64,000 nt of DNA, taken from the NCBI GenBank assembly GCA_963727775.1, contig CAVSHB010000001.1:1344001-1408000 (forward strand). Reading direction: 5' to 3'. The number at the start of each line of letters is the position of its first letter. Within the stretch, counting starts at the first letter, position 1. Source of the stretch: an uncultured Nitrospiraceae bacterium. Lineage in GTDB: Bacteria; Nitrospirota; Thermodesulfovibrionia; Thermodesulfovibrionales; SM23-35. The notes beneath the pieces were generated by a model that saw nothing but the letters and a program-made list of their open reading frames with translations, did no database searches and had not been told where the DNA came from. Shown one piece after another: positions 1 to 64,000 of this stretch. A program made the translations under genes and the position numbers.

Positions 1-821
1 CCGAGGATGCCGTAGCACGCCTGAATAAGTTTATTGGATGCCGGTTCGTCAACGCCGAGGTCTTCAAGGAACAGCGCCGCTTCGTCGGGAGCGAGCTGTG
101 CGATCTCCATCTCGATTTTCCCGCATAACGTCAGGACTGAAAGTGAAGTGTAGCGCTCACTGATTGAAGACTGAAGATTTTTAATATAATCCGAATTCAG
201 GTCTTTTTCTCCCGTATTTAATACCACAATCTCAGGCACCGTTGAAAGAAATTGCAACGGCCTCATGGCCTTTAACTCTTCTTCCGTAAATTCCACATCC
301 CTCAGGGCGACTTCTTTCATAAGAAAATCTCTGCACTTGAGCAATAATTTTTTTTCCGATTCATCCGGTTTTTTCCCCCGCTTTATAGCCTCATCCATCT
401 TAGCCAGACGTTTTTCTATGAGCTCGAGGTCTCCGAATATCAACTCAAGTTCAACTGTGCCGATATCCCGCAGGGGATCGATATCCCCCATGGGGTGTAT
501 GACCGTATCGTCAGCGAATGCCCTTACAATATGCACGATGGCGTCAACGTCTTTTATTAAATCGAAGACTTTTCTGTTTTGTGCGGCGTCGCCTTTTGTG
601 AGACCGATGTAATCCAGATATTCGATCGAGGCGTTCGCAGTTTTCTTCGGTTTAAATATCCCGGAAAGTTTGTCAATTCTGGGGTCGGGCACCTTCACAA
701 CACCGATATTTACTTCAGCGGAAGTAGTGGGATAGATTGTTGTTTCAAGGTTATGGCCTGTAAGCGCATTGAACAATGTTGTTTTGCCGGTGTTGGATAA
801 TCCGATAATAGATACTCTCAC
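1..821 (-). CDS. ychF: YchF/Obg-like ATPase (5' part; runs off the window start)
   Basis: Manual translation from GTG at 821 gives MRVSIIGLSNTGKTTLFNALTG (P-loop) and later VKVPDPRIDKLS, matching the YchF N-terminus. Confidence 0.85.
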   Translation of the reverse strand, partial: MRVSIIGLSNTGKTTLFNALTGHNLETTIYPTTSAEVNIGVVKVPDPRIDKLSGIFKPKKTANASIEYLDYIGLTKGDAAQNRKVFDLIKDVDAIVHIVRAFADDTVIHPMGDIDPLRDIGTVELELIFGDLELIEKRLAKMDEAIKRGKKPDESEKKLLLKCRDFLMKEVALRDVEFTEEELKAMRPLQFLSTVPEIVVLNTGEKDLNSDYIKNLQSSISERYTSLSVLTLCGKIEMEIAQLAPDEAALFLEDLGVDEPASNKLIQACYGIL

Positions 822-930
822 TTTTTATTTGTCCTTCCTGTTTTTCGGTAATTCGCGAATTATTGATAAATTTATCATAAGTGTTATATTAAAATATATA
901 TCATATGCAATCTTAAAAACAGGAGGAAAA

Positions 931-2394
931 ATGATTTTGAAAAGGAAGTGTTTGTATTCTTGTCTTTCTGCCGCGAAAACGTGGCTTGTTCTCGGGATTA
1001 TCTTATCGTTGTCATGCGGAGCATGGTCATCCGCTTTTGCAGGCGACCCGAAAATCTCACAGCAGTCCGTAGATTTGCTTACAAAAATCGGACAGGCCAC
1101 AGCGGAAGTTGTCGAGGCAGTGCGGCCGGCTGTAGTCAATATATCTACTACGCGCACCGTAAAGATGCAGGGCAATGCAAACCCGTTCATGGACGACCCG
1201 TTTTTCAGAAGATTTTTCGGCGACCAGTCCAGGGCACCCAAAGAACGCAAATCTGCAAGCCTGGGATCAGGCGTCATTGTCGATTCGAGGGGCTATATAT
1301 TAACGGCGAATCATGTTATCCAGGGCGCGGAAGAGATAAAGGTCACGCTGTCCGATAAAAGAGAGTTTAAAGGAAAGATCATCGGAAGTGATGCTTTGAC
1401 CGATATTGGAATAATAAAAATTGATGCGGATGACCACCTTCCGATTATAAAGTGGGGTGATTCAGACAAACTGAGGGTCGGCGAGATGGTGCTTGCAATC
1501 GGAAGTCCTTTCGGGCTGACCTCCACTGTCACTCAGGGCATAGTCAGCGCGGTCGGAAGGGCCAATGTCGGGATAGCTGATTACGAGGATTTCATACAAA
1601 CAGACGCAGCTATAAATCCTGGCAACTCAGGCGGAGCTTTGGTGAATGCAAAGGGTGAGCTTGTAGGCATTAATACTGCTATTTTCAGCACAAGCGGCGG
1701 GTATCAGGGAATAGGCTTTGCCGTTCCTACAAGTATGGCAAAGTCCGTTATGGACAGTTTGATCAATAAGGGTAAGGTCATACGAGGGTGGCTCGGCGTG
1801 ACAATTCAGCCCCTGACTCCTGAGCTTTCAAAGCAGTTCAACATAAAAGAGGAAAGGGGAGTATTGGTAGGCGACGTAGTCGAAGACGGCCCCGCTGAAA
1901 AAGCGGGATTGCAAAGAGGAGATGTCATTGTAGAATATGAGGGCAAGAAAATAGAAGAGCCGTCCCAACTGAGAAATATGGTTGCTAATACTGAACCGGG
2001 GCAGCAAGTCGAAATGAAAATTATCAGGGACGACAAGAAAGAGACCAAAAAAGTAACGATAACTGAATTGCCGGCTGAGTTGATGAAATCTTCAAAAGGT
2101 GAATACAATAACCTATTGAAAGGCGTATCCGTACAAGACCTGACCCCGGAAATGTACGGTAAAATGAATCTTTCCAAAAGACTTAAGGGAGTTGTTGTCA
2201 CAGAGGTCGATGAGGAAAGTCCGGTTGCCACGATGGTCATTCAGGGTGATGTGATACAGGAAATAAACAGGCAGAAGATATCCAGTGTCAGGGAATATGA
2301 GAAAGTTGCTTCCAGGATAAAACCGGGCAGCGATATCCTTCTCCTTATTTATAGAAACGGCACGTCCCTGTTCGTTACTTTGTCCAACAGATAG
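931..2394 (+). CDS. Periplasmic HtrA/DegQ serine protease with two PDZ domains
   Basis: Motifs TANHV, QTDAAINPGNSGG and RGWLGV; AGGAGG RBS before ATG 931; signal peptide. Confidence 0.93.
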   Translation: MILKRKCLYSCLSAAKTWLVLGIILSLSCGAWSSAFAGDPKISQQSVDLLTKIGQATAEVVEAVRPAVVNISTTRTVKMQGNANPFMDDPFFRRFFGDQSRAPKERKSASLGSGVIVDSRGYILTANHVIQGAEEIKVTLSDKREFKGKIIGSDALTDIGIIKIDADDHLPIIKWGDSDKLRVGEMVLAIGSPFGLTSTVTQGIVSAVGRANVGIADYEDFIQTDAAINPGNSGGALVNAKGELVGINTAIFSTSGGYQGIGFAVPTSMAKSVMDSLINKGKVIRGWLGVTIQPLTPELSKQFNIKEERGVLVGDVVEDGPAEKAGLQRGDVIVEYEGKKIEEPSQLRNMVANTEPGQQVEMKIIRDDKKETKKVTITELPAELMKSSKGEYNNLLKGVSVQDLTPEMYGKMNLSKRLKGVVVTEVDEESPVATMVIQGDVIQEINRQKISSVREYEKVASRIKPGSDILLLIYRNGTSLFVTLSNR

Positions 2395-2399
2395 ATTGT

Positions 2400-2438
2400 A
2401 TGACATAGGGTGGGTGGTGATCACCCGCCCTATGTCAT
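2400..2438. terminator. Hairpin between convergent degQ and larC (probable terminator)
   Basis: Inverted repeat atgacatagggtgggtg / cacccgccctatgtcat followed by a T-run on the + strand. Confidence 0.7.
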
Positions 2439-3640
2439 TTTATTTTTCTCATTACATCGATGAGGGGAATATTAAGTTTCTTTGCAATTCTCTTGCAATC
2501 TTCATATTCAGGGGTAACTTTAATAATTTCATTCCCGAGTTTCGAGACCTTTACCCTTATCTTGCCGAATTCCGTGTCTGTTTTTTTGATCTTGCGCTGG
2601 AGGACCCTTCTACCCGCCTTATAAAATCTCAGCCCGATTGTACTTGTCTCCCTGAGGATTATGTCCATTAAATCGTCATTCTTCTCTTCATTACAGAGCA
2701 CTGTCAGCTTTACTCCGGGCCTTGCCTTTTTCATCATGACATGTGTCAAATAGACATCGAGAGCGCCTGCTTTGTAGAGCTTCTCCATGACGTATTCAAA
2801 TATCTGGGGGTTCATGTCATCGATATCGGTTTCGATAACTGTCACTGCTTTATCGGATAATCGCCTCATACCCCTTTTACTAAAAAGCGGCAGGATGGGA
2901 TTACCGATTAATATCCTCAGAATGTTAGGCTGCTCTTTGAAATCCTTCTGCCCGGCGCCCGTACCGATCTTTTCAATATTCATCAAAGGTATGTCCGAGA
3001 ACCCTTCTGAAAGCTCTTTGATTATGGCCGCTCCTGTCGGGGTTGTCAGTTCGAATGAGACGCCGCCGGAGTATACAGGCGTATTTTTCAGGATCTCGGC
3101 AGTAGCAGGCGCCGGGACCGGAAGAATTCCATCTTCCGTCTCTATGAAACCTTTGCCGAGATTGAGAGGGGATGAATAGACCTTTTCTATGCCGAGGGCA
3201 TCCAGCCCGATAATGATCCCAAATACATCGACAATGCAATCAACGGCGCCAAGCTCATGGAGATGGACCTTATGAAATGGCTCCCCGTGTACCTTTGACT
3301 CAGCATCAAACAGCCGCTTGAAAACCCTGAGGCCTTTATGTTTAATGTCTTGAGACAAAGCTGAATTCAGAATTATCTCTTCGATATCTTTCCATCGTCT
3401 GATCAATAGCTTCTTAGTAGATGCATCCCTGCCTTTTTTTGCATTTTCCTGTAAAACAGATACCTTGCTTGCAGCAAGATGCCCCCGTTTTACTTTTTCA
3501 ATAACCAGCCGATAACTTTGAACAGGAATTTTATCGAGTTCTCCTTTTAATTTTTTAAAAGACAAACCTGCATCTACAAGTGCGCCGAGGCACATATCCC
3601 CGCTGATTCCCGAGAAACAGTCAAAATAGGCTATCTTCAA
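2435..3640 (-). CDS. larC: Nickel pincer cofactor biosynthesis protein LarC family
   Basis: Motifs YFDCFSGISGDM, VHLHELGAVD, ELTTPTGAA and PEYEDC; probable TTG start at 3640 after GGAGA. Confidence 0.9.
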   Translation of the reverse strand: MKIAYFDCFSGISGDMCLGALVDAGLSFKKLKGELDKIPVQSYRLVIEKVKRGHLAASKVSVLQENAKKGRDASTKKLLIRRWKDIEEIILNSALSQDIKHKGLRVFKRLFDAESKVHGEPFHKVHLHELGAVDCIVDVFGIIIGLDALGIEKVYSSPLNLGKGFIETEDGILPVPAPATAEILKNTPVYSGGVSFELTTPTGAAIIKELSEGFSDIPLMNIEKIGTGAGQKDFKEQPNILRILIGNPILPLFSKRGMRRLSDKAVTVIETDIDDMNPQIFEYVMEKLYKAGALDVYLTHVMMKKARPGVKLTVLCNEEKNDDLMDIILRETSTIGLRFYKAGRRVLQRKIKKTDTEFGKIRVKVSKLGNEIIKVTPEYEDCKRIAKKLNIPLIDVMRKIK

Positions 3641-3849
3641 AATAATGAAATCTCCTGTGATTGATATTTTACCACTGACCTTTGCCGATTCATACAAAAA
3701 TTGGTAAATTCGCCGGCATTCATCTAAAATTATCCCGTTCGATCTTATCTCAAAAAGGTGAATTTCGAAAAAGCTTGCTCTTGTAACCTTATTTGTGCAA
3801 AATATATAAGTTTTTAGAAACCTTCCGTTTTTAAGTTTTTTAAATTAAG

Positions 3850-4881
3850 ATGAATAAAAAACTTACCTATAAAAAGGCCGGTGTTGATATTGACGAGGGA
3901 GAGAGGTTTGTAAGGCGTATCTCCCCGATGGTCAAAAAGACATTCAGGTCTGAAGTAATTACGGATATAGGCTCATTCAGCGCTCTGTTCAAGCTTGACA
4001 AAAAATATAAAAATCCTGTTCTTGTCAGCGGAACAGACGGTGTCGGGACAAAGCTGAAGATTGCCTTTATGATGGGCAAGCATGACACTGTAGGGATCGA
4101 CCTTGTTGCGATGTGCGTGAACGATATACTTACCAGCGGGGCTGAGCCCTTATTTTTACTCGACTATTTTGCGACAGGCAAACTCAAATCTGAAAAAGCA
4201 TCTGAAGTCATAAAAGGTATAGTGAAAGGCTGTAAAGATGCCGGCTGTTCTCTCATAGGTGGTGAAACAGCAGAGATGCCCGGGTTCTATTCCGAGGGTG
4301 AATATGACCTGTCCGGATTCGCCGTCGGGGTTGTGGACAGAAAAAACATAATAGACGGATCGAAGATAAAAGCCGGAGACGCTGTTATTGGGCTTGCATC
4401 CAGCGGCCTCCACAGCAATGGATACTCACTTGTAAGAAAAATATTTTTCGATGTAAAGAAGATGGACATATCTTCATTTGTTCCGGACCTTGGAAGAACA
4501 ATAGGCGAGGAGCTTCTTAAGCCTACGAAAATATACGTTAAAGCGTTCAAGGGACTTAAAGACAAGATAACAATAAAGGGAATGGCGCATATAACAGGCG
4601 GCGGCATTCCGGGCAACCTTCCAAGAATATTGCCGGCAGGTATTTGCGCTCATATCAAACCAGGTTCATGGCCTGTCCCGAAAATATTTACCAGCATAAG
4701 AAACACGGGGAATGTCCCTGAAGATGATATGAAAAAGACTTTTAATATGGGGATTGGATATACCATAATCGTCTCGGGAAAAGCGGCAGAAGACACTGTT
4801 GCTATACTTAATAGATCTGGATATCCGGCCTTTATAATCGGCAGTACAGAGAAAGGAGGGAAGGGTGTTCGATATTCATAG
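3850..4881 (+). CDS. purM: Phosphoribosylformylglycinamidine cyclo-ligase
   Basis: Motifs TYKKAGVDID, TDGVGTKL, GGETAEMPG, SSGLHSNGYSL and FNMGIG. Confidence 0.97.
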   Translation: MNKKLTYKKAGVDIDEGERFVRRISPMVKKTFRSEVITDIGSFSALFKLDKKYKNPVLVSGTDGVGTKLKIAFMMGKHDTVGIDLVAMCVNDILTSGAEPLFLLDYFATGKLKSEKASEVIKGIVKGCKDAGCSLIGGETAEMPGFYSEGEYDLSGFAVGVVDRKNIIDGSKIKAGDAVIGLASSGLHSNGYSLVRKIFFDVKKMDISSFVPDLGRTIGEELLKPTKIYVKAFKGLKDKITIKGMAHITGGGIPGNLPRILPAGICAHIKPGSWPVPKIFTSIRNTGNVPEDDMKKTFNMGIGYTIIVSGKAAEDTVAILNRSGYPAFIIGSTEKGGKGVRYS

Positions 4882-5710
4882 AATAAAAGCGTTGTTGAAA
4901 AAGGCATTCACTCCTGTAACAATAATGCTAGTCCCTCATAGTAAGAGCAAGCCATGGAATTTTAAGATGCCTTTCATAGGAATATTTACATCGGTAGTAT
5001 TATGTTGCTTCGGTATTGTGTATATTCTTTCTATTGCGGTAAATACCTTCGAATATTACCGTATGAAAGAAAAGCTGAATTATTATTCGCAACAGTTTAC
5101 AGAGTTGAACACAACAATATTTGCCCTTAAAAAGGCCGAACACGAATTCAAAAGGTTGTTTTCCCTTGGATCCAGGGAAAAAGTCCTTGAGAATATGAAT
5201 ACCTCGGACAGCGGCTCCATAGACATGGAAAGTTTAAAGAAACAGATTAAAATAACCATAGAAAGTGTAGGAGAAATAAAGGATTATTTGCATGTACAAA
5301 GAGATGTTTATATCTCGACTCCCAAAGGGTTTCCTGTAGCTGGGAACATCTCTTCGCCTTACGGAAAAAGGCTGAACCCTTTAGATGGAAGTGATGAATT
5401 TCACTCCGGCGTTGATCTCTCTACACAGCCCGGCAACCCTGTCAGAGCCACTGCGAACGGAATAGTGAGCTTTTCGGGGTGGAGCGGCGGCAACGGTAAT
5501 CTCGTTGTCCTGGAACATGGGCATGGGTTTTCAACATTTTATGCTCATAATAGGATGACCAAGGTAAAAGTAGGACAGAAAGTAAAAAGGGGTGATGTTA
5601 TCAGCTATGTGGGTTCTACCGGCAGCTCAACAGGACCTCATTTACATTATGAGATATGGAAAGACGGAAAATCGGTTAACCCCATCAATTATTTAAAAGG
5701 GAGGGCATGA
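4865..5710 (+). CDS. M23 family peptidoglycan endopeptidase
   Basis: HSGVD and STGPHLHYE motifs; N-terminal TM segment and coiled coil. Confidence 0.9.
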   Translation: MFDIHRIKALLKKAFTPVTIMLVPHSKSKPWNFKMPFIGIFTSVVLCCFGIVYILSIAVNTFEYYRMKEKLNYYSQQFTELNTTIFALKKAEHEFKRLFSLGSREKVLENMNTSDSGSIDMESLKKQIKITIESVGEIKDYLHVQRDVYISTPKGFPVAGNISSPYGKRLNPLDGSDEFHSGVDLSTQPGNPVRATANGIVSFSGWSGGNGNLVVLEHGHGFSTFYAHNRMTKVKVGQKVKRGDVISYVGSTGSSTGPHLHYEIWKDGKSVNPINYLKGRA

Positions 5711-6081
5711 TGTTCAATAAAAATACCGAGAAACTTGAGTCGCTTATAGGATTAAATTCAAGCTTTAAAGGAGATATCGAGACCAAAGGAACACTGAGGA
5801 TTGACGGCAGCATGGAAGGCAATGTCACTGCCGACTGGGTTATCCTTGGCGAAAAAGCATCTTTAAAGGGAGATATCAGCTCACGAGGGATTGTGGTAGG
5901 CGGCAGGATCGAAGGTAATCTGAAGGCAAAAGAGATTGTGGAAATTAAGGCCAAGGGTCAGGTCTTTGGAGATATTCATACGCAAAAGCTTACTATTGTG
6001 GAAGGCGGCACGTTTGAGGGCAGGTCATCTATGTCGAAGGAAGAAAGCAAGGTCGTAGAGTTCCAGATGAAAAACTCATAG
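5707..6081 (+). CDS. Bactofilin (polymer-forming cytoskeletal protein)
   Basis: Beta-helix repeats (GTLRIDGSMEGNV, IVVGGRIEGNL); overlaps the M23 gene, a commonly paired arrangement. Confidence 0.9.
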   Translation: MMFNKNTEKLESLIGLNSSFKGDIETKGTLRIDGSMEGNVTADWVILGEKASLKGDISSRGIVVGGRIEGNLKAKEIVEIKAKGQVFGDIHTQKLTIVEGGTFEGRSSMSKEESKVVEFQMKNS

Positions 6082-6175
6082 AATAATGACCCTTAATGGC
6101 TTAGCAATCATCAAAGAATTAATCGAAGGCATCAATAATTCTTCTTAATAAGAAGTACTTGGCTGAAGAGAGCAG

Positions 6176-7036
6176 TTAAACTCCCCAGGGTGCAGGAGAG
6201 GGCCGTTTATATCCCTTCTCCGATGCGAGAATATCCAGGTGAATGGTTATGATGTCTTCCAGTTGTAAATCAGGCGTGTAATCAAGCTTACGCGAATCCA
6301 CAGTCTTAATATACTGTTTACAGTGATCGCATATGTCAACCCTGTATGCTTCATGTCCTTCTTCATAAAGGTAGTGGAGTTTTTCATGGTCGGCATTTTC
6401 ACAATACGGGCATTTCAGCCGCTCAGACGGCCACTGAAAGCCGCAGAAAGAACACAGGAAGGAGCGTATCCCTTCATCCTTCAACTCTGATATCTGCGGA
6501 GATGAGCCACATACAGGGCAGTAACCTCTCAGCCAGTTTTTTAGATCGACCTGCCCCTTTAAATGTTCTACGTTGACGTTGAGGGAAGGTTGAATGCTTG
6601 AATGAATCAGGAATATCAGGACAGCCCCGTTGATATTGAACTCTTCCGCAATTCTGTTCACATACGCGTCATCAGAATGTCTCTTCAAGAGTTCCCTGAG
6701 ATTCAGCGCATTGATCGCAACAGCTTCTTCTATCGCCTGAATATTATCGCTCATCTTTTCATTTGAATTCCTTAAGATTCGGCATAACGACTCGAAGAGC
6801 CTTATGCATGATGGGATATCAAGAATAAAATCTTTTCTGTCGATGAGGGGAGAGCCCTCACGGGTCTGCAGACTTTTCATGCTATTTTGCGGAGCAGAAT
6901 GCAGAGTCACAACGGGTTGTACCGCTGCCTGTTCTTCGATTACCTTTTCATAAAAACCGAGGAGTTCCCGGTAGAGGGGATGCGTTTCTTTCAGATGTTC
7001 GATCAGTTTTTTTGTATGTTCCAGTGATTCGATCAC
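6176..7036 (-). CDS. fdhE: Formate dehydrogenase accessory protein FdhE
   Basis: CPVCGS, CSFC, CPYC and CDHCKQYIK motifs; lies downstream of the fdh genes. Confidence 0.92.
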   Translation of the reverse strand: MIESLEHTKKLIEHLKETHPLYRELLGFYEKVIEEQAAVQPVVTLHSAPQNSMKSLQTREGSPLIDRKDFILDIPSCIRLFESLCRILRNSNEKMSDNIQAIEEAVAINALNLRELLKRHSDDAYVNRIAEEFNINGAVLIFLIHSSIQPSLNVNVEHLKGQVDLKNWLRGYCPVCGSSPQISELKDEGIRSFLCSFCGFQWPSERLKCPYCENADHEKLHYLYEEGHEAYRVDICDHCKQYIKTVDSRKLDYTPDLQLEDIITIHLDILASEKGYKRPSPAPWGV

Positions 7037-7050
7037 AATATATCCCCTTT

Positions 7051-7093
7051 AAGAAAAAAATGGCTTGTACCGTCATACGGAACAAGCCATTTT
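7051..7093 (-). terminator. Intrinsic terminator between the fdh beta subunit gene and fdhE
   Basis: 12-bp inverted repeat aaaatggcttgt / acaagccatttt with a U-tract on the minus strand. Confidence 0.7.
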
Positions 7094-7111
7094 AGCACGT
7101 TTTATGTACTA

Positions 7112-7843
7112 TTATTCCGCTATCCGGGAAAGATCCACCAGAGGCTGAAATATCTTTTTTATCGCCGCAAATCTCGTTATTTCAGGCTCCCCTGCCGCAG
7201 CATACTTGTGGTACTTCCGCGGATCATCGATCACGAGGAAGATCGTACGGTGAAAATCATCATTGAGCAGCGCTGCCTTCGGGTATTTCACCTTCTCTTC
7301 AGTGAGACGTTTACGGGCCATTTCGAGTATTTTGTCCCGGTCGCCGAAATTCATCGTTCCGGTAGGACATGTTTTGACACATGCAGGAAGCATCCCTTCT
7401 TTAATCCTGTCGATACACATGGTGCATTTGGCCATTCCCTGGGTCTTTGCGTCCCATCGGGGGATGTCCCATGGACAGGCTTCTCTTATCTGTTTGAACT
7501 CTTTTTCCTTAACCTTCACCTTCGGATTATAAAGGACCGCGCCGGTTGACGCATCCTGTGCTATGGCTTTTACGTTCAAAGATTCGGCCATTATTTTGCA
7601 CGGAGGCGTAGTGCAGTGCCTGCACTGGTCAGGGAAGAAATACCATTTCGGTTTTCCATCTTCTTCCAATTCACTGAACCTTACGAGTTTATACGTAAAG
7701 TAGGAGAGATCTTCAGGGTTCTGATGACTTCCACGCTGAACGGTTTTAGTCCCCGGATTCATGTTCCACTGCTTGCATGCGATCTGGCATCCACGGCATG
7801 CCGTACATTTTGTGGTGTCTATAAAGAAGGATTTATCCGCCAT
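7112..7843 (-). CDS. Formate dehydrogenase iron-sulfur (beta) subunit
   Basis: CTACRGCQIACKQWN, CRHCTTPPC, CTMC and PACVKTCP motifs. Confidence 0.93.
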   Translation of the reverse strand: MADKSFFIDTTKCTACRGCQIACKQWNMNPGTKTVQRGSHQNPEDLSYFTYKLVRFSELEEDGKPKWYFFPDQCRHCTTPPCKIMAESLNVKAIAQDASTGAVLYNPKVKVKEKEFKQIREACPWDIPRWDAKTQGMAKCTMCIDRIKEGMLPACVKTCPTGTMNFGDRDKILEMARKRLTEEKVKYPKAALLNDDFHRTIFLVIDDPRKYHKYAAAGEPEITRFAAIKKIFQPLVDLSRIAE

Positions 7844-7857
7844 TTCTGATCACCTCC

Positions 7858-10800
7858 TTACGTTTTCCCGGGTTTTTTAGCCGGGTGTGCGGTTATCTTT
7901 GTTACGTTTGCCATAAATGCCTTTGACTCCGGTATCATCGTATTGGGATCGCCGATTGTAGGAGTAAGCAAGTTTGCACTTTCGCCTCCGTCCTTTGGAT
8001 GGAGCCATCCGAAGTGCCATGGTATGCCGATCTGATGGATGGTCTGGCCGGCGATGACAAAAGGTTTGAAGCGGAGTGTCACAATCGCTACAGCCTCAAC
8101 CTTTCCTCTCTGTGTCTCGACTAATACACGCTCACCGTTTTCGATGCCCCTCATTTTTGCGAGTTCATGGCTCATTTCACAGAACATCTGTGGCTCAGCC
8201 TCAGTAAGCCACGGGAGCCATCGTGTCAGTACCCCTGTCTGCCAATGTTCTGTGACGCGGTAGGTTGTGCAGACGAAGGGATACCTCGGATCACATGTTG
8301 CGAAGCTGTCCGCACCACCTTCAAATATTTTTACCACAGGATTGATCCTCTGGTTCGACATGATATTCTTCTCGATCGGGCATTCCAACGGCTCATAGTG
8401 CTCGGGGAATGGTCCGTCTTTCAGCCCCGGTCCGAAGAGTGAAGCCACGCCGTCCGGTTTCATAATGAACGGGTAAACTCCTTCTGTTCCCATAGGAGGC
8501 GCAGGCCCGTCAGGGATGTCACCGGCCCATTTCTTGTTTTCAGCATCCCACTTCAGCAGAGTCCTGTTCGGATTCCGTGGCTTTCCATCCAAATCGACAG
8601 AAGCCCTGTTATAGATAATCCTCCTGTTGACCGGCCATGTCCATGACCATTCGGGATAAAGACCCAATCCGGTCGGATCAGTCTTCTTTCTCCGGGCAGC
8701 CATGTTGCCGGCCTCTGTATAGCTTCCGGAATATATCCAGTTGCCGCAGGAGGTCCTTCCATCATCCAGAAGAAAGACGAAGCTCGGGACCAGTGTCCCT
8801 TTCTTATATACCTTTTTGTCCACGGGGTGTTCCGGTATATCAACGAGAAAATATCCATTAATTTCTTTGGCAACTTTATGGATATCGAATGTACCGTTTG
8901 TCTCATAATCCCATTTCACATTCATGATCGGAGCAGGGAAGGCGCCTTTTTCTTTCTTGTAAAGGGCGCGCACCTTTTTGAATAAGTTATACATGATTTC
9001 ACCGTCAGGCCGTGCGTTGCCCGGAGGGTTTGTTGCTTTCCAGCGCCACTGCATCCACCTGCCGCTGTTGCTGATGCTACCCTCTTTTTCGAGGAAGGCT
9101 GCGCACGGCAGTTGGAAGACCTCGGTCTTGATCTTTTTCGGATCCATGCCGGGACCTTTCCAGAACGAGCCTGTTTCGCTGTCAAAAACATTCACATTGA
9201 CCATCCAGTCCAGTTTTGCCAACGCCTGACGTACTTTACCTGCATTCGCGCTTGAGCATGCAGGGTTCATGCCCCAGGCAAAGAAACCGGTGAATGTTCC
9301 CTTGTACATCTGATCGAAGAGGTTGAGCCATGAGGCATCCTGCGTAGTGTCTAATTTCGGCAGCCATGAATACCCGAAATCGTTTTTTTTGGTTGCCGTA
9401 TCACCATAAAAAGATTTTAGCAGGCTTGCGACGTATTTTGGTCTGTTCTTCCACCAATTGACGCTTCTGGTATCTTTTGTTGCCGGGGTAGTTTTATTAA
9501 AGTCTTCAAGTGTTGCCCACTGAGCCCTGGGTGAAGGAATATATCCGGGGACGATATGGAAAAGCAGCCCCTGATCTGTCGATCCCTGCACATTTGACTC
9601 GCCTCTCAGGGCGTTCACTCCGCCTCCGGCTATCCCCATATTTCCAAGCAGTGTCTGGATAATGGACATGGCGCGGATGTTCTGAACTCCTACTGTATGC
9701 TGTGTCCATCCCATTGCGTAGAGGACAGTGCCGGCTTTATCAGGCTTTCCGGTTGCAGCATATGCACTGTACACTTTTTCGAGATCCTCCTGAGGTGTTC
9801 CGGTAATCGCGGTAACTTTCTCAGGGGTATAGCGGGAGTAGTGTTTTTTCAAAAGCTGTAATACGCATCGTTCGTTCTGCAATGTCATATCCCGCTTTGG
9901 TATGCCGTTTTCGTCTTTTTCCAATGCCCAGACAGACTGATCGTATGCCCTCTTATTAGGGTCGTACCCTGAGAAGAGACCGTCATCAAAATTATACTTG
10001 GGGTTAACAAGGCAGGAAGCATTACTGTAGTTCTTGACATAGAATTCATCATACAGGTTATTGTCAAGGATATACCTGATCATGCCGCCGAGGAAGGCGA
10101 TATCGGTGCCGGAGCGAAGTCTCGCAAAAATATCGGCTTTTGCCGATGTACGGGTAAAACGGGGGTCTACATGGATAAAGATACCCCCTTTATTTCTGGC
10201 TGCCTGAATCCACTTGAAGGAAACCGGATGGTTCTCGGCAACGTTACTTCCCATGTTGAGAATAACATCGGCGTTACGGAAATCAATAAAATGGTTTGTC
10301 ATTGCACCGCGCCCGAACGACTCTGCCAGAGCCGCTACTGTAGCGCTGTGTCATATACGGGCCTGATGTTCAATATAGACAAGGCCAAGAGCCCTGAGGA
10401 ATTTCTGGAAAAGCCAGCATTCTTCATTGTCCATGGCAGCGCTGCCTACCGAGGCGATTCCGTTCGCACAGTTGACGACTTTTCCGTCCGCATTCTTCTC
10501 CACAAAGCTCTTATCGCGGCTCTTCTTTATGTTGGCAGCGATTTTGTTCATCGCCCATTCCCAGTTGACTTCCTTCCATTTGTCACTGTGGGGGGCGCGA
10601 TAACGGACTTTCTTAAGTCGGTTGTCGTTTACCGCAATTTGATAGGTAGAACCACCTTTCGGACACAACGCTCCCTCACTGATCGGATGATCAGGATCTC
10701 CTTCTGCATTGATGACCTTACCTTTTTGGTCCGTAGATACGAGGATTCCGCATCCCACGGAGCAGTAACAGCAGATGGTGGGCGTTTCCTTAGCCCCTTT

Positions 10801-10935
10801 GATGCGGAGCTCAGTCCGAAGCTCGGCAGCATAAACCAGGGCAGGTGTCAGATCGAAGCCCAAACGGCTCAAAGCTAAGCTTGTCGCAGTGACTCCGGAG
10901 ATCTTCAGAAAATCTCTGCGCGTGATAACATTCAT
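7858..10935 (-). CDS. fdnG: Selenocysteine-containing formate dehydrogenase alpha subunit (FdnG/FdhA type, Tat-exported); one gene read through UGA at 10351-10353
   Basis: Two in-frame ORFs join as EHQARI-U-HSATVAALAESFGRGAMTNH; Tat motif TRRDFLK; 4Fe-4S motif CCYCSVGCG. Confidence 0.95.
10317..10336 (-). promoter_or_regulatory. Bacterial SECIS element
   Basis: mRNA GCGGCUCU-GGC-AGAGUCGU hairpin with a G-containing loop, starting about 15 nt after the in-frame UGA. Confidence 0.8.
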
Positions 10936-11158
10936 AATCTCCCCCTTTTCTTCGGAAATGTTCTCAAAAACCCCCTCTGTGAATACAGAGATAACCTTTG
11001 TGTCTCTCTGATTTCATTTTTTGCTCTTCTTTTCATCGGGATTACCGACTATTCTCAGTTTTTTTTGATATGGGGGTTTCCCTATGGAGCACATAATGAT
11101 TAGGAACATGATTATATTATTACTATTCATATAATTAATGAATTCATATCATGCACTT

Positions 11159-11187
11159 TCTATATCACAAACCCGGATGCATGTCAA
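11159..11187 (-). promoter_or_regulatory. Putative sigma70 promoter of the fdh operon
   Basis: Minus strand TTGACA-N17-TATAGA. Confidence 0.5.
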
Positions 11188-11301
11188 TATTTTTTATCTT
11201 CCGGACAGAGAAGCCGTTATTTTAATGTTTCCCGGGTTTGTGATGGTGGTAACAGCGGGTTGAACTGCGCTCAAAAACTTGAAGTAGGATAAAATAGAAC
11301 A

Positions 11302-12159
11302 ATGAACGCTCTCGACAAACTGCGAAGAATGGGAGACATGCTTGAAAAGAATGGCGTGAATGATGCCGATAGAGAGGCTGAAATCATAGTGTCTCATGCA
11401 CTCGGGGTGGACAGGGTCAGCCTTTATAGCGACAACCCTGATATCCCGGAAGAATCTATTCTGCAGATAGATCAATTTGTAAGAAGAAGAATAAGCCGGG
11501 AACCTCTGCAGTATATTCTCGGTTATACGGAATTTTATGGAATAAAAATAATGCTCGGCGCCGGTGTCCTAATACCACGTCCGGAGACGGAGTTGCTGGT
11601 TGAAGCAGCAATAAAAATAGTCTCTGAGTTCAAAGGCGGAAGTCCAAAGTTTAAGATAATTGATCTCTGCACGGGCAGTGGGTGCATAGCACTTGCACTT
11701 GCACAAAGATTTATTGATGCGAAGGTATACGGGACTGACATTTCAGAAGCAGCGCTTGGATATGCCGAAAAAAATGCCGGAATAAACAGTATTACCAATG
11801 TGACCTTTTTAAACGGCAGTTTGTTTGACCCGTTAAAAAAGAATCTCAGGTTTGACCTGATCATATCAAACCCGCCTTATATCAGGAGGCAAGACATAAA
11901 AGACTTGCAACCTGAGATAAAAGATTGGGAGCCTATCGAAGCGCTGGACGGAGGAGAAGACGGTCTCGATTATTACAGAGCAATAATACCGGAAGCGGGA
12001 ACCTATTTGAAAAAGCATGGCTGCCTTATGTTTGAGCTCGGCATCCACCAGGCGAAAGCTGTGAAGAAAATGGCAGAGGATGAAGGGTTCCGGAATATAT
12101 CTCTGATCAAGGATTATGCAAGGATTGACAGGATACTGATAGCTAAAAAGGATAGTTAA
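11302..12159 (+). CDS. prmC: Release factor glutamine methyltransferase
   Basis: EPLQYILG, LIPRPETE, DLCTGSGCIA, SNPPY and ALDGGEDGLD motifs. Confidence 0.96.
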   Translation: MNALDKLRRMGDMLEKNGVNDADREAEIIVSHALGVDRVSLYSDNPDIPEESILQIDQFVRRRISREPLQYILGYTEFYGIKIMLGAGVLIPRPETELLVEAAIKIVSEFKGGSPKFKIIDLCTGSGCIALALAQRFIDAKVYGTDISEAALGYAEKNAGINSITNVTFLNGSLFDPLKKNLRFDLIISNPPYIRRQDIKDLQPEIKDWEPIEALDGGEDGLDYYRAIIPEAGTYLKKHGCLMFELGIHQAKAVKKMAEDEGFRNISLIKDYARIDRILIAKKDS

Positions 12160-12174
12160 CCGTAAAATAAAAAA

Positions 12175-13620
12175 ATGAGCATAATTGAAGAAAACAGATT
12201 AATAGAAAAGCTTGACAAGGAATATATCTGGCATCCCTTTACACAAATGAAGGACTGGATTAAGGAAACGCCGATAATTATCGCTGAGGGCAGAGATTGT
12301 TTTATTAAGGATATTTACGGCAGGTGGTACCTTGACGGGGTATCATCCCTGTGGGTAAATATTTTCGGACATAGAAAACAGGAGATAGATGACGCAATAA
12401 AAGAACAGCTTGATAAGATCGCCCATACCACACTGCTCGGTCTGAGCAATGTCCCGGCTATAAAATTAGCTGAAAAATTAGTGCGGATAGTTCAGAAATC
12501 GTTTCAAAACGTCCAATCTTTTCCTGAAAAGAGTAAGAGAAAAGTTTTAAGTAAGGTCTTTTATTCCGACAACGGTTCTACCGCTGTTGAAGTCGCGCTG
12601 AAAATGGCATTTCAGTATTGGAAACACAAAGGGGTTGACGGAAAAAACACCTTTGTATCACTTAATAACGCATATCATGGCGATACCCTGGGAACTGTGA
12701 GTGTGGGTGGGGTTGATATATTCCATAAGGCATTCGGACCATTATTATTTAAAACATATAAAGCGCCTTCGCCATATTGTTACAGGTGCGAACTCGGAAA
12801 AACATATCCGGATTGTAAATACGCATGCCTCAAGAAAATGGAAAATATATTCAAGTGCCATTCAGCAAAGATAGCCGCTATGATTATAGAGCCTTTGGTC
12901 CAGGCAGCGGGTGGGATGATAACCTCTCCTCCGGGATACCTGAAAGGCGTCAGAAAATTGTGTGATAAGTACAATATCCTGATGATTGCCGATGAGGTCG
13001 CAACCGGCTTTGGAAGGACCGGCAAGATGTTCGCTTGTGAACACGAAGATGTTGTGCCTGACATTATGTGCTTATCAAAAGGAATAACCGGCGGTTACAT
13101 GCCGCTGGCAGTGACCCTTGCCACAGATGAAGTTTATAAGGCATTTTTCGGAAAATTCAAAGAACTGAAGACGTTCTTTCACGGCCACTCCTATACCGGG
13201 AATCCACTGGCATGTGCCGCTGCAATCGCATGCCTCGATGTATTTAAGAAAGAGGAGGTTTTGAAAACCCTTCAAGGGAAGATCAATATCCTTGAAACAT
13301 GGCTTAAGGATATATCGGCTCTCCGGCATGTCGGAGATGTAAGGAATGCCGGTTTTATTGCAGGTGTCGAGTTGGTAAGAAATAAAAAGACAAAGGAACC
13401 TTATAACTGGGAGGAAAAGACAGGATGGAAGGTAGCCTATTACGCAAGGGAAAAGGGGGTTCTTATCAGGCCACTCGGAAATATTATTGTCATCATGCCC
13501 CCATTAAGTATCAGCGAACAGAACCTAAGGCAATTGTTGAAGGTCATCGAAGAGTCCATCATTGAAGCGACAGCTAAGAAGCATTCGACTCATAAACCAA
13601 AGGGCAAATCAATTGAGTAA
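12175..13620 (+). CDS. bioA: Adenosylmethionine-8-amino-7-oxononanoate transaminase
   Basis: IWHPFTQM, SSLWVN, DNGSTAVEVALKMA, DEVATGFGRTG and FHGHSYTGNP motifs. Confidence 0.95.
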   Translation: MSIIEENRLIEKLDKEYIWHPFTQMKDWIKETPIIIAEGRDCFIKDIYGRWYLDGVSSLWVNIFGHRKQEIDDAIKEQLDKIAHTTLLGLSNVPAIKLAEKLVRIVQKSFQNVQSFPEKSKRKVLSKVFYSDNGSTAVEVALKMAFQYWKHKGVDGKNTFVSLNNAYHGDTLGTVSVGGVDIFHKAFGPLLFKTYKAPSPYCYRCELGKTYPDCKYACLKKMENIFKCHSAKIAAMIIEPLVQAAGGMITSPPGYLKGVRKLCDKYNILMIADEVATGFGRTGKMFACEHEDVVPDIMCLSKGITGGYMPLAVTLATDEVYKAFFGKFKELKTFFHGHSYTGNPLACAAAIACLDVFKKEEVLKTLQGKINILETWLKDISALRHVGDVRNAGFIAGVELVRNKKTKEPYNWEEKTGWKVAYYAREKGVLIRPLGNIIVIMPPLSISEQNLRQLLKVIEESIIEATAKKHSTHKPKGKSIE

Positions 13621-14065
13621 AAAATCCATAGTACTTTTGTTCCTTTTAATAGCCGTGCCGGTAATTATATATTTTCTATGGCCCTCTGATGAAAGCAGGA
13701 TAAAGAAACTCTTCAGGGAAGGATCGGTAGCGCTAGAAAAAAAAGACCTCGATGCGGTGATGTCAAAAGTGTCATTCAATTACCGCGATGAATATGGCTT
13801 TACATATCTTTATATAAAAGAAACGATGAAACATCTTTTTATGAAGATGAGCGACATTAAAATCGAATATGAAAATCTGCATATAAACATAGCCGACAAA
13901 ACTGCTACAGCGGACATGGACGTGAGAATTATAGCGACTATTGGAAATGATACGGGGTATATACTCGGAGATTTGCCAAAGCCGGTCCACCTGAAGTTTA
14001 CGCTCGAAAAAGAGAGAACAAAATGGCTTGTGACAAAAACCGATGGGCTACCTTTTAATTTTTAG
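13613..14065 (+). CDS. Hypothetical membrane-anchored protein (possibly NTF2-like fold)
   Basis: ORF with an N-terminal hydrophobic helix; probable TTG start overlapping the bioA end. Confidence 0.65.
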   Translation: MSKKSIVLLFLLIAVPVIIYFLWPSDESRIKKLFREGSVALEKKDLDAVMSKVSFNYRDEYGFTYLYIKETMKHLFMKMSDIKIEYENLHINIADKTATADMDVRIIATIGNDTGYILGDLPKPVHLKFTLEKERTKWLVTKTDGLPFNF

Positions 14066-14090
14066 CAAAGGAATCGTATAATATTCGGAT

Positions 14091-14177
14091 GCCGAAGTGG
14101 CGGAACTGGCAGACGCGCTAGGTTCAGGGTCTAGTGGTCGAAAGGCCGTGCGGGTTCGAGTCCCGCCTTCGGCACCA
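14091..14177 (+). tRNA. tRNA-Leu (anticodon CAG)
   Basis: GCCGAAG/CTTCGGC acceptor stem, anticodon arm CTAGG-TTCAGGG-TCTAG, long variable arm, GTTCGAG T-loop, encoded CCA. Confidence 0.97.
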
Positions 14178-14648
14178 AATAAAGTATTAGATATCAATAT
14201 GTTACGAATGTATACCTCTATATATGCCGTCCGCAAATCTTCATCGATACCTGCAACACTTCTTCTTATAAATACTTTATGGATTTGGGTAGAGAGCCAT
14301 ATTCACCTGATCACGCGCGTAGGCGAAACCGCAACTCACGAAGACTTCGCCCCGAAGCATGCATTGGCACCGGGATCGAATGAGGAAGAAATCTCTGTGT
14401 ACCTGAATCTCGACTCCACCTGGACACCATTGGTATTTTCATTAACTAAGAAGTATGCGGGCAACACTTCTTCCTTGTTTACACCACACTAATTTAAATA
14501 TCCTTACCCTGTTTCTTTCCTTTTATACTCCTCGGAATGGGAAAACAGTCCTGACGCCCTATATCACACGTGTGTAACAATCCCGCATTAGAGGCAGATT
14601 TTATCCAGGAATGATTGAATCCACTCTGAGACGTACTTTTCCTCTTAG

Positions 14649-16298
14649 CCCACATAATTCATAAAATTTTGGCATATGAGATTATTGGTGGGTTTTTGAG
14701 TCAAACGAAGACAATAGAAGACTATTGCGAAGCAGTTTTATAGACGAGTCACGATCTGATCCCGTAAAATCAGACGGAGAAGGGCTTCGTGGCAGTTTTT
14801 AAGCGCACTTCACCATTGAGGACATTTCCTGTTGAAGTTTTTCCGTAAGAAAATGTTCAGGTCGTATCAGCAGCAAGCCGATGATATACTAATGCAAAGA
14901 TTTTCTTCCAGGGATAGCCACTGGCTAAGCGAAACCATACCCGTCGGGCTGTCTGGATTACCTGGGCTCCAATCTTCAGAAGCCTCAGCCTTAACTGCTG
15001 TATCTGCATTGAGGCAAATTCTGTTTTCTGAAGAGCTTCCCTGAGCCTCAGAACAAGCCAGTACGCCGCCATATGCAGGAAGAGTCTGAACTGGTTGGCA
15101 ACAAAGCGATGACAACTCAACCGGTCTGCCTTGAGCCCATTTTTAAACTCGTCAATCCGTACCTCACAGGTACCGCCACGCTCGGTGTAAAACTCATAGA
15201 GTTCTTTTGGTTCATAGGAGAGGTTGGTTACGACAAAACGACGGTTAGGTCCCTGTATCAGCCATTCAGCCTTCATGATAACCCGTCGCTCTTTCGGCCA
15301 ACTCTGCGCCTGATATAATCCCTCTGTAAACATCCTCTGTTTTTGTCCTGTTTCCGTATACTGCTTATGCGCTTTCTTGAGAATGGCTTCGATCATCCGC
15401 TCAAGCACATCATTACGGATCAGACCGATCATATATTTGAGACCCTCTTCTTCACAGTATTCATATAACTCTGGTACTGCAAATCCAGCATCGCCACGGA
15501 CGATGATCTCTGTTTTTGGAAACGCCTCCTTAAGTTTCGGAATGATCCGCTTGAGGATCGACACCGCTCCATAACTGGCATGCCGGTTACCAGCTCTGAG
15601 GGCCGCTGTTATCAGTTGCCCTGTGTCAGCATCGTAGATTACAAGCGGATGGTACATGTATTGGTCATAGTAGCCATGAAAGAACGTCAACTGCTGATTG
15701 CCGTATGTCGGATCGTCCGTCCCATCAAGGTCCAGAATAATCCTTTTTGGCTTTCTCTTCCGGTTCCGACGAATGTAAAGATTAATAAAATATTCTCCTA
15801 TCCTGTATAGATCGTTCCGGGTGATTGCGTTTTCCAAGCGTGACAAGGTGGGCTGTGAGCCAAGATCTTCATCGCTCAACTTCCGTCCACAGGCTGTCTT
15901 CAGTGCTGGATCTTTTCTTACTATGTTTGCATCGTTACAGTCCTCATACCCAGCAACGATTTGATATGTCCGCTGACGTAACAGTGTCTCCAGATTGTGA
16001 TCGGTGTAACGGTTGTCTCTTCGGTCTGTAATACATCCTGCCATCCCTGTTATCAACCGCAAAGCATTGTCTGCTTGCCTCACCAGCAACAAGCCCGAAT
16101 CAGAGGTTATCTCCCCTCCCTTAAAATCTACCGTTATTTTTTGCTTCCGTATGAATGAAAAGGTGAGCTGTTTTGTGATACACTCTGTCATATAGCCAAC
16201 CATCCTTTCTTTGGTTTTGAGCTCTCGTAAACTCAATAATACCAAAGGTCTTAGGATTGTTGGCTATTTTTTTAGGCAGAATTTATGAATAATCTGGG
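14649..16298 (-). mobile_element. IS1380-family insertion sequence
   Basis: Imperfect terminal inverted repeats cccacataattcataaa (from 14649) and tttatgaataatctggg (to 16298) flank a DDE transposase. Confidence 0.88.
14857..16191 (-). CDS. IS1380-family transposase
   Basis: FKGGEITSDSG, GYEDCND, SQPTLSRLEN, ILDLDGTDDPTYGNQQ, RGDAGF and RLSCHRFVANQFRL motifs. Confidence 0.95.
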   Translation of the reverse strand: MTECITKQLTFSFIRKQKITVDFKGGEITSDSGLLLVRQADNALRLITGMAGCITDRRDNRYTDHNLETLLRQRTYQIVAGYEDCNDANIVRKDPALKTACGRKLSDEDLGSQPTLSRLENAITRNDLYRIGEYFINLYIRRNRKRKPKRIILDLDGTDDPTYGNQQLTFFHGYYDQYMYHPLVIYDADTGQLITAALRAGNRHASYGAVSILKRIIPKLKEAFPKTEIIVRGDAGFAVPELYEYCEEEGLKYMIGLIRNDVLERMIEAILKKAHKQYTETGQKQRMFTEGLYQAQSWPKERRVIMKAEWLIQGPNRRFVVTNLSYEPKELYEFYTERGGTCEVRIDEFKNGLKADRLSCHRFVANQFRLFLHMAAYWLVLRLREALQKTEFASMQIQQLRLRLLKIGAQVIQTARRVWFRLASGYPWKKIFALVYHRLAADTT

Positions 16299-16374
16299 CT
16301 AAACGCTCGGCTATAGAAGCGCGGGAATCTTTCAAACCGAAATGAATAGCAACCTATTTTTACACCTATGCGAA

Positions 16375-16974
16375 TTACAATGGATCTATTTCCTTTTCAT
16401 CAAAGCTCACTCTAAAATCGTGGATGCCTTTATAAAACGTATATCCACTGACTCTGTCCCTCTGGTAAACCGGTGTGAAGTCCAGAATGTTTGTCTTTCC
16501 TTCAATTAGGTTAATATCAATCTCCTTCTGGACATTTTCTTCGGTCAAAACCAAACAAATTTTGTAACTCCCAGCCTGAAGTCTTATCCTTTTTTCGAGC
16601 AAATACTTTACACCTTCGCCACCTTCAGGATTTCTTTTGGAATCTACAATTCTCTGCTGAGTATCGGGTTTGCCCTTTGCCATCCAGGTAACATATTGCC
16701 CTCCGATATTAAAAATAAAGGGGTATTCAGACTTGCCACGAAGGGACTGCTTCGACTCAAAGATGTAGTATCCTGCGCGAGGGGTTTTGATATTCGCCTT
16801 TATCAGAAGGTCTGCAAAACCCTCGTGAATAGGTTCCCCCGGCTTGATTTCTGCAAAGACGTCAGCTCTCGCGCCTTGACATTTACTGTAAATCTCCTTT
16901 GACGTGGTGCAGCACCCTGCAAGTGCAAATGCAAGAACCGCTGCACAAATAATTCCGGCCTCAAGTGTTCTCAT
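16375..16974 (-). CDS. Hypothetical lipoprotein
   Basis: Lipobox LAGC after a hydrophobic stretch; AAGGAG RBS; last gene of the metal ABC operon. Confidence 0.7.
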   Translation of the reverse strand: MRTLEAGIICAAVLAFALAGCCTTSKEIYSKCQGARADVFAEIKPGEPIHEGFADLLIKANIKTPRAGYYIFESKQSLRGKSEYPFIFNIGGQYVTWMAKGKPDTQQRIVDSKRNPEGGEGVKYLLEKRIRLQAGSYKICLVLTEENVQKEIDINLIEGKTNILDFTPVYQRDRVSGYTFYKGIHDFRVSFDEKEIDPL

Positions 16975-17010
16975 GAGAATGCTCCTTTGGTAAAGTTTGG
17001 TCCTTATCAT

Positions 17011-17901
17011 TTAACTCTTATGAGGGTGTCGTGAACCTCCGGGGAGAAGCCTGGCGACAATCCATGCTATTGCGTAAAGCACGCCGAGGAGGACGACATC
17101 CGTAGGGCCGACGGGGAAATCATATTGGTAAGCGATCCAAAAGCCGAAAAACGCGATCGCACCACCGACTAGCGAGGCCAACATAGTGAACTGGCGCATA
17201 TTGTGCGCAAACAGGTGAGCCATCAGCGCAGGGATAAGCAAAAATCCGAATGCGATAAGCGGGCCGACGCTGAGCACCGCCATCGAGACCGTTAGACCGA
17301 TAAGTATATAGAGCAGCACGTCCCAAAAAATAACGTTCTTGTGAAGTATAATCGCCATCTCGCGGTCGAACGAGACCAAGAGCAACTCCTTGTGGAACAG
17401 TGCAAGAGCCGCAAGTACCAGAGCAAGCGCTGCCGCCGTCAGCACGAGATCGAAATTCGAGATGGTGATGACCTCCCCTTTCAGCATATCGAGCCAACCG
17501 ATTTCGCCGTAGGGGTTCTTTGACAGCAGCAAAATGCCCAATGCGGCGGCCACTACGTATGCAGTGCCGAGCCGGCCTTCGGGTTGTCCGCGACCTTGTC
17601 GCTCCATAAACGCCAACGCCAGAATCGCGGTAAGCGAGAAGGTGATAGATCCGGCAAAGGCGAGCGCGTGAGCGCTGTGTGAACCATGATCTGCCAGATT
17701 GAATCCGAGCCACATGGGAAGCGAGAGCGCGATAGCGACACCCGTCGAAGAAATCTGGGGCAGTGCCACTCCCATGAATACCAGCCGGCGCATCACGAGA
17801 AACACACCGACGAGCGGGCAAGCGAAGCCGATGAGCACGCTGGTGTAGATCGAGTTCCTGAGGAGAAAATCCGGCGAGAGAATCTGATAAAGCGTTTCCA
17901 T
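17011..17901 (-). CDS. Zn/Mn-type metal ABC transporter permease (ZnuB-like)
   Basis: Multi-TM protein with GVFLVMRR, SFDREMA and LLIPA; adjacent to an ATPase and a solute-binding protein. Confidence 0.88.
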   Translation of the reverse strand: METLYQILSPDFLLRNSIYTSVLIGFACPLVGVFLVMRRLVFMGVALPQISSTGVAIALSLPMWLGFNLADHGSHSAHALAFAGSITFSLTAILALAFMERQGRGQPEGRLGTAYVVAAALGILLLSKNPYGEIGWLDMLKGEVITISNFDLVLTAAALALVLAALALFHKELLLVSFDREMAIILHKNVIFWDVLLYILIGLTVSMAVLSVGPLIAFGFLLIPALMAHLFAHNMRQFTMLASLVGGAIAFFGFWIAYQYDFPVGPTDVVLLGVLYAIAWIVARLLPGGSRHPHKS

Positions 17902-17902
17902 A

Positions 17903-18616
17903 TCAGTCGATCCTCCCTTCAAACATTTCGGCTATCCGTTCGGCTGTAAGCAGTTCGTTCGTGGTGCCGCATAGCACTTTGCCCTCGTGAAGCCATATGA
18001 CTTGCTCGGCGCCGCGTCGCGCCGCCGCAAAGTCGTGAGTGACGAGCAAGACCGTGATCTTCCTTTCCTTGCGAATCTGCGAGATGAACTCCATCACCGC
18101 ATGCGTCGCATTACGGTCCACACCCGCAGTGGGCTCGTCCAGCACCAGTACATCGGGGCGCGTGGTCAGAGCGCGAGCGATGAGCACGCGCTGTTTCTGG
18201 CCCCCGGAGAGTTCGGCAAAACGCTGGCGGGCAAACTCCTCAGCGCCCGACGCACGCAGGCATTCATACGTGAATGCGCGTTCGACAGGCGGGACAAAAT
18301 GCCCTGCGCGCACGCGTCCATATACGCCCATAAGGGCAACCTCGAACGCAGTCAGCAGATAAATCGAATCGAATTGAATGGATTGGGGTACGTACCCGAA
18401 TACAAGTGGTGCGCCCGCCGATGAGGTATCTATGCGGCCGCCTACCGGTGGAAGCAGTCCAAGCACCGTCTTGAGCAGGGTCGATTTGCCCGAACCGTTT
18501 GCACCGAGAATGGCTGTGAAACTGCCCCGTGCAATAGATAGAGAAATGCCGGATAGCACAGCCTGGTTGTTGTAGCCAATACTTAGGTTGTCCAGTATCA
18601 TAAGTGTTTCATTCAT
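17903..18616 (-). CDS. Metal ABC transporter ATPase (ZnuC-like)
   Basis: GANGSGKST, GYVPQ, LSGGQKQR, LDEPTAGVD and VTHD motifs; start taken at MNETL. Confidence 0.92.
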   Translation of the reverse strand: MNETLMILDNLSIGYNNQAVLSGISLSIARGSFTAILGANGSGKSTLLKTVLGLLPPVGGRIDTSSAGAPLVFGYVPQSIQFDSIYLLTAFEVALMGVYGRVRAGHFVPPVERAFTYECLRASGAEEFARQRFAELSGGQKQRVLIARALTTRPDVLVLDEPTAGVDRNATHAVMEFISQIRKERKITVLLVTHDFAAARRGAEQVIWLHEGKVLCGTTNELLTAERIAEMFEGRID

Positions 18617-18669
18617 AGTCTGTTGTGTGTGTCCGCCCGATATTTCAGGCGGACACGTTCTCCTTGTCT

Positions 18670-19602
18670 TTATTTCCTCGACTGGACGGCGGTAACCATC
18701 GTGTGAACAATATAGTCCATCATCTTGATGTACGTTTCCGTGTGTGGCACGCCGCCCGGCATGATGGGTAACGTTATCATGGTTGCACCGGTTTGCTCCG
18801 CAATGCGTTTCGGAACTTTCTCTGGGAACTGCGGCTCGCGCACAACAATAGGCACATACTGGGCTTTCATGGCGGCAGTCAGTTCCTCGATGTGACGTGC
18901 TGTCGGATCGATGCCCGGCCTCAGCTCGATCGTGCCGAAATAGTGCATGCCGAAGCGCTCTGCGAAGTATGGCCAATGCTCATGATAGGACACGAACTTA
19001 GTGCCCTTGAGCGGTTTGACTTCCTTCTCCCACTCGGCGATCTTGGCATTGAGCTTGGCGAGATACGCATCGCGGTTGTGTGTGAATTGCGCCTTGTCCT
19101 GTGGTGCGAACTCTACGAGCGCATTATAGATATTCTTAATCGCAGTCTTCGCCAATACCGGATCGAGCATGTAGTGCGGGTTACCGTAGGGGTGAACATC
19201 GCCGGCGGAGTGCTCGGTTGACTTAGGCACATCACGTGGGAAGATGCCTCTGGAGCAGTCCACGTAGCCGGACCTGCCTACCTGGATGCGCGGATTCTTG
19301 CTCGCCTCCAGCAACGCGGGCAGGAAGGCGTGTTCGCAATCAAACCCCACCAGGATCATCAGGTCGGCCCTGTTCATCATGGGCACGAAGCTGGGTTTCA
19401 TCGGCACGCCGTGCGTATCTTCAACGCCGGTAGCCAGGCTGTGGACCTCGACCAAATCCCCACCAACGGCGCGCGTAAAGTCTGCGAGATCGGTGAGTGT
19501 CGTTACAACACGGATTTTGGCCGCATGAGCCGGCATCACACCTATACAAAATACCCCGGCCAGAAAGATGATCGAGAACAAACAAAATAGTTTTGATTTC
19601 AT
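18670..19602 (-). CDS. Metal ABC solute-binding protein (ZnuA/TroA family)
   Basis: Signal peptide; VVTT, DTHG, DVHPYGNPHY and YHEHW..F metal-site motifs. Confidence 0.9.
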   Translation of the reverse strand: MKSKLFCLFSIIFLAGVFCIGVMPAHAAKIRVVTTLTDLADFTRAVGGDLVEVHSLATGVEDTHGVPMKPSFVPMMNRADLMILVGFDCEHAFLPALLEASKNPRIQVGRSGYVDCSRGIFPRDVPKSTEHSAGDVHPYGNPHYMLDPVLAKTAIKNIYNALVEFAPQDKAQFTHNRDAYLAKLNAKIAEWEKEVKPLKGTKFVSYHEHWPYFAERFGMHYFGTIELRPGIDPTARHIEELTAAMKAQYVPIVVREPQFPEKVPKRIAEQTGATMITLPIMPGGVPHTETYIKMMDYIVHTMVTAVQSRK

Positions 19603-19625
19603 ATTGACATTCATCCTTTCCATAT

Positions 19626-21110
19626 TCAGCGTTGCTGCCATCCATGCGAGTGTGAGCCGATGATCCACGCCCATTGCAGGTAAACGGCATTATCGGAGCG
19701 CAGACCGGATGCGACTGCTACGGCATTGCGGTCGGTGTATGTATATTGAAGCCGCAGTTGGTTCCAGTGGCTGAGCGCCCAGGTGATAAACGGAGAATAT
19801 TCGTAAGTCTTGGCTTTGTTGTCCTGGGCATCCTCCACAAAGCCAAACAAGAAGCCGGTTGACCACTGCCTGTGGAACTTGTAATTGAGATACGAGTAAA
19901 GGCCTAAGGAGCCGACAGACAGGCTGGACAGGGCGCTGCCCGAGGGATCCGTCATGTCATAACGGTTGCTGCTGTGAAGCACTTCAGTACCCCAGGTAAG
20001 GCTCTGGAACTGATTGTTACGGAGCGGCTTCCAACTGAGCGCCAGGTCTGCTCCTACCAGACGGCGCTCGCGTTCGGTGAACGTGCTGCCGGCTACCGTA
20101 GGAAACAGAGGATTAACACCGCCTGGGTCCGACCACTGTCCGGCCGTCTTTGGATTCCAGAGGCCTGAAACGCCGGATTCGAGTGAGATATCTGGTGTCA
20201 GATCGAAATATGTGGACAAGCGTCCAAAGTAATTCCAGCCGCTTAAATGACGGAATTGGCCAACATCGTTAGGTGGGTTGTCGCCTCCGAACTGGTTGCC
20301 AACGCCCACTGTCAGGTTGATATAATGCTCGACAGGCACCAACCAGTTGACCTGTATGCCGTCAGTCCTCGATTCGCCGCCTATGTATTGGGCGAGCACG
20401 AGTGGACGGTTCACGAAAGGCAGCTCATGATCGTGGATGTATGACAGCCGGCCGAACTCACCAAAGAACCGGCCCGCCTTCACAGTGAGGTTCCCAGGCA
20501 GCGACTCAGTCTGGAGCGCTGCCTCTTCGATACCAAAAGTCGACTCTCCGGTGTGGGCATCGACTGATGCGTTGGCCACTACATAGGCCTTCGCAAACGG
20601 GTCTACAGAAGCGGCCGCGTTTAGTTCCACGGAACGTTGGAATGCGTCGAACCCGCCGGGCCGGTCACTTCCCGTCTGCGCCGATCCCCTTCCGCGATAC
20701 GAGAAGAGCGTCTCACCCACGAGGCCGATAGAAGGATTGAAAACGCTCGGGACGGTCTTTGTCTGCGCCTCGGCCACCTGATCCACCTTCTCTTTCAACT
20801 CCTGTACCTGCTGCTGTATCTGCCCGGCCGCCAGCGGCGTCTCATTGACAGAGGCACTCTCGGTCGCTGCAGAAGGTTGGGTCTGTCTGACTTCAGCTTT
20901 CAATTCTTCTATCAACTTCCGTTGCTCAGCAATGGTTTGCTCCTGTTTTCTCAGGATTTCTTGAAGTCCTCTTATTTCCTTGATAGTTTGCTCTTGCTTC
21001 TTGAGGGTTTTCTCAAGAGCTTTTACCCGGTCTTCCAAGGTTTCAGCGAATACGCCTGTTGAAAACAATGACAAGATAAATAGCGTGATAAACATGCTCA
21101 TGATTTTCAT
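19626..21110 (-). CDS. Outer-membrane beta-barrel/porin of the type found with metal ABC operons
   Basis: Signal peptide, coiled coil, FNPSIG, SVDPF, IEEA, FGRL..IHDHELPFVNRP; C-terminal IGSHSHGW. Confidence 0.8.
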   Translation of the reverse strand: MKIMSMFITLFILSLFSTGVFAETLEDRVKALEKTLKKQEQTIKEIRGLQEILRKQEQTIAEQRKLIEELKAEVRQTQPSAATESASVNETPLAAGQIQQQVQELKEKVDQVAEAQTKTVPSVFNPSIGLVGETLFSYRGRGSAQTGSDRPGGFDAFQRSVELNAAASVDPFAKAYVVANASVDAHTGESTFGIEEAALQTESLPGNLTVKAGRFFGEFGRLSYIHDHELPFVNRPLVLAQYIGGESRTDGIQVNWLVPVEHYINLTVGVGNQFGGDNPPNDVGQFRHLSGWNYFGRLSTYFDLTPDISLESGVSGLWNPKTAGQWSDPGGVNPLFPTVAGSTFTERERRLVGADLALSWKPLRNNQFQSLTWGTEVLHSSNRYDMTDPSGSALSSLSVGSLGLYSYLNYKFHRQWSTGFLFGFVEDAQDNKAKTYEYSPFITWALSHWNQLRLQYTYTDRNAVAVASGLRSDNAVYLQWAWIIGSHSHGWQQR

Positions 21111-21209
21111 GATGGGACCTCCACCTTTCAGTTCTTACAATGAAAATGCACACGCAAATGGCTTGCACTTGACGCGTGACAATAAAATTGAATGTAGTAT
21201 TGTAAGAAC

Positions 21210-21518
21210 TTAAGCGGGAGGCGCCCGGCAGGTTAGGAGAGTAAGTCGTATGCAGTCATAAAGAAACGGCTTTGTCGGTACTTCATAATTAGAAACGGTC
21301 TGATGAATTGCAAGAGAAAAACTATTGATGCTTGCAGGAGAAAAGTGATGACCGGCTGCGCAAACAGGGCAATCGTGGTGGTCGATGTCGTTATCATGAT
21401 GATAGTGAAAAGCCGTTGCTAAGGTGGCGAAAAGGAAAAGGATTAAAAAGAGAAAGGTTAGTTTCCCTGTCTTTCGAGTACGGCCGTTTTCTAAGCGCAT
21501 TTTTCGAATCATCAGCAT
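21210..21518 (-). CDS. DUF2946-like leader peptide (TM, His/CxxC, C-terminal RAPP)
   Basis: Hydrophobic helix, HYHHDNDIDHHDCPVC, ends in RAPPA-stop; directly upstream of the porin gene. Confidence 0.8.
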   Translation of the reverse strand: MLMIRKMRLENGRTRKTGKLTFLFLILFLFATLATAFHYHHDNDIDHHDCPVCAAGHHFSPASINSFSLAIHQTVSNYEVPTKPFLYDCIRLTLLTCRAPPA

Positions 21519-21543
21519 CGTTTATAAATATAGAACAATTTAT

Positions 21544-21571
21544 ATTATGAACTTTTTACTCTTCATGTCAA
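21544..21571 (-). promoter_or_regulatory. Putative sigma70 promoter for the leader-porin-ABC operon
   Basis: Minus strand TTGACA-N16-CATAAT. Confidence 0.5.
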
Positions 21572-21596
21572 GAAAGCAAATACAAACATCTTCAAT

Positions 21597-22343
21597 TTAC
21601 TTATTTAAACGAAATGCCACCGGTACCAGTACCCATTCGTCAATCGGGGTCTCCCCTTGACGCGCTGGAACAAAGCGCCAGTTTTTTACGGCCTCAGCAG
21701 CGGCATTATCCAAAAGTTTGTAACCAGAGGAGCGGGATATATCAATTTTAACTGCTTTTCCTTCCCGGCTTACCAGCACCTTCAACGTCACTACTCCTTC
21801 CATTCCCATTCGTCTGGCCGAAGCAGGGTAGGCAGGTTTCGGATTGTTCAAATAGGCAGCACCAAACTGGGGAGGGATAACCGAAACAGTAGAAGTACTG
21901 GGTGAGACTTGAGGGTAGATTTGAACAGAGGGCTGGACGGTATTTGATGCCGCTTTATTGCCGGACGGCAAGCTTGTTTCAGGCACTGAAACAGTAGGCG
22001 TGGAGATGGACGGAGCGAGCGTCTCAACTTTGGGCTTAACCTCAGAGGTAGGCGGGCTCGTCGGTTGTTGTATTGGAGCGGGTGTTTGCGGCGGCGATTG
22101 GTGTATCGGCTTGGGCCTTGAAGGTATCGAAACAGCTGTGTGCTTGGCTGGCAACGGCAGCTCAATGAATTGCGCATCTATGGGTTCTAATGACTGGGAC
22201 TGCTCGGCTATCTGTCCCAGCAGTAGCCCGAATCCCCATAGCATCACTCCCCATATCAGTAGAGCCGTTAACAAAACCCAAGGCAGACGCTGCCAAGGGT
22301 TATCGATATCGGCAGATTGACGTGACAAAAAGTCTCTATTCAA
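21597..22343 (-). CDS. tonB: TonB energy transducer
   Basis: N-terminal TM, Pro-rich linker, C-terminal domain YPASARRMGMEG and SSG..LLD.AA..AV..WRF.PA. Confidence 0.9.
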   Translation of the reverse strand: MNRDFLSRQSADIDNPWQRLPWVLLTALLIWGVMLWGFGLLLGQIAEQSQSLEPIDAQFIELPLPAKHTAVSIPSRPKPIHQSPPQTPAPIQQPTSPPTSEVKPKVETLAPSISTPTVSVPETSLPSGNKAASNTVQPSVQIYPQVSPSTSTVSVIPPQFGAAYLNNPKPAYPASARRMGMEGVVTLKVLVSREGKAVKIDISRSSGYKLLDNAAAEAVKNWRFVPARQGETPIDEWVLVPVAFRLNK

Positions 22344-22740
22344 CGTACTTCACTGCAATCAGAAAATGTTCTGCTCCTGCATGGCGGGCCTCGAGCATGG
22401 CTCGTACCACCACTCCTTCCGGTGCTGCACTATCTGCAGCAACAATGATGTGACCATCCGAATCCTTTAACATGGGATGTAAAGTTCCGGCCAGAGCGTT
22501 AAGCGTCACAGGGGTGCTGTCTAATAAGATTGCGCTCTCCTTAGTCACAGTCAGTGTTACCGGGGTTCTGGCCTGCATCGGTGTAGCCTTGCCCTGTGGA
22601 AGATCAATGGGCAGGGAATGGAGTTTTTGCAAGGCAAGTGACGCAAGCATAAAGGTTGCCAGAAGGAAAAACATTACGTCAATCATAGGTATAATTTCTA
22701 TGCGCCCTCGACGGGACTGCCGGGACCTACGTAGTCTCAT
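22336..22740 (-). CDS. exbD: ExbD/TolR family protein
   Basis: IEIIPMIDVMFFLLATFM motif. Confidence 0.92.
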   Translation of the reverse strand: MRLRRSRQSRRGRIEIIPMIDVMFFLLATFMLASLALQKLHSLPIDLPQGKATPMQARTPVTLTVTKESAILLDSTPVTLNALAGTLHPMLKDSDGHIIVAADSAAPEGVVVRAMLEARHAGAEHFLIAVKYVE

Positions 22741-23386
22741 GACCACCTCCATTCTTTTCCTGATCCATTCGGATATGATCTACCAGTCGTGTACCAAGGC
22801 GTTCCATTTCATCCATAGTCCTGGATTGCAGGTGCGCAAAGAAGTTAAATGCAAACAGGGCAATAAGGGCAATGATAAGGCCAAGAGTGGTCGCTATTAG
22901 CGCTTGGGCCACTCCACCCGTTATTCCGGTTGGATTTACCAGCCCGGTGCCGCCAATCAACTTGAATGACTCCATCATGCCTATGATTGTCCCTACCAGA
23001 CCAAGCAGTGGCGCCGCAGTCACGATGGTCTCCAACACCCAGAGCCCCCTGTTTAAGGCCTTTTCTATCAACTGCGCCTCGTCTGCAGCACGAGACTCTA
23101 CCCACCAGGCAGGGTTAGCGCGGTTGTCCAGGATCACCTGGAAGAAACGTCTGAAGTAGTTTCCAGGCACAAAAGACTTTATCTGCTCGTCCAATTCTGT
23201 CCATGCAAAACTATAGGTCTCCACCAGTACGAGCAGCGAGGCAGACAGCTTGACATAACGCCTATATACGAACGCCTTATCTATGATAATAGTAAGGGCT
23301 ATAATCCCCAAAAGCAACAGCGGATACACCATCATACCGCCGAATTGCAGGGCCTTTAATGAATTAGAAAAATCGTGCATATTCAC
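22727..23386 (-). CDS. exbB: ExbB/TolQ/MotA proton channel
   Basis: APLLGLVGTIIGM and GVAQALIAT..GL motifs. Confidence 0.92.
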   Translation of the reverse strand: MNMHDFSNSLKALQFGGMMVYPLLLLGIIALTIIIDKAFVYRRYVKLSASLLVLVETYSFAWTELDEQIKSFVPGNYFRRFFQVILDNRANPAWWVESRAADEAQLIEKALNRGLWVLETIVTAAPLLGLVGTIIGMMESFKLIGGTGLVNPTGITGGVAQALIATTLGLIIALIALFAFNFFAHLQSRTMDEMERLGTRLVDHIRMDQEKNGGGHETT

Positions 23387-23424
23387 ACTCCTTCTTGAAT
23401 GAAATATATTTATCTTCCATGCGC

Positions 23425-25530
23425 CTAAAAGTAGTATATGACGCTTAGGCGAGCGGTAATCGGTTCTACCGGTTTAAAGTGTCTATCATTTACGCCCTGC
23501 AAGGGCTCCCCCGGCAGCCTGGAGGTATAATAATACGCAATGTCGCTGGCCTTGCTATTGAGTAAGTTCAACCCTTCCAATTCCATCGTCAAGTGCTTAG
23601 AGAATTTGTACCCTATTTGTGCTTCCACCAGGGTTGTGGCCCCTTCATGTTGGCTGTTGTCCTCTATAAGCGGGTACCCTCCAAGATAGCGCACCCTCAA
23701 GGATCCAAAATACGGACCTATATCATGTATTGATACACCCAGGGACCCAACACCTTGAACTGCGCCGGGTATATAATCTCCAACGACGCCGGGAACTTGC
23801 GGACCCGTAGAGCGGGCCTTGGTATATGCATAATCCAAGTCAATCGTTAACCAAGGGGTGGGGGTATAATAGTTGGCAAATTCAAATCCCGTCCGCAGGC
23901 TGGGACGGCCCGGCGAGGTCTCACCGCTATCTCCGTCCCACTGAAGTTCTGAGTCGAAATGCAACTGAAAAAATGTCAGTGAACTCTGAAGCTTTGGAAT
24001 GATAGCAGTGCGTGCGCCGACCTCATATCCCCTGGAACGTACCAACGGCGCAACTCGTTGATTCGGGCCCGCCGTTGGGTCGCTTATAGGAACCGAGGTG
24101 TCGATAGTGCTACGGGCGTCATTACTGTGAAAGCCCTCTCCCGAGTTGATATAGAACTCTGTCTTGGCCCAAGGACCGAATATCAAGCTTAACTTGGGAT
24201 TTACCATGCTGGCGGATGTTCTCCCCGAATTGGCGGTCACGCTTTTGTCGCTTATCTGCAAAAAGTCAACGCGGACACCAGCTTCGGTACGAAACTTTTC
24301 AAACCAATGGAAAGTGTTTTGAAAATACGCTGCTTCGCTGGATTCGACCACGTGGTCGTCCCGCCAAACAGTAAGAACTTGACGATCTTCAGTATGGTTA
24401 AGACCGACATGAATATTGTCATTTTGCAGTTGTATACCTACTTCATTCTCCACCTCATGTCCAAACCATTTGCCAGTCAAGGTATGGCTGGCGTTTAATG
24501 CGCTCATTGTTCTCTTGTCATGCTGTTCAAATTGATCCCCATGGATAGGGTCATCAAGAAAATAGGTGAAGTTTGAATATAACTCCATCGTCTTGTCGAT
24601 AAAATAGAGATTTGCTTTGGTAACGGAATTACCGGTAGTATGCTGCCAGGCCCCGGATAGACTGTAACGGCGAGTATAAGTGAAGTCACTTGGGTCAATA
24701 TAGCCGAAACGCGATATTAAACCCTCGGTTACTGCGCGTTCGGGAATCTGGTTAGTGGCTACCCCCTGGCTTGTATACGCCATTGCAGAGAAGGTAAAGC
24801 GGTCTTGCCCTTCAACTATAGTATAGCGCAACACTCCATTGACTTTTCGGAAGTCTGCGGTATTGGTCCACGGGCCATCGTTATGTATGTATTCCATAGC
24901 CCCGAGAAGGTTTCCTCCCAACAGCTTCATCGAGTCGGCAACAAGGCCGCGCTCATAACCCTGAAATCCCACGGTCGTCTTGGCCATCCCCTGATCCAGA
25001 GTATCTACATAGTTGATGTCAATGGCGCCTACAGAAGAGAAATCCCCGTACTCAGCATAGTAAGGCCCTTTTCTATATTGCATGTTGCTGATGAGTTCGG
25101 GTATCATGAAGTTCAAATCGGAATATCCCTGGCCATGCGCATTAGTGCGTTCATTGACTAACATGCCATCAACGGTAATCCGCAGGTCCGTACCGTGATC
25201 GAGATTAACACCCCTGAGAAAATATTGGTTGGCCTTTCCTTCTCCACTGTGCTGGGTCACGATCAGTCCCGGTGTTACTTCCAATAATTCGCCAATTCGG
25301 TTGTAAGGCCGCGATTGTACCTCCTCCCTCGGGACGGTCCCTTCATTTGCAGAGTCAGCTGTGCCGATCAGATTTTCGGTGGTATCAGTGACCACCACTT
25401 CCTGCAAAGTCTGGATACCGCCAGCGTTGGCCAATGAGACAAAAATCAAGCTAAGTAGCACCACGAATAATTTAGAACAGACTCGGGTCGTTCTCGGTGT
25501 GACATTAAATCGTGCGCGGGGTCTTCTCAT
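23425..25530 (-). CDS. TonB-dependent outer-membrane receptor (probably metal uptake)
   Basis: TonB box LQEVVVT, plug motif QHSGEGKANQYFLRG, C-terminal Phe; AGGAGG RBS. Confidence 0.9.
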   Translation of the reverse strand: MRRPRARFNVTPRTTRVCSKLFVVLLSLIFVSLANAGGIQTLQEVVVTDTTENLIGTADSANEGTVPREEVQSRPYNRIGELLEVTPGLIVTQHSGEGKANQYFLRGVNLDHGTDLRITVDGMLVNERTNAHGQGYSDLNFMIPELISNMQYRKGPYYAEYGDFSSVGAIDINYVDTLDQGMAKTTVGFQGYERGLVADSMKLLGGNLLGAMEYIHNDGPWTNTADFRKVNGVLRYTIVEGQDRFTFSAMAYTSQGVATNQIPERAVTEGLISRFGYIDPSDFTYTRRYSLSGAWQHTTGNSVTKANLYFIDKTMELYSNFTYFLDDPIHGDQFEQHDKRTMSALNASHTLTGKWFGHEVENEVGIQLQNDNIHVGLNHTEDRQVLTVWRDDHVVESSEAAYFQNTFHWFEKFRTEAGVRVDFLQISDKSVTANSGRTSASMVNPKLSLIFGPWAKTEFYINSGEGFHSNDARSTIDTSVPISDPTAGPNQRVAPLVRSRGYEVGARTAIIPKLQSSLTFFQLHFDSELQWDGDSGETSPGRPSLRTGFEFANYYTPTPWLTIDLDYAYTKARSTGPQVPGVVGDYIPGAVQGVGSLGVSIHDIGPYFGSLRVRYLGGYPLIEDNSQHEGATTLVEAQIGYKFSKHLTMELEGLNLLNSKASDIAYYYTSRLPGEPLQGVNDRHFKPVEPITARLSVIYYF

Positions 25531-25644
25531 AAAATCTCCTCCTGAAAAATAAAAAATAAAAAGCCACAAAGGCATTGTCTGCTATATATAATTCCTTCCA
25601 TATTGCCTCTCACAATTCATATTGAATGTTGCATTCGCCACTGT

Positions 25645-25845
25645 TCAACTGATCATCCTTTTGGCTTCTTCAAAGCGTCTGTTCAATCTTTTATGCTCCA
25701 TATAAAGCCTTACGAGTGTCCTTAACAATTCTTCATTACCAATAGAAGAGACCTTTTCCGCCCAGTCCATGTAAATCTTTGCGTGCTCGTTGTTATGCTC
25801 CGTCCAGTAATTGAGCAACCTTTTGAGTTTTTCCAGTTGTTCCAT
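25645..25845 (-). CDS. Small helical protein with a W..HN..HA..Y..WA motif (putative metal binding)
   Basis: GGAGG RBS, 66 aa, LLNYWTEHNNEHAKIYMDWAEK. Confidence 0.7.
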   Translation of the reverse strand: MEQLEKLKRLLNYWTEHNNEHAKIYMDWAEKVSSIGNEELLRTLVRLYMEHKRLNRRFEEAKRMIS

Positions 25846-25854
25846 GAGTCCTCC

Positions 25855-25908
25855 AAATAAAAAAGCCATGAAAGATCACCTTCGGGTGAAATGCCTTCAT
25901 GGCTTTTT
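25855..25908 (-). terminator. Intrinsic terminator/attenuator in the receptor operon leader (unit 2)
   Basis: mRNA AAAGCCAUGAAGG...CUUUCAUGGCUUUUUUAUUU immediately before the RBS. Confidence 0.75.
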
Positions 25909-25999
25909 CTGAAATGTTCTTTAAATGTTTTTTTGTTTCAGCCCTTCAGGGCTTTTGAATCTTCAGCAGCGCCTTTTCAAAAAGCCCTCTTTCCCGTCG

Positions 26000-26061
26000 A
26001 AAATAAAAAAACCCCGAAAGCTTTTTGACCTGCTGGTCATTTTTTAAGCCTTCGTGGCTTT
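26000..26061 (-). terminator. Intrinsic terminator/attenuator in the receptor operon leader (unit 1)
   Basis: mRNA AAAGCCACGAAGGCUU...AAGCUUUCGGGGUUUUUUUAUUUU. Confidence 0.7.
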
Positions 26062-26119
26062 AATTCCTGATATTTCTTATAAAACAGCTTAGACTCTGAA
26101 CTTCATGTTCGGATAATTT

Positions 26120-26149
26120 AACATACCCCAAAATACAGAAATCCGTCAA
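26120..26149 (-). promoter_or_regulatory. Putative sigma70 promoter driving the leader and receptor operon
   Basis: Minus strand TTGACG followed by TATGTT at about 18 nt spacing. Confidence 0.5.
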
Positions 26150-26235
26150 GCATTTTTTACAACCCTTCGCGGTAGCGTTGAGTCGTGCTACTCCACCACT
26201 CTAAGCATTTTCACTTAAATACCCATTACGTTTAT

Positions 26236-26493
26236 CTATTTGTGCTTGTGGATTTCTTTCGCGTGTCCGGGATGCTTATGTTCATGAGGTCCGTGTTTGC
26301 CCGCATGCTCATGATTGTGAACCTCGGCTTTGCCTTTATGGTCATGTTCATGGCTGTGCTTATGCGGGTGCTCGTGATCGTGCGCGTGGGAATGTTCATG
26401 ACTATGTTTCTCGTCCTTGTGAAGATGCTCGTGGTCGTGAGTATGAGCATGCTTATGCGCATGCTCATGTTTGTGTTCATGTTCACCTTTCAT
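26236..26493 (-). CDS. Histidine-rich small protein (33 His in 85 aa)
   Basis: AGGAGG RBS before ATG 26493; alternating HxHxH pattern. Confidence 0.8.
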   Translation of the reverse strand: MKGEHEHKHEHAHKHAHTHDHEHLHKDEKHSHEHSHAHDHEHPHKHSHEHDHKGKAEVHNHEHAGKHGPHEHKHPGHAKEIHKHK

Positions 26494-26608
26494 AATAAAT
26501 CCTCCTATCAGATTGGTTGATTATTTCTTAGAATCCTGATCCGTCTGACGATATGGCATGGTTCTCAGCGAAACATAGGCCCTCCTATACTCTTGAGGAA
26601 AAGGTCAT

Positions 26609-26803
26609 CTATACTGTAACTGCCTCCACACAGTCTTGCCTCCACAGGCAATTTAACTGATCACACTCATTAACAGAGTGAGTCGCAAAACAATCGGAAT
26701 TTCCCTCTGCCCTCTGTATGTCCCTGATCAATTTTGTCTTATTCATATTCCCAGCCTTGATGCCCATCCTCTTTGCTATTTCTTTAATTTTCTCTTTTTC
26801 CAT
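26609..26803 (-). CDS. Small SAP/Rho-N-like protein with four C-terminal Cys
   Basis: IKEIAKRMGIK..NMNK..LIR.IQRAEGN.DCF....CDQ.NCLWR.DC; GGAGG RBS. Confidence 0.75.
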   Translation of the reverse strand: MEKEKIKEIAKRMGIKAGNMNKTKLIRDIQRAEGNSDCFATHSVNECDQLNCLWRQDCVEAVTV

Positions 26804-27029
26804 AAGACATCCTCACCTCCTTTTTTCAGTCTATCACCAAAAAAGGTAATACACAAATTACCCAGTGAGCAAATTGTTATAGCCGTGCGCCGCCGAAATA
26901 CTTACGTGAATGGCCTACCCGATCGAATAATGGTCTTTTCTTGAACAACTGTCATTTATGCTGTAAGCTTTATATTATAGGAATTATAATGGTAACCCAT
27001 GAATGAGGGTCACCAATAGGAGGTACATA

Positions 27030-27149
27030 ATGGAAAAAGCGCAACACAAGAGTTTTAGCAAGCCGGATGAGATTCGTAAGTTTCCAAAGGGACGACTTGA
27101 AGTTGTAGTTGATTTTCAGGGTATGATCGATTACGCAAAAACGAAGTAG
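27030..27149 (+). pseudogene. Internally deleted cupin-family gene (N- and C-termini fused)
   Basis: AGGAGG RBS; 39-aa ORF MEKAQHKSFSKPDEIRKFPKGRLEVV-VDFQGMIDYAKTK resembles both ends of a small cupin family; recognised from memory. Confidence 0.6.
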
Positions 27150-27207
27150 ATTTTCCTTAGTGGTTTGTCAAAAAGGGTCTCGAGTGACAAGGGAGAATGG
27201 TTAAGTC

Positions 27208-28065
27208 ATGAAAAGAATTATTTTAATGATTACGATTGCGGTCTTTTTTTTATTAGGCACTGTAGTAGCGCATCAGGAGGATGTGGCGGGCAAGATCGGT
27301 ATAGTTGAAAAGAGGGGACAGCGAGTACCGCTTGACCTTACGTTTTCTGACGAAAACGGCAAGCCGGTGAAGTTGAGCAATATTGTAACGAAGCCTACCA
27401 TCCTTACTCTCGTCTATTATTCTTGTACTAATATCTGTCCCCAAATGCTGGGAGGGCTTGCCACTACCCTGGGCAGCATAAAACTCACGCCGGGCAAAGA
27501 TTATAACGTAGTGACGATTAGCTTCGATGAAGATGATACCCCGGCCATTGCGAAGAGTCAGAAGGTCAATTATATCAAGGCAACCGGCCTGTCTTTTCCG
27601 GAGGAGGCATGGAAGTTCCTAACCGGAAATAGAGAAAATATCGGGAGGATCACTGAAGCGGTCGGATTCAGTTTCCGAAGAGATGAGGAAACGGGATCTG
27701 TTGGATTCGCCTCAAGAAAAGTGTCACGCGGGTTCATCCATCCGTCAGTGCTGATCTTTCTGGCACCGGATGGCAAGATCACACAGTACGTTTATGTAGA
27801 TCGATCTCACTATGGGACGATGGCGCCGATTGCCTTTTTGCCTGTGGATATTACTACGGCGCTCATTAATGCCTCTCAGGGAAAGGTTTGGACCGGCTCA
27901 AAAAACCCGATAATCCTTTGTTTCCCCAATTTGTCTGAGCAGGAAGCTCGCTTCTACATGATTTTGGCAACCGTCGGGGCGGCGACACTCCTTTGCATAG
28001 TTGCTTTTTTCATTTACCTCAGGAAAACAAGCAGAGAAACGACGTCAAAAATAAATGAGAAATAG
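27208..28065 (+). CDS. SCO1/SenC family copper chaperone
   Basis: YYSCTNICP (CxxxC), ISFD..DTP, WKFLTG and a downstream His (FIHP); C-terminal TM. Confidence 0.88.
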   Translation: MKRIILMITIAVFFLLGTVVAHQEDVAGKIGIVEKRGQRVPLDLTFSDENGKPVKLSNIVTKPTILTLVYYSCTNICPQMLGGLATTLGSIKLTPGKDYNVVTISFDEDDTPAIAKSQKVNYIKATGLSFPEEAWKFLTGNRENIGRITEAVGFSFRRDEETGSVGFASRKVSRGFIHPSVLIFLAPDGKITQYVYVDRSHYGTMAPIAFLPVDITTALINASQGKVWTGSKNPIILCFPNLSEQEARFYMILATVGAATLLCIVAFFIYLRKTSRETTSKINEK

Positions 28066-28162
28066 ATGATGGTGTTCGATCACAAATCCTACCCGATGGG
28101 TACCTGGCATCCTGCCGAATCTTCAGTAAAAAGGGCTATGCAAATAGTCACCTCACCAGCAG

Positions 28163-29905
28163 CTACTGAACTTTTACCATGAAATCGAAGAGAAGCACCG
28201 TGCCCTGATGGTTCACTTGACTGAAGATCTTATAGACACCTTTGACCGGAAAAACCACGATGGACTCTATCTCCGGTCCGAATTTTTCTCCAGGCTCGGC
28301 GTGCATGTGCATATGATCCATATGAGTGTGAGACTCCCCGGGAATAACACCGTGAGCATGAATGAACTGCTTCAGGTCTGCAAGCACAATGGCGAGGTGC
28401 ATCGGAGCACCTAAATATGGACTTAGATCTGCCACAGGTTTCTTGTTAGACTTAATAAGATATCGGAGTCTTGTCTCCTTGCCCGCCTTGATGATATCAG
28501 GGGATATTTTTAGTGTGACATGATATGCTCCGAAATCTTTCTCCGTGGAGAAATCTAGCTTCGGCTCTCCCATTCTCAGCTGGCTGGAGACTTTAATATG
28601 TGCTGTTTTACTGTAAAGCCCGTCCGCCGTTGCGAAGTCGAGTCCAACTAAATATTCTCCAGCCTTCGGGAAAGTGAAACGTAGCGGGAACGTTGCCTTC
28701 TTCAGCATCTCATCGGTTACAGGGCCTATATCTTCAGGATGTATATGCGCAAAGACGTTTAGATCGCTGCCTATGACAATAGCGTGGAGAATTCTTTCAT
28801 GATGAACCGTGAGCCCTTCAAGCGGCTTTCCGTTTTGCCCTTCGATGTGAACTGTCATCTTTGCACGTGTTCCCGCCTTAATATCTGAGGGGCTTGTCTC
28901 AAGGTGTATGACAGGTTCAGGCCCTGTATTAGCATAATGCTCGTGTTGACCGCCCTCATTACTGGCATGATTCCCCATGGTCATAGCATGTTCGATGTGC
29001 ATAAAATGTCGTGCGGGTATATTATGTGTAAGCAAGCCGGCGCATAGAAACACTCCTGATATGATGATTGCCTCAACACGCGTCCTATGAAGAAACTTCA
29101 TGGCAAATGCCGATTCATCCTGACCGTGCTGCGGAGGAGCAATGTATCTAAAGGCAAGAAAAAGGAGCAGCGCAATCTTCGCGGAAAGCACTCTTCCATA
29201 AGGAGTTGTAAAGAGTAACCCGAAACTTCCGACTTCAACCCAGGCATTATAGAGTCCGGTGAAAACCAATAGGGACAATACAGGGCCGAATAAAACATAA
29301 AATCTGTCAGCAATACCGGATACAATAAGCTGTTGCCTGCTATCCTCCGCAATAGTAGAGGGTCGGAAAATGATTGCTATGGCTATGAGTGCCCCACCCC
29401 AGAGTGAAGAGGCCGTAAAATGAAGCCAATCCGAAAGCTCCATCAAACTCAAGTCACCTAAGTCCGCAGCGTGGCTCGTCGCGCTACGTGAAAAAGCGAT
29501 GGCTGCGGATGCGCATAGCAGAAAGACTGCGACTAAGCGGGAATTCAGATGCCGCCTGCCGACAAACCACACAATCAAAGCCAGTCCGAGTCCACCTGAC
29601 CGAACTATTCCGATTCTCCCGTAGTGTGTCTTTAACAAGACGGTGGATAGTACGGGAAAGATCGCTGCGATGCCAAGACCGCTCATCTCCATGGTACGCT
29701 GTATAAAATTGCTGATGCTGCTTATAACCAGCGCAATCAAACAGAGCATGAGCAATCGCCGTAGCCTGCCGACAAACGGCGGAGAAGTGTCTTCAGCAAC
29801 CTTTGAGTGTGCAGTCCAAAAAAGGCATAAGGCAACTCCAACCAAGGTTGTCAATGCCGTAATGTCTATAAATGTTACTATGCTATGCAAAACCGTTTGG
29901 ACCAT
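28163..29905 (-). CDS. CopD-family inner-membrane protein fused to a His-rich periplasmic domain
   Basis: SHAA, WLHF...LWGG, TGLYNAW and TTPYGRVL motifs; C-terminal repeats FAHIHP / FIHAHG. Confidence 0.82.
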   Translation of the reverse strand: MVQTVLHSIVTFIDITALTTLVGVALCLFWTAHSKVAEDTSPPFVGRLRRLLMLCLIALVISSISNFIQRTMEMSGLGIAAIFPVLSTVLLKTHYGRIGIVRSGGLGLALIVWFVGRRHLNSRLVAVFLLCASAAIAFSRSATSHAADLGDLSLMELSDWLHFTASSLWGGALIAIAIIFRPSTIAEDSRQQLIVSGIADRFYVLFGPVLSLLVFTGLYNAWVEVGSFGLLFTTPYGRVLSAKIALLLFLAFRYIAPPQHGQDESAFAMKFLHRTRVEAIIISGVFLCAGLLTHNIPARHFMHIEHAMTMGNHASNEGGQHEHYANTGPEPVIHLETSPSDIKAGTRAKMTVHIEGQNGKPLEGLTVHHERILHAIVIGSDLNVFAHIHPEDIGPVTDEMLKKATFPLRFTFPKAGEYLVGLDFATADGLYSKTAHIKVSSQLRMGEPKLDFSTEKDFGAYHVTLKISPDIIKAGKETRLRYLIKSNKKPVADLSPYLGAPMHLAIVLADLKQFIHAHGVIPGESHTHMDHMHMHAEPGEKFGPEIESIVVFPVKGVYKIFSQVNHQGTVLLFDFMVKVQ

Positions 29906-29915
29906 ACTGTTAACC

Positions 29916-30287
29916 TCATTTAATTACGAATGTATAATCGCCCATGGTACGGTGCCCATCCCTCGCTACGACGCTCCAAAACACATGATAGGTTCCTCCC
30001 GGCAGCGGCGGCAAGCTGACTTCGAGCAACGTTGAGTTGGACGGATCTACCCTTCCATTCCCTTTGTCTATTTTTTTCCCGCCTGCGTCTTGAACAGCAA
30101 TCGTGCTGAATACAGGTTCCAGATCGCCATCGAACCAGATACGGACAACAGATGGGGAACCGGAAACCGTTGCCCCCACCTTCGGGTCTGAATGGTCAGG
30201 AAAAACATGCCCATGAGACACTCCCGGAAACAGCAGGAACGCAAGAAAAAATAACGAGGCCATTGTCCTGAGCTTCATGACTTGCAT
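29916..30287 (-). CDS. copC: CopC periplasmic copper-binding protein
   Basis: Mature N-terminal His (GH.FP..SDP), WFDGDLEP.FS and WSVVARDGH.T.G.Y.F motifs. Confidence 0.9.
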   Translation of the reverse strand: MQVMKLRTMASLFFLAFLLFPGVSHGHVFPDHSDPKVGATVSGSPSVVRIWFDGDLEPVFSTIAVQDAGGKKIDKGNGRVDPSNSTLLEVSLPPLPGGTYHVFWSVVARDGHRTMGDYTFVIK

Positions 30288-30293
30288 TGTATA

Positions 30294-31229
30294 TCAGCGA
30301 AAAATCGGCCCTCCTATACCCTTGGGGAAAAGGTCATCTATATACAAATGAATCAGGCCGAGAATGCCGACGTTTTTCCCTGAATTCGAGTTGATCGGGA
30401 TTTCCGCGGCGACACCAAACTCCATGAACTTGCCGCACCAGACGATTCCCGGATTAACCGTTCCAGTCGTCTGTCCTTTACCATCCTGTGATAGGTTTGT
30501 CTGCATGGGGAATTCGGTCACAATGATCATACGGTTAAACGGAACGCCGAGTCCGATATCTTTCACGAACGATTGGAGGTATATCAGACTGTATTGAAGG
30601 GTGAAGGCCCAGTTAAAGACGGTTGGATTGCGTTCTATACCTGTGTCCGTGACATTCTTGCTCCGCGTGGGGAAGCTCGTTCCGATAACTCCAGTGATTG
30701 CGAAAGGCCTTAGGAAATTGACCGATTCGGGCAGGTCACCCAATCCCTTTCCAAAGAAGATGGCCGGGGTAATGGTTGAAAAAGAATCCGATACCTGGTG
30801 CGCTCCCGTTCCGCCAATATCGATATCCGTGCCTATCGAGAGGATCAGTTCGTGAGGCTCGTTCGTAAGGAACTGCCATTTCGCGCCAACGCCAAGATTA
30901 TCCCAGCCGTTTGCTGAACTGCCGTCGTCTGCCCGATTGTGCAGGTACGCTTCATGAAATTCGAGCCCGAAGTTAGGAACAATACGTTTGGAATAGTCGA
31001 TATCTATTTCCGTGGTCTTTGCATCGGTTCCCTTCACGCGGTTAATCAGGATCGAAAACTCATCGGAAATAAACGGGTCATCAACCTGAAATGTGGTAGG
31101 GAAAAACCTCTTACCGGCAAACCCGTGGGCAAATGAAGATACCGGCGTCAGCAGAATTAACGATATGCTGAGACCGACGGAAAGCCACAACCATGCTGCA
31201 GATATGCTGCGAGATAAAGCTTCGCTCAT
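30294..31229 (-). CDS. Putative outer-membrane protein upstream of copCD
   Basis: Signal peptide ending FA-HGFAGKRFFP; alternating beta-strand pattern; GGAGG RBS. Confidence 0.7.
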   Translation of the reverse strand: MSEALSRSISAAWLWLSVGLSISLILLTPVSSFAHGFAGKRFFPTTFQVDDPFISDEFSILINRVKGTDAKTTEIDIDYSKRIVPNFGLEFHEAYLHNRADDGSSANGWDNLGVGAKWQFLTNEPHELILSIGTDIDIGGTGAHQVSDSFSTITPAIFFGKGLGDLPESVNFLRPFAITGVIGTSFPTRSKNVTDTGIERNPTVFNWAFTLQYSLIYLQSFVKDIGLGVPFNRMIIVTEFPMQTNLSQDGKGQTTGTVNPGIVWCGKFMEFGVAAEIPINSNSGKNVGILGLIHLYIDDLFPKGIGGPIFR

Positions 31230-31703
31230 TGTCCCCTCCTTGTCAACTCAATTCTATTTATTACTTTCCAACTCATTAATCAAATAGTATCAGTGAACCA
31301 TAACACTGTCAATCAGGCGAATGTAAGCTAACCACACAGACCTACTAAATCTCCGGAAGTACTCTGCAATACTCCGCACTTTACACGAAATGTCCGGGGT
31401 GTTCTGTATTGTTTGCTTCAAATATGATTCTGCATCCCGGCAAGACGAGGGCATCCTCTGGATGTAGCCAGACTACCCACAATTCAGGGCGTACTCCTCA
31501 GTTATGAAAAAACGATGATGGTATCAAGTACTGAGGAACGAACAACTCTTTGAGTCGTCGTTTCTAATTTTATTATGGGTGAGACATTGAAAGAATAAGG
31601 TTTCGATGAGAATTATAGAATGCTCTATAAAATTGTGACACATCGCGGAAAGCTGCTACACTGTAAACAGAACATCAGCATTCTCTCAGGGAGGATGACC
31701 GTT

Positions 31704-32510
31704 ATGACACGAAAGGTAAAAAAGGTGTGGAAGAGCAGGCCGACAATTGAAGGGGCTGGCGTCCATCTCGGTAATCAGGCCAGACAGACTATAATCATGT
31801 TTTGTAGCTTTATTTTCGCGGTCAGTCTTCTTTTCCTTCTAAGCGGAATATCCACCGCCGATGCCAGTGAAAGCGCCGCCTCAGAGTCCCTTGATTATTA
31901 CCGGAATCTCGCTAATCAGGGGGATGTAAACGCCCAATTGAGACTCGGCGGGATGTACCTGTCAGGTAAGGAAAAGGATTTCAAAGAAGCGGCTAAGTGG
32001 TATAAAAAGGCAGCGGAACAGGGAAACGCTGACGCCCAGACCGTCTTAGGAGGATTGTACCTTGAGGGTTTGGGTGTAGAGAAGGACCCTGCGGTAGCAA
32101 TGAGGTGGTTTGAAAAAGCCGCGTTTCAGGGCAGTGAACTGGCGCAATACAACCTGGGCAATATGTATTTGCTTGGACGTGGTACGCCGATTAATTATGA
32201 AAAGGCGAAGACGCTTTTCAAGGCGGCGGCGGAAAAAGGACACGCCTGGTCCCAGTTCAATCTCGCCGGAGGCTATTATGAGGGGCGAGGAGTGCCAAAG
32301 GATTTTGATAAGGCGGCCAGATGGTGCCGGAAGGCCGCGGAAAATGGTGACGTCCAGGCGCAGTATCAGTTGGGGATGATGTACATTTTGGGACATGGTG
32401 TTGCCAAGGATGCGGTCGAGGCCGTGAAGTGGATCCGCATGGCAGCGGAAAAGGGATTTGAGCCTGCCAGGCGCTATTTGAAAGACCAGAACCCAAAAGA
32501 CAACCAGTGA
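31704..32510 (+). CDS. Sel1-like repeat protein with a pirin-derived N-terminal fragment
   Basis: Repeats of the form AA.QG...AQ..LG.MY..G.GV..D; the first 22 codons resemble a pirin N-terminus. Confidence 0.82.
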   Translation: MTRKVKKVWKSRPTIEGAGVHLGNQARQTIIMFCSFIFAVSLLFLLSGISTADASESAASESLDYYRNLANQGDVNAQLRLGGMYLSGKEKDFKEAAKWYKKAAEQGNADAQTVLGGLYLEGLGVEKDPAVAMRWFEKAAFQGSELAQYNLGNMYLLGRGTPINYEKAKTLFKAAAEKGHAWSQFNLAGGYYEGRGVPKDFDKAARWCRKAAENGDVQAQYQLGMMYILGHGVAKDAVEAVKWIRMAAEKGFEPARRYLKDQNPKDNQ

Positions 32511-32829
32511 AGCTTGAAGTATTAAGAAGCCACGGCAGCCTCGGGTCATCTGATTATCAGGACGAAGCTACTGCCTTTGATGTAATATGCGCAGCGGCGA
32601 CGGCATGCAGTGAATTATCGGGTGTTTAAGGATCGATAACTTTGTACATTGATATAGCTATTACCGTTTATACTGTGTCTGAAGTGTGTCTGAATCATGC
32701 AAGTCACCGGGATCATCTCTTTTTCTTCGCCCGGTGCAACACTTTGTTTAATTCGCTTTCTGTAAACAGAATTTTCCCGCCGAGTTTTAAAGACTTTAAC
32801 AGACCGGTGGTAGGCTTCCAATGTGAAAC

Positions 32830-33438
32830 TCATCTGGAGTTAGATACGCATTTAGTCCCGTCAAAGCACCTCTTGGGACCGCAGTCACATACCGTCACCT
32901 GATGGCTGCTGGCGGGCGAGCATCCGCAACCCCCAATCGAGCAGGTGTTTTGGAAATCGCCCACAGAGGCACAGCATAATTTTGTTCCGACAGTTCCCCC
33001 GGAATGTACGCAGGTGAATTCCTTATTATTCAGGTCAAAAACCAACGTGGCAGAGGGGAAAGCAGGTGTTTCAAACCTGCTGCACGTTCCATGGATTGTC
33101 CTGTTGACTTGGCCGGAGATATCTGCTTCGAATGTGCTGGCGCTGCCGGTGATGCGCACAAACTTCTCATCCACTACCCCGTTGACGTTGAAAGGAACGT
33201 CGCCGTCGCCGAATAGCATAGTCCCGGAAAATGTACGGCCCTGCTGCGCCAGAACGTCAAGGCGCGCGCTGATCCTGTCAAATCCGGCACCGGTTGCTAT
33301 TTCTGCGGTACCATCCCATCTTCCAAGGAGGTCGATGGTCTTGGCAGTTGCCATGTTCGCCTCCAGTCCGAGAAACATTAAAACCAAAACCAGCAGAGTG
33401 TAAGTAACAGGCATACGTTTTCTCTTTTCACTTAGCAT
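32830..33438 (-). CDS. Hypothetical exported protein with a 10-Cys C-terminal domain
   Basis: Signal peptide; C-terminus CVHSGG...CC...C..GGCGCSP...CDC...CF...C. Confidence 0.65.
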   Translation of the reverse strand: MLSEKRKRMPVTYTLLVLVLMFLGLEANMATAKTIDLLGRWDGTAEIATGAGFDRISARLDVLAQQGRTFSGTMLFGDGDVPFNVNGVVDEKFVRITGSASTFEADISGQVNRTIHGTCSRFETPAFPSATLVFDLNNKEFTCVHSGGTVGTKLCCASVGDFQNTCSIGGCGCSPASSHQVTVCDCGPKRCFDGTKCVSNSR

Positions 33439-33544
33439 AGAATAGTTTGAATATAGCAGACACCATTGCTTCTGTCAACGCAGCTAATTAAGGCTGTTAA
33501 GGCTAATTAAGGTGCGGGTTATTACATTACCAATAGGGGCAATA

Positions 33545-33567
33545 AGGCGGGTTGAAAGACCCGCCTC
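33545..33567. terminator. Hairpin downstream of the Cys-rich gene
   Basis: aggcgggt-tgaaag-acccgcct. Confidence 0.55.
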
Positions 33568-33592
33568 TGTCAAAAAGATTTTTAAAAAAATA

Positions 33593-33973
33593 TTATTGAG
33601 CGACTTTTTTCATTTCCTTCCCGCATGTACACTTGCCGGGCTTCTGGCTGATTGTGTCACACTTGCAATTCGGACAACCGCAGGCATACTTGCCGGTGGT
33701 CTTAAAGACCCTTTCCTTTTTCCATCCTTCAGCCATTAAGTATGCTTTGCCTTCTTCAACCTTTGTCACTTTTGCCTTGACCATGTCTTTGCCGCATGTA
33801 CATTTGCCCGGGTTCTTTGACATCGTGTTGCACGGACATTCTTCCCCGCAATTGCATGCATAGATTTGGTCACCGACCTTGAGGTCCATTTTACCCTTTG
33901 GTCCTGCAAAGGCAGGTATGGCGAACGCCATCGCCAAAACAATAATAAATGTTGTTAAAAATAGCTTTTTCAT
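33593..33973 (-). CDS. Exported Cys-rich protein with two heavy-metal-binding-like repeats
   Basis: Signal peptide; two copies of YAC.C...C.C.T.S..PGKCTCGK.M; GGAGG RBS. Confidence 0.8.
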   Translation of the reverse strand: MKKLFLTTFIIVLAMAFAIPAFAGPKGKMDLKVGDQIYACNCGEECPCNTMSKNPGKCTCGKDMVKAKVTKVEEGKAYLMAEGWKKERVFKTTGKYACGCPNCKCDTISQKPGKCTCGKEMKKVAQ

Positions 33974-34063
33974 TATTTCACCTCCTCTTTAAAAAAAATT
34001 AGAGAATATATCTTCAAAAATAATCTACCATTGTGCGGTGTGAAAGATAAAGCATTTTATCTG

Positions 34064-34226
34064 CCCCGATTATTCATGACTCGTGACGCAGCAGAGCAGA
34101 TGCAGTATCATCACTCATTCTCGGCCCGCTTCTGCGGCCCTCCGAGGAATCCCGATAAAATCGGGATAAAGCCGCTCCGATACAACATCTGCTCTGATTG
34201 ATCAAATAATTTATGAATAATACGGG
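34064..34226. mobile_element. MITE-like element with IS1380-type ends
   Basis: Ends ccccgattattcatga / ttatgaataatacggg; internal inverted repeat cagagcagatg / catctgctctg; non-coding. Confidence 0.65.
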
Positions 34227-34230
34227 CTAA

Positions 34231-34423
34231 TCTGAATATTCATAAACGAGGTAGGCACAGGCGAAAGTCAATAGCATGATTCTTGAAGGCGGATGTAGTA
34301 TTTGAGCGGCTTTAAATTCTTTCGCAGAAAGAATTTACCTCGGAGGCTCGATGTATATCAAGCCGAGAATGAGCGAAAATACTATATCCGCCATAGGATT
34401 AGAAATTTATGAATTATGATAGG
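34231..34423. mobile_element. Second MITE-like element with IS1380-type ends
   Basis: Ends tctgaatattcataaa / tttatgaattatgatagg; internal inverted repeat ggcggatgtagtattt / aaatactatatccgcc. Confidence 0.55.
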
Positions 34424-34470
34424 TAAATTGAACCTCAGTCGCAACTTATGGTACATTCTTAGCAGCAATA

Positions 34471-35238
34471 ATGATATGCCCTAAGTGTAATTATGACCAG
34501 CCTGACGGCGGCATTGAATGTGTAAAATGCGGTATTGTCTTTGAAAAATATCTGTCGGTAAGAAAGCGGGAACTTGCTAATTCCGCGAATATTTCTCAGT
34601 TCAATAAAAAAGCAGATGAAGAATCGACCGGAACAGGCGCGTATCTAAAAAATCTGCTTTTTTATGTTAAGCCCGAACCCAATATTTTCTATTTGATCGG
34701 CAGGGTATTTGTGCTGTTAGTAATTATTGCCTGGGGCCTGAAATTTATTTTCTCTTCAATAGACAGCAATTATTCCGGGGCCAGTTTCATGCACCTTATC
34801 AATCTTCCTTTTCATGAGGCAGGCCATATATTATTCCGTATCTTCGGTCAATTCATGATGACATTGGGCGGGAGCCTGACACAGTTATTGGTGCCTTCGA
34901 TATGTCTTATGGCCTTTCTTATGAGGACAAAAGACCCGTTCGCGGCTTCAATTTCGTTATGGTGGGTAGGGGAGAACCTGATAGACCTGGCGCCGTATAT
35001 CAACGATGCAAGAGAGCTTAAGCTGATGCTGTTAGGTGGTGTAACCGGTCGGGATGTGGATGACTATCACGATTGGGAATTTATCCTGCGTAACCTGGGA
35101 TTGCTTGAATATGACCACCTGCTCGCTAAAGCCGCCCATGTGACAGGGGCGGTACTGATGATATGCGCATTTATTTGGGGAGGATTCATTTTGGTAAAGC
35201 AATATAAAACCCGTCATTCAGAGCAGGAAGTAAAATAA
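34471..35238 (+). CDS. Zinc-ribbon membrane protein with HExxH (M50-like peptidase)
   Basis: CPKC...CVKCG, FHEAGH, HDW and several TM segments. Confidence 0.75.
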   Translation: MICPKCNYDQPDGGIECVKCGIVFEKYLSVRKRELANSANISQFNKKADEESTGTGAYLKNLLFYVKPEPNIFYLIGRVFVLLVIIAWGLKFIFSSIDSNYSGASFMHLINLPFHEAGHILFRIFGQFMMTLGGSLTQLLVPSICLMAFLMRTKDPFAASISLWWVGENLIDLAPYINDARELKLMLLGGVTGRDVDDYHDWEFILRNLGLLEYDHLLAKAAHVTGAVLMICAFIWGGFILVKQYKTRHSEQEVK

Positions 35239-35287
35239 CAGATTAGATTGATGCAAAAATGATATTTTGAGAGTATAATGTTTATCG

Positions 35288-35593
35288 ATGAATAACGAAG
35301 ATAAACAGGAAAAAAGAGGATCTGAAAGGATCCCTTTCAGAGAGGACATCCTGGTAGACGGTATAAGCGCGTGCACGAGTATGGACATAAGCGAAGGCGG
35401 GCTTTACATTTCTACAATTCAAACTCCTGAGGAAAACAACGTGATTAATGTGATCATCCCTTTTAAGGGGAAGAAGTTAAAGTTTAAAGCTCAAGTCCGA
35501 TATTGTGAACCGGGAATCGGAATGGGCATTATGTTTATAGATTTGGATGACGGGCAAAAAAAAATAATCAAGGAACTACTGAAAAAGGCATAA
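35288..35593 (+). CDS. PilZ domain protein
   Basis: EKRGSERI (RxxxR), DISEGG (DxSxxG) and GMGIMF. Confidence 0.85.
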   Translation: MNNEDKQEKRGSERIPFREDILVDGISACTSMDISEGGLYISTIQTPEENNVINVIIPFKGKKLKFKAQVRYCEPGIGMGIMFIDLDDGQKKIIKELLKKA

Positions 35594-35598
35594 AAACC

Positions 35599-36699
35599 AT
35601 GGGCAACGTTATCGAGGTGTTCAAGAAAGTCCTGACCCGGTGCGTTCAGATTAAGGCTTCCGACCTCCATCTTTGCGTAGGATTTGCCTGGAAATATCGG
35701 ATACACGGCCATATTACCGCTCTGAATATCAAACCCTTAGAAATGTCGGAATGCGATGCTATTGTCGAACATATACTCCTGAGCTCAAAGATTTTCGGCG
35801 CTGATGAGATTGAGCAGTCAATGAAGGACCTGCATGACATAGACTGCGCCTATGACCTCCCGGGTGTTTCCCGATTTCGTGTAAATATCTGCCGCCAGAA
35901 GGGATCTTATTCTGTGGTCCTGCGCGTCGTCCCGATCACTATTCCCTCAATAAATGATCTCGGTCTGCCAAAGGTCATTAAAGACATTTCCCTCGAAGAA
36001 AGAGGGCTGATTCTTGTGACCGGCGTTACCGGGAGCGGAAAGTCTACGACACTGGCGGCGATGATAAATTTGATCAACCGGACTAAACCATGTAAGATTG
36101 TTACTATCGAAGACCCCATCGAATACATGCACGAAGAGGTGAAGGCTTCGATTATTCAGAGGGAAGTCGGTCGTGATACAGAAAGCTTTTCGAGCGCGCT
36201 CCGGGCGGCGCTGAGGCAGGATCCGGACGTTATTCTGGTAGGTGAGATGCGCGATACAGTCACTATCGAGACTGCGCTGAAGGCGGCAGAAACGGGGCAT
36301 TTGGTCTTGTCGACGTTGCATACAATGGATGCGCCGAAAACTATTCTCAGGATCATAAGCGCCTTTGAATTAAGTCAACAAAAGGCAGTAAGGCTGAGGC
36401 TGGCGGAAGTACTGAGGGCCGTCATCTCCCAACGGCTGCTGCAACGGAAAGACAAAGAGGGAAGGGTAGCCGTACTGGAAGTCATGAGAAACACCTTAAC
36501 GATAAAAGACTGCATTGAAAATCCCGAAAAAACAAGTTTAATAAAAGATTATATGTCGTCCGGCGGCGACCAATATGGTATGCAGACCTTTGACCAACAT
36601 CTTGTGGAACTGTACAGACGCGGTAAAATAGAATATGATATGGCCAAGTCAGCCGCAACGAGCCCTTCCGATTTTGAACTGACAGTGAATCTCGACTAA
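35599..36699 (+). CDS. pilT: PilT/PilU family twitching motility ATPase
   Basis: ASDLH, GVTGSGKSTT, TIEDPIE, LRQDPDVILVGEMRD, AETGHLV.STLHT and GMQTFD motifs. Confidence 0.92.
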   Translation: MGNVIEVFKKVLTRCVQIKASDLHLCVGFAWKYRIHGHITALNIKPLEMSECDAIVEHILLSSKIFGADEIEQSMKDLHDIDCAYDLPGVSRFRVNICRQKGSYSVVLRVVPITIPSINDLGLPKVIKDISLEERGLILVTGVTGSGKSTTLAAMINLINRTKPCKIVTIEDPIEYMHEEVKASIIQREVGRDTESFSSALRAALRQDPDVILVGEMRDTVTIETALKAAETGHLVLSTLHTMDAPKTILRIISAFELSQQKAVRLRLAEVLRAVISQRLLQRKDKEGRVAVLEVMRNTLTIKDCIENPEKTSLIKDYMSSGGDQYGMQTFDQHLVELYRRGKIEYDMAKSAATSPSDFELTVNLD

Positions 36700-36760
36700 A
36701 TCTGCTATAATGGTAATGGGTATAAGCAGGAATAAATGACAATATGTATAAGGACATTCA

Positions 36761-37153
36761 ATGAAAAATAGCATTGTTTTATCCTCTACAATTATGGCTG
36801 TTGCAATAAGTGTGCTGTTCGGTTGCAGCGGATATAAAGAGATGAAGCAGGTCAGGAATATGTCAATTAAAGAAATCGACCTTTCTACCGTTTCTGCAGG
36901 CAAATACAGAGGTGACTTTAGTTACGGCGGTTTTACCTACGAGGTTGAGGTATCAATAAAAGGGCACAGAATCGATAATATTACAATTTTAAAAAACAGA
37001 GACAGCATTTATGCGAAAGAAGCTGAAACAGTAATTGATAGAGTGTTATATTCTCAGTCTTTAAATGTCGACGCTGTCAGCGGCGCCACAACAACCAGCA
37101 AAGCTTTGCTAAAGGCTGTTGAAGGCGCGTTATCTAAGGCAGTCTCAAAATAG
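36761..37153 (+). CDS. FMN-binding domain lipoprotein
   Basis: VDAVSGATTTS flavinylation motif; lipobox-like LFGC. Confidence 0.85.
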   Translation: MKNSIVLSSTIMAVAISVLFGCSGYKEMKQVRNMSIKEIDLSTVSAGKYRGDFSYGGFTYEVEVSIKGHRIDNITILKNRDSIYAKEAETVIDRVLYSQSLNVDAVSGATTTSKALLKAVEGALSKAVSK

Positions 37154-37235
37154 AATCAATATATTGCAGATGTCCATCGGTCTGCATCGTCTCATGTTTT
37201 TCCCCTGTTTCTAAAACGGTGGGGTACGATATTTC

Positions 37236-37724
37236 ATGGAAAAACTATCTCATTTTGATAAACAGGGCAGAGCGAAAATGGTCGACATCAGCAATAAACC
37301 TATGACCGTGAGGGAGGCCATTGCCAAAGGCTCTGTTTATATGAAACCCGAAACAATGAGGCTCATCGAGGATAAAAAAATACCTAAGGGCGATGTGTTT
37401 TGTGTTTCGAGGATAGCAGGTGTAATGGCTGCAAAATATGTCGGCAGCCTGATTCCGATGTGTCATGCTTTGAATGTCGCATCCATAAATATAGACTTCG
37501 ATCTTGACAGAGAAAAAAATAAGATCGATATCCGGGCACAAGCGAAGATCACAGGGCAGACGGGTGTTGAGATGGAGGCGTTGACCGCGGTATCCGTAGC
37601 CGCTTTGACTGTTTATGATATGTGCAAGTCTGTTGATAAGGAAATGATCATTTCGGATATAATGCTTGTTGAAAAGCGGGGCGGGAAAAGCGGGGTCTTC
37701 AAGAGAAAACAGATGTTATCTTGA
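37236..37724 (+). CDS. moaC: Cyclic pyranopterin monophosphate synthase
   Basis: MVDIS.K, LIPMCH, TGVEMEALT and YDMCKS motifs. Confidence 0.96.
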   Translation: MEKLSHFDKQGRAKMVDISNKPMTVREAIAKGSVYMKPETMRLIEDKKIPKGDVFCVSRIAGVMAAKYVGSLIPMCHALNVASINIDFDLDREKNKIDIRAQAKITGQTGVEMEALTAVSVAALTVYDMCKSVDKEMIISDIMLVEKRGGKSGVFKRKQMLS

Positions 37725-39134
37725 TTTTTCGAGTCCCTTTCTTGCCTTCATATTTCCCGGATCGAATTTCAGCGCATTTTGAAACTGCTCATTCGCCTTT
37801 TTCTTCAATCCTTCTTTGAGATAAACCATGCCGAGATTGACATAATGGTCCGCATTTTTCGGTTCCAGTTTTATGGCGGCAAACAATGCTTTTTCAGCGT
37901 CTATTGTACCATTCGGAATCTTGGACAACGCCAAAGAGAGGTAGCTCCAATATCTTGCGTTATCCGGGTTAAGTCCGGTTGCCGATCTGAAAGAGTCAAC
38001 AGACAACAAATAGTCGCCTTTCTTGAACAACTCAATCCCGCGTTTAAAATGCTCTTCTGCTCCGTCCGAAGCCGGGGCTCCGGTATTCTGCGCGAAAATT
38101 TTGACCTTAGAATCGAAACTGTCTCTGAGCATTGAATAGGCGTGTGTTAATGCGTCGAAGATCGAAGTGAGCTTGTCTTTTATTGCAGGGTCAGCAGAAC
38201 TGAAATATCTGTCGGGATGAAATTCCCTTGTGAGTCTGTAGTAATTTTTCTTAATTGTTTCTTCGTCATAATGTTCATTAACCTCAAGGAGTTCATCCGC
38301 GCTCACTGTATCGAGGTTTGCGTATATCTCATCTACTTTCCTTCTGAAAGCGTCTTCATCTTCAGAAACCGGTTGCAATATGTCTTCAAGAGAAACCATC
38401 TCCTCCGTTTCGAACGCCGTCTCTTTTTCTTCGATTACACCTATAGACCATAATGCATACAAGATCTTCATTCCCTCAAATGAGCCTATCCAGGAACTTT
38501 CGATAATCTCTTTGATTGTTTTTTTGCCGTCAATAATTGAAAGCATTTTTCTGTCCTGTGTCCCGAGTTCTATATCCTGGAACAGTATTACAGGGTCGGA
38601 ACTCAGTTTGAGTACTGTGTCGGCAACCGGCATTTCATTTCTGATCCTCGTCCAGTTGTCTATTCTTTTCACTCCGTCGTATATAAGGTTACCCATGCTC
38701 ATCTTCAACGTAATTATTTCATCGGAAGGGATATCTCCCTCAATGAATTCATAGTCGGCGTCTTCGAGCAGAAAAAGGCTGTAGATGATCTCTTTAACCT
38801 GGTATTTTACGCCCCAGAAGAGGTCTTTTGGCGTAATATATCCGAGTTCAACAAGGATCGCGCCGAGTCTTTTCCCTTTTTTCTTCAGTATCTCAACTGA
38901 TTTATCGTATTGCTCCATAGTGATTTTTTCGGCCTTAATGAGCATCTCTCCCAGTCTGTCGTCTTCAAATGTTGATGAGGAAAATATAACGTCGCCTTTC
39001 GACAGGTATGCCTTTTTAGTGAATGCCGGAGTTTTTACGATCAGTGTACCGGTCTTTCTGTTTCTGTTGAGATAGACGAGTATTCTCGTTAGGCTGGTAT
39101 TTTTGATATTTCCCTGGAGCGGCGCTTTTATCAT
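37716..39134 (-). CDS. DUF4388-like plus J-domain plus TPR protein
   Basis: N-terminal KTGTL...DRLGEML; J-domain YYRL..EFHPD; C-terminal TPRs. Confidence 0.8.
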   Translation of the reverse strand: MIKAPLQGNIKNTSLTRILVYLNRNRKTGTLIVKTPAFTKKAYLSKGDVIFSSSTFEDDRLGEMLIKAEKITMEQYDKSVEILKKKGKRLGAILVELGYITPKDLFWGVKYQVKEIIYSLFLLEDADYEFIEGDIPSDEIITLKMSMGNLIYDGVKRIDNWTRIRNEMPVADTVLKLSSDPVILFQDIELGTQDRKMLSIIDGKKTIKEIIESSWIGSFEGMKILYALWSIGVIEEKETAFETEEMVSLEDILQPVSEDEDAFRRKVDEIYANLDTVSADELLEVNEHYDEETIKKNYYRLTREFHPDRYFSSADPAIKDKLTSIFDALTHAYSMLRDSFDSKVKIFAQNTGAPASDGAEEHFKRGIELFKKGDYLLSVDSFRSATGLNPDNARYWSYLSLALSKIPNGTIDAEKALFAAIKLEPKNADHYVNLGMVYLKEGLKKKANEQFQNALKFDPGNMKARKGLEKSR

Positions 39135-39637
39135 CGGTATCTTTGCACTTCGAACCTGTAAATTTCTACATCCTCTTGGGGCAGAATTCCGGCCTTCAGT
39201 CTCGTTATCCGTAATTGCTCTTCTATTGTATCGACTCCTTCGAGGTCCGGCAGCAGTAATCCTCTCCTGTGTCCGCTTATAACGATTATGCCGTATTGTT
39301 TTGGGTCAAGTTCGGATATTTCGTTTACCTTTTCAGGACAGGTGAGCACATCAACAGAGTAGGTGAGTTTATCGAGTTCATTTTCTTCGACCGGACGGAA
39401 CCTCGGGTCCTTTGTTGCAGCGGATATGGCGTTTATTATAATTTCATGAGAAATTGACTCACAGGAAGGCGCATAAGTGCCTATGCATCCCCTCAGTTCG
39501 CCATTTTTTTTCACACAGACAAATACGCCCGATTTTTCTGATGATCCCGGTATAGGCGGGTCCGGAGGTTTGATGACCGTGCCTTCCCTTATATAGGTCT
39601 CTACACTCTGCTTTGCGAGTTCAACAAAGGGGTGCAT
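39131..39637 (-). CDS. AMMECR1-domain (AmmeMemoRadiSam protein A)
   Basis: GVFV...GELRGCIGT, DPRF.PV and GLLLPDLEG motifs. Confidence 0.9.
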   Translation of the reverse strand: MHPFVELAKQSVETYIREGTVIKPPDPPIPGSSEKSGVFVCVKKNGELRGCIGTYAPSCESISHEIIINAISAATKDPRFRPVEENELDKLTYSVDVLTCPEKVNEISELDPKQYGIIVISGHRRGLLLPDLEGVDTIEEQLRITRLKAGILPQEDVEIYRFEVQRYR

Positions 39638-40612
39638 TTATTTTCTTCTATACAATGCATAATCAGCTATTGTGAACAGCGCTTCTTTTGAAGGCGAATC
39701 CGGAAATACAGCGAGTTCCGCCTTTGCTTCAGCAATAAGGTCCTGTGCCTTCTTAAGGGAAAATTCAATCGCGTTGTATTTTTTAAAAAGCTTCAGGATT
39801 TTTTTAAGGCTGCTCTTTTTGAAGCCGTCTTTGATAATACTTCCGACCCTTGCTGTTTCCGGGGCGGAAGCTGTCTTTAGAAGATAGATCAAAGGCAGTG
39901 TTATCTTGCCTTCCTTGAGGTCCTTGCCGAGGCTCTTTCCGAGTTCATCTTCTTCAGCCATATAATCAAGTATATCATCCACCATCTGGAAAGCGATCCC
40001 CGTCTTCATCCCGAAACCTGCAAGTGCATCCTCCTTGTCTGTGGGCAGGGACCCTAGGATTGCGCCTATTCTGCACGCGGATGAAATCAGAACTGCGGTC
40101 TTTGCGGATACAATACTAAGGTATTCCTCTTCGGAAATATTCGGGTCTCCTGTTTTGGAAAGTTGTAGAATTTCACCTTCAGTCATCTTTGTTGTTGCCT
40201 CTGAGAGTGACTCCATGACGCGCTGATTTTTTTGCAGGACGGCAAGTCTGAGGGCATTGGAATACAGAAAATCACCTACGAGAATGACTACCTGGTTCCC
40301 CCATAAAGAATGGGCGGGGGTCTTGCCTCTCCTGATATCAGCGCCGTCAATAACGTCGTCGTGCAGGAGAGAGGCAGTGTGTATCGATTCGATGATGCCT
40401 GCAAGGGTCAGGCGAGGGTCTCCTTTATATCCCGATAGATCGGAACTCAACAGAAGAATTAACGGCCTGAGTCTCTTGCCGCCTCCGTCAAGAATATATT
40501 TTCCGATCAGGGGTATGGTCAGGACGTGACTTTTAAAGAGGTCTCTGAGCCTTTCTTCGACAAGCTTCAACTCAGATTCATAAAGCTTGAAGACATCTTC
40601 CAGATCCATCAT
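39638..40612 (-). CDS. Polyprenyl diphosphate synthase
   Basis: GGKRLRP, LLHDDVID..RRG, FQMVDDILD and GKDLKEGK.TLP motifs. Confidence 0.93.
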   Translation of the reverse strand: MMDLEDVFKLYESELKLVEERLRDLFKSHVLTIPLIGKYILDGGGKRLRPLILLLSSDLSGYKGDPRLTLAGIIESIHTASLLHDDVIDGADIRRGKTPAHSLWGNQVVILVGDFLYSNALRLAVLQKNQRVMESLSEATTKMTEGEILQLSKTGDPNISEEEYLSIVSAKTAVLISSACRIGAILGSLPTDKEDALAGFGMKTGIAFQMVDDILDYMAEEDELGKSLGKDLKEGKITLPLIYLLKTASAPETARVGSIIKDGFKKSSLKKILKLFKKYNAIEFSLKKAQDLIAEAKAELAVFPDSPSKEALFTIADYALYRRK

Positions 40613-40690
40613 TAATGGTAGGCCAGCTATTGTTTTAAAGTCAAGTGAAAGGTCATCATATTAATTCTATTAACGATTTGTTTTTTCAGG

Positions 40691-41755
40691 TTAAGGCCTC
40701 AATCGAAAATCCTCAGGATCAATGTCTTTTTTTGCCAGCTTTTTTATATCTCCCGGTCTGAATGCCCCTTTTTCAGTAATTATGGCCGTGACATATTTGT
40801 GAGGTGTTACATCAAAAGCTATGTTTCGTGCTTTTACCCCAGCCGGTGCAATCCTGCATCTCCCGCATATATTGGTTACTTCTTCGGGATCTCTTTCTTC
40901 AATCGGGATGTATTCGCCTGAAGGAATGGAAAAATCAATGCTGCTCAGAGGAGCAGCAACATAGAACGGTATTTTGTGTGCTTTGCATAGAACAGCCACT
41001 GTATAGGTCCCTATCTTGTTTGCTACGTCACCGTTCCTTGACGTCCTGTCGGTGCCTACGATCACAAGGTCTATTTCACCTTTTTTCATGAGTGCTCCCG
41101 CCGCATTATCGGTGATGAGGGTAACAGGTATCCCCTCCTGCATAAGTTCCCATGCCGTAAGCCTTGCGCCTTGAAGCACAGGCCTTGTCTCATCGGCGAT
41201 TACTTGTATCCTTTTCCCCTGTTCTCTCGCTATCAGCATGGGAGCAGTAGCAGTACCATATCCACCCGTCGCCAAAGCCCCTGCATTGCAATGGGTTAGA
41301 ATCGTATCGCCGTCTTTGATGAATTCAGCGCCCCATCTGCCGATAGCCTTGTTTGCCTCTATATCCTCTTCGAGTATTTTTATTGATTCTTCGACGAGGA
41401 GCTCTTTCATCCTGTCTACAGGTTCGTCTTTCTTCTCTGTCAAAAAACTTCTTATCCTGTCGACAGCCCAACGTATATTTACTGCTGTGGGCCTCGTAGA
41501 GAGCATTTCATTAAAAACAGGATCGAGAGCCTTCATGAATTCATCGAAGTTCGCTGCTCTGATGTCCTGCGCTCCCAGCGCGACTCCCATAGCTGCCGCG
41601 ATGCCTATCGCAGGCGCTCCCCGTATCCAGAGCCTTTTTATGCCTTCAGCCACTTTCCTGTAGTCAAGACATTCTATATAAGTTACTTCCAAGGGCAATT
41701 TTGTCTGATCGAGCATTATTACCTTGCCGTCTTTCCATTCTATCGCTTTAACCAT
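40691..41755 (-). CDS. mtnA: Methylthioribose-1-phosphate isomerase
   Basis: RGAPAIG, TRPTAVN, THCNAGALAT, DETRP.LQG.RLTAWE and NKIGTY motifs. Confidence 0.95.
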   Translation of the reverse strand: MVKAIEWKDGKVIMLDQTKLPLEVTYIECLDYRKVAEGIKRLWIRGAPAIGIAAAMGVALGAQDIRAANFDEFMKALDPVFNEMLSTRPTAVNIRWAVDRIRSFLTEKKDEPVDRMKELLVEESIKILEEDIEANKAIGRWGAEFIKDGDTILTHCNAGALATGGYGTATAPMLIAREQGKRIQVIADETRPVLQGARLTAWELMQEGIPVTLITDNAAGALMKKGEIDLVIVGTDRTSRNGDVANKIGTYTVAVLCKAHKIPFYVAAPLSSIDFSIPSGEYIPIEERDPEEVTNICGRCRIAPAGVKARNIAFDVTPHKYVTAIITEKGAFRPGDIKKLAKKDIDPEDFRLRP

Positions 41756-41777
41756 TTAAATCCTCCGTAAGAAAACC

Positions 41778-43001
41778 TCAGAAAAACATAGAAACAACAA
41801 ACATCAATGTCAGCACGATCATTGTCACTGTTGTTACCCATGCGATTCTGTTAAACATGGTTGAGTTTGTATAATCACCCATTAATTCAGGTTTATTTAT
41901 AAGGAACAGCATGAAAATCAGCACAAACGGGAGCAAGATGCCATTGATCACCTGAGAAATCCACATGATAGCAATCAAAGGCGCATTTGGTATGAGTACT
42001 ATCAGAGAACCAATAGCGATCAAGAAAGTATAAAGCCACATGAACTGCGGGGCTTCCTTGAACGTTTTGTTAATCCCAGCCTCCCAGCCCATGCCTTCAC
42101 AGATAGAATATGCAGTAGCAAGCGGAAGGATAGATGCGGAAAAAAGCGAGGCGTTCGCAAGGCCAACTGCAAATAGAATAGAAGCGTATTTGCCGGCTAT
42201 AGGAGCAAGCGATATGGCGGCATCTTTAGCACTGTCTATTTTTATCCCAGATGGAAACAGGGTAGCTCCACAGGCAACGATAATAAAGAAAGCTACTATG
42301 TCAGTCATAAAACAACCCACAATTACATCTATCCTCGATGCCCAGTACTGCTCTTTTCGTACCCCCTTTTCAACGACCGATGACTGTAAATAGAACTGCA
42401 TCCAAGGAGCTATTGTAGTGCCAATTACGCCGATGAACATGGCGATATAAGCGGAATTGAAGTGAAAAGATGGTTTGATTGTCTGCCATGCCACGGAAGA
42501 CCAATCAGGCTTAGCCAAAAAAGCCGCGGGTATATAAACAAAATAAACAACACATATGACCAAAAAAATTTTTTCAACTATATGGTATGAGCCTTTTACC
42601 ACAAGCAGCCAAACAAAAACAGCCCCGATGGGAACAGAAAGGTATTTATTGATACCGAATAACTCATTGCTTGCAGCCCAACCGGCAAATTCTGCCGCAG
42701 TATTTCCTAAGTTGCATAAGAATAAGGCCAGCATAAGCCAGAAGGTTATTTTAACGCCGTAGTCTTCCCGTATAAGTTCCGCAAGTCCTTTTCCTGTAAC
42801 AGCTCCCATCCTTGCACACATCTCCTGGACTACAATAAGCGCGACAGTAATGGGTATCATCGACCATAAAAGAGAATAACCAAAATGCGCACCAGCTATG
42901 GAATACGTTGCAATACCACCCGCATCATTATCTACATTCGCTGTTATAATGCCGGGGCCGATAACGGACAGCAATAAGAAAAACTTTTTCCATCTGGTCA
43001 C
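41778..43001 (-). CDS. NRAMP-related divalent cation transporter
   Basis: GPGIITANVDNDAGG, QEMCARMG.VTGKGL and GTTIAPW motifs; multiple TMs. Confidence 0.88.
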   Translation of the reverse strand: MTRWKKFFLLLSVIGPGIITANVDNDAGGIATYSIAGAHFGYSLLWSMIPITVALIVVQEMCARMGAVTGKGLAELIREDYGVKITFWLMLALFLCNLGNTAAEFAGWAASNELFGINKYLSVPIGAVFVWLLVVKGSYHIVEKIFLVICVVYFVYIPAAFLAKPDWSSVAWQTIKPSFHFNSAYIAMFIGVIGTTIAPWMQFYLQSSVVEKGVRKEQYWASRIDVIVGCFMTDIVAFFIIVACGATLFPSGIKIDSAKDAAISLAPIAGKYASILFAVGLANASLFSASILPLATAYSICEGMGWEAGINKTFKEAPQFMWLYTFLIAIGSLIVLIPNAPLIAIMWISQVINGILLPFVLIFMLFLINKPELMGDYTNSTMFNRIAWVTTVTMIVLTLMFVVSMFF

Positions 43002-44260
43002 ATCTTTCTCCTCCCGCGTTTTGCTGCAGGCGGCAATATCCTGTCTAAAATGTCATCGACTGCGACGATACCGAGCAAATAACCTTCGTAATTAACTACC
43101 GGAAGGGCGACAAGGTTATATTTTGATATGATCTCGGCGACTTCCACTTCGTCGGTCTCCGGTGTAACAGCTTTAATTTTTGTTTTCATAATATCCGACA
43201 GCTTTGTGTCAGGATCGGCAAGGATCAGATCTCGCAGGGACGTGACTCCGATGAGTTTTTCATGCTCATCGATGATATAAATGTAATAGACCGTCTCCAC
43301 TTCTTCTGAATCTTTCTTGAAGTTCTCTATTGCTTGCTTTACTGTTGTCTCCGGAGCATATGCTATAAATTCGTTCGTCATTATTCCCCCGGCCGTGTCC
43401 TCTTCGTGGCTTAGGAGTTCCTGGATATCCTCAGCCTCTTCCTTTTCCACTTGTTCGAGGATCTCCTTAGCCTTGTCCATTGGAATGTCGCTCAGGACGT
43501 CTGCGGCCTCATCGGGCGGCATCTCCTCTATGATGTCTGCGGCCTTATCGGTATCCATCCCTGTAATGATAGCGGCCTGAACGTCGGGCTCAAGTTCCGA
43601 AAGGGCTTCGGCAGCCGTTTCAACATCAAGCTCCTTGAAAAATGATGCTCCCTCTTTGTGTGAAACCTGGCTGATAATATCGGCAATGTCCGCAGGATGA
43701 AGTTCCGATACCATCTGCCTGGGAACAGTGAGGGATATGGTCGATAATTTCGGCTCCAGCGGCTGAATGTAATTCCAGCTTATCAGGGTATACGGAATGC
43801 GTTTCTTAAAGAGCTTCATTAGGTCTTCCCCGCTTCTTTCTACGCCGAGCCTCCTCATAATTCCCCTCATCCCTACGTCAACCGCAACAAGTATCGCTTC
43901 CGAATTATACCCTTCAAGTTTAATGTCATTTACCCTCACAACCTTTGCGCCGTTTGCATCGACTATCTGTTTGTCGAGGATGTCTCTGACTATCAGAAGA
44001 TCATTTTCACCGAATTCATAGCTTTGCAGCGATTCTCCATAGATTATTGCCGAGATTATTCTCTTGTTGAATATGTTCAAATCAGCCCAGGGAAGGTTAA
44101 ACATTCCCTTTTTTCTTACGATGATCAGCGCGGACACTTTAGGAAACTTTTCGCCTTTAACAAGAACGATATCTCTGACCCTGCCGAGTTCCTCGCCTTT
44201 GGGGTCCAGCACAAGTTTTTTTAATATTTCGCTGACAAACAGTTCACCAAAAAAAGGCAT
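42998..44260 (-). CDS. MgtE-like soluble protein (PRC, MgtE N-domain, CBS pair; no TM domain)
   Basis: LHPADIADI, EMPPDEAADVL, EDTAGGIMT and CBS motifs; no hydrophobic C-terminal domain. Confidence 0.85.
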   Translation of the reverse strand: MPFFGELFVSEILKKLVLDPKGEELGRVRDIVLVKGEKFPKVSALIIVRKKGMFNLPWADLNIFNKRIISAIIYGESLQSYEFGENDLLIVRDILDKQIVDANGAKVVRVNDIKLEGYNSEAILVAVDVGMRGIMRRLGVERSGEDLMKLFKKRIPYTLISWNYIQPLEPKLSTISLTVPRQMVSELHPADIADIISQVSHKEGASFFKELDVETAAEALSELEPDVQAAIITGMDTDKAADIIEEMPPDEAADVLSDIPMDKAKEILEQVEKEEAEDIQELLSHEEDTAGGIMTNEFIAYAPETTVKQAIENFKKDSEEVETVYYIYIIDEHEKLIGVTSLRDLILADPDTKLSDIMKTKIKAVTPETDEVEVAEIISKYNLVALPVVNYEGYLLGIVAVDDILDRILPPAAKRGRRKM

Positions 44261-44370
44261 CTCACGCTCCAGAAACCAAATTTGAAATTCTCATCCGGGT
44301 CCCAAAACAAAATTTAGCAAATAAAAAAATTCGGCTAAATAGTGGGTTGCTAAGTTTCTCTTGAGATTGC

Positions 44371-44492
44371 AGGCTCTTGCAAAAGTCATAAAATTACGAT
44401 GTGACCGCAAACTTCAGTTTGCGTATTTTCTTTATGATACAAAACGCAGGCTAAAGCCCGCGGGTACCAAAATAGGACTTTTGCAAGTGCCT
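44371..44492. mobile_element. MITE-like element with 17-bp terminal inverted repeats
   Basis: aggctcttgcaaaagtc / gacttttgcaagtgcct (16 of 17 match); two internal REP-like palindromes. Confidence 0.65.
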
Positions 44493-44669
44493 CGTTGTTC
44501 AGAATTTAGACATTAAATATTTGCTAAAGTATAGCTTACAGGTTTTTATTTCGGCAATATGAAAATAGCAGACATTTAAACCTTCTAAAGGCTGCCGAAT
44601 CTCCTGGGGTCATTTCTTATCGCTGTTTTGAGTTATAATTAATTTTAAAACATTTTATAAGGCGGGAAC

Positions 44670-45923
44670 TTGGATAAACTTTTAATACGCGGCGGCAAGA
44701 AACTTAAAGGCGAGGTACTTATAAGCGGGTCGAAGAATGCGGCTTTACCGATAATAGCCGCGTCCCTCCTGTCTGACGGATATTGCACAATCAGCAGGGT
44801 CCCGAATCTGAAAGATATCATGACAATGGGGAGGCTTCTTGCAAACCTCGGCGCGGGATTTCACTATGAAGACAGGAAGGCTTTGATCAGTACGGAAAAG
44901 ATCAAAATCTTCGAAGCGCCTTACGACCTTGTAAGGACAATGCGTGCGTCTATACTCGTTCTCGGACCGTTATTGGCGAAATTCGGAAGGGCAAAGGTAT
45001 CACTGCCGGGAGGATGCGCAATCGGCGCAAGACCGATCAACCTGCATCTGATGGGCCTTGAAAAGATGGGCGCCGATATCAAACTCGAATCAGGATATGT
45101 TATCGCCAGGGCGAGGAGACTAAAGGGGGCATCGATATATTTTGACACACCGACCGTAACAGGCACGGAAAACCTAATGATGGCCGCCTCGCTCGCAAAA
45201 GGCAGCACCTTGCTTGAGAACGCCGCAAGGGAGCCTGAGATTGTGGATCTTGCAAACGCATTGATTTCGATGGGAGCACAGATAAAAGGCGCTGGGGAAG
45301 GTGCTATAGAGATAGAAGGGGTGGACGTATTAAAGCCCATAAATTATTCTGTGATCCCGGACAGGATTGAAGCCGGCACCTTCATGACGATTGCCGGCAT
45401 TACCGGCGGAGATATCCTTATTAAGGAATGCAGACCGGAGCATCTCGATGCGTCGGTTATGAAACTCAGGGAAACCGGACTTATTTTTGAGACGGGTAAA
45501 GATGGCATGCGTGTGATAGGGCCATCCAGACCGCAGGCCGCCAACATAAAGACAATGCCCTATCCCGGGTTTCCCACGGATATGCAGGCGCAGTTTATGT
45601 CATTGATATGCATAGCCGATGGCACGAGCATAATCAAGGAAACTATTTTTGAAAACAGGTTTATGCATGTCGCTGAACTCAAAAGAATGGGAGCGGATAT
45701 CACGGTTGAAGGAGGGACAGCAACGGTGAAGGGAATCATCAGACTAAAAGGAGCCCCTATCATGGCAACCGACTTAAGGGCAAGCGCATCTCTCATTGTT
45801 GCGGCCCTCGCAGCAAAAGGAGAGACAGTCATAAACAGGATTTATCATCTTGACAGGGGATATGAAAGCATGGAAGAAAAGCTGATCAGGCTCGGTGCGG
45901 ACGTGAGAAGGATAAAGGAATAG
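44670..45923 (+). CDS. murA: UDP-N-acetylglucosamine 1-carboxyvinyltransferase
   Basis: [30 protein letters not shown] and DLRA motifs. Confidence 0.97.
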
Positions 45924-45941
45924 GGAGAAAATTGGAGATAT

Positions 45942-47660
45942 TTACCTGATGTATGCTTCGGTGACGTAACGGCGCATCATGCGGTGGCTGTTGAAATAAT
46001 AGGCGTTCTTGCCTATCGCATTCTGCATCATCCTCACCCATGTGTGCCTGTCATTATAAAACATGGGTATGATTATATTTTCAAGTTTATTGTAAAGGTC
46101 TTCCGCGTCTCTGGTGTCGAGATTATCGATAAGGGTTGTTTCCGTAGAGCTTGGCCCTATGGACCAGCCTGTGAACCCTTCTATATGGCCTTCTATCCAC
46201 CATCCGTCAAGAACGCTGAAATTTATGACGCCGTTATGCGCTGCCTTCATTCCGCTCGTGCCGGACGCTTCTCTCGGCCTTAATGGTGTGTTAAGCCATA
46301 CATCGACCCCTGAAATCATTTTGAGAGCGATGTCCATATCATAGTTTTTCAGGTAAGTCATTTTGATCTTGCCTTTAAGCTTCTCCTTTATGGAAAAGAT
46401 AGTCTCGATGAGCTTCTTGCCCAATTCATCCTTGGGATGCGCCTTTCCTGCATAGATAATCTGCAGGTTTCCGGTACCAAGGCTTTCGAGCCTTTCGATG
46501 TCACTGAAAATCAAGTCGGCACGTTTATATGCAGTCGCCCTCCTTGCAAAACCGATAGTAAGGACATCCGGACTCATGTCGACTCCCGTGCTTTCCCTGA
46601 CATAATCCAAAAGTATCTTTTTTGCCTCTATGTGAGCATTCCAGATTTCCTCGTCCGGGATACGTCCGACCCTTACAAACAATTCCGGCTCATTTGCCCA
46701 GCCCGGAAGATACTTATCGTAAAGCTTTTTCAAACTTTCACATGTCCAGGTAAAACTGTGTACGCCGTTTGTAATAGCGCTGATCTCATAACCCGGAAAC
46801 ATATTTCTCGAGACTTCGCCGTGTTTCTTTGCAACGCCGTTAATAAACTCGCTGAGATTCAGGCCGAGGCGGGTCATGTTCAGATTGTCCTGACCCCCGA
46901 GCTTTTTTAAAACGTTTAACGGTATCGGTTCTCCCATAACCTCAGAGACAATGCTGTAAGGAAACCTGTCATGGCCGGCCTCTATGGGTGTGTGTGTTGT
47001 AAAGACACAGAGTTCCTTTACTTTTTCTATGTCCCAAACGAGATTTTCATCCCATACATCTTCTATCGGCCGTTTGAATCTATTGAGCAATTCGAGAGTA
47101 AGCAGGCTTGAATGGCCCTCGTTCATATGATATTTCTTGATCTCAAAGCCGAGTTCATGGAGCATTCTCACGCCGCCTATGCCGAGGACTATCTCCTGCT
47201 TAAGCCGGTACGCCAGGTCGCCTCCGTAAAGGTAGTGGGTAATCTCTCTGTCCCCGGGTTTATTCGCCTCAATATCCGTGTCAAGGAAGAGAATCGGAAT
47301 GCACCCGCGTGTCAGGCTCTCGACATTGTATTGCCATGCCTGGACCATAACATCTCTTTGTTCAATTTCAACGGTAATCTTTACAGGAAGCAACGTCAGA
47401 TATTCGGACGGGTCCCATGTGAAAGGTAGTTCAGTCTGTCTTCCCGACGCATCCAGCTCCTGTACGAAATACCCTTTTTTTGAGAGGAGAGTAACAGCCA
47501 CCATCGGTAATTTGAGGTCTGCGCCTGTCTTGATAGTATCTCCCGCGAGCACCCCGAGACCTCCGCTGTAGGTAGGGATATCATTCTCGATTCCTATTTC
47601 CATCGAGAAATAAGCTATCTTCGATGTTTTTAAAATATCTTTAGGGAAAGTGAAATTCAT
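45942..47660 (-). CDS. glgP: Alpha-glucan phosphorylase
   Basis: YFSMEIG, YSGGLGVLAGD, HMNEGH, FARR...YKR and EASGTSGMKA motifs. Confidence 0.94.
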   Translation of the reverse strand: MNFTFPKDILKTSKIAYFSMEIGIENDIPTYSGGLGVLAGDTIKTGADLKLPMVAVTLLSKKGYFVQELDASGRQTELPFTWDPSEYLTLLPVKITVEIEQRDVMVQAWQYNVESLTRGCIPILFLDTDIEANKPGDREITHYLYGGDLAYRLKQEIVLGIGGVRMLHELGFEIKKYHMNEGHSSLLTLELLNRFKRPIEDVWDENLVWDIEKVKELCVFTTHTPIEAGHDRFPYSIVSEVMGEPIPLNVLKKLGGQDNLNMTRLGLNLSEFINGVAKKHGEVSRNMFPGYEISAITNGVHSFTWTCESLKKLYDKYLPGWANEPELFVRVGRIPDEEIWNAHIEAKKILLDYVRESTGVDMSPDVLTIGFARRATAYKRADLIFSDIERLESLGTGNLQIIYAGKAHPKDELGKKLIETIFSIKEKLKGKIKMTYLKNYDMDIALKMISGVDVWLNTPLRPREASGTSGMKAAHNGVINFSVLDGWWIEGHIEGFTGWSIGPSSTETTLIDNLDTRDAEDLYNKLENIIIPMFYNDRHTWVRMMQNAIGKNAYYFNSHRMMRRYVTEAYIR

Positions 47661-47708
47661 ATCTGTTTATTCTAAGATATTTTGGAGACGATTAACAACG
47701 GGAATAAA

Positions 47709-49334
47709 TCATATCGGGCAGATAAGATTTCCGAGCTTTTCAGTCAAACTGAGATTTTCAGAGTAATCTACAGGACAGTCTATAATCGCCGGGACGCGCT
47801 GGGTAAGGGCGTCTTTTAAGGCCGGTAGAAGTTCATCTTCAGAAGACACTCTGTACCCTTTTGCGCCGAATGAATCCGCAAGCTTTACAAAATCAGGATT
47901 ACTGAATTTGACAAAGAAATCCTTTTTGTATTTCAGTTTTTCTTTCCATTCGATGAGGCCGTATCCGCCGTCATTAAAGACCAGACAGACAATATTGAGG
48001 CCGAGCCTTACCGCTGTATTTAACTCGCACATCGACATGAGGAACCCGCCGTCACCGACCGCTGCTACAACTTTTTTCCCGGGATACAAAAGTTTTGCAG
48101 ATATCGCCGCCGGTATCGCAAATCCCATAGAGGCGAACCCGTTTGATATCAGCACGGTATTTTCCTCATAGGCAGGATAAAATCTCGCTATCCATATTTT
48201 GTGCGCTCCCACGTCGCTTACCAGGATGTCAGTTCTATCCAGGATATTCCTGATGTCATTGATTATCCTGAGAGGCTTTAACGGGAACCCTTTTGTGGAA
48301 AAATGAAGCGCATGACCGGCATAAAGCTTCAGCTTATGGTAATAAACGGTATCTTTTGCAACGGATATCCGTTCTGTAAGCATGGAGAGCGTATTTTTGA
48401 TATCACCGATGAGATCAAGCGCATTATAATATGAATCCGTTTCCGAGGACGTGAAATCTATGTGGATGACTTTCTTGCTTCCGTCCCTGTTCCAGAAGCT
48501 GGGGCTGAATTCAACAGGGTCGTAACCGATGGCGATGACAAGGTCTGCCCTGTCAAAACCGCATGATATATAGTCATTTGACTGCAGACCCACCGTAGAA
48601 ATAAAGCATTCGTCATCAGCGGGCACAACACCCATGCCCATGAACGTGGTTGTAACGCCGATCTTTGTCCTGAGAACGAAATCCCTTAATTCCTTTGTTG
48701 CCTTCCCCCGAATAATACCGTTCCCTGCGAGGATGAACGGCATTCGAGACTCCTTTATCATCGAGACCGCTTTTGATAATATTGCTTCAGCGGGCCCGGG
48801 GTATTTTAAGGATTCATGTGATAAAGCAACTCCTTCGGTATCCATTGAAGCAATATCTTCAGGGACCTCGATGTGTGCAGGTCCCGGTTTTTCAATGGCC
48901 GCTATTTTAAATGCCTTGCGAATGATTTCAGGTATTGTCACAGGACTTTCTATCCTGGCGTTCCACTTGGTAAGCGGTTTATAGGCAGACAAAATATCTA
49001 TGTATTGATGAGACTCTTTATGCATTTTCGAAAGACCTACCTGTCCGGTAATAGCAACCATCGGGGAGAAATCAAGCAATGCATCCGCAACACCTGTCAT
49101 GAGGTTTGTCGCGCCGGGACCGAGCGTCGAGAGGCATACTCCGGGCTTGCCGGAGAGCCTTCCATAGGCATTAGCCATGAATGCAGCGGAACGCTCGTCG
49201 CGTGTCAGAATGAATTTTATTTTTGATGGAGACAATGCATTGAGGAGTTCGATGTTCTCCTCGCCGGGCAGACCGAAGATATACTCAACCCCTTCGGCCT
49301 CAAGACATTGAACAAATAATTCGGAAGATTTCAT
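47709..49334 (-). CDS. Acetolactate synthase large subunit-like ThDP enzyme
   Basis: FGLPGEE, TLGPGATN, SMGFAIP and GDGGFLM motifs. Confidence 0.9.
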   Translation of the reverse strand: MKSSELFVQCLEAEGVEYIFGLPGEENIELLNALSPSKIKFILTRDERSAAFMANAYGRLSGKPGVCLSTLGPGATNLMTGVADALLDFSPMVAITGQVGLSKMHKESHQYIDILSAYKPLTKWNARIESPVTIPEIIRKAFKIAAIEKPGPAHIEVPEDIASMDTEGVALSHESLKYPGPAEAILSKAVSMIKESRMPFILAGNGIIRGKATKELRDFVLRTKIGVTTTFMGMGVVPADDECFISTVGLQSNDYISCGFDRADLVIAIGYDPVEFSPSFWNRDGSKKVIHIDFTSSETDSYYNALDLIGDIKNTLSMLTERISVAKDTVYYHKLKLYAGHALHFSTKGFPLKPLRIINDIRNILDRTDILVSDVGAHKIWIARFYPAYEENTVLISNGFASMGFAIPAAISAKLLYPGKKVVAAVGDGGFLMSMCELNTAVRLGLNIVCLVFNDGGYGLIEWKEKLKYKKDFFVKFSNPDFVKLADSFGAKGYRVSSEDELLPALKDALTQRVPAIIDCPVDYSENLSLTEKLGNLICPI

Positions 49335-49990
49335 AACAGTTCATTGAAATCAAGGATGTGCAAAAATTCATCCGACTTCCCGGGTTTTACCTTTGAATTA
49401 GATTTTGCCTTATAAAGGATATACTTTATTCCATATTTTTTTGCCGTTTTTAGAATTTCTTCTGTATCGTCAATAAAAAGCGTTTTGTTTTTATCGAACC
49501 CCAGGCGCTTCTCCGCAATTGTCCAGAACTTCAGGCTTTCCTTGGGATGTCCGGCATCAAACGAAGAAAGGACAGAGTCAAAATACTTCCCTATGCGTGT
49601 TTTTCTGAATTTCAGGTCGATCGATTTATAATGGGCGTTCGTGACAAGGAAAACTTTTTTTCTGTGTTTTTTCAGCATCATCAGAAAATCCTCGACATGC
49701 GGATGGACCTCTATAAGATGCCTGATCTGTTCTTTTAGGACAGGTATATCAAGATGGAGTTCTTTTGACCAGAAATCAAGGTCTGTCCAGTTCAGAGTGC
49801 CCTCATGGTTTTTGTATTTTTCCATAAGTTTCTCCTTTGCCTTACCGAAGGTAATGTTATTTTTTTCAGCATATTTCTCCGGCACGAGATGTTCCCAGAA
49901 GTAATCGTCGAAGTATTTGTCAAGGAGTGTCCCATCCATATCGAGAAGAACAAATTTTATGTCCTTTAAAGAGAATATAGTTGAATACAT
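49331..49990 (-). CDS. HAD-family hydrolase (YrfG-like GMP/IMP nucleotidase)
   Basis: LDMDGTLLD.YFD.YFW, VTNAH and FIDD motifs. Confidence 0.85.
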   Translation of the reverse strand: MYSTIFSLKDIKFVLLDMDGTLLDKYFDDYFWEHLVPEKYAEKNNITFGKAKEKLMEKYKNHEGTLNWTDLDFWSKELHLDIPVLKEQIRHLIEVHPHVEDFLMMLKKHRKKVFLVTNAHYKSIDLKFRKTRIGKYFDSVLSSFDAGHPKESLKFWTIAEKRLGFDKNKTLFIDDTEEILKTAKKYGIKYILYKAKSNSKVKPGKSDEFLHILDFNELL

Positions 49991-51309
49991 TAAAAAGGCA
50001 TGAATTTCGGCAGTTTGAACCCTTTTTTACCTTTAAACATCTTGAGCATTTTCTTTATCTCGACATACTGTTTAATTACTCTATTGACATCTGCTACAGT
50101 CGTTCCGCTTCCCATGGCGATCCTCTTCCTCCTGCTTCCGTTTATAAGGGTATGGTCTTTTCTTTCTTTTTTCGTCATGGAATTTATTACTGCCTCAACC
50201 TTTACCAATTCCCTTCCATCAATATCCGCATCTTTAATTTTGCTGAAACCGGGTATCATATTGAGCAGGCTTTCCAAAGAACCCATATTGCGCATCTTCT
50301 GGAGCTGTTCTCTAAGGTTGTCAAATGTGAACGATTCATCCATGATGGCCTTCTGGAGTTTTTCTGCTTCCTTCCGGTCAAAGGTTTGCTGCGCCTGTTC
50401 TATCAAGCTCAGGACGTCACCCATCCCGAGTATTCTTGATGCGATCCTGTCGGGATAAAAAGGTTCGAGCATCTCGATTTTTTCGCCTGTACCGATGAAT
50501 TTTATCGGTTTTCCCGTAACTGATATGATCGAGAGAGCAGCTCCTCCTCTCGCATCGCCATCCATCTTAGTGAGTATTATTCCGTCAATGCCAATCTGCT
50601 CTGAAAAGTTTCTGGCGATGTTTACCGCATCCTGCCCTGTCATTGAATCTGCAACAAAAAGGACCTCTTTGGGGGAAACGGTTTCTCTTACCTTTTTTAA
50701 TTCGGTCATCAGCGATTCATCGATATGGAGCCGGCCTGCAGTGTCAAGGATTACGATATCCCTGGCGTCGAGCTTTGCTTTTTTAATTGAATCGCTGCAA
50801 ACGGTTACAGGGTCTTTAATTTCTTTTGAATAATAAACCGGCACTTCAATCTGGGCTCCGAGTGCTATAAGCTGGTCTATAGCGGCGGGCCTCTGAAGGT
50901 CTGCCGCAACGAGCATCGGCCTTCTGCCTTCTTTTTTGAAAAGCCTCGCCAATTTCGCGGATGTTGTGGTCTTGCCTGAGCCGTGCAGGCCCACCATCAT
51001 GATGACAGTCGGTGGATTAGGTGAGAGTTGTATCTTACTGTTTGTCTTCCCGATCAGGTCACACAGTTCTTCATTAACTATCTTTATGACCTGCTGCCCC
51101 GGACTGAGGCTCTCAAGCACCTCTTTGCCGACAGCTTTTTCTTTGATCTTTTGAATAAAATCTTTTACTACCTTAAAATTGACATCTGCTTCCAGTAGGG
51201 CGAGGCGTATCTCTTTCAGCGCAAGTTCAACGTCCCCTTCTTTAAGGAGGCCTTTCCCTTTTAATTTTTTGAATATGGATTCTAATTTTTCAGTGAGGGA
51301 TTCAAACAT
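49990..51309 (-). CDS. ffh: Signal recognition particle protein
   Basis: LLEADVN, GSGKTT, DTAGRL, TKMDGDARGGAALS and RIA.GSG motifs. Confidence 0.97.
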   Translation of the reverse strand: MFESLTEKLESIFKKLKGKGLLKEGDVELALKEIRLALLEADVNFKVVKDFIQKIKEKAVGKEVLESLSPGQQVIKIVNEELCDLIGKTNSKIQLSPNPPTVIMMVGLHGSGKTTTSAKLARLFKKEGRRPMLVAADLQRPAAIDQLIALGAQIEVPVYYSKEIKDPVTVCSDSIKKAKLDARDIVILDTAGRLHIDESLMTELKKVRETVSPKEVLFVADSMTGQDAVNIARNFSEQIGIDGIILTKMDGDARGGAALSIISVTGKPIKFIGTGEKIEMLEPFYPDRIASRILGMGDVLSLIEQAQQTFDRKEAEKLQKAIMDESFTFDNLREQLQKMRNMGSLESLLNMIPGFSKIKDADIDGRELVKVEAVINSMTKKERKDHTLINGSRRKRIAMGSGTTVADVNRVIKQYVEIKKMLKMFKGKKGFKLPKFMPF

Positions 51310-51377
51310 TTATTGAACTGATATGGTCTTCCTGAAAATTCCCATATATTTCGCCGCAGCCGATAATCGTAACTCCA

Positions 51378-51710
51378 TTAAGCAGCAAGGAAAGTATCTA
51401 TTTTTGATTTCAGCTGTTGTTTCGGAACTACACCAACTATCTGATCAAGCTTGACGCCGCCTTTAAAAAACATGATAGTAGGTATCCCCATGATTTTATA
51501 TTTGCTTGCAATTTCGGAATTCTCATCCGTATTGAGCTTCATTACTTTAACTTTTCCGCTGTACTCTTTTGCCAATTCTTCAACGGTAGACGAAATCATT
51601 CTGCAGGGACCACACCACGCTGCCCAGAAATCGATCATAACAAGTGCCTGCTCCTTAATCACTTCATTTTCCCAATTGGCTGTTGTCGCCTCGATTATGC
51701 CTTCTGCCAT
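51378..51710 (-). CDS. trxA: Thioredoxin
   Basis: DFWAAWCGPC active site. Confidence 0.96.
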   Translation of the reverse strand: MAEGIIEATTANWENEVIKEQALVMIDFWAAWCGPCRMISSTVEELAKEYSGKVKVMKLNTDENSEIASKYKIMGIPTIMFFKGGVKLDQIVGVVPKQQLKSKIDTFLAA

Positions 51711-51855
51711 CAGAACCTCCTGTGATTCCCGTTAAAAACAGGGAATATTTATTTAATTAAATTATATTTATCGATAATAATCTTGTCAATGAATTTAGTA
51801 TCGCATAAATTTTATATATTTGACACTATCCTCTTCTTTCTGCTATTTTTTAACA

Positions 51856-52641
51856 ATGAAAAAGCGCTTACCTTTCTTAGTTTTTGTTCTTTTTTTGTTA
51901 TGTAATAATTCATATGGTTTTGATATAAAGGGGCTTCAACCTGTCGATCCGTACGGGGTATTTTCATCATTTAGCGCCCAGAGTCTCGCAAAAGGGAAGG
52001 CGGCGTTTTCTACCGGAGCTGAAATGTCCGTGTCCCCGGATTTTTACCGGTTTGTTTTCAAAAGCGCATACGGTATTACAGACAACGTCGAACTTAATGT
52101 AACGATACCTTATGTGCTCGGCGGTGCCGGTACTCCTGACGGGTTTGAAGACGCCTCCTTCGGGATTAAGCACAGGTTTTTTGAGGAGGGCAAGTACGGT
52201 CCGTCTTTGGCGTATATCCTGAGCGCCTCATTGCCTTCCGGCAGAGATGCTTTCAGCACTGAAGGAGCGTACGGCGCAGGGCTTATTATGAGTAAGAGAG
52301 TAGGCCCGGTTAACGGACATCTGAATCTCTTTTATATGAAACCGGGATCAAAAAGATTCGAAGATGAGGTGTCTTTTTTGGCGGGTCTGGACTTTGCGGC
52401 TGCGAACAATTTTAAGATTCTCGCTGAATTGTATTGCAGAAAAAGCTATTTTTCGGACAAGCTTGATTTAATGGAGGGAAGGATAGGGTATAGAATAAAG
52501 ACTACCGATTTCATATATACTACATTCGGCGCAGGGTGGGATTTTAAGAAAAGAAGCCCTGAAACAAGGGTCTTGTTTGCGGTTACTTTTTTGTCTCCGA
52601 AAGAAAAGAAAAAAATCGAAAGGATATACGAGGAGGAGTAG
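51856..52641 (+). CDS. Hypothetical outer-membrane beta-barrel (MetA-pathway/transporter-like)
   Basis: Signal peptide; alternating beta-strand pattern (YGITDNVEL..TIPY, GFED..FG.KHR). Confidence 0.6.
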   Translation: MKKRLPFLVFVLFLLCNNSYGFDIKGLQPVDPYGVFSSFSAQSLAKGKAAFSTGAEMSVSPDFYRFVFKSAYGITDNVELNVTIPYVLGGAGTPDGFEDASFGIKHRFFEEGKYGPSLAYILSASLPSGRDAFSTEGAYGAGLIMSKRVGPVNGHLNLFYMKPGSKRFEDEVSFLAGLDFAAANNFKILAELYCRKSYFSDKLDLMEGRIGYRIKTTDFIYTTFGAGWDFKKRSPETRVLFAVTFLSPKEKKKIERIYEEE

Positions 52642-52646
52642 ACAAA

Positions 52647-53096
52647 ATGTTTGACATCGGCATGCCGGAGTTAATAGTAATATTTGTTGTCGCCCTCCTT
52701 GTTATTGGTCCCAAGAAACTTCCTGAATTGGCTAAAGGACTCGGCAAGGGACTCGGAGAACTTAAAAAAGTCCTGGATGATGTAAAAGAGTCGGTCGGGG
52801 AGGAATTCAAAGAGACTACCTCTGGCATACGCGAGGCGGTAACAGAAGTAAAGCAACAAATTGAGAGTGAGGTCAGGGAGACAGGGAAAACCTTGCAGGA
52901 GATAAAAGAACAGGTTGTGACTGAATCCGAAGAGATAAATAAAAACATAAGGGACACCGTAACAAATGCCGGCGAATCGAAGGACACCGGCTCTGAAGAA
53001 CAAAATAAAACGCCCGATGTTGTTAAAGACGACGGCAGTGCTTCAATAGATAAAGCAGACGGAACCCGGCATACTGACAGCAGCAAGCCTGTTTAA
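52647..53096 (+). CDS. tatB: Twin-arginine translocase TatA/TatB subunit
   Basis: MFDIGMPELIVIFVVALLVIGPKKLP followed by a long hydrophilic tail. Confidence 0.88.
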   Translation: MFDIGMPELIVIFVVALLVIGPKKLPELAKGLGKGLGELKKVLDDVKESVGEEFKETTSGIREAVTEVKQQIESEVRETGKTLQEIKEQVVTESEEINKNIRDTVTNAGESKDTGSEEQNKTPDVVKDDGSASIDKADGTRHTDSSKPV

Positions 53097-53140
53097 TATC
53101 AACAAATGATAATGTGGAAATGTCTGACGGCGGAGGTAAA

Positions 53141-53923
53141 ATGGCACAAACCAAGGTGATGTCTTTTTTTGAGCATCTCGGCGAGCTCAGAAAAAAGATC
53201 ATCATATCTTTGATTGCAATAAGTGTTATGTTTGTGGGTACGTTCAGTTACTCTGAATATTTCCTGAAATTTCTCATGTTTCCCCTAAGATATAATTTGG
53301 TTTTTTCCGTAAGAAAGATGTATATATACTTTGCTCCGCAGGACAAACTGAAAGACACAAAGCTCGTATTTCTAGCGCCTGCTGAAGGTTTCTGGATGAA
53401 CATGAAGATCGCACTGGTTGCCGCGCTGGTACTCTCTCTGCCGGTTATCTTTCAGCAATTGTGGGGTTTTGTCTCTCCGGGTCTGCACAGAAAAGAGAAA
53501 AAATATGTTGTCCCCTTCATACTTGTGGCAACTGCCCTTTTCCTTGTCGGTGATGCCTTCTGTTTTTTTATTGTATTACCGTTCGCCATGGATTTCCTTC
53601 TTACATACAAGGTAGGCGATTTTATGATGCCGATGCTATCTGTGGGACAATATACTGATTTCTGTCTCAAATTCCTCCTTGCGTTCGGTGTTGTTTTTGA
53701 GCTTCCGATCTTTATAATTTTTGCTACGCGCATGGGACTGGTCACTACGGAGACACTCGCAAAACACAGAAGATACGCCATCTTAATAGCCTTTATCGTA
53801 GCCGCTATCATTACTCCGACACCCGATGCCTTCAACCAAACCCTTATGGCCATACCGATGATAATTCTCTATGAAGTAGGCATTCTCGCGTCGCGCATCT
53901 TTGTCAGAAAGAAAGCTGAATAA
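53141..53923 (+). CDS. tatC: Twin-arginine translocase TatC
   Basis: EHLGELR, FVSPGL..EK, FELP and TPTPD motifs. Confidence 0.95.
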   Translation: MAQTKVMSFFEHLGELRKKIIISLIAISVMFVGTFSYSEYFLKFLMFPLRYNLVFSVRKMYIYFAPQDKLKDTKLVFLAPAEGFWMNMKIALVAALVLSLPVIFQQLWGFVSPGLHRKEKKYVVPFILVATALFLVGDAFCFFIVLPFAMDFLLTYKVGDFMMPMLSVGQYTDFCLKFLLAFGVVFELPIFIIFATRMGLVTTETLAKHRRYAILIAFIVAAIITPTPDAFNQTLMAIPMIILYEVGILASRIFVRKKAE

Positions 53924-54202
53924 ATGCCTACCATAAGGGGAAAGAGCCTCAAGGCTACCGCCTACGACGTAGCTGAGGGATATGTTGTTGTCAACCCGTT
54001 GTTTTTAAAATCGCTTGACGCAGAGTCACTTATGGGACTATACCATGAAATAATGAGATCCCAGATAGAAATAAGGACTGAGAAATTTCCGCTGGGAGAC
54101 CCCAGGGCGATCAGGTGGAGGAATACGAGACTCCAAAGGCTCAATTCCGCTCTCATGATTCTCAAAAACTTTGCCAGAGAGAGAAAGATAATACTTGTCT
54201 GA
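53924..54202 (+). CDS. Hypothetical protein
   Basis: 92-aa ORF abutting the tatC stop codon. Confidence 0.6.
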   Translation: MPTIRGKSLKATAYDVAEGYVVVNPLFLKSLDAESLMGLYHEIMRSQIEIRTEKFPLGDPRAIRWRNTRLQRLNSALMILKNFARERKIILV

Positions 54203-54239
54203 GGTTTGACTCCCTGTCGAATCTGTGTTAATTTTAAGC

Positions 54240-55889
54240 ATGGAATTATCTGAAGATATCAAAGAGGCACGGGACATTCTCCAGAATATTATCAAGGCAA
54301 AAAAGAACCTTAGGATGTATCCTGAAAATAATCCTATTTACGTGAAGACACTGGAGGATTCTTATTCAAGGTTCAATGCCTTCTTTGATTACAGGGACAG
54401 CTTGGCCTTAAAGATAAAACAAAACAGTATTTATTTTGATTCAGAACAGCTCTATTACAACCCTGAAAAAGAAGACAATCTGGCCCTTTTCTTTTTTAAA
54501 GACGGTTTAAGGGAAATAATATTCAATAAGGGGTTGCTTCAGAACGAGCTTGAAGAATTTTTGAAGATTGTTGCTTTGGACTTTGACAGGGAAACAGTCG
54601 ATGACGATGTTGTTACACTTTTATGGGAAAAGGATTTTCAGAATATACGGTACGTTGTAGAGGAGGGTTTTCTTGTAGATCTTGATGTAGAAGAATTTGA
54701 AAAGCAAGTAGAGGAGAAAGTAACAGAAAAAGTCACCGATGTAGATGATCTTATGAAGGCATACGCCGACGGTTTCATAGGAGAAGATGTCAACAGCATA
54801 TCGATTGTGCCGTTAGCTGACAAGGACCTGCAAACGCTTGTAAAAGAGCTGGAAAAAGATGCAACGGATAAGATAGAAAAGCTGGTCACTATCATTTTTG
54901 AACTCATTTATCAGGCTGAGGACAGGAGCGACATAGAAGACTCTTTTACGTTCCTGAAAGATGCCGTTAAGTACTCCGTGGCGCACGGGGAATTGAGTAC
55001 TCTGCTGAATGTGATGAAAAAGAACCAAGAGGTACTTCAGGACCCGACAATTAATGAAAACGACAAAAAATATCTGAAAATACTTCCCCAATATCTCGGG
55101 ACGGAAGAGATCGTAAGCCTTATAGCCGAGATCCTTGACAGCAGCATAGAGGTGGATGAAAAAGCTTTTGAAGAACTCACCGGGTTTCTTGACAAAAATG
55201 CAATCGGTCCGCTTATAAAATATCTCGGTGAATTGAAGACAATCCGCGCAAGAAGATTTGTGATCGATGCGCTTAGTATTATAGGCAGAAAAGACATAAA
55301 AACGCTTGCAAGGGGACTTGATGACGAGAGATGGTATGTAATTAGGAATATTATCTATATTCTGAGAAAGATAGGGGACAAGAGGGCTGTCGAATATCTC
55401 CTGAAGACCGTCAGACACGGAGATATAAGAGTAAGGAAGGAAGTCATTAAGACCCTCGGTGAACTTGGCGGGAGGGAGGTCGTGCAGACCCTGAAGGAAT
55501 ATCTCAATGATCCTGACATGCAGGTGAGGATTGCGTCTGCAAAGGCCTTTGCAGCGATCGGATCGGAGGCCGCAAAAAAAATTCTCTTTGATTATATCTC
55601 TGACAAGACGTTTAAGGAAAAAGATTTTGAAGAGAAGAAAGAAATATTTGAGGTGCTTTCGAGGTGGAAAGACGACGATGTGTTTGAGTTTCTCATTAAG
55701 ATACTTAAGACAAAATCTTTCTTCAGCAGGGCAAAGATTACTGAAAATAAGGCATGCTCAGCGTTATGTCTCGGCCTTCTGGGAAATAAAGATGCCCTGC
55801 CTATGCTTCACAAACTGGCGGACTCCAACAATAATCTTTTGAGGGAATTTGCATACACTGCAGTTAAGAGACTTGAATATGGAAAATAA
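54240..55889 (+). CDS. HEAT-repeat protein
   Basis: DERWYVIRN, HGDIRVRKE and DPDMQVR HEAT-like repeats; acidic N-terminal domain. Confidence 0.8.
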   Translation: MELSEDIKEARDILQNIIKAKKNLRMYPENNPIYVKTLEDSYSRFNAFFDYRDSLALKIKQNSIYFDSEQLYYNPEKEDNLALFFFKDGLREIIFNKGLLQNELEEFLKIVALDFDRETVDDDVVTLLWEKDFQNIRYVVEEGFLVDLDVEEFEKQVEEKVTEKVTDVDDLMKAYADGFIGEDVNSISIVPLADKDLQTLVKELEKDATDKIEKLVTIIFELIYQAEDRSDIEDSFTFLKDAVKYSVAHGELSTLLNVMKKNQEVLQDPTINENDKKYLKILPQYLGTEEIVSLIAEILDSSIEVDEKAFEELTGFLDKNAIGPLIKYLGELKTIRARRFVIDALSIIGRKDIKTLARGLDDERWYVIRNIIYILRKIGDKRAVEYLLKTVRHGDIRVRKEVIKTLGELGGREVVQTLKEYLNDPDMQVRIASAKAFAAIGSEAAKKILFDYISDKTFKEKDFEEKKEIFEVLSRWKDDDVFEFLIKILKTKSFFSRAKITENKACSALCLGLLGNKDALPMLHKLADSNNNLLREFAYTAVKRLEYGK

Positions 55890-57279
55890 TGACAAAGAAT
55901 TACACAAGAGCGCACAGGACATCATCAACCAGTTATCTGTTATCTTGAGGACAGCCCAAATACACGACCCTGGAAATATTGCCGTAATAACGTCTATTGA
56001 AAAATTTATATTGTTGATTAACGATCTTTTATCCGGGGAAAGGTCTATAGTTCTTGAGCTTAAGGGAGAGTTTTTTTATATCAACGATATCAGGATACGT
56101 TATTCGCTCGAATATCTCCTTAACTTTGATTTCCTCATCAGGGAATTCAAGAAAAGAGAGATCGGCACAGTCACTTTTAAGGGAGCTATTAAACCCGCAG
56201 ATGTCCAGCTGTTCCTGAAGGCCTTCATTGCCGCCGGGTTTTCCGATACGCCATACGACAAAATCTCGAATATTATGACGGAATCAAGGAATATCGATGT
56301 TGACAGACTAAAGAGATTAGCTGAAGGCGAAGAAGTGGATAACAGGAAAGTCGTAAAAAGGGCGTATTATAATGCCGTCTCATATTCAAAAGGTGTTATG
56401 ACGAAGATTAAGTCCGGGGAGAAGATCAATGTAAGGAAGGCGAAGAGGATTGTGGAATCAATGGTTGACCAGCTCCTCGAGGAAGAAAAACTTCTCCTTG
56501 GAATGACCGCGATTAAGAATTATGATGAATACACTTACTATCATTCCGTAAATGTCAGCATCTTGTCGATAGCGCTCGGGCAGAGGCTTGGGCTGAGCAA
56601 AAAGATGCTTACAGAACTCGGCCTGGTTGCATTTTTCCACGATATAGGAAAGATTGAGATACCCAGTGAGGTGCTGAACAAATCAACGAATTTTAATGAA
56701 GACGAATGGAAACTTATAAAAAGGCATCCTGTCTGGGGAGTTAAGGCAATATTGAAGCTGAGAGGGCTGGACATAACTTCAATAAGATCGGCAATCGTTG
56801 CCTTTGAACATCATATCAACTTTGACCTTTCGGGGTATCCCAAGGTCGGGAAATATCCTGAACTTGATTTTTATTCAAAGATAGTGAGTCTTGTGGACCA
56901 GTATGATGCGATGACTTCATCAAGAGTCTATTCGAGGATCCCTTTGTCTCCCGATAAGGCTCTGAGTGTTATGATGGAAAGAGCGTCTACTCAGCTTGAC
57001 CCTCTCCTGTTTAAGTTTTTTATCAATATGGTGGGTGTCTTCCCGATAGGGACACTCGTGATGCTTGATACAAAAGAACTCGGTCTTGTTTATGAGAGTG
57101 ATGTGGTTTTTGCCGACAGGCCCAGGGTTCTTATTATTATAGATAAAAAGGGGCAGAGGGTAAACGGCCCGGTAGTGAACCTTACTGAAAAAGACGAGAC
57201 AGGGAAATATTACCGGTCCGTAGTGAAAACCCTTGATCCCAACAAGTATAAGATAAACCTCGCAGAATATCTTATGTAA
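55879..57279 (+). CDS. HD-GYP domain protein (putative cyclic dinucleotide phosphodiesterase)
   Basis: YT..HSVNV, HDIGK, EHH....SGYP and D.YDAMTS.RVY motifs. Confidence 0.88.
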   Translation: MENNDKELHKSAQDIINQLSVILRTAQIHDPGNIAVITSIEKFILLINDLLSGERSIVLELKGEFFYINDIRIRYSLEYLLNFDFLIREFKKREIGTVTFKGAIKPADVQLFLKAFIAAGFSDTPYDKISNIMTESRNIDVDRLKRLAEGEEVDNRKVVKRAYYNAVSYSKGVMTKIKSGEKINVRKAKRIVESMVDQLLEEEKLLLGMTAIKNYDEYTYYHSVNVSILSIALGQRLGLSKKMLTELGLVAFFHDIGKIEIPSEVLNKSTNFNEDEWKLIKRHPVWGVKAILKLRGLDITSIRSAIVAFEHHINFDLSGYPKVGKYPELDFYSKIVSLVDQYDAMTSSRVYSRIPLSPDKALSVMMERASTQLDPLLFKFFINMVGVFPIGTLVMLDTKELGLVYESDVVFADRPRVLIIIDKKGQRVNGPVVNLTEKDETGKYYRSVVKTLDPNKYKINLAEYLM

Positions 57280-57318
57280 TTTACCGCGTCTAACGCCTCT
57301 TTATATTAATTAAATTAT

Positions 57319-57913
57319 ATACCCCGCTGTCTCTGCGGGGGGGAAACCGTGAAGCCCCTTTTGAAAAGGGGGTTTGGGGGATTATAATGCTGTTACAATG
57401 GAACTGGGAAAGAGGCCTCATGCGGTCTATAAGATTCGATACCATTTGGTGACTGCTGTAAAGTACCGTAAGGTTTTGTTGAATGAGGAAGTTGAGAAAT
57501 GTATCAGAGAGACAATGAGGGGAATTACTGAACGGTACAATATTGTAATCGATGAAATTGGATTTGATGAGGATCATATACATATCTTCTGCGGTGCTCA
57601 ACCGCAATATAGCCCGAGTCAGGTGCTGAACGTAATTAAGTCGATAACGGCGAAACGAGTATTCGAAGAATTTCCGAAGATGAAGAAAGTAGAATTGTGG
57701 GGTGGAGAATTCTGGAGTGACGGCAAGGACATAGGAACGGTCGGGGATGCAACAAATGAAGAAGTGATTAAGCGATACATAAGGAATCAGACTTTGGATA
57801 AGTCTGAAATAGAGCGGCGCACAGGTCAGCTAAAACTGTTCAAAATTTAAAGATGCCATCGCTGGTGAGAGTTTTCCGAGATACCCCGCCGTCTCTGCGG
57901 CGGGGAGGTTCAT
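57319..57913 (+). mobile_element. IS200-type element (tnpA only)
   Basis: Near-identical subterminal hairpins at 57319-57344 and 57881-57906 (24 of 26 identical) flank a HUH transposase. Confidence 0.85.
57398..57850 (+). CDS. tnpA: IS200/IS605 Y1 transposase
   Basis: YHLV...KYR, DHIHI (HUH), LWGGEFWSDG and YIRNQ (catalytic Tyr). Confidence 0.93.
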   Translation: MELGKRPHAVYKIRYHLVTAVKYRKVLLNEEVEKCIRETMRGITERYNIVIDEIGFDEDHIHIFCGAQPQYSPSQVLNVIKSITAKRVFEEFPKMKKVELWGGEFWSDGKDIGTVGDATNEEVIKRYIRNQTLDKSEIERRTGQLKLFKI

Positions 57914-57937
57914 TGCCTTGGCCTTGGCCCCGTTTTA

Positions 57938-60112
57938 TCAGTACCACATCATCGCCTCGAAATCAGCTGTCGGAACAGTCAGCGCGATATGTCCCCTCCA
58001 GGGACAGCGTTCTATCTCTTCGCCATTCGTTATAACAGAAACCGACAGGTTGATTTCATCTTTTTCCCCGGCATTCAAATCAGAGAAGGGAAGCTTGATC
58101 TCAAATATATCCTGGACCGCAATATCAGTAATGTCTTTTATCTTTTTCCATTCGCCGTCTGTCTTTGTCAGAAGTTCCGCAATTAATAAAGGCTTGATCG
58201 AAACGGCGATCTTTATCTGTGAAGGTTTTGCCAGATTAACAGAAAAGATGATATTATCCGGTAATTCACTGAAAGGGACCGCCGGATCCAATCTCAAATA
58301 TAAGTTGTCTTTGTTGAACCCGTAGTACAGGCCAGACAGAATGCTTTCCGCCTTATGCATGCTGCCGCCGGCTTTCTTGATGTCCATGTGCGCGCTCTGG
58401 TACCATTCATAGTAGCTTGTCACGAAACCGTCTATTCTGGGTTCTACAAATCCTCTTATGGTGACCGTTGGGGAAATGGTCCTGTCTTCTTTCAAAACAG
58501 GGACGTATAGATACTGGGGTACCTCTTTGCCTATCTCCGTATATACTTTAATGAGGTTAAGCCTGAAGAGCTCGTCAAAATCCTTCTGGGTATCGGTCGT
58601 ATGGTCATCACCATACCACCAGTTCCAGTCGCTCCCCTCAGCTATATAAACGGCTTTCCATGCCTCCGACAGATCTTTTTCAGGATTCATTTTCTGAAAT
58701 ACGGCGAGGTCATTACGTGTATTTGTCAGATAATCCCATGCGGTGTTGTCCTCCTCATGCCCGATCCATACGCCGTAATTGGCATAAATCCAGGAGCCTG
58801 CATGGAGCCTGTTGAGTGGGGCGCCCTTATCGTTTTCATTGAGGTATTCAGATACGGTGACCGTCTGCAATCTTTCTTCCTTTGATAATCCTTCGTATAA
58901 GAAGCTCAGAAAATCGTGACCGTCATTTTTAAAGTATTCCCATGCATTCTCCCCGTCGAGTATTATGGACAAGAGGTGAGGTCTGTTCGTTTTTATAGAA
59001 GCCCGCACCTGAAGCAGTTTATTGATAAGGTCATCCGCAGCTTTCTTCGCGTCCCATTTTGAATACACAAAACCTATGAGATCGGACAAAACATGGTCCC
59101 TGAAAATTATTGATACATTTTCAAATATATGGGGGCTGTACAGTATTTCAGGATCAAGGAGGTTCCTCGATGCATCTCTGAGTTGTTTCCCTGTGGAAAT
59201 GGAAAGGATGTCCTCGTCTGTGCCGATCCACTTAATACCGGCTGCGGAAGCTATTTTCAGTACCTCTTCACTGACCGAGCCTTCCGAAGGCCACATCCCA
59301 TGGGGACGGTGGCCGAAGATTTTTTCGAAATAGTCGATGCCCATCCGTATCTGTTTCTCCGCATCTTCAGGATGTGAAAATCTGTGTTGAGGAAGTCTTA
59401 CTTCAGGCATAGCAACCCTTGCGATATTTGTGTCGCAAAGCAATGGAAGAATAGGGTGATAAAAAGGAGACACGGAGAGTTCGATATGCCCTTTTTCAGC
59501 AAATTCGCGATATCGTGGTATTATCTTTTTTAAAACGGCGAATTGTTTTTCAATGAGTGTATTCTTATCGTCTTCCGTATAGTCTCTGCCTTTTTTGACA
59601 AGCGTTGCAAGAAAAGGGTCACCAGTTCTGAACATAGGGTCTATCCAGCAGAGGTTGAAGAGTACCTGAAGGTCGAGGAAATCGCCGTCACTGAAATATC
59701 TTATTGACCGTTCAAGATCGGTTTTAGCAAGATGCAGACCTCTCTTTGTAAGAAGTTCATAGTATCTCGGAAACGGCTTTATCATGTTGTCCCAGTTTGC
59801 AAGGAAGAAATTTTCGAGTATAAACATCTTCTCTGTCTTGTTCAGTTCCACGGCTCTTTTGAGACTGAGTTCGAGGTATCGGTCCTTTGCATTGTCTTCC
59901 GTATAATCCGTGATCTGCTCAAGGAGTGAAGGGGTAAAATTAAATGTCTGTTTTATGTCCGGAAAATCAGCAAGGATCTCGGCCATATCCAGGTAGTCTT
60001 TTGTCCCGTGAAGCCTAACCCAGGGAAGCCTGTAAAGGCCTGTGGCAGGGTCTTTGTAAAACGGCTGGTGCATGTGCCAGAGGAAAGAGATATAGAGCGG
60101 CCTATCTGTCAT
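57938..60112 (-). CDS. Glycoside hydrolase family 57 (amylopullulanase-like)
   Basis: WHMHQP, HPILPL, GMWPSEG, LDGENAWE and AEGSDWNWW motifs. Confidence 0.92.
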   Translation of the reverse strand: MTDRPLYISFLWHMHQPFYKDPATGLYRLPWVRLHGTKDYLDMAEILADFPDIKQTFNFTPSLLEQITDYTEDNAKDRYLELSLKRAVELNKTEKMFILENFFLANWDNMIKPFPRYYELLTKRGLHLAKTDLERSIRYFSDGDFLDLQVLFNLCWIDPMFRTGDPFLATLVKKGRDYTEDDKNTLIEKQFAVLKKIIPRYREFAEKGHIELSVSPFYHPILPLLCDTNIARVAMPEVRLPQHRFSHPEDAEKQIRMGIDYFEKIFGHRPHGMWPSEGSVSEEVLKIASAAGIKWIGTDEDILSISTGKQLRDASRNLLDPEILYSPHIFENVSIIFRDHVLSDLIGFVYSKWDAKKAADDLINKLLQVRASIKTNRPHLLSIILDGENAWEYFKNDGHDFLSFLYEGLSKEERLQTVTVSEYLNENDKGAPLNRLHAGSWIYANYGVWIGHEEDNTAWDYLTNTRNDLAVFQKMNPEKDLSEAWKAVYIAEGSDWNWWYGDDHTTDTQKDFDELFRLNLIKVYTEIGKEVPQYLYVPVLKEDRTISPTVTIRGFVEPRIDGFVTSYYEWYQSAHMDIKKAGGSMHKAESILSGLYYGFNKDNLYLRLDPAVPFSELPDNIIFSVNLAKPSQIKIAVSIKPLLIAELLTKTDGEWKKIKDITDIAVQDIFEIKLPFSDLNAGEKDEINLSVSVITNGEEIERCPWRGHIALTVPTADFEAMMWY

Positions 60113-60427
60113 ATTGAAAGATAAGCTCACCGGGCTTTGCTAATCCATAGTCCTCCCGCGCATGCTTTTCTTTATAATAGGGGTCTTCCTTTATTGATGT
60201 TATCTGTGATTTGAGCTGCTTGTTCTCCTGTTCTATATCTTTTATCTGGGCCTCTAAACGGACCTTTTTCTTGTAAAGGTTTTTATATTTGAGGAGGCCC
60301 AGATCGCCGAATATCAAGCTTATAAACAGAAAGATAAAACTCAGGGAAATAACAGTCATGAAAATGAGCTTTCTTTTCCTGATCTCGGAGGCTACCTGTT
60401 TTCTTAAAAGATTACCCGGGTTACCCA

Positions 60428-60428
<1 letters not shown>
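60102..60428 (-). CDS. ftsB: Septum formation initiator FtsB/DivIC
   Basis: TM, coiled coil, EKHARE.YGL.KPGE; directly downstream of eno. Confidence 0.85.
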
Positions 60429-63077
<2,649 letters not shown>

Positions 63078-63094
<17 letters not shown>

Positions 63095-64000
63095 GGATGG
63101 CTTCACCGTGGACATCTTCTGCCGCTTCCGCCAGAGTTTCCGAAAGAGTAGGATGGGCGTGTATTGTTTCAGCAATGTCTTTTGCTGTAAGGCCGTGCTT
63201 TATAGCAAGGACTGCTTCATGAATAAGATCAGAGGCATGCGGTCCGATGATGTGCACACCCAATACCCTGTCCGATGATTGATCGGCCACTATTTTGATG
63301 AGTCCTTCGATCTCGCCGAGTATATGCGCTTTTGCCGAAGCTCTAAACTGGAAATGCCCTGTCCTTATCTTGAGCCCATTTTCCTCCGCCTGTTGTTCTC
63401 TAATCCCTACTGAGGCGATCTCAGGTGATGTAAATATCGCGGCAGGGACAACCGTGTAATCCATAATATCGTTTCCTCCCATTATATTCCTTGCAGCGAC
63501 GATCCCCTGTCTTGAGGCGACATGAGCAAGCAACAACCCGCCGGTGACATCCCCTATGGCGTACACGCCGGGGAGGTTTGTCTGCATCTTTTCGTCGACG
63601 ATGATCTCACCGCAGACACCCTTCAGTACGCCTGTCTCTTCCGTTCCTATCCCGGCGCTGTTAAAAATCCTTCCTACGGATACGAGGACCTTCTCGGCAA
63701 CAATTTCCTTTCCGTCCGTAAGCAGGACATGAACCCCGTCGTTTTTTATATCTACTTTTTCAGCTTTGACACCTGTGTGTAATTTTATCTTTTTCTTTTT
63801 TAATTCTCTTTCAAGTAGCTCCGATATCTCACTGTCTTCCGTTGCGACCGCCCTCGGCAGCATCTCGACCATCGTTATTTCAGAGCCGAGTTCTTTGAAG
63901 ATAAATGCGAACTCGCAGCCGATAACCCCTGCCCCTATGATGAGAATGCTTTTTGGTATTTTCTGTAGTTTGAGAATATCATCGCTGGACAGTATTTTAT
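63078..64000 (-). CDS. lpdA: Dihydrolipoamide dehydrogenase (3' part; 5' end beyond the window)
   Basis: IIGAGVIGCEFA, YAIGDV, LAHVA, FTSPEIA and HAHPTLSE motifs. Confidence 0.93.

Follow-up and report, generated by a model that had tools for sequence, protein, structure and literature searches.

Within the window, the 64,000-nucleotide stretch of an uncultured Nitrospiraceae genome analysed here, the minus-strand leader ORF at 21210..21518 probably specifies an arrest peptide of the CruR/CutF type, which would control the porin gene that follows it, and probably an ABC importer as well, so that these are made at low metal. The leader is conserved, ends in a stall motif and has codons predicted to fold over the ribosome-binding site (RBS) of the porin gene, and is thus likely to be a metal-sensing switch like CruR and CutF.

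The translated leader has a basic N-terminus, then a hydrophobic stretch, the motif HYHHDNDIDHHDCPVC and RAPPA-stop at its end. Translation and hydropathy thereby bear out the 102-amino-acid ORF with a transmembrane or signal helix described in an earlier note on this DNA. The hydrophobic signal/TM segment (residues 20–36; 21411..21461, minus strand), which ends in ATA and is presumably cleaved, reaches 2.25 in a Kyte-Doolittle 17-mer scan. The His/Cys cluster HYHHDNDIDHHDCPVC (residues 38–53; 21360..21407, minus strand), a metal-site candidate from its conservation among leaders, holds the CxxC as C50–C53 and gives the overall pattern HxH..HHDCxxC, 44 residues, RAPPA-stop. The RAPP codons (residues 98–101; 21216..21227, minus strand), in which R, P and P are invariant, contain the CCUCC at 21217–21221 that is the predicted anti-Shine-Dalgarno (anti-SD). 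Among 39,650 frames of at least 40 amino acids in the host genome, 22 have a RAPP-like end, and the window leader alone of these has a CxxC.

The leader is the first gene of its operon. Its start is ambiguous, with candidate ATGs at 21518, 21512 and 21500, none having a Shine-Dalgarno (SD). A sigma-70-like promoter (TTGACA-16-CATAAT, 11/12 match) is predicted ahead of it at 21544..21571 on the minus strand, and comparable -35/-10 sequences lie upstream of the leader in the close relatives L098, L099, L100, L102 and L002. A palindrome, TATAAAT-N8-ATTTATA (21519–21540), spans the presumed transcription start; it is AT-rich and may be due to chance. The earlier note had taken an independent promoter within 21111–21209 as grounds against coupling, and the promoter scan found no minus-strand promoter-like site in this leader-porin gap.

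The next gene (19626..21110, minus strand) specifies a 494-residue porin with an N-terminal coiled coil and the C-terminal sequence HSHGWQQR, modelled with AlphaFold from an alignment (pLDDT 62); a single-sequence fold (pLDDT 30) was set aside. Its best Foldseek matches are OprP, chitoporin and OprO (E 3e-12 to 6e-11). The porin is assigned to its family by Foldseek alone, and the Porin_O_P model scored below its cut-off on the 494-residue protein. Three further minus-strand genes follow: a cluster A-I (ZnuA-family) binding protein (18670..19602; PF01297, 185 bits) with His64, His143, His207 and Met281; an ABC ATPase of approximate start (17903..18616; PF00005), on which the AztA, MntA and ZnuC models all fell below cut-off; and an ABC-3 (ZnuB-family) permease (17011..17904; PF00950, 138 bits). 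The binding protein gene follows that of the porin in 78 of 80 loci (the best 80 of 206), and the nearest named homologues of the operon are in Thermodesulfovibrionales/Nitrospirota and Syntrophales-type genomes. On the 3' side of the permease gene lies that of a probable 211-residue lipoprotein (16375–17010, minus strand), present in 6 related loci; the post-permease position is occupied in 21 other loci by an Lcl_C protein.

Conservation was followed in porin-encoding GTDB loci, the best 80 of 206 being taken, 3 of which come without upstream DNA. The earlier note had proposed that the RAPP motif be checked in orthologous loci; an intact R[AGS]PP leader precedes the porin gene in 73 of the 77 with upstream DNA, and the other four leaders are broken or variant (RASP plus a frameshift, RPPP plus a stop, RDPP, and one degenerate). 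These leader-porin loci span Nitrospirota, Desulfobacterota-type, Verrucomicrobiota and NC10 records. In this sample the stall motif is RAPP in 64, RSPP in 5 and RGPP in 2 of 71 leaders, the distance from CxxC to RAPP, 44 in the window leader, is 44–46 in 65/71, HxH occurs in 71 of the 72 leaders with a CxxC, the CxxC is missing from 2/74, and hydropathy is at least 1.8 in 72/73. In 33 diverse leaders two His, two Cys, the Arg and both Pro are invariant and nothing else is; the sequence of the CxxC-RAPP linker is unconserved. Gaps between leader and porin reach 259 nt among related loci. Among 100 relatives 10 matched the porin, one of them through the coiled coil only, and an upstream R[AG]PP leader was found in 9/9 full-porin loci examined. 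A leader profile search gave matches in 81 of the 301 genomes of a phylum sample; in 22 of the 26 top matches parsed the leader stands before this porin or a member of its sister clade, and in three before a TonB receptor.

Several departures from the type were seen. RPPP, KAPP and RDPP replace the usual stall motif in leaders that are typical in other respects (L056, L156, L157, L146, L147, L078). A single-Cys RAPP leader (HEHSDxDLCQW) heads TonB receptors in genomes of families f26/f29 (L150–L155, L158), with ZigA downstream in one locus and a MerC-domain gene in one. In L145, L159 and L160 a CxxC-RAPP leader with few His stands in front of genes for a CpXC protein or a histidine kinase. In L098 a leader 86% identical to that of the window is followed by a porin of the sister clade and a binding protein of the Asp type; leader and cargo can thus reassort, and the metal may not be set by the leader by itself.

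The closest precedents are two copper-responsive leaders. CruR (Bp2923) of Bordetella pertussis, a DUF2946/PF11162 protein, is reported to need RAPP for expression and CxxC for the copper response, with a CxxC-RAPP gap that matters and that is 45 ± 1–2 in CruR/DUF2946 (PMC9426467); toeprinting places its arrest at the point where the two Pro codons occupy the P and A sites (PMC12992588). The window leader shares with it, as described, the position as first gene of an uptake operon, the export signal, the CxxC, the spacer of about 45 residues, the C-terminal RAPP and the long gap to the next gene (PMC9426467). It differs in having a His cluster before the CxxC, in drawing no PF11162 score, in its cargo (a porin and a cluster A-I ABC system, whereas that of CruR is a TonB transporter and PepSY) and in the level of control, SD pairing being predicted here and Rho termination having been shown there (PMC9426467); copper, moreover, is not the first-choice metal here, its markers lying in 3/80 flanks (best 80 of 206).

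The earlier note had placed the leader in DUF2946. PF11162 (cut-off 23.7 bits) matched neither the leader protein nor anything in the host genome, but some relatives do score: among the matches listed (the best 150 of 256), 27 of 96 scanned reach E<=0.01 and 7 exceed the cut-off; E<=0.01 is also reached by 8/33 of a second leader set, and an Atlas cluster, at 0.94, has DUF2946 in 44% of its members. DUF2607 (PF10795) gave no match to the leader and, among the matches listed, two weak ones below cut-off in the 96 relatives. Since relatives bridge to DUF2946 though the leader itself is unscored, it is best called CruR/CutF-like.

CutF of Rhodobacter capsulatus offers the second likeness, that of an exported nascent sensor on which a stalled ribosome frees a stem-shielded SD (PMC9973294), a release that is predicted only in the present case. 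Peculiar to CutF, as reported, are its CxxxC, proline-rich tail, copper-induced stalling and detoxifying-oxidase cargo (PMC9973294; bioRxiv 10.1101/2025.02.05.636593), whereas the window leader has a CxxC, an importer as cargo, and the stall codons themselves as predicted anti-SD. The leader is likely to work like CutF, by SD release, with the logic of CruR, serving an importer. ApdA/ApdP and SecM share the RAPP/RAGP stalling motif and the release of an SD by a stalled ribosome, but in the accounts available they monitor secretion, head sec/yidC genes and are without a metal site.

The gap between leader and porin is bridged by an inverted repeat whose 5' arm is ATTGTAAGAACT (21199..21210, minus strand) and whose 3' arm is AGTTCTTACAAT (21130..21141, minus strand). 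As the earlier note had observed, this repeat of 12 bp is perfect, the arms being exact reverse complements, and 12 bp were reached in 0/500 shuffles of the 102-nt gap. The inner CACGC/GCGUG pairing that it pointed to is present in the minimum free energy (MFE) fold, as the hairpin CACGCG...GCGUG (21147..21181, minus strand), and also in a consensus fold of 9 close loci. Its placing of the arms needs one correction: the 3' arm does end 7 nt before the GGAGG, but the 5' arm takes in the last base of the leader stop and does not merely abut it. The MFE of the leader-porin region is -49.1 kcal/mol (z -4.9; 0/200 shuffles).

In this fold the helix extends outward past the 12 bp, GGG-C-GCCUCC (21217–21226) pairing with GGAGGU-CCC. 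The former comprises the Arg-Ala-Pro-Pro codons and the latter the porin SD region, so that the SD (GGAGG, 21118..21122, minus strand), sequestered in the predicted unoccupied fold, is predicted to be held directly by the Pro-Pro codons (CCUCC) of the leader, with a pairing probability of about 1.0 at the window locus. When a modelled ribosome footprint (P site -15 to +15 nt) was moved along the window mRNA, the cost of opening the RBS, about 17 (17.4) kcal/mol, fell to 7.4–8.2 only with the P site at the Pro codons of the motif; 8/12 bp of the stem then persist and the outer helix is lost. A ribosome stalled at RAPP would therefore open the porin RBS, as the earlier note had supposed, with conservation, CruR-like spacing and folding all favouring SD release; the putative switch, however, is not the 12-bp hairpin to which it was ascribed, which is not conserved and mostly persists under the modelled ribosome, but the Pro-codon/SD helix outside it.

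Among relatives the pairing varies. In 31 cluster representatives predicted SD pairing is highest at the Pro-Pro codons and almost nil along the 120 nt before them; of 72 loci (best 80 of 206), 41 have the SD paired with the Pro-Pro region at p>0.5. Under the modelled ribosome the SD is still paired at p>0.5 in 65/72 loci, with a drop of >0.3 in only 16; the mean gain in opening energy is 2.9 kcal/mol against 1.8 in shuffles (22/32, p 0.017, the kin not being independent). CCT serves as the first Pro codon in 24/32 clusters but makes up 45 of the 148 remaining Pro codons in leaders, a bias that is weaker in a second, partly overlapping phylum set (11/26); Pro codons being C-rich, part of the SD complementarity is forced. 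In pair counts on 9 close loci, for which the structure was taken from the window itself and helices 1–2 alone were read, the CCUCC/GGAGG helix is 87% paired. The 12-bp helix is 62% paired in the same counts, with 6 double changes, but a -3 slide scores alike. The perfect 12 bp occur in 1/74 loci (best 80 of 206), that of the window, 5–7 bp being typical, and as a peculiarity of this genome are to be seen as local reinforcement rather than as a conserved element. The hairpin covariation for which the earlier note had asked did not emerge: flanking the core helix it is at chance (16/57 against 14.5 permuted), and the long-range stems are missing from the RNAalifold consensus of the 9 close loci. 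The wobble base of the Ala codon and the base that follows GGAGG, tried as a covarying pair, likewise change together no more often than by chance. An Rfam scan of 14000–30000 gave a tRNA only and no riboswitch.

On these grounds a working scheme may be proposed. The signal segment would thread the nascent leader into Sec, bringing the His/Cys site to some 47–62 residues from the point of stalling. When metal is scarce the ribosome would stall on RAPP and cover the Pro-Pro codons, leaving the porin SD free, and the porin would be translated, as would probably the ABC importer. Metal bound at the His/Cys site would exert a pull on the nascent chain that ends the stall; termination would come two codons later and the outer helix would re-form, aided at the window locus by the 12-bp and inner stems, turning the importer off. 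SecM arrest can be released when zinc causes a small domain to fold, reportedly at 24–26 residues and inside the tunnel (PMC4571824); with 47–62 residues the action here would lie outside the tunnel, at or beyond the translocon. As CruR and CutF answer copper in opposite directions, the sign of the response is taken solely from the cargo being an importer.

Other readings of the locus were weighed against this scheme. In CruR itself the mRNA is protected from Rho as long as the ribosome stalls on it, and release by metal leads to termination, a mechanism demonstrated for an importer (PMC9426467). Were the same transcriptional polarity at work here, termination would fall before the porin and SD pairing would be secondary; the weak freeing of the SD by the modelled ribosome in many relatives, and gaps reaching 259 nt, accord with this. 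In the model of the window locus, however, the stall codons hold the whole SD and the ribosome lowers the cost of opening it by about 10 kcal/mol, and the first Pro codon is biased to CCT, so that polarity as the principal mechanism is unlikely, although it and SD release can act together. An inverted sign, in which metal prolongs the stall and turns the operon on for sequestration or tolerance, would suit the architecture shared with CutF, an export signal and an SD-shielding stem (PMC9973294; bioRxiv 10.1101/2025.02.05.636593), and the copCD genes 7 kb away; it is made improbable by a cargo that constitutes an import set (porin, cluster A-I binding protein, ATPase and ABC-3 permease), with the binding protein downstream in 78/80 loci (best 80 of 206).

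It could also be argued that the leader monitors secretion or redox state in the manner of SecM/ApdP, translocation or disulfide formation releasing the stall and the His/Cys motif being no metal sensor. RAPP leaders are reported before sec and dsb genes as well (PMC12992588), every downstream product here is exported, and some distant leaders stand ahead of genes for a CpXC protein or a histidine kinase; yet HxH and CxxC are invariant and at a fixed distance, and 22/26 of the parsed phylum-search leaders precede this porin and 3 TonB receptors, which leaves such a monitor a slim chance. Least credible of all is a constitutive periplasmic metal-binding peptide, with stems that serve only in mRNA processing or stability. 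The perfect 12-bp stem is indeed unconserved, as that reading would allow, but R-x-P-P is invariant beside the stop, the linker is unconserved but fixed in length, only one such ORF exists among the 39,650 frames of the host genome, and RAPP-type motifs are described as depleted from proteomes except at the ends of small exported uORFs (PMC12992588).

If the leader is the metal-responsive arrest peptide that we favour, zinc is the tentative first choice of metal, nickel or cobalt has a good though lesser claim, copper is a doubtful candidate and any other metal a still weaker one; that some metal other than copper is sensed by the arrest-peptide route seems, on balance, the better guess. The earlier note had spoken of a Zn/Mn-type ABC system plus porin. 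The import set stands, and the binding protein keeps three His as in Zn-type/ZnuA proteins. Mn-type cluster A-I proteins are described as having a His2-Glu-Asp site (PMC4242081), and this signature is absent, the third ligand being His in 78/78 covered (best 80 of 206). The label is also too narrow, in that the neighbourhood support for nickel in the clade exceeds that for zinc. The operon resembles ZnuABC/AztABC/TroABC in its PF01297/PF00950/PF00005 set and its three His ligands (PMC4242081; PMC8811889) but differs from them, as far as these sources describe them, in having Met rather than Asp/Glu at the fourth-ligand column, in NCBIfam equivalog scores that are all below cut-off, and in showing no Zur box. 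That column is Met in 70/73 covered (best 80 of 206 loci) and Asp in the sister clade. Aligned to Lmb, the Met falls one residue before the Glu, and a ligand role for Met281 is accordingly no more than a possibility; the nearby Asp62 or Glu208 might act instead. A Met281-type column was also seen in the distant Nitrospirota locus L154.

For zinc speak the family assignment and best PDB matches of the binding protein, the distant leader-receptor locus with ZigA, and published rows labelled 'zinc-regulated' (PMC12992588), together with the failure to find a Zur-like gene in the host genome (96.8% complete). The three Fur-family genes of this genome adjoin feoB and katG, and it holds a second, orphan ZnuA-type gene. 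Upstream of 69 leaders Zur and NikR boxes were at chance, and Fur boxes numbered 2 against 0.15 by chance. For nickel and cobalt speak the 5-kb flanks of the best 80 of 206 loci, which, with kin not independent, carry Ni/Co markers in 16/80 (TonB receptor 9, NikR 5, CbiM 3), Cu markers in 3/80 and ZigA in 0/80. The same TonB receptor lies some 2 kb upstream of the leader (23425–25575, minus strand), with exbB, exbD and tonB (21597–23386, minus strand) directly upstream. Its plasmid homologues (pHG1, pHCG3) stand beside nikR and hyp genes or near hoxN, in hydrogenase clusters, so that it is probably a nickel receptor; no minus-strand terminator-like site precedes the leader promoter, and read-through from the TonB genes is thus possible. 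Genes for three NiFe-hydrogenase large subunits and hypBDE occur in the host genome; NikR, NicO, HupE and CobW_C were not found in it. The proposition that it has no other nickel transporter was rejected, a separate CbiM/NikM gene being present. For copper speak the CruR precedent and the proximity of copCD (7 kb away) and SCO1.

The surroundings form a metal island: an SCO1/SenC gene with a porin-like, CopC and CopD set occupies 27208–31229, together with neighbouring genes. A very His-rich 85-residue protein (26236–26493, minus strand), which has no Pfam match, presumably resembles metal-storage peptides. The downstream edge of the island is marked by a tRNA gene and then a DDE_Tnp_1_4 transposase (14091–16245).

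The general idea is not new. Fujiwara et al. (EMBO J 2025) already show the pairing of leader and porin in their source data, where RAPP leaders stand before porins and 'zinc-regulated' outer-membrane proteins (PMC12992588); the likeness to the window porin is one of description, and their main text contains neither 'zinc' nor 'ABC transporter'. The 2023 survey proposed non-copper sensing for His-only clusters (PMC9973294), and in Caulobacter a zinc-regulated efflux operon is reported to be headed by a DUF2946 gene (PMC4176598). A literature search, covering the 2025 survey supplements in part, found no study testing such a leader-porin-importer operon, no zinc/porin uORF study and no paper on a His3-Met binding protein.

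In the sources consulted, copper is the only metal shown to act through leaders of the CruR/CutF class, and the surveys of 2023 and 2025 leave open both the part of further metals and where the pulling force comes from (PMC9973294; PMC12992588). For these the window locus is a compact test case, with one short leader, a defined importer and a strong SD switch, predicted at about 10 kcal/mol. A more daring and rather doubtful proposal is that of a nickel-sensing arrest peptide which, in place of a DNA-binding repressor, would read periplasmic metal during export and use its stall codons as anti-SD, the porin and the His3-Met cluster A-I ABC system amounting to a nickel importer of a novel type in anaerobic Nitrospirota/Desulfobacterota. 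If the metal is nickel, a substrate would be assigned both to a widespread, unnamed porin and to a clade of cluster A-I binding proteins with an unusual Met ligand.

Follow-up and report, generated by a model that had tools for sequence, protein, structure and literature searches.

The leader of a likely nickel-uptake operon in an uncultured Nitrospiraceae bacterium contains, twice in series, an RNA element that is a real, uncatalogued variant of protein-dependent attenuation. In each copy a small hairpin doubles as the 5' arm of an intrinsic terminator, and the element is almost certainly a genuine cis-acting attenuator. The reading given modest preference here is that these are tandem default-off terminators, at which a protein, likely DUF3842 together with the nickel-binding CooT, would allow read-through at low nickel. 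The mutually exclusive folds, the covariation, the nickel-type gene context, the co-occurrence with DUF3842-cooT and the near-exclusion with NikR are all observed, and from them the reader and the direction of the response are inferred. Nickel import has to be controlled in anaerobes that depend on NiFe hydrogenases and CO dehydrogenase, and NikR is absent from about half of the sampled Desulfobacterota and from 57/57 host-family genomes (the control search was positive in 5/14), for which the element offers a concrete, testable answer. No description of it was found in literature searches, in the accessible portions of the main texts PMC11109978, PMC8632094, PMC5737381 and 10.64898/2026.10.21.760802, or in those of an antiterminator review (PMC12591593) and a delta-proteobacterial regulon paper (PMC545781); an obscure prior listing, for example in supplements, is possible. 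New here are the swap with NikR at this receptor, the tandem copies in relatives and a variant that blocks the ribosome site.

The window is the whole stretch of 64,000 nucleotides that was analysed, and the region concerned (25545-26150) is read on its minus strand (Table 1). After a promoter-like site come about 270 non-coding nucleotides, followed by a 66-aa ORF, a TonB-dependent receptor, exbB, exbD and tonB. The two hairpins of each unit and a third right arm, which the initial annotation had recognised from the letters alone, all lie where it placed them, and its counts of 51 and 49 nt between the GAA cores are correct. Computed folds also bear out its view that the second hairpin of each unit is a terminator 5' arm and that the two folds exclude each other: the minimum-energy fold takes each second hairpin as the 5' arm of a terminator of 11-13 bp, followed by a U-tract. 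The leader as a whole folds at -85 kcal/mol (z -4.4), a stability reached in 0/200 shuffles. Across the 3.43-Mb genome, unit 1 is the only place where two C-NYGAA-G hairpins follow each other at a distance of 25-80 nt. Scored with the family covariance model, the core hairpins of units 1 and 2 reach 41 and 48.8 bits, respectively, each copy being itself part of the model's alignment.

Table 1. Features of the leader and its operon in window coordinates.
Feature	Position	Strand	Remarks
Putative sigma-70 promoter	26120..26149	-	9/12 consensus matches
Unit 1 upstream hairpin P1, GAAC-AUGAA-GUUC	26098..26110	-	loop AUGAA; close to predicted transcript start
Unit 1 core hairpin P2, GCC-ACGAA-GGC at 26048-26058, longer stem AAGCC-ACGAA-GGCUU	26046..26060	-	doubles as 5' arm of terminator 1
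Unit 1 nested hairpin P3	26027..26038	-	loop AGCA; inside terminator 1
Terminator 1 3' arm (one mismatch) and U-tract	26005..26021	-	computed fold
Unit 2 extra upstream GAA-loop hairpin P0	25971..25985	-	similar hairpins, with altered stems, in L003, L036 and L041
Unit 2 upstream hairpin P1	25940..25953	-	UGAA tetraloop, 5-bp stem
Unit 2 core hairpin P2, GCC-AUGAA-GGC	25893..25903	-	doubles as 5' arm of terminator 2
Unit 2 nested hairpin P3	25876..25889	-	loop CGAA; inside terminator 2
Terminator 2 3' arm and U-tract	25859..25874	-	immediately before ribosome-binding site 25850-25854
66-aa DUF8180-family protein, first gene under the leader	25645..25845	-	Atlas best match 0.91, PF26551
Relic 3' arm and U-rich tract of a decayed third unit	25553..25573	-	without 5' hairpin; 9.4 bits, E 2.3
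TonB-dependent receptor, likely for nickel	23425..25530	-	79-83% identity orthologues directly behind nikR
exbB, exbD, tonB	21597..23386	-	ORF and domain search

Several details of the initial annotation changed on closer inspection. The hairpins it named are real, but its listing omitted the nested P3 of each terminator and the extra hairpin P0 of unit 2, and the first hairpin of unit 2, drawn there with a hexaloop, is better folded as a 5-bp stem with a UGAA tetraloop. The sequence of the third, degenerate right arm is present; however, it has no partner arm, folds no better than shuffles (z +0.79) and scores only 9.4 bits (E 2.3) with the covariance model, and is thus a relic, the third unit being without terminator function. 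The proposed promoter does not rise above chance in a scan of the window (6 promoter-like sites against 5.3 expected), whereas across the family a -35-like box stands 28-55 nt upstream of the first hairpin in 55/157 copies, against 8/157 in a control window; before unit 2 no such box was seen. The small His protein supposed to be controlled by the leader is not the gene directly behind it, which encodes the 66-aa DUF8180 protein (without a match in the Pfam copy searched). Instead, an 85-aa His-rich ORF lies upstream of the promoter (26236-26493, minus strand), and a similar ORF sits downstream of DUF8180 in the relative G022, indicating that gene order around the leader has been shuffled. Its product is possibly a nickel store.

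The element recurs in the phyla that had been suggested for a covariance-model search, namely Nitrospirota, Desulfobacterota and, as Clostridia, Firmicutes. A strict pattern (GCC-AYGAA-GGY, a spacer and a complementary arm) matched in 22/57 genomes of the host family within the Nitrospirota, with 0 in the reversed control, and looser patterns matched in 52/271 genomes of the Desulfobacterota, taken as the phylum of a Desulfosarcina genome (control 0), and in 14/271 genomes of the Clostridia, the class to which Terrisporobacter belongs (control 1). Scanning the genome collection gave at least 124 stretches, mostly from Desulfobacterota, Nitrospirota and Clostridia, including a few chance matches without a U-tract, while a structure scan gave 173 copies, against 2 in its reversed control. 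Culturable carriers include Sporomusa ovata, Eubacterium callanderi, Terrisporobacter mayombei and Desulfoluna butyratoxydans, and tandem units are also present in the relatives G022, G043, G052, G068 and G069. The host genome itself has a third copy (G000 C4:311472-311528, equivalent to L061:8473-8529), which stands directly behind a promoter, without P1, and precedes a porin-like gene and cbiM/nikM-N-Q-O. A DtxR/MntR-like gene is convergent to that operon.

Compensatory changes, which the initial annotation had suggested looking for, are found in both the hairpin and the terminator. They were assessed in an alignment of 92 of the 173 copies, made up of 13/19 stem variants and 79/154 common ones and leaving out 6 atypical or reverse-strand stem variants. 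Terminator pairing is kept in 95.8% of cells of this alignment, with 72 double changes, and P2 pairing in 99.3%, the outer pair being G-C in 60 rows, G-U in 19, A-U in 9 and C-G in 3; since the rows were chosen partly for terminator pairing, the P2 covariation is the less biased result. In addition, the pyrimidine of the loop, a position that had been left unconstrained, changes together with its partner in the terminator arm (C-G 81, U-A 55, U-G 12, C-A 3 and A-U 1; n=152). The terminator is the minimum-energy fold in 151/152 copies and lies a median of 12.6 kcal/mol below the fold in which P2 is forced.

The unit described by the initial annotation, a conserved pair of hairpins, survives as a conserved attenuator, but its invariant part is a single hairpin within the terminator. 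An upstream GAA-loop hairpin P1 was found in 62/146 copies, compared to 6/146 in a control window and a shuffle mean of 2.4, and several promoter-proximal copies are without it. When P1 was anchored on its loop alone (37/105 copies), stem positions 2-4 were paired in 84, 70 and 76%, against 53, 42 and 50% at control anchors; the sequence of these stems is free to vary while the pairing is kept. The loop-to-loop spacing between P1 and P2 is mostly 40-60 nt, with a range of about 30 to 70 nt, and a nested P3 with a GAA loop is present in 44/150 copies. AYGAA, AAGAA, UGAA and AGAA loops are found. Only about 11 nt are conserved, and the invariant core does not differ among three phyla.

At four loci (L003, L006, L007 and L011), a variant without a U-tract lies between DUF8180 and a receptor-like gene. 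Its second GAA hairpin forms about 13 bp with the ribosome-binding site of that gene, suggesting control of translation, and it is likely a translational form of the same switch. Separately, the leader of a cold-shock protein gene contains a terminator-like hairpin (G000 C2:398910-398944 in L322; also L332 and L334) that is conserved in three family genomes. With a weak model score and without the GAA loop, it resembles an attenuator of another kind.

No Rfam family matches the element. Nothing relevant came from searching the window together with 18 homologous loci at the gathering score, or from searching 25300-27200 at E up to 10; the best score was 21.4 bits against a cut-off of 59. The initial annotation recognised neither a NiCo nor a cobalamin riboswitch, and neither Rfam model matches in the window. 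Like the NiCo (czcD) riboswitch RF02683, the element would control metal transporters at the RNA level via a terminator. The NiCo riboswitch is built on a four-way-junction aptamer and turns on exporters; the element, by contrast, heads importers. RF02683 had no match in the homologous loci either, and a search of the whole genome was also blank, its control having matched nowhere. Matches to the cobalamin riboswitch RF00174 in L063, L106 and L125 are located away from the element. Two exclusive conserved folds with the terminator as computed default are what is generally expected of a protein-dependent antiterminator.

The initial annotation's comparison with ANTAR antitermination, as a shared logic in a different target, is upheld. 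According to the part of PMC3369931 available, the targets of EutV, NasR and AmiR are small stem-loops in which loop and closing pair are conserved and of which the downstream one overlaps the terminator 5' arm; they are off by default, and there are several copies per regulon. The element has all of this in common with them, its default-off state being predicted. However, ANTAR targets have six-base loops with A1 and G4 and, in the Enterococcus faecalis eut leaders, a linker of 5-12 nt (PMC3369931, same part), whereas the element has loops of 4-5 bases ending in GAA, and its P1 and P2 loops stand mostly 40-60 nt apart. P2 and P3 are close together, but only 44/150 copies have the GAA loop on P3. 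Also unlike ANTAR targets, the element has a nested third hairpin, and ANTAR itself was rejected as the reader, PF03861 being found in 0/57 family genomes including the host by a search that was positive in 5/5 other genomes. Attenuation by HutP and PyrR is similar in that a ligand-controlled oligomeric protein would choose between terminator and read-through (for HutP, PMC12591593 in its searched text). HutP recognises NAG triplets in single-stranded RNA and detects histidine with Mg, unlike the hairpin loops that serve as RNA sites here, and neither nickel nor cobalt occurs in the searched text of that review (PMC12591593). The nikMQO-type importers among the target genes are shared with delta-proteobacterial NikR regulons, in which, according to the part of PMC545781 available, NikR represses by binding DNA at an inverted repeat; the element instead acts on RNA, and mostly where NikR is missing (NikR in 5/52 element-positive Desulfobacterota).

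The attenuator is very probably gated by a protein. In the proposed mechanism, P1, P2 and often P3 would fold while the RNA emerges, after which the 3' arm would invade P2 via its loop and transcription would terminate. Binding of at least two C-(N)N-GAA-G loops by an oligomeric protein would prevent this invasion, and nickel-loaded CooT would turn the reader off, restoring termination at high nickel. Two units in series would leak less and respond more sharply.

Judged mainly from patterns of co-occurrence, DUF3842, with or without CooT, is probably the antitermination factor. Among 271 Desulfobacterota genomes, the element is present in 52, DUF3842 in 101, NikR in 131 and CooT in 151, with DUF3842 and NikR together in only 13. 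The 52 element-positive genomes include 50 with DUF3842 and, by hand count, 51 with CooT. Within the 140 NikR-negative genomes, the element occurs in 45/88 with DUF3842 and in 2/52 without it, where related genomes are not independent, so that P values come out too strong, and a shared nickel lifestyle could also be the source of this co-occurrence. In Clostridia, 12/14 element-positive genomes encode DUF3842 and the two others have atypical matches (one genome, G440, was left out of this count). In the host family, DUF3842 is encoded by 51/57 genomes and CooT by 50/57, the adjacent pair being located away from nickel enzymes. DUF3842 lies within 4 kb of the element in 11/72 loci, and cooT likewise in 11/72. 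Furthermore, the element stands directly upstream of DUF3842-cooT in L070, L079, L211 and L290, as expected of autoregulation; no element lies upstream of the pair in the host genome. Three other candidates were set aside: a 64-aa Cys-containing ORF of the window (0/72 element loci; not favoured), DUF8180 (4/72 loci, with many homologues lacking the element) and CooT alone (in 151/271 genomes, of which about 52 are without DUF3842 and only 2 of those carry the element, by hand count).

The attenuator might instead be protein-gated and nickel-linked but read by another protein, DUF3842-CooT being only a nickel-handling pair of the same regulon, which is unlikely but deserves the most attention among the alternatives. 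DUF3842 is commoner than the element: the strict pattern is absent from 51/101 Desulfobacterota and 81/93 Clostridia genomes with DUF3842. The covariance model, with 150 candidates scored per genome, gave strong matches (32-47 bits) in 4/10 retested genomes with DUF3842 but no pattern match; in 5 genomes with NikR but without DUF3842, no score exceeded 25.1 bits. Element variants thus account for only part of the pattern-negative genomes. In 20 pattern-negative DUF3842 neighbourhoods of Clostridia, there were three CCC-stem variants before cbiM/nikM genes, and several DUF3842 genes stood alone amid unrelated genes. Features of the proteins also count towards another reader. DUF3842 and CooT are not basic (pI 4.6-8.0 in 11 sequences), and domain searches, PDB sequence searches and Atlas gave neither an RNA-binding domain nor a solved relative for DUF3842; the PDB search returned nothing under E 0.7, with ribosomal protein uL1 as its non-significant top row. 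The conserved glycine-rich loops of DUF3842 could be a nucleotide or enzyme site, and PyrR shows that an enzyme fold can serve as a reader. CooT matches PDB 6fan and in the host retains Cys2, through which CooT, a nickel chaperone, binds nickel tightly (PMC6006190, in the part available). Cross-genome profiling covered DUF3842, CooT, NikR and ANTAR only. Against another reader, the only other regulator-like family to reach three of the 72 element loci is a histidine-kinase cluster (4 loci), genomes without DUF3842 rarely carry the element even where NikR is missing too, and the DUF3842-CooT pair is kept in 50-51/57 family genomes apart from nickel enzymes.

With DUF3842 and CooT as the preferred reader, a fuller model can be offered tentatively, at somewhat less than even confidence: the two proteins would form an RNA-acting nickel sensor, whose metal-free form grips several GAA-loop hairpins and antiterminates (or, in the variant, frees the ribosome site), and which nickel-loaded CooT turns off, as a substitute for NikR in many Nitrospirota, Desulfobacterota and Clostridia. 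If so, it would be a transition-metal-sensing antiterminator, DUF3842 would gain a function and CooT a second role, and most CooT proteins would become sensors rather than CODH chaperones.

The signal metal is most likely nickel, and the attenuator is in all likelihood nickel-linked. The enrichment upstream of metal genes that the initial annotation had envisaged is found before Ni/Co uptake genes. The ORFs in first or second place behind 71 element loci (98 proteins) include CbiM-family permeases, NikA/B-like ABC parts, TonB receptors, ExbB/TonB, porins, methyltransferases, FmdE, DUF4198, LarE, LarB and DUF3842-CooT. When the 72 loci with a U-tract were clustered, TonB receptors (19), family-5 binding proteins (15), NikB-like permeases (12), CbiM/NikM (11) and FmdE (9) were found. 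The CbiM-family proteins led by the element start with HIPDG (9), HIPDN (4), HMADA (3) or HISEG (3), and the sole HIMEG protein is not element-led, having a cobalamin riboswitch upstream at its locus. HIPDG-type proteins are presumed here to prefer nickel and the HIMEG type cobalt. At one locus (L125), a cobalamin riboswitch precedes one cbiM-family gene and the element the other. A few copies lead unrelated genes (GntR regulator, hydrolase, GDT1, PFL-like), and one (L114:3135-3920) leads a DmeF-type Co/Ni exporter, a misfit with a simple rule of off at high nickel.

The receptor points in the same direction. Among its homologues, a NikR-like ORF (recognised by motif; one confirmed by Pfam) is present in 15/74 loci and lies directly upstream in L218, L219, L220 and L228; nikR is directly upstream of three orthologues of 79-83% identity, and in L223 (61% identity) the RNA element takes its place. 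The same receptor family is therefore under either NikR or this RNA. The host genome also encodes NiFe-hydrogenase-family and CODH/prismane-family genes. At the leader, no paired NikR operator was found, only a half-site-like stretch at about 26185-26191. A short inverted repeat at 26172-26191 (minus strand), whose first half resembles half-sites behind nikR in the receptor orthologues, is possibly a relic operator in a genome without NikR. If nickel is the signal, the element marks uncharacterised genes (TonB receptors, porins, methyltransferases, FmdE and DUF8180) as nickel-related and may be of use in acetogen engineering as a part that responds to nickel.

It is improbable that the signal is cobalt, zinc or metal status in general. 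The annotation of CbiM-family genes names cobalt transport, the window has a ZnuABC-like cluster behind tonB, and the one exporter-leading copy concerns cobalt as well as nickel; however, the receptor family adjoins NikR, larE/larB and cooT are among the targets, the element and NikR nearly exclude each other, and L125 divides its two cbiM-family genes between the cobalamin riboswitch and the element.

Slightly less probable again is a riboswitch in which docking of the GAA-loop hairpins would create a direct sensor for a metal ion or metabolite, in the manner of guanidine-II riboswitches, which consist of two ACGR hairpins. The repeated similar loops, the classic terminator platform and the identical core in three phyla would suit such a switch. 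Against this, the roughly 11 conserved nucleotides are few, P1 is absent from over half of the copies and varies in its spacing (about 30-70 nt), the GAA loop of P3 is restricted to 44/150, a ligand would have to offset about 12 kcal/mol, a ligand-on switch is a poor fit for nickel import, and there is no Rfam riboswitch match. The element is better explained by a protein as the gate than by the metal itself. It is very improbable that these are ordinary terminators, constitutive or bidirectional, which merely damp read-through, since, despite the stable terminator fold and a score of 28.1 bits for unit 2 on the opposite strand, the elements stand just behind promoters and before uptake genes, and compensatory changes have preserved both P1, which stands free, and the alternative pairing in P2.

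Other features of the window surround the operon. The 64-aa ORF (26609-26803, minus strand) has a basic N-terminal part and four Cys in its C-terminal part; it has no Pfam or NCBIfam match and resembles small proteins of the SAP/Rho-N type. Downstream of tonB, a region of the minus strand (16375-21570) contains a separate promoter-like site, a 102-aa His/Cys ORF, a porin-like protein and the ZnuABC-like transporter, and a znu-like cluster is also found near a receptor homologue in L217. A transposase gene (DDE_Tnp_1_4; 14857-16245, minus strand) lies near a tRNA at 14091-14174, and the metal cluster may be within a rearranged region. In the other direction, a CopC/CopD-type copper cluster with a His-rich CopD fusion (28163-31229, minus strand) adjoins a SCO1/SenC gene.
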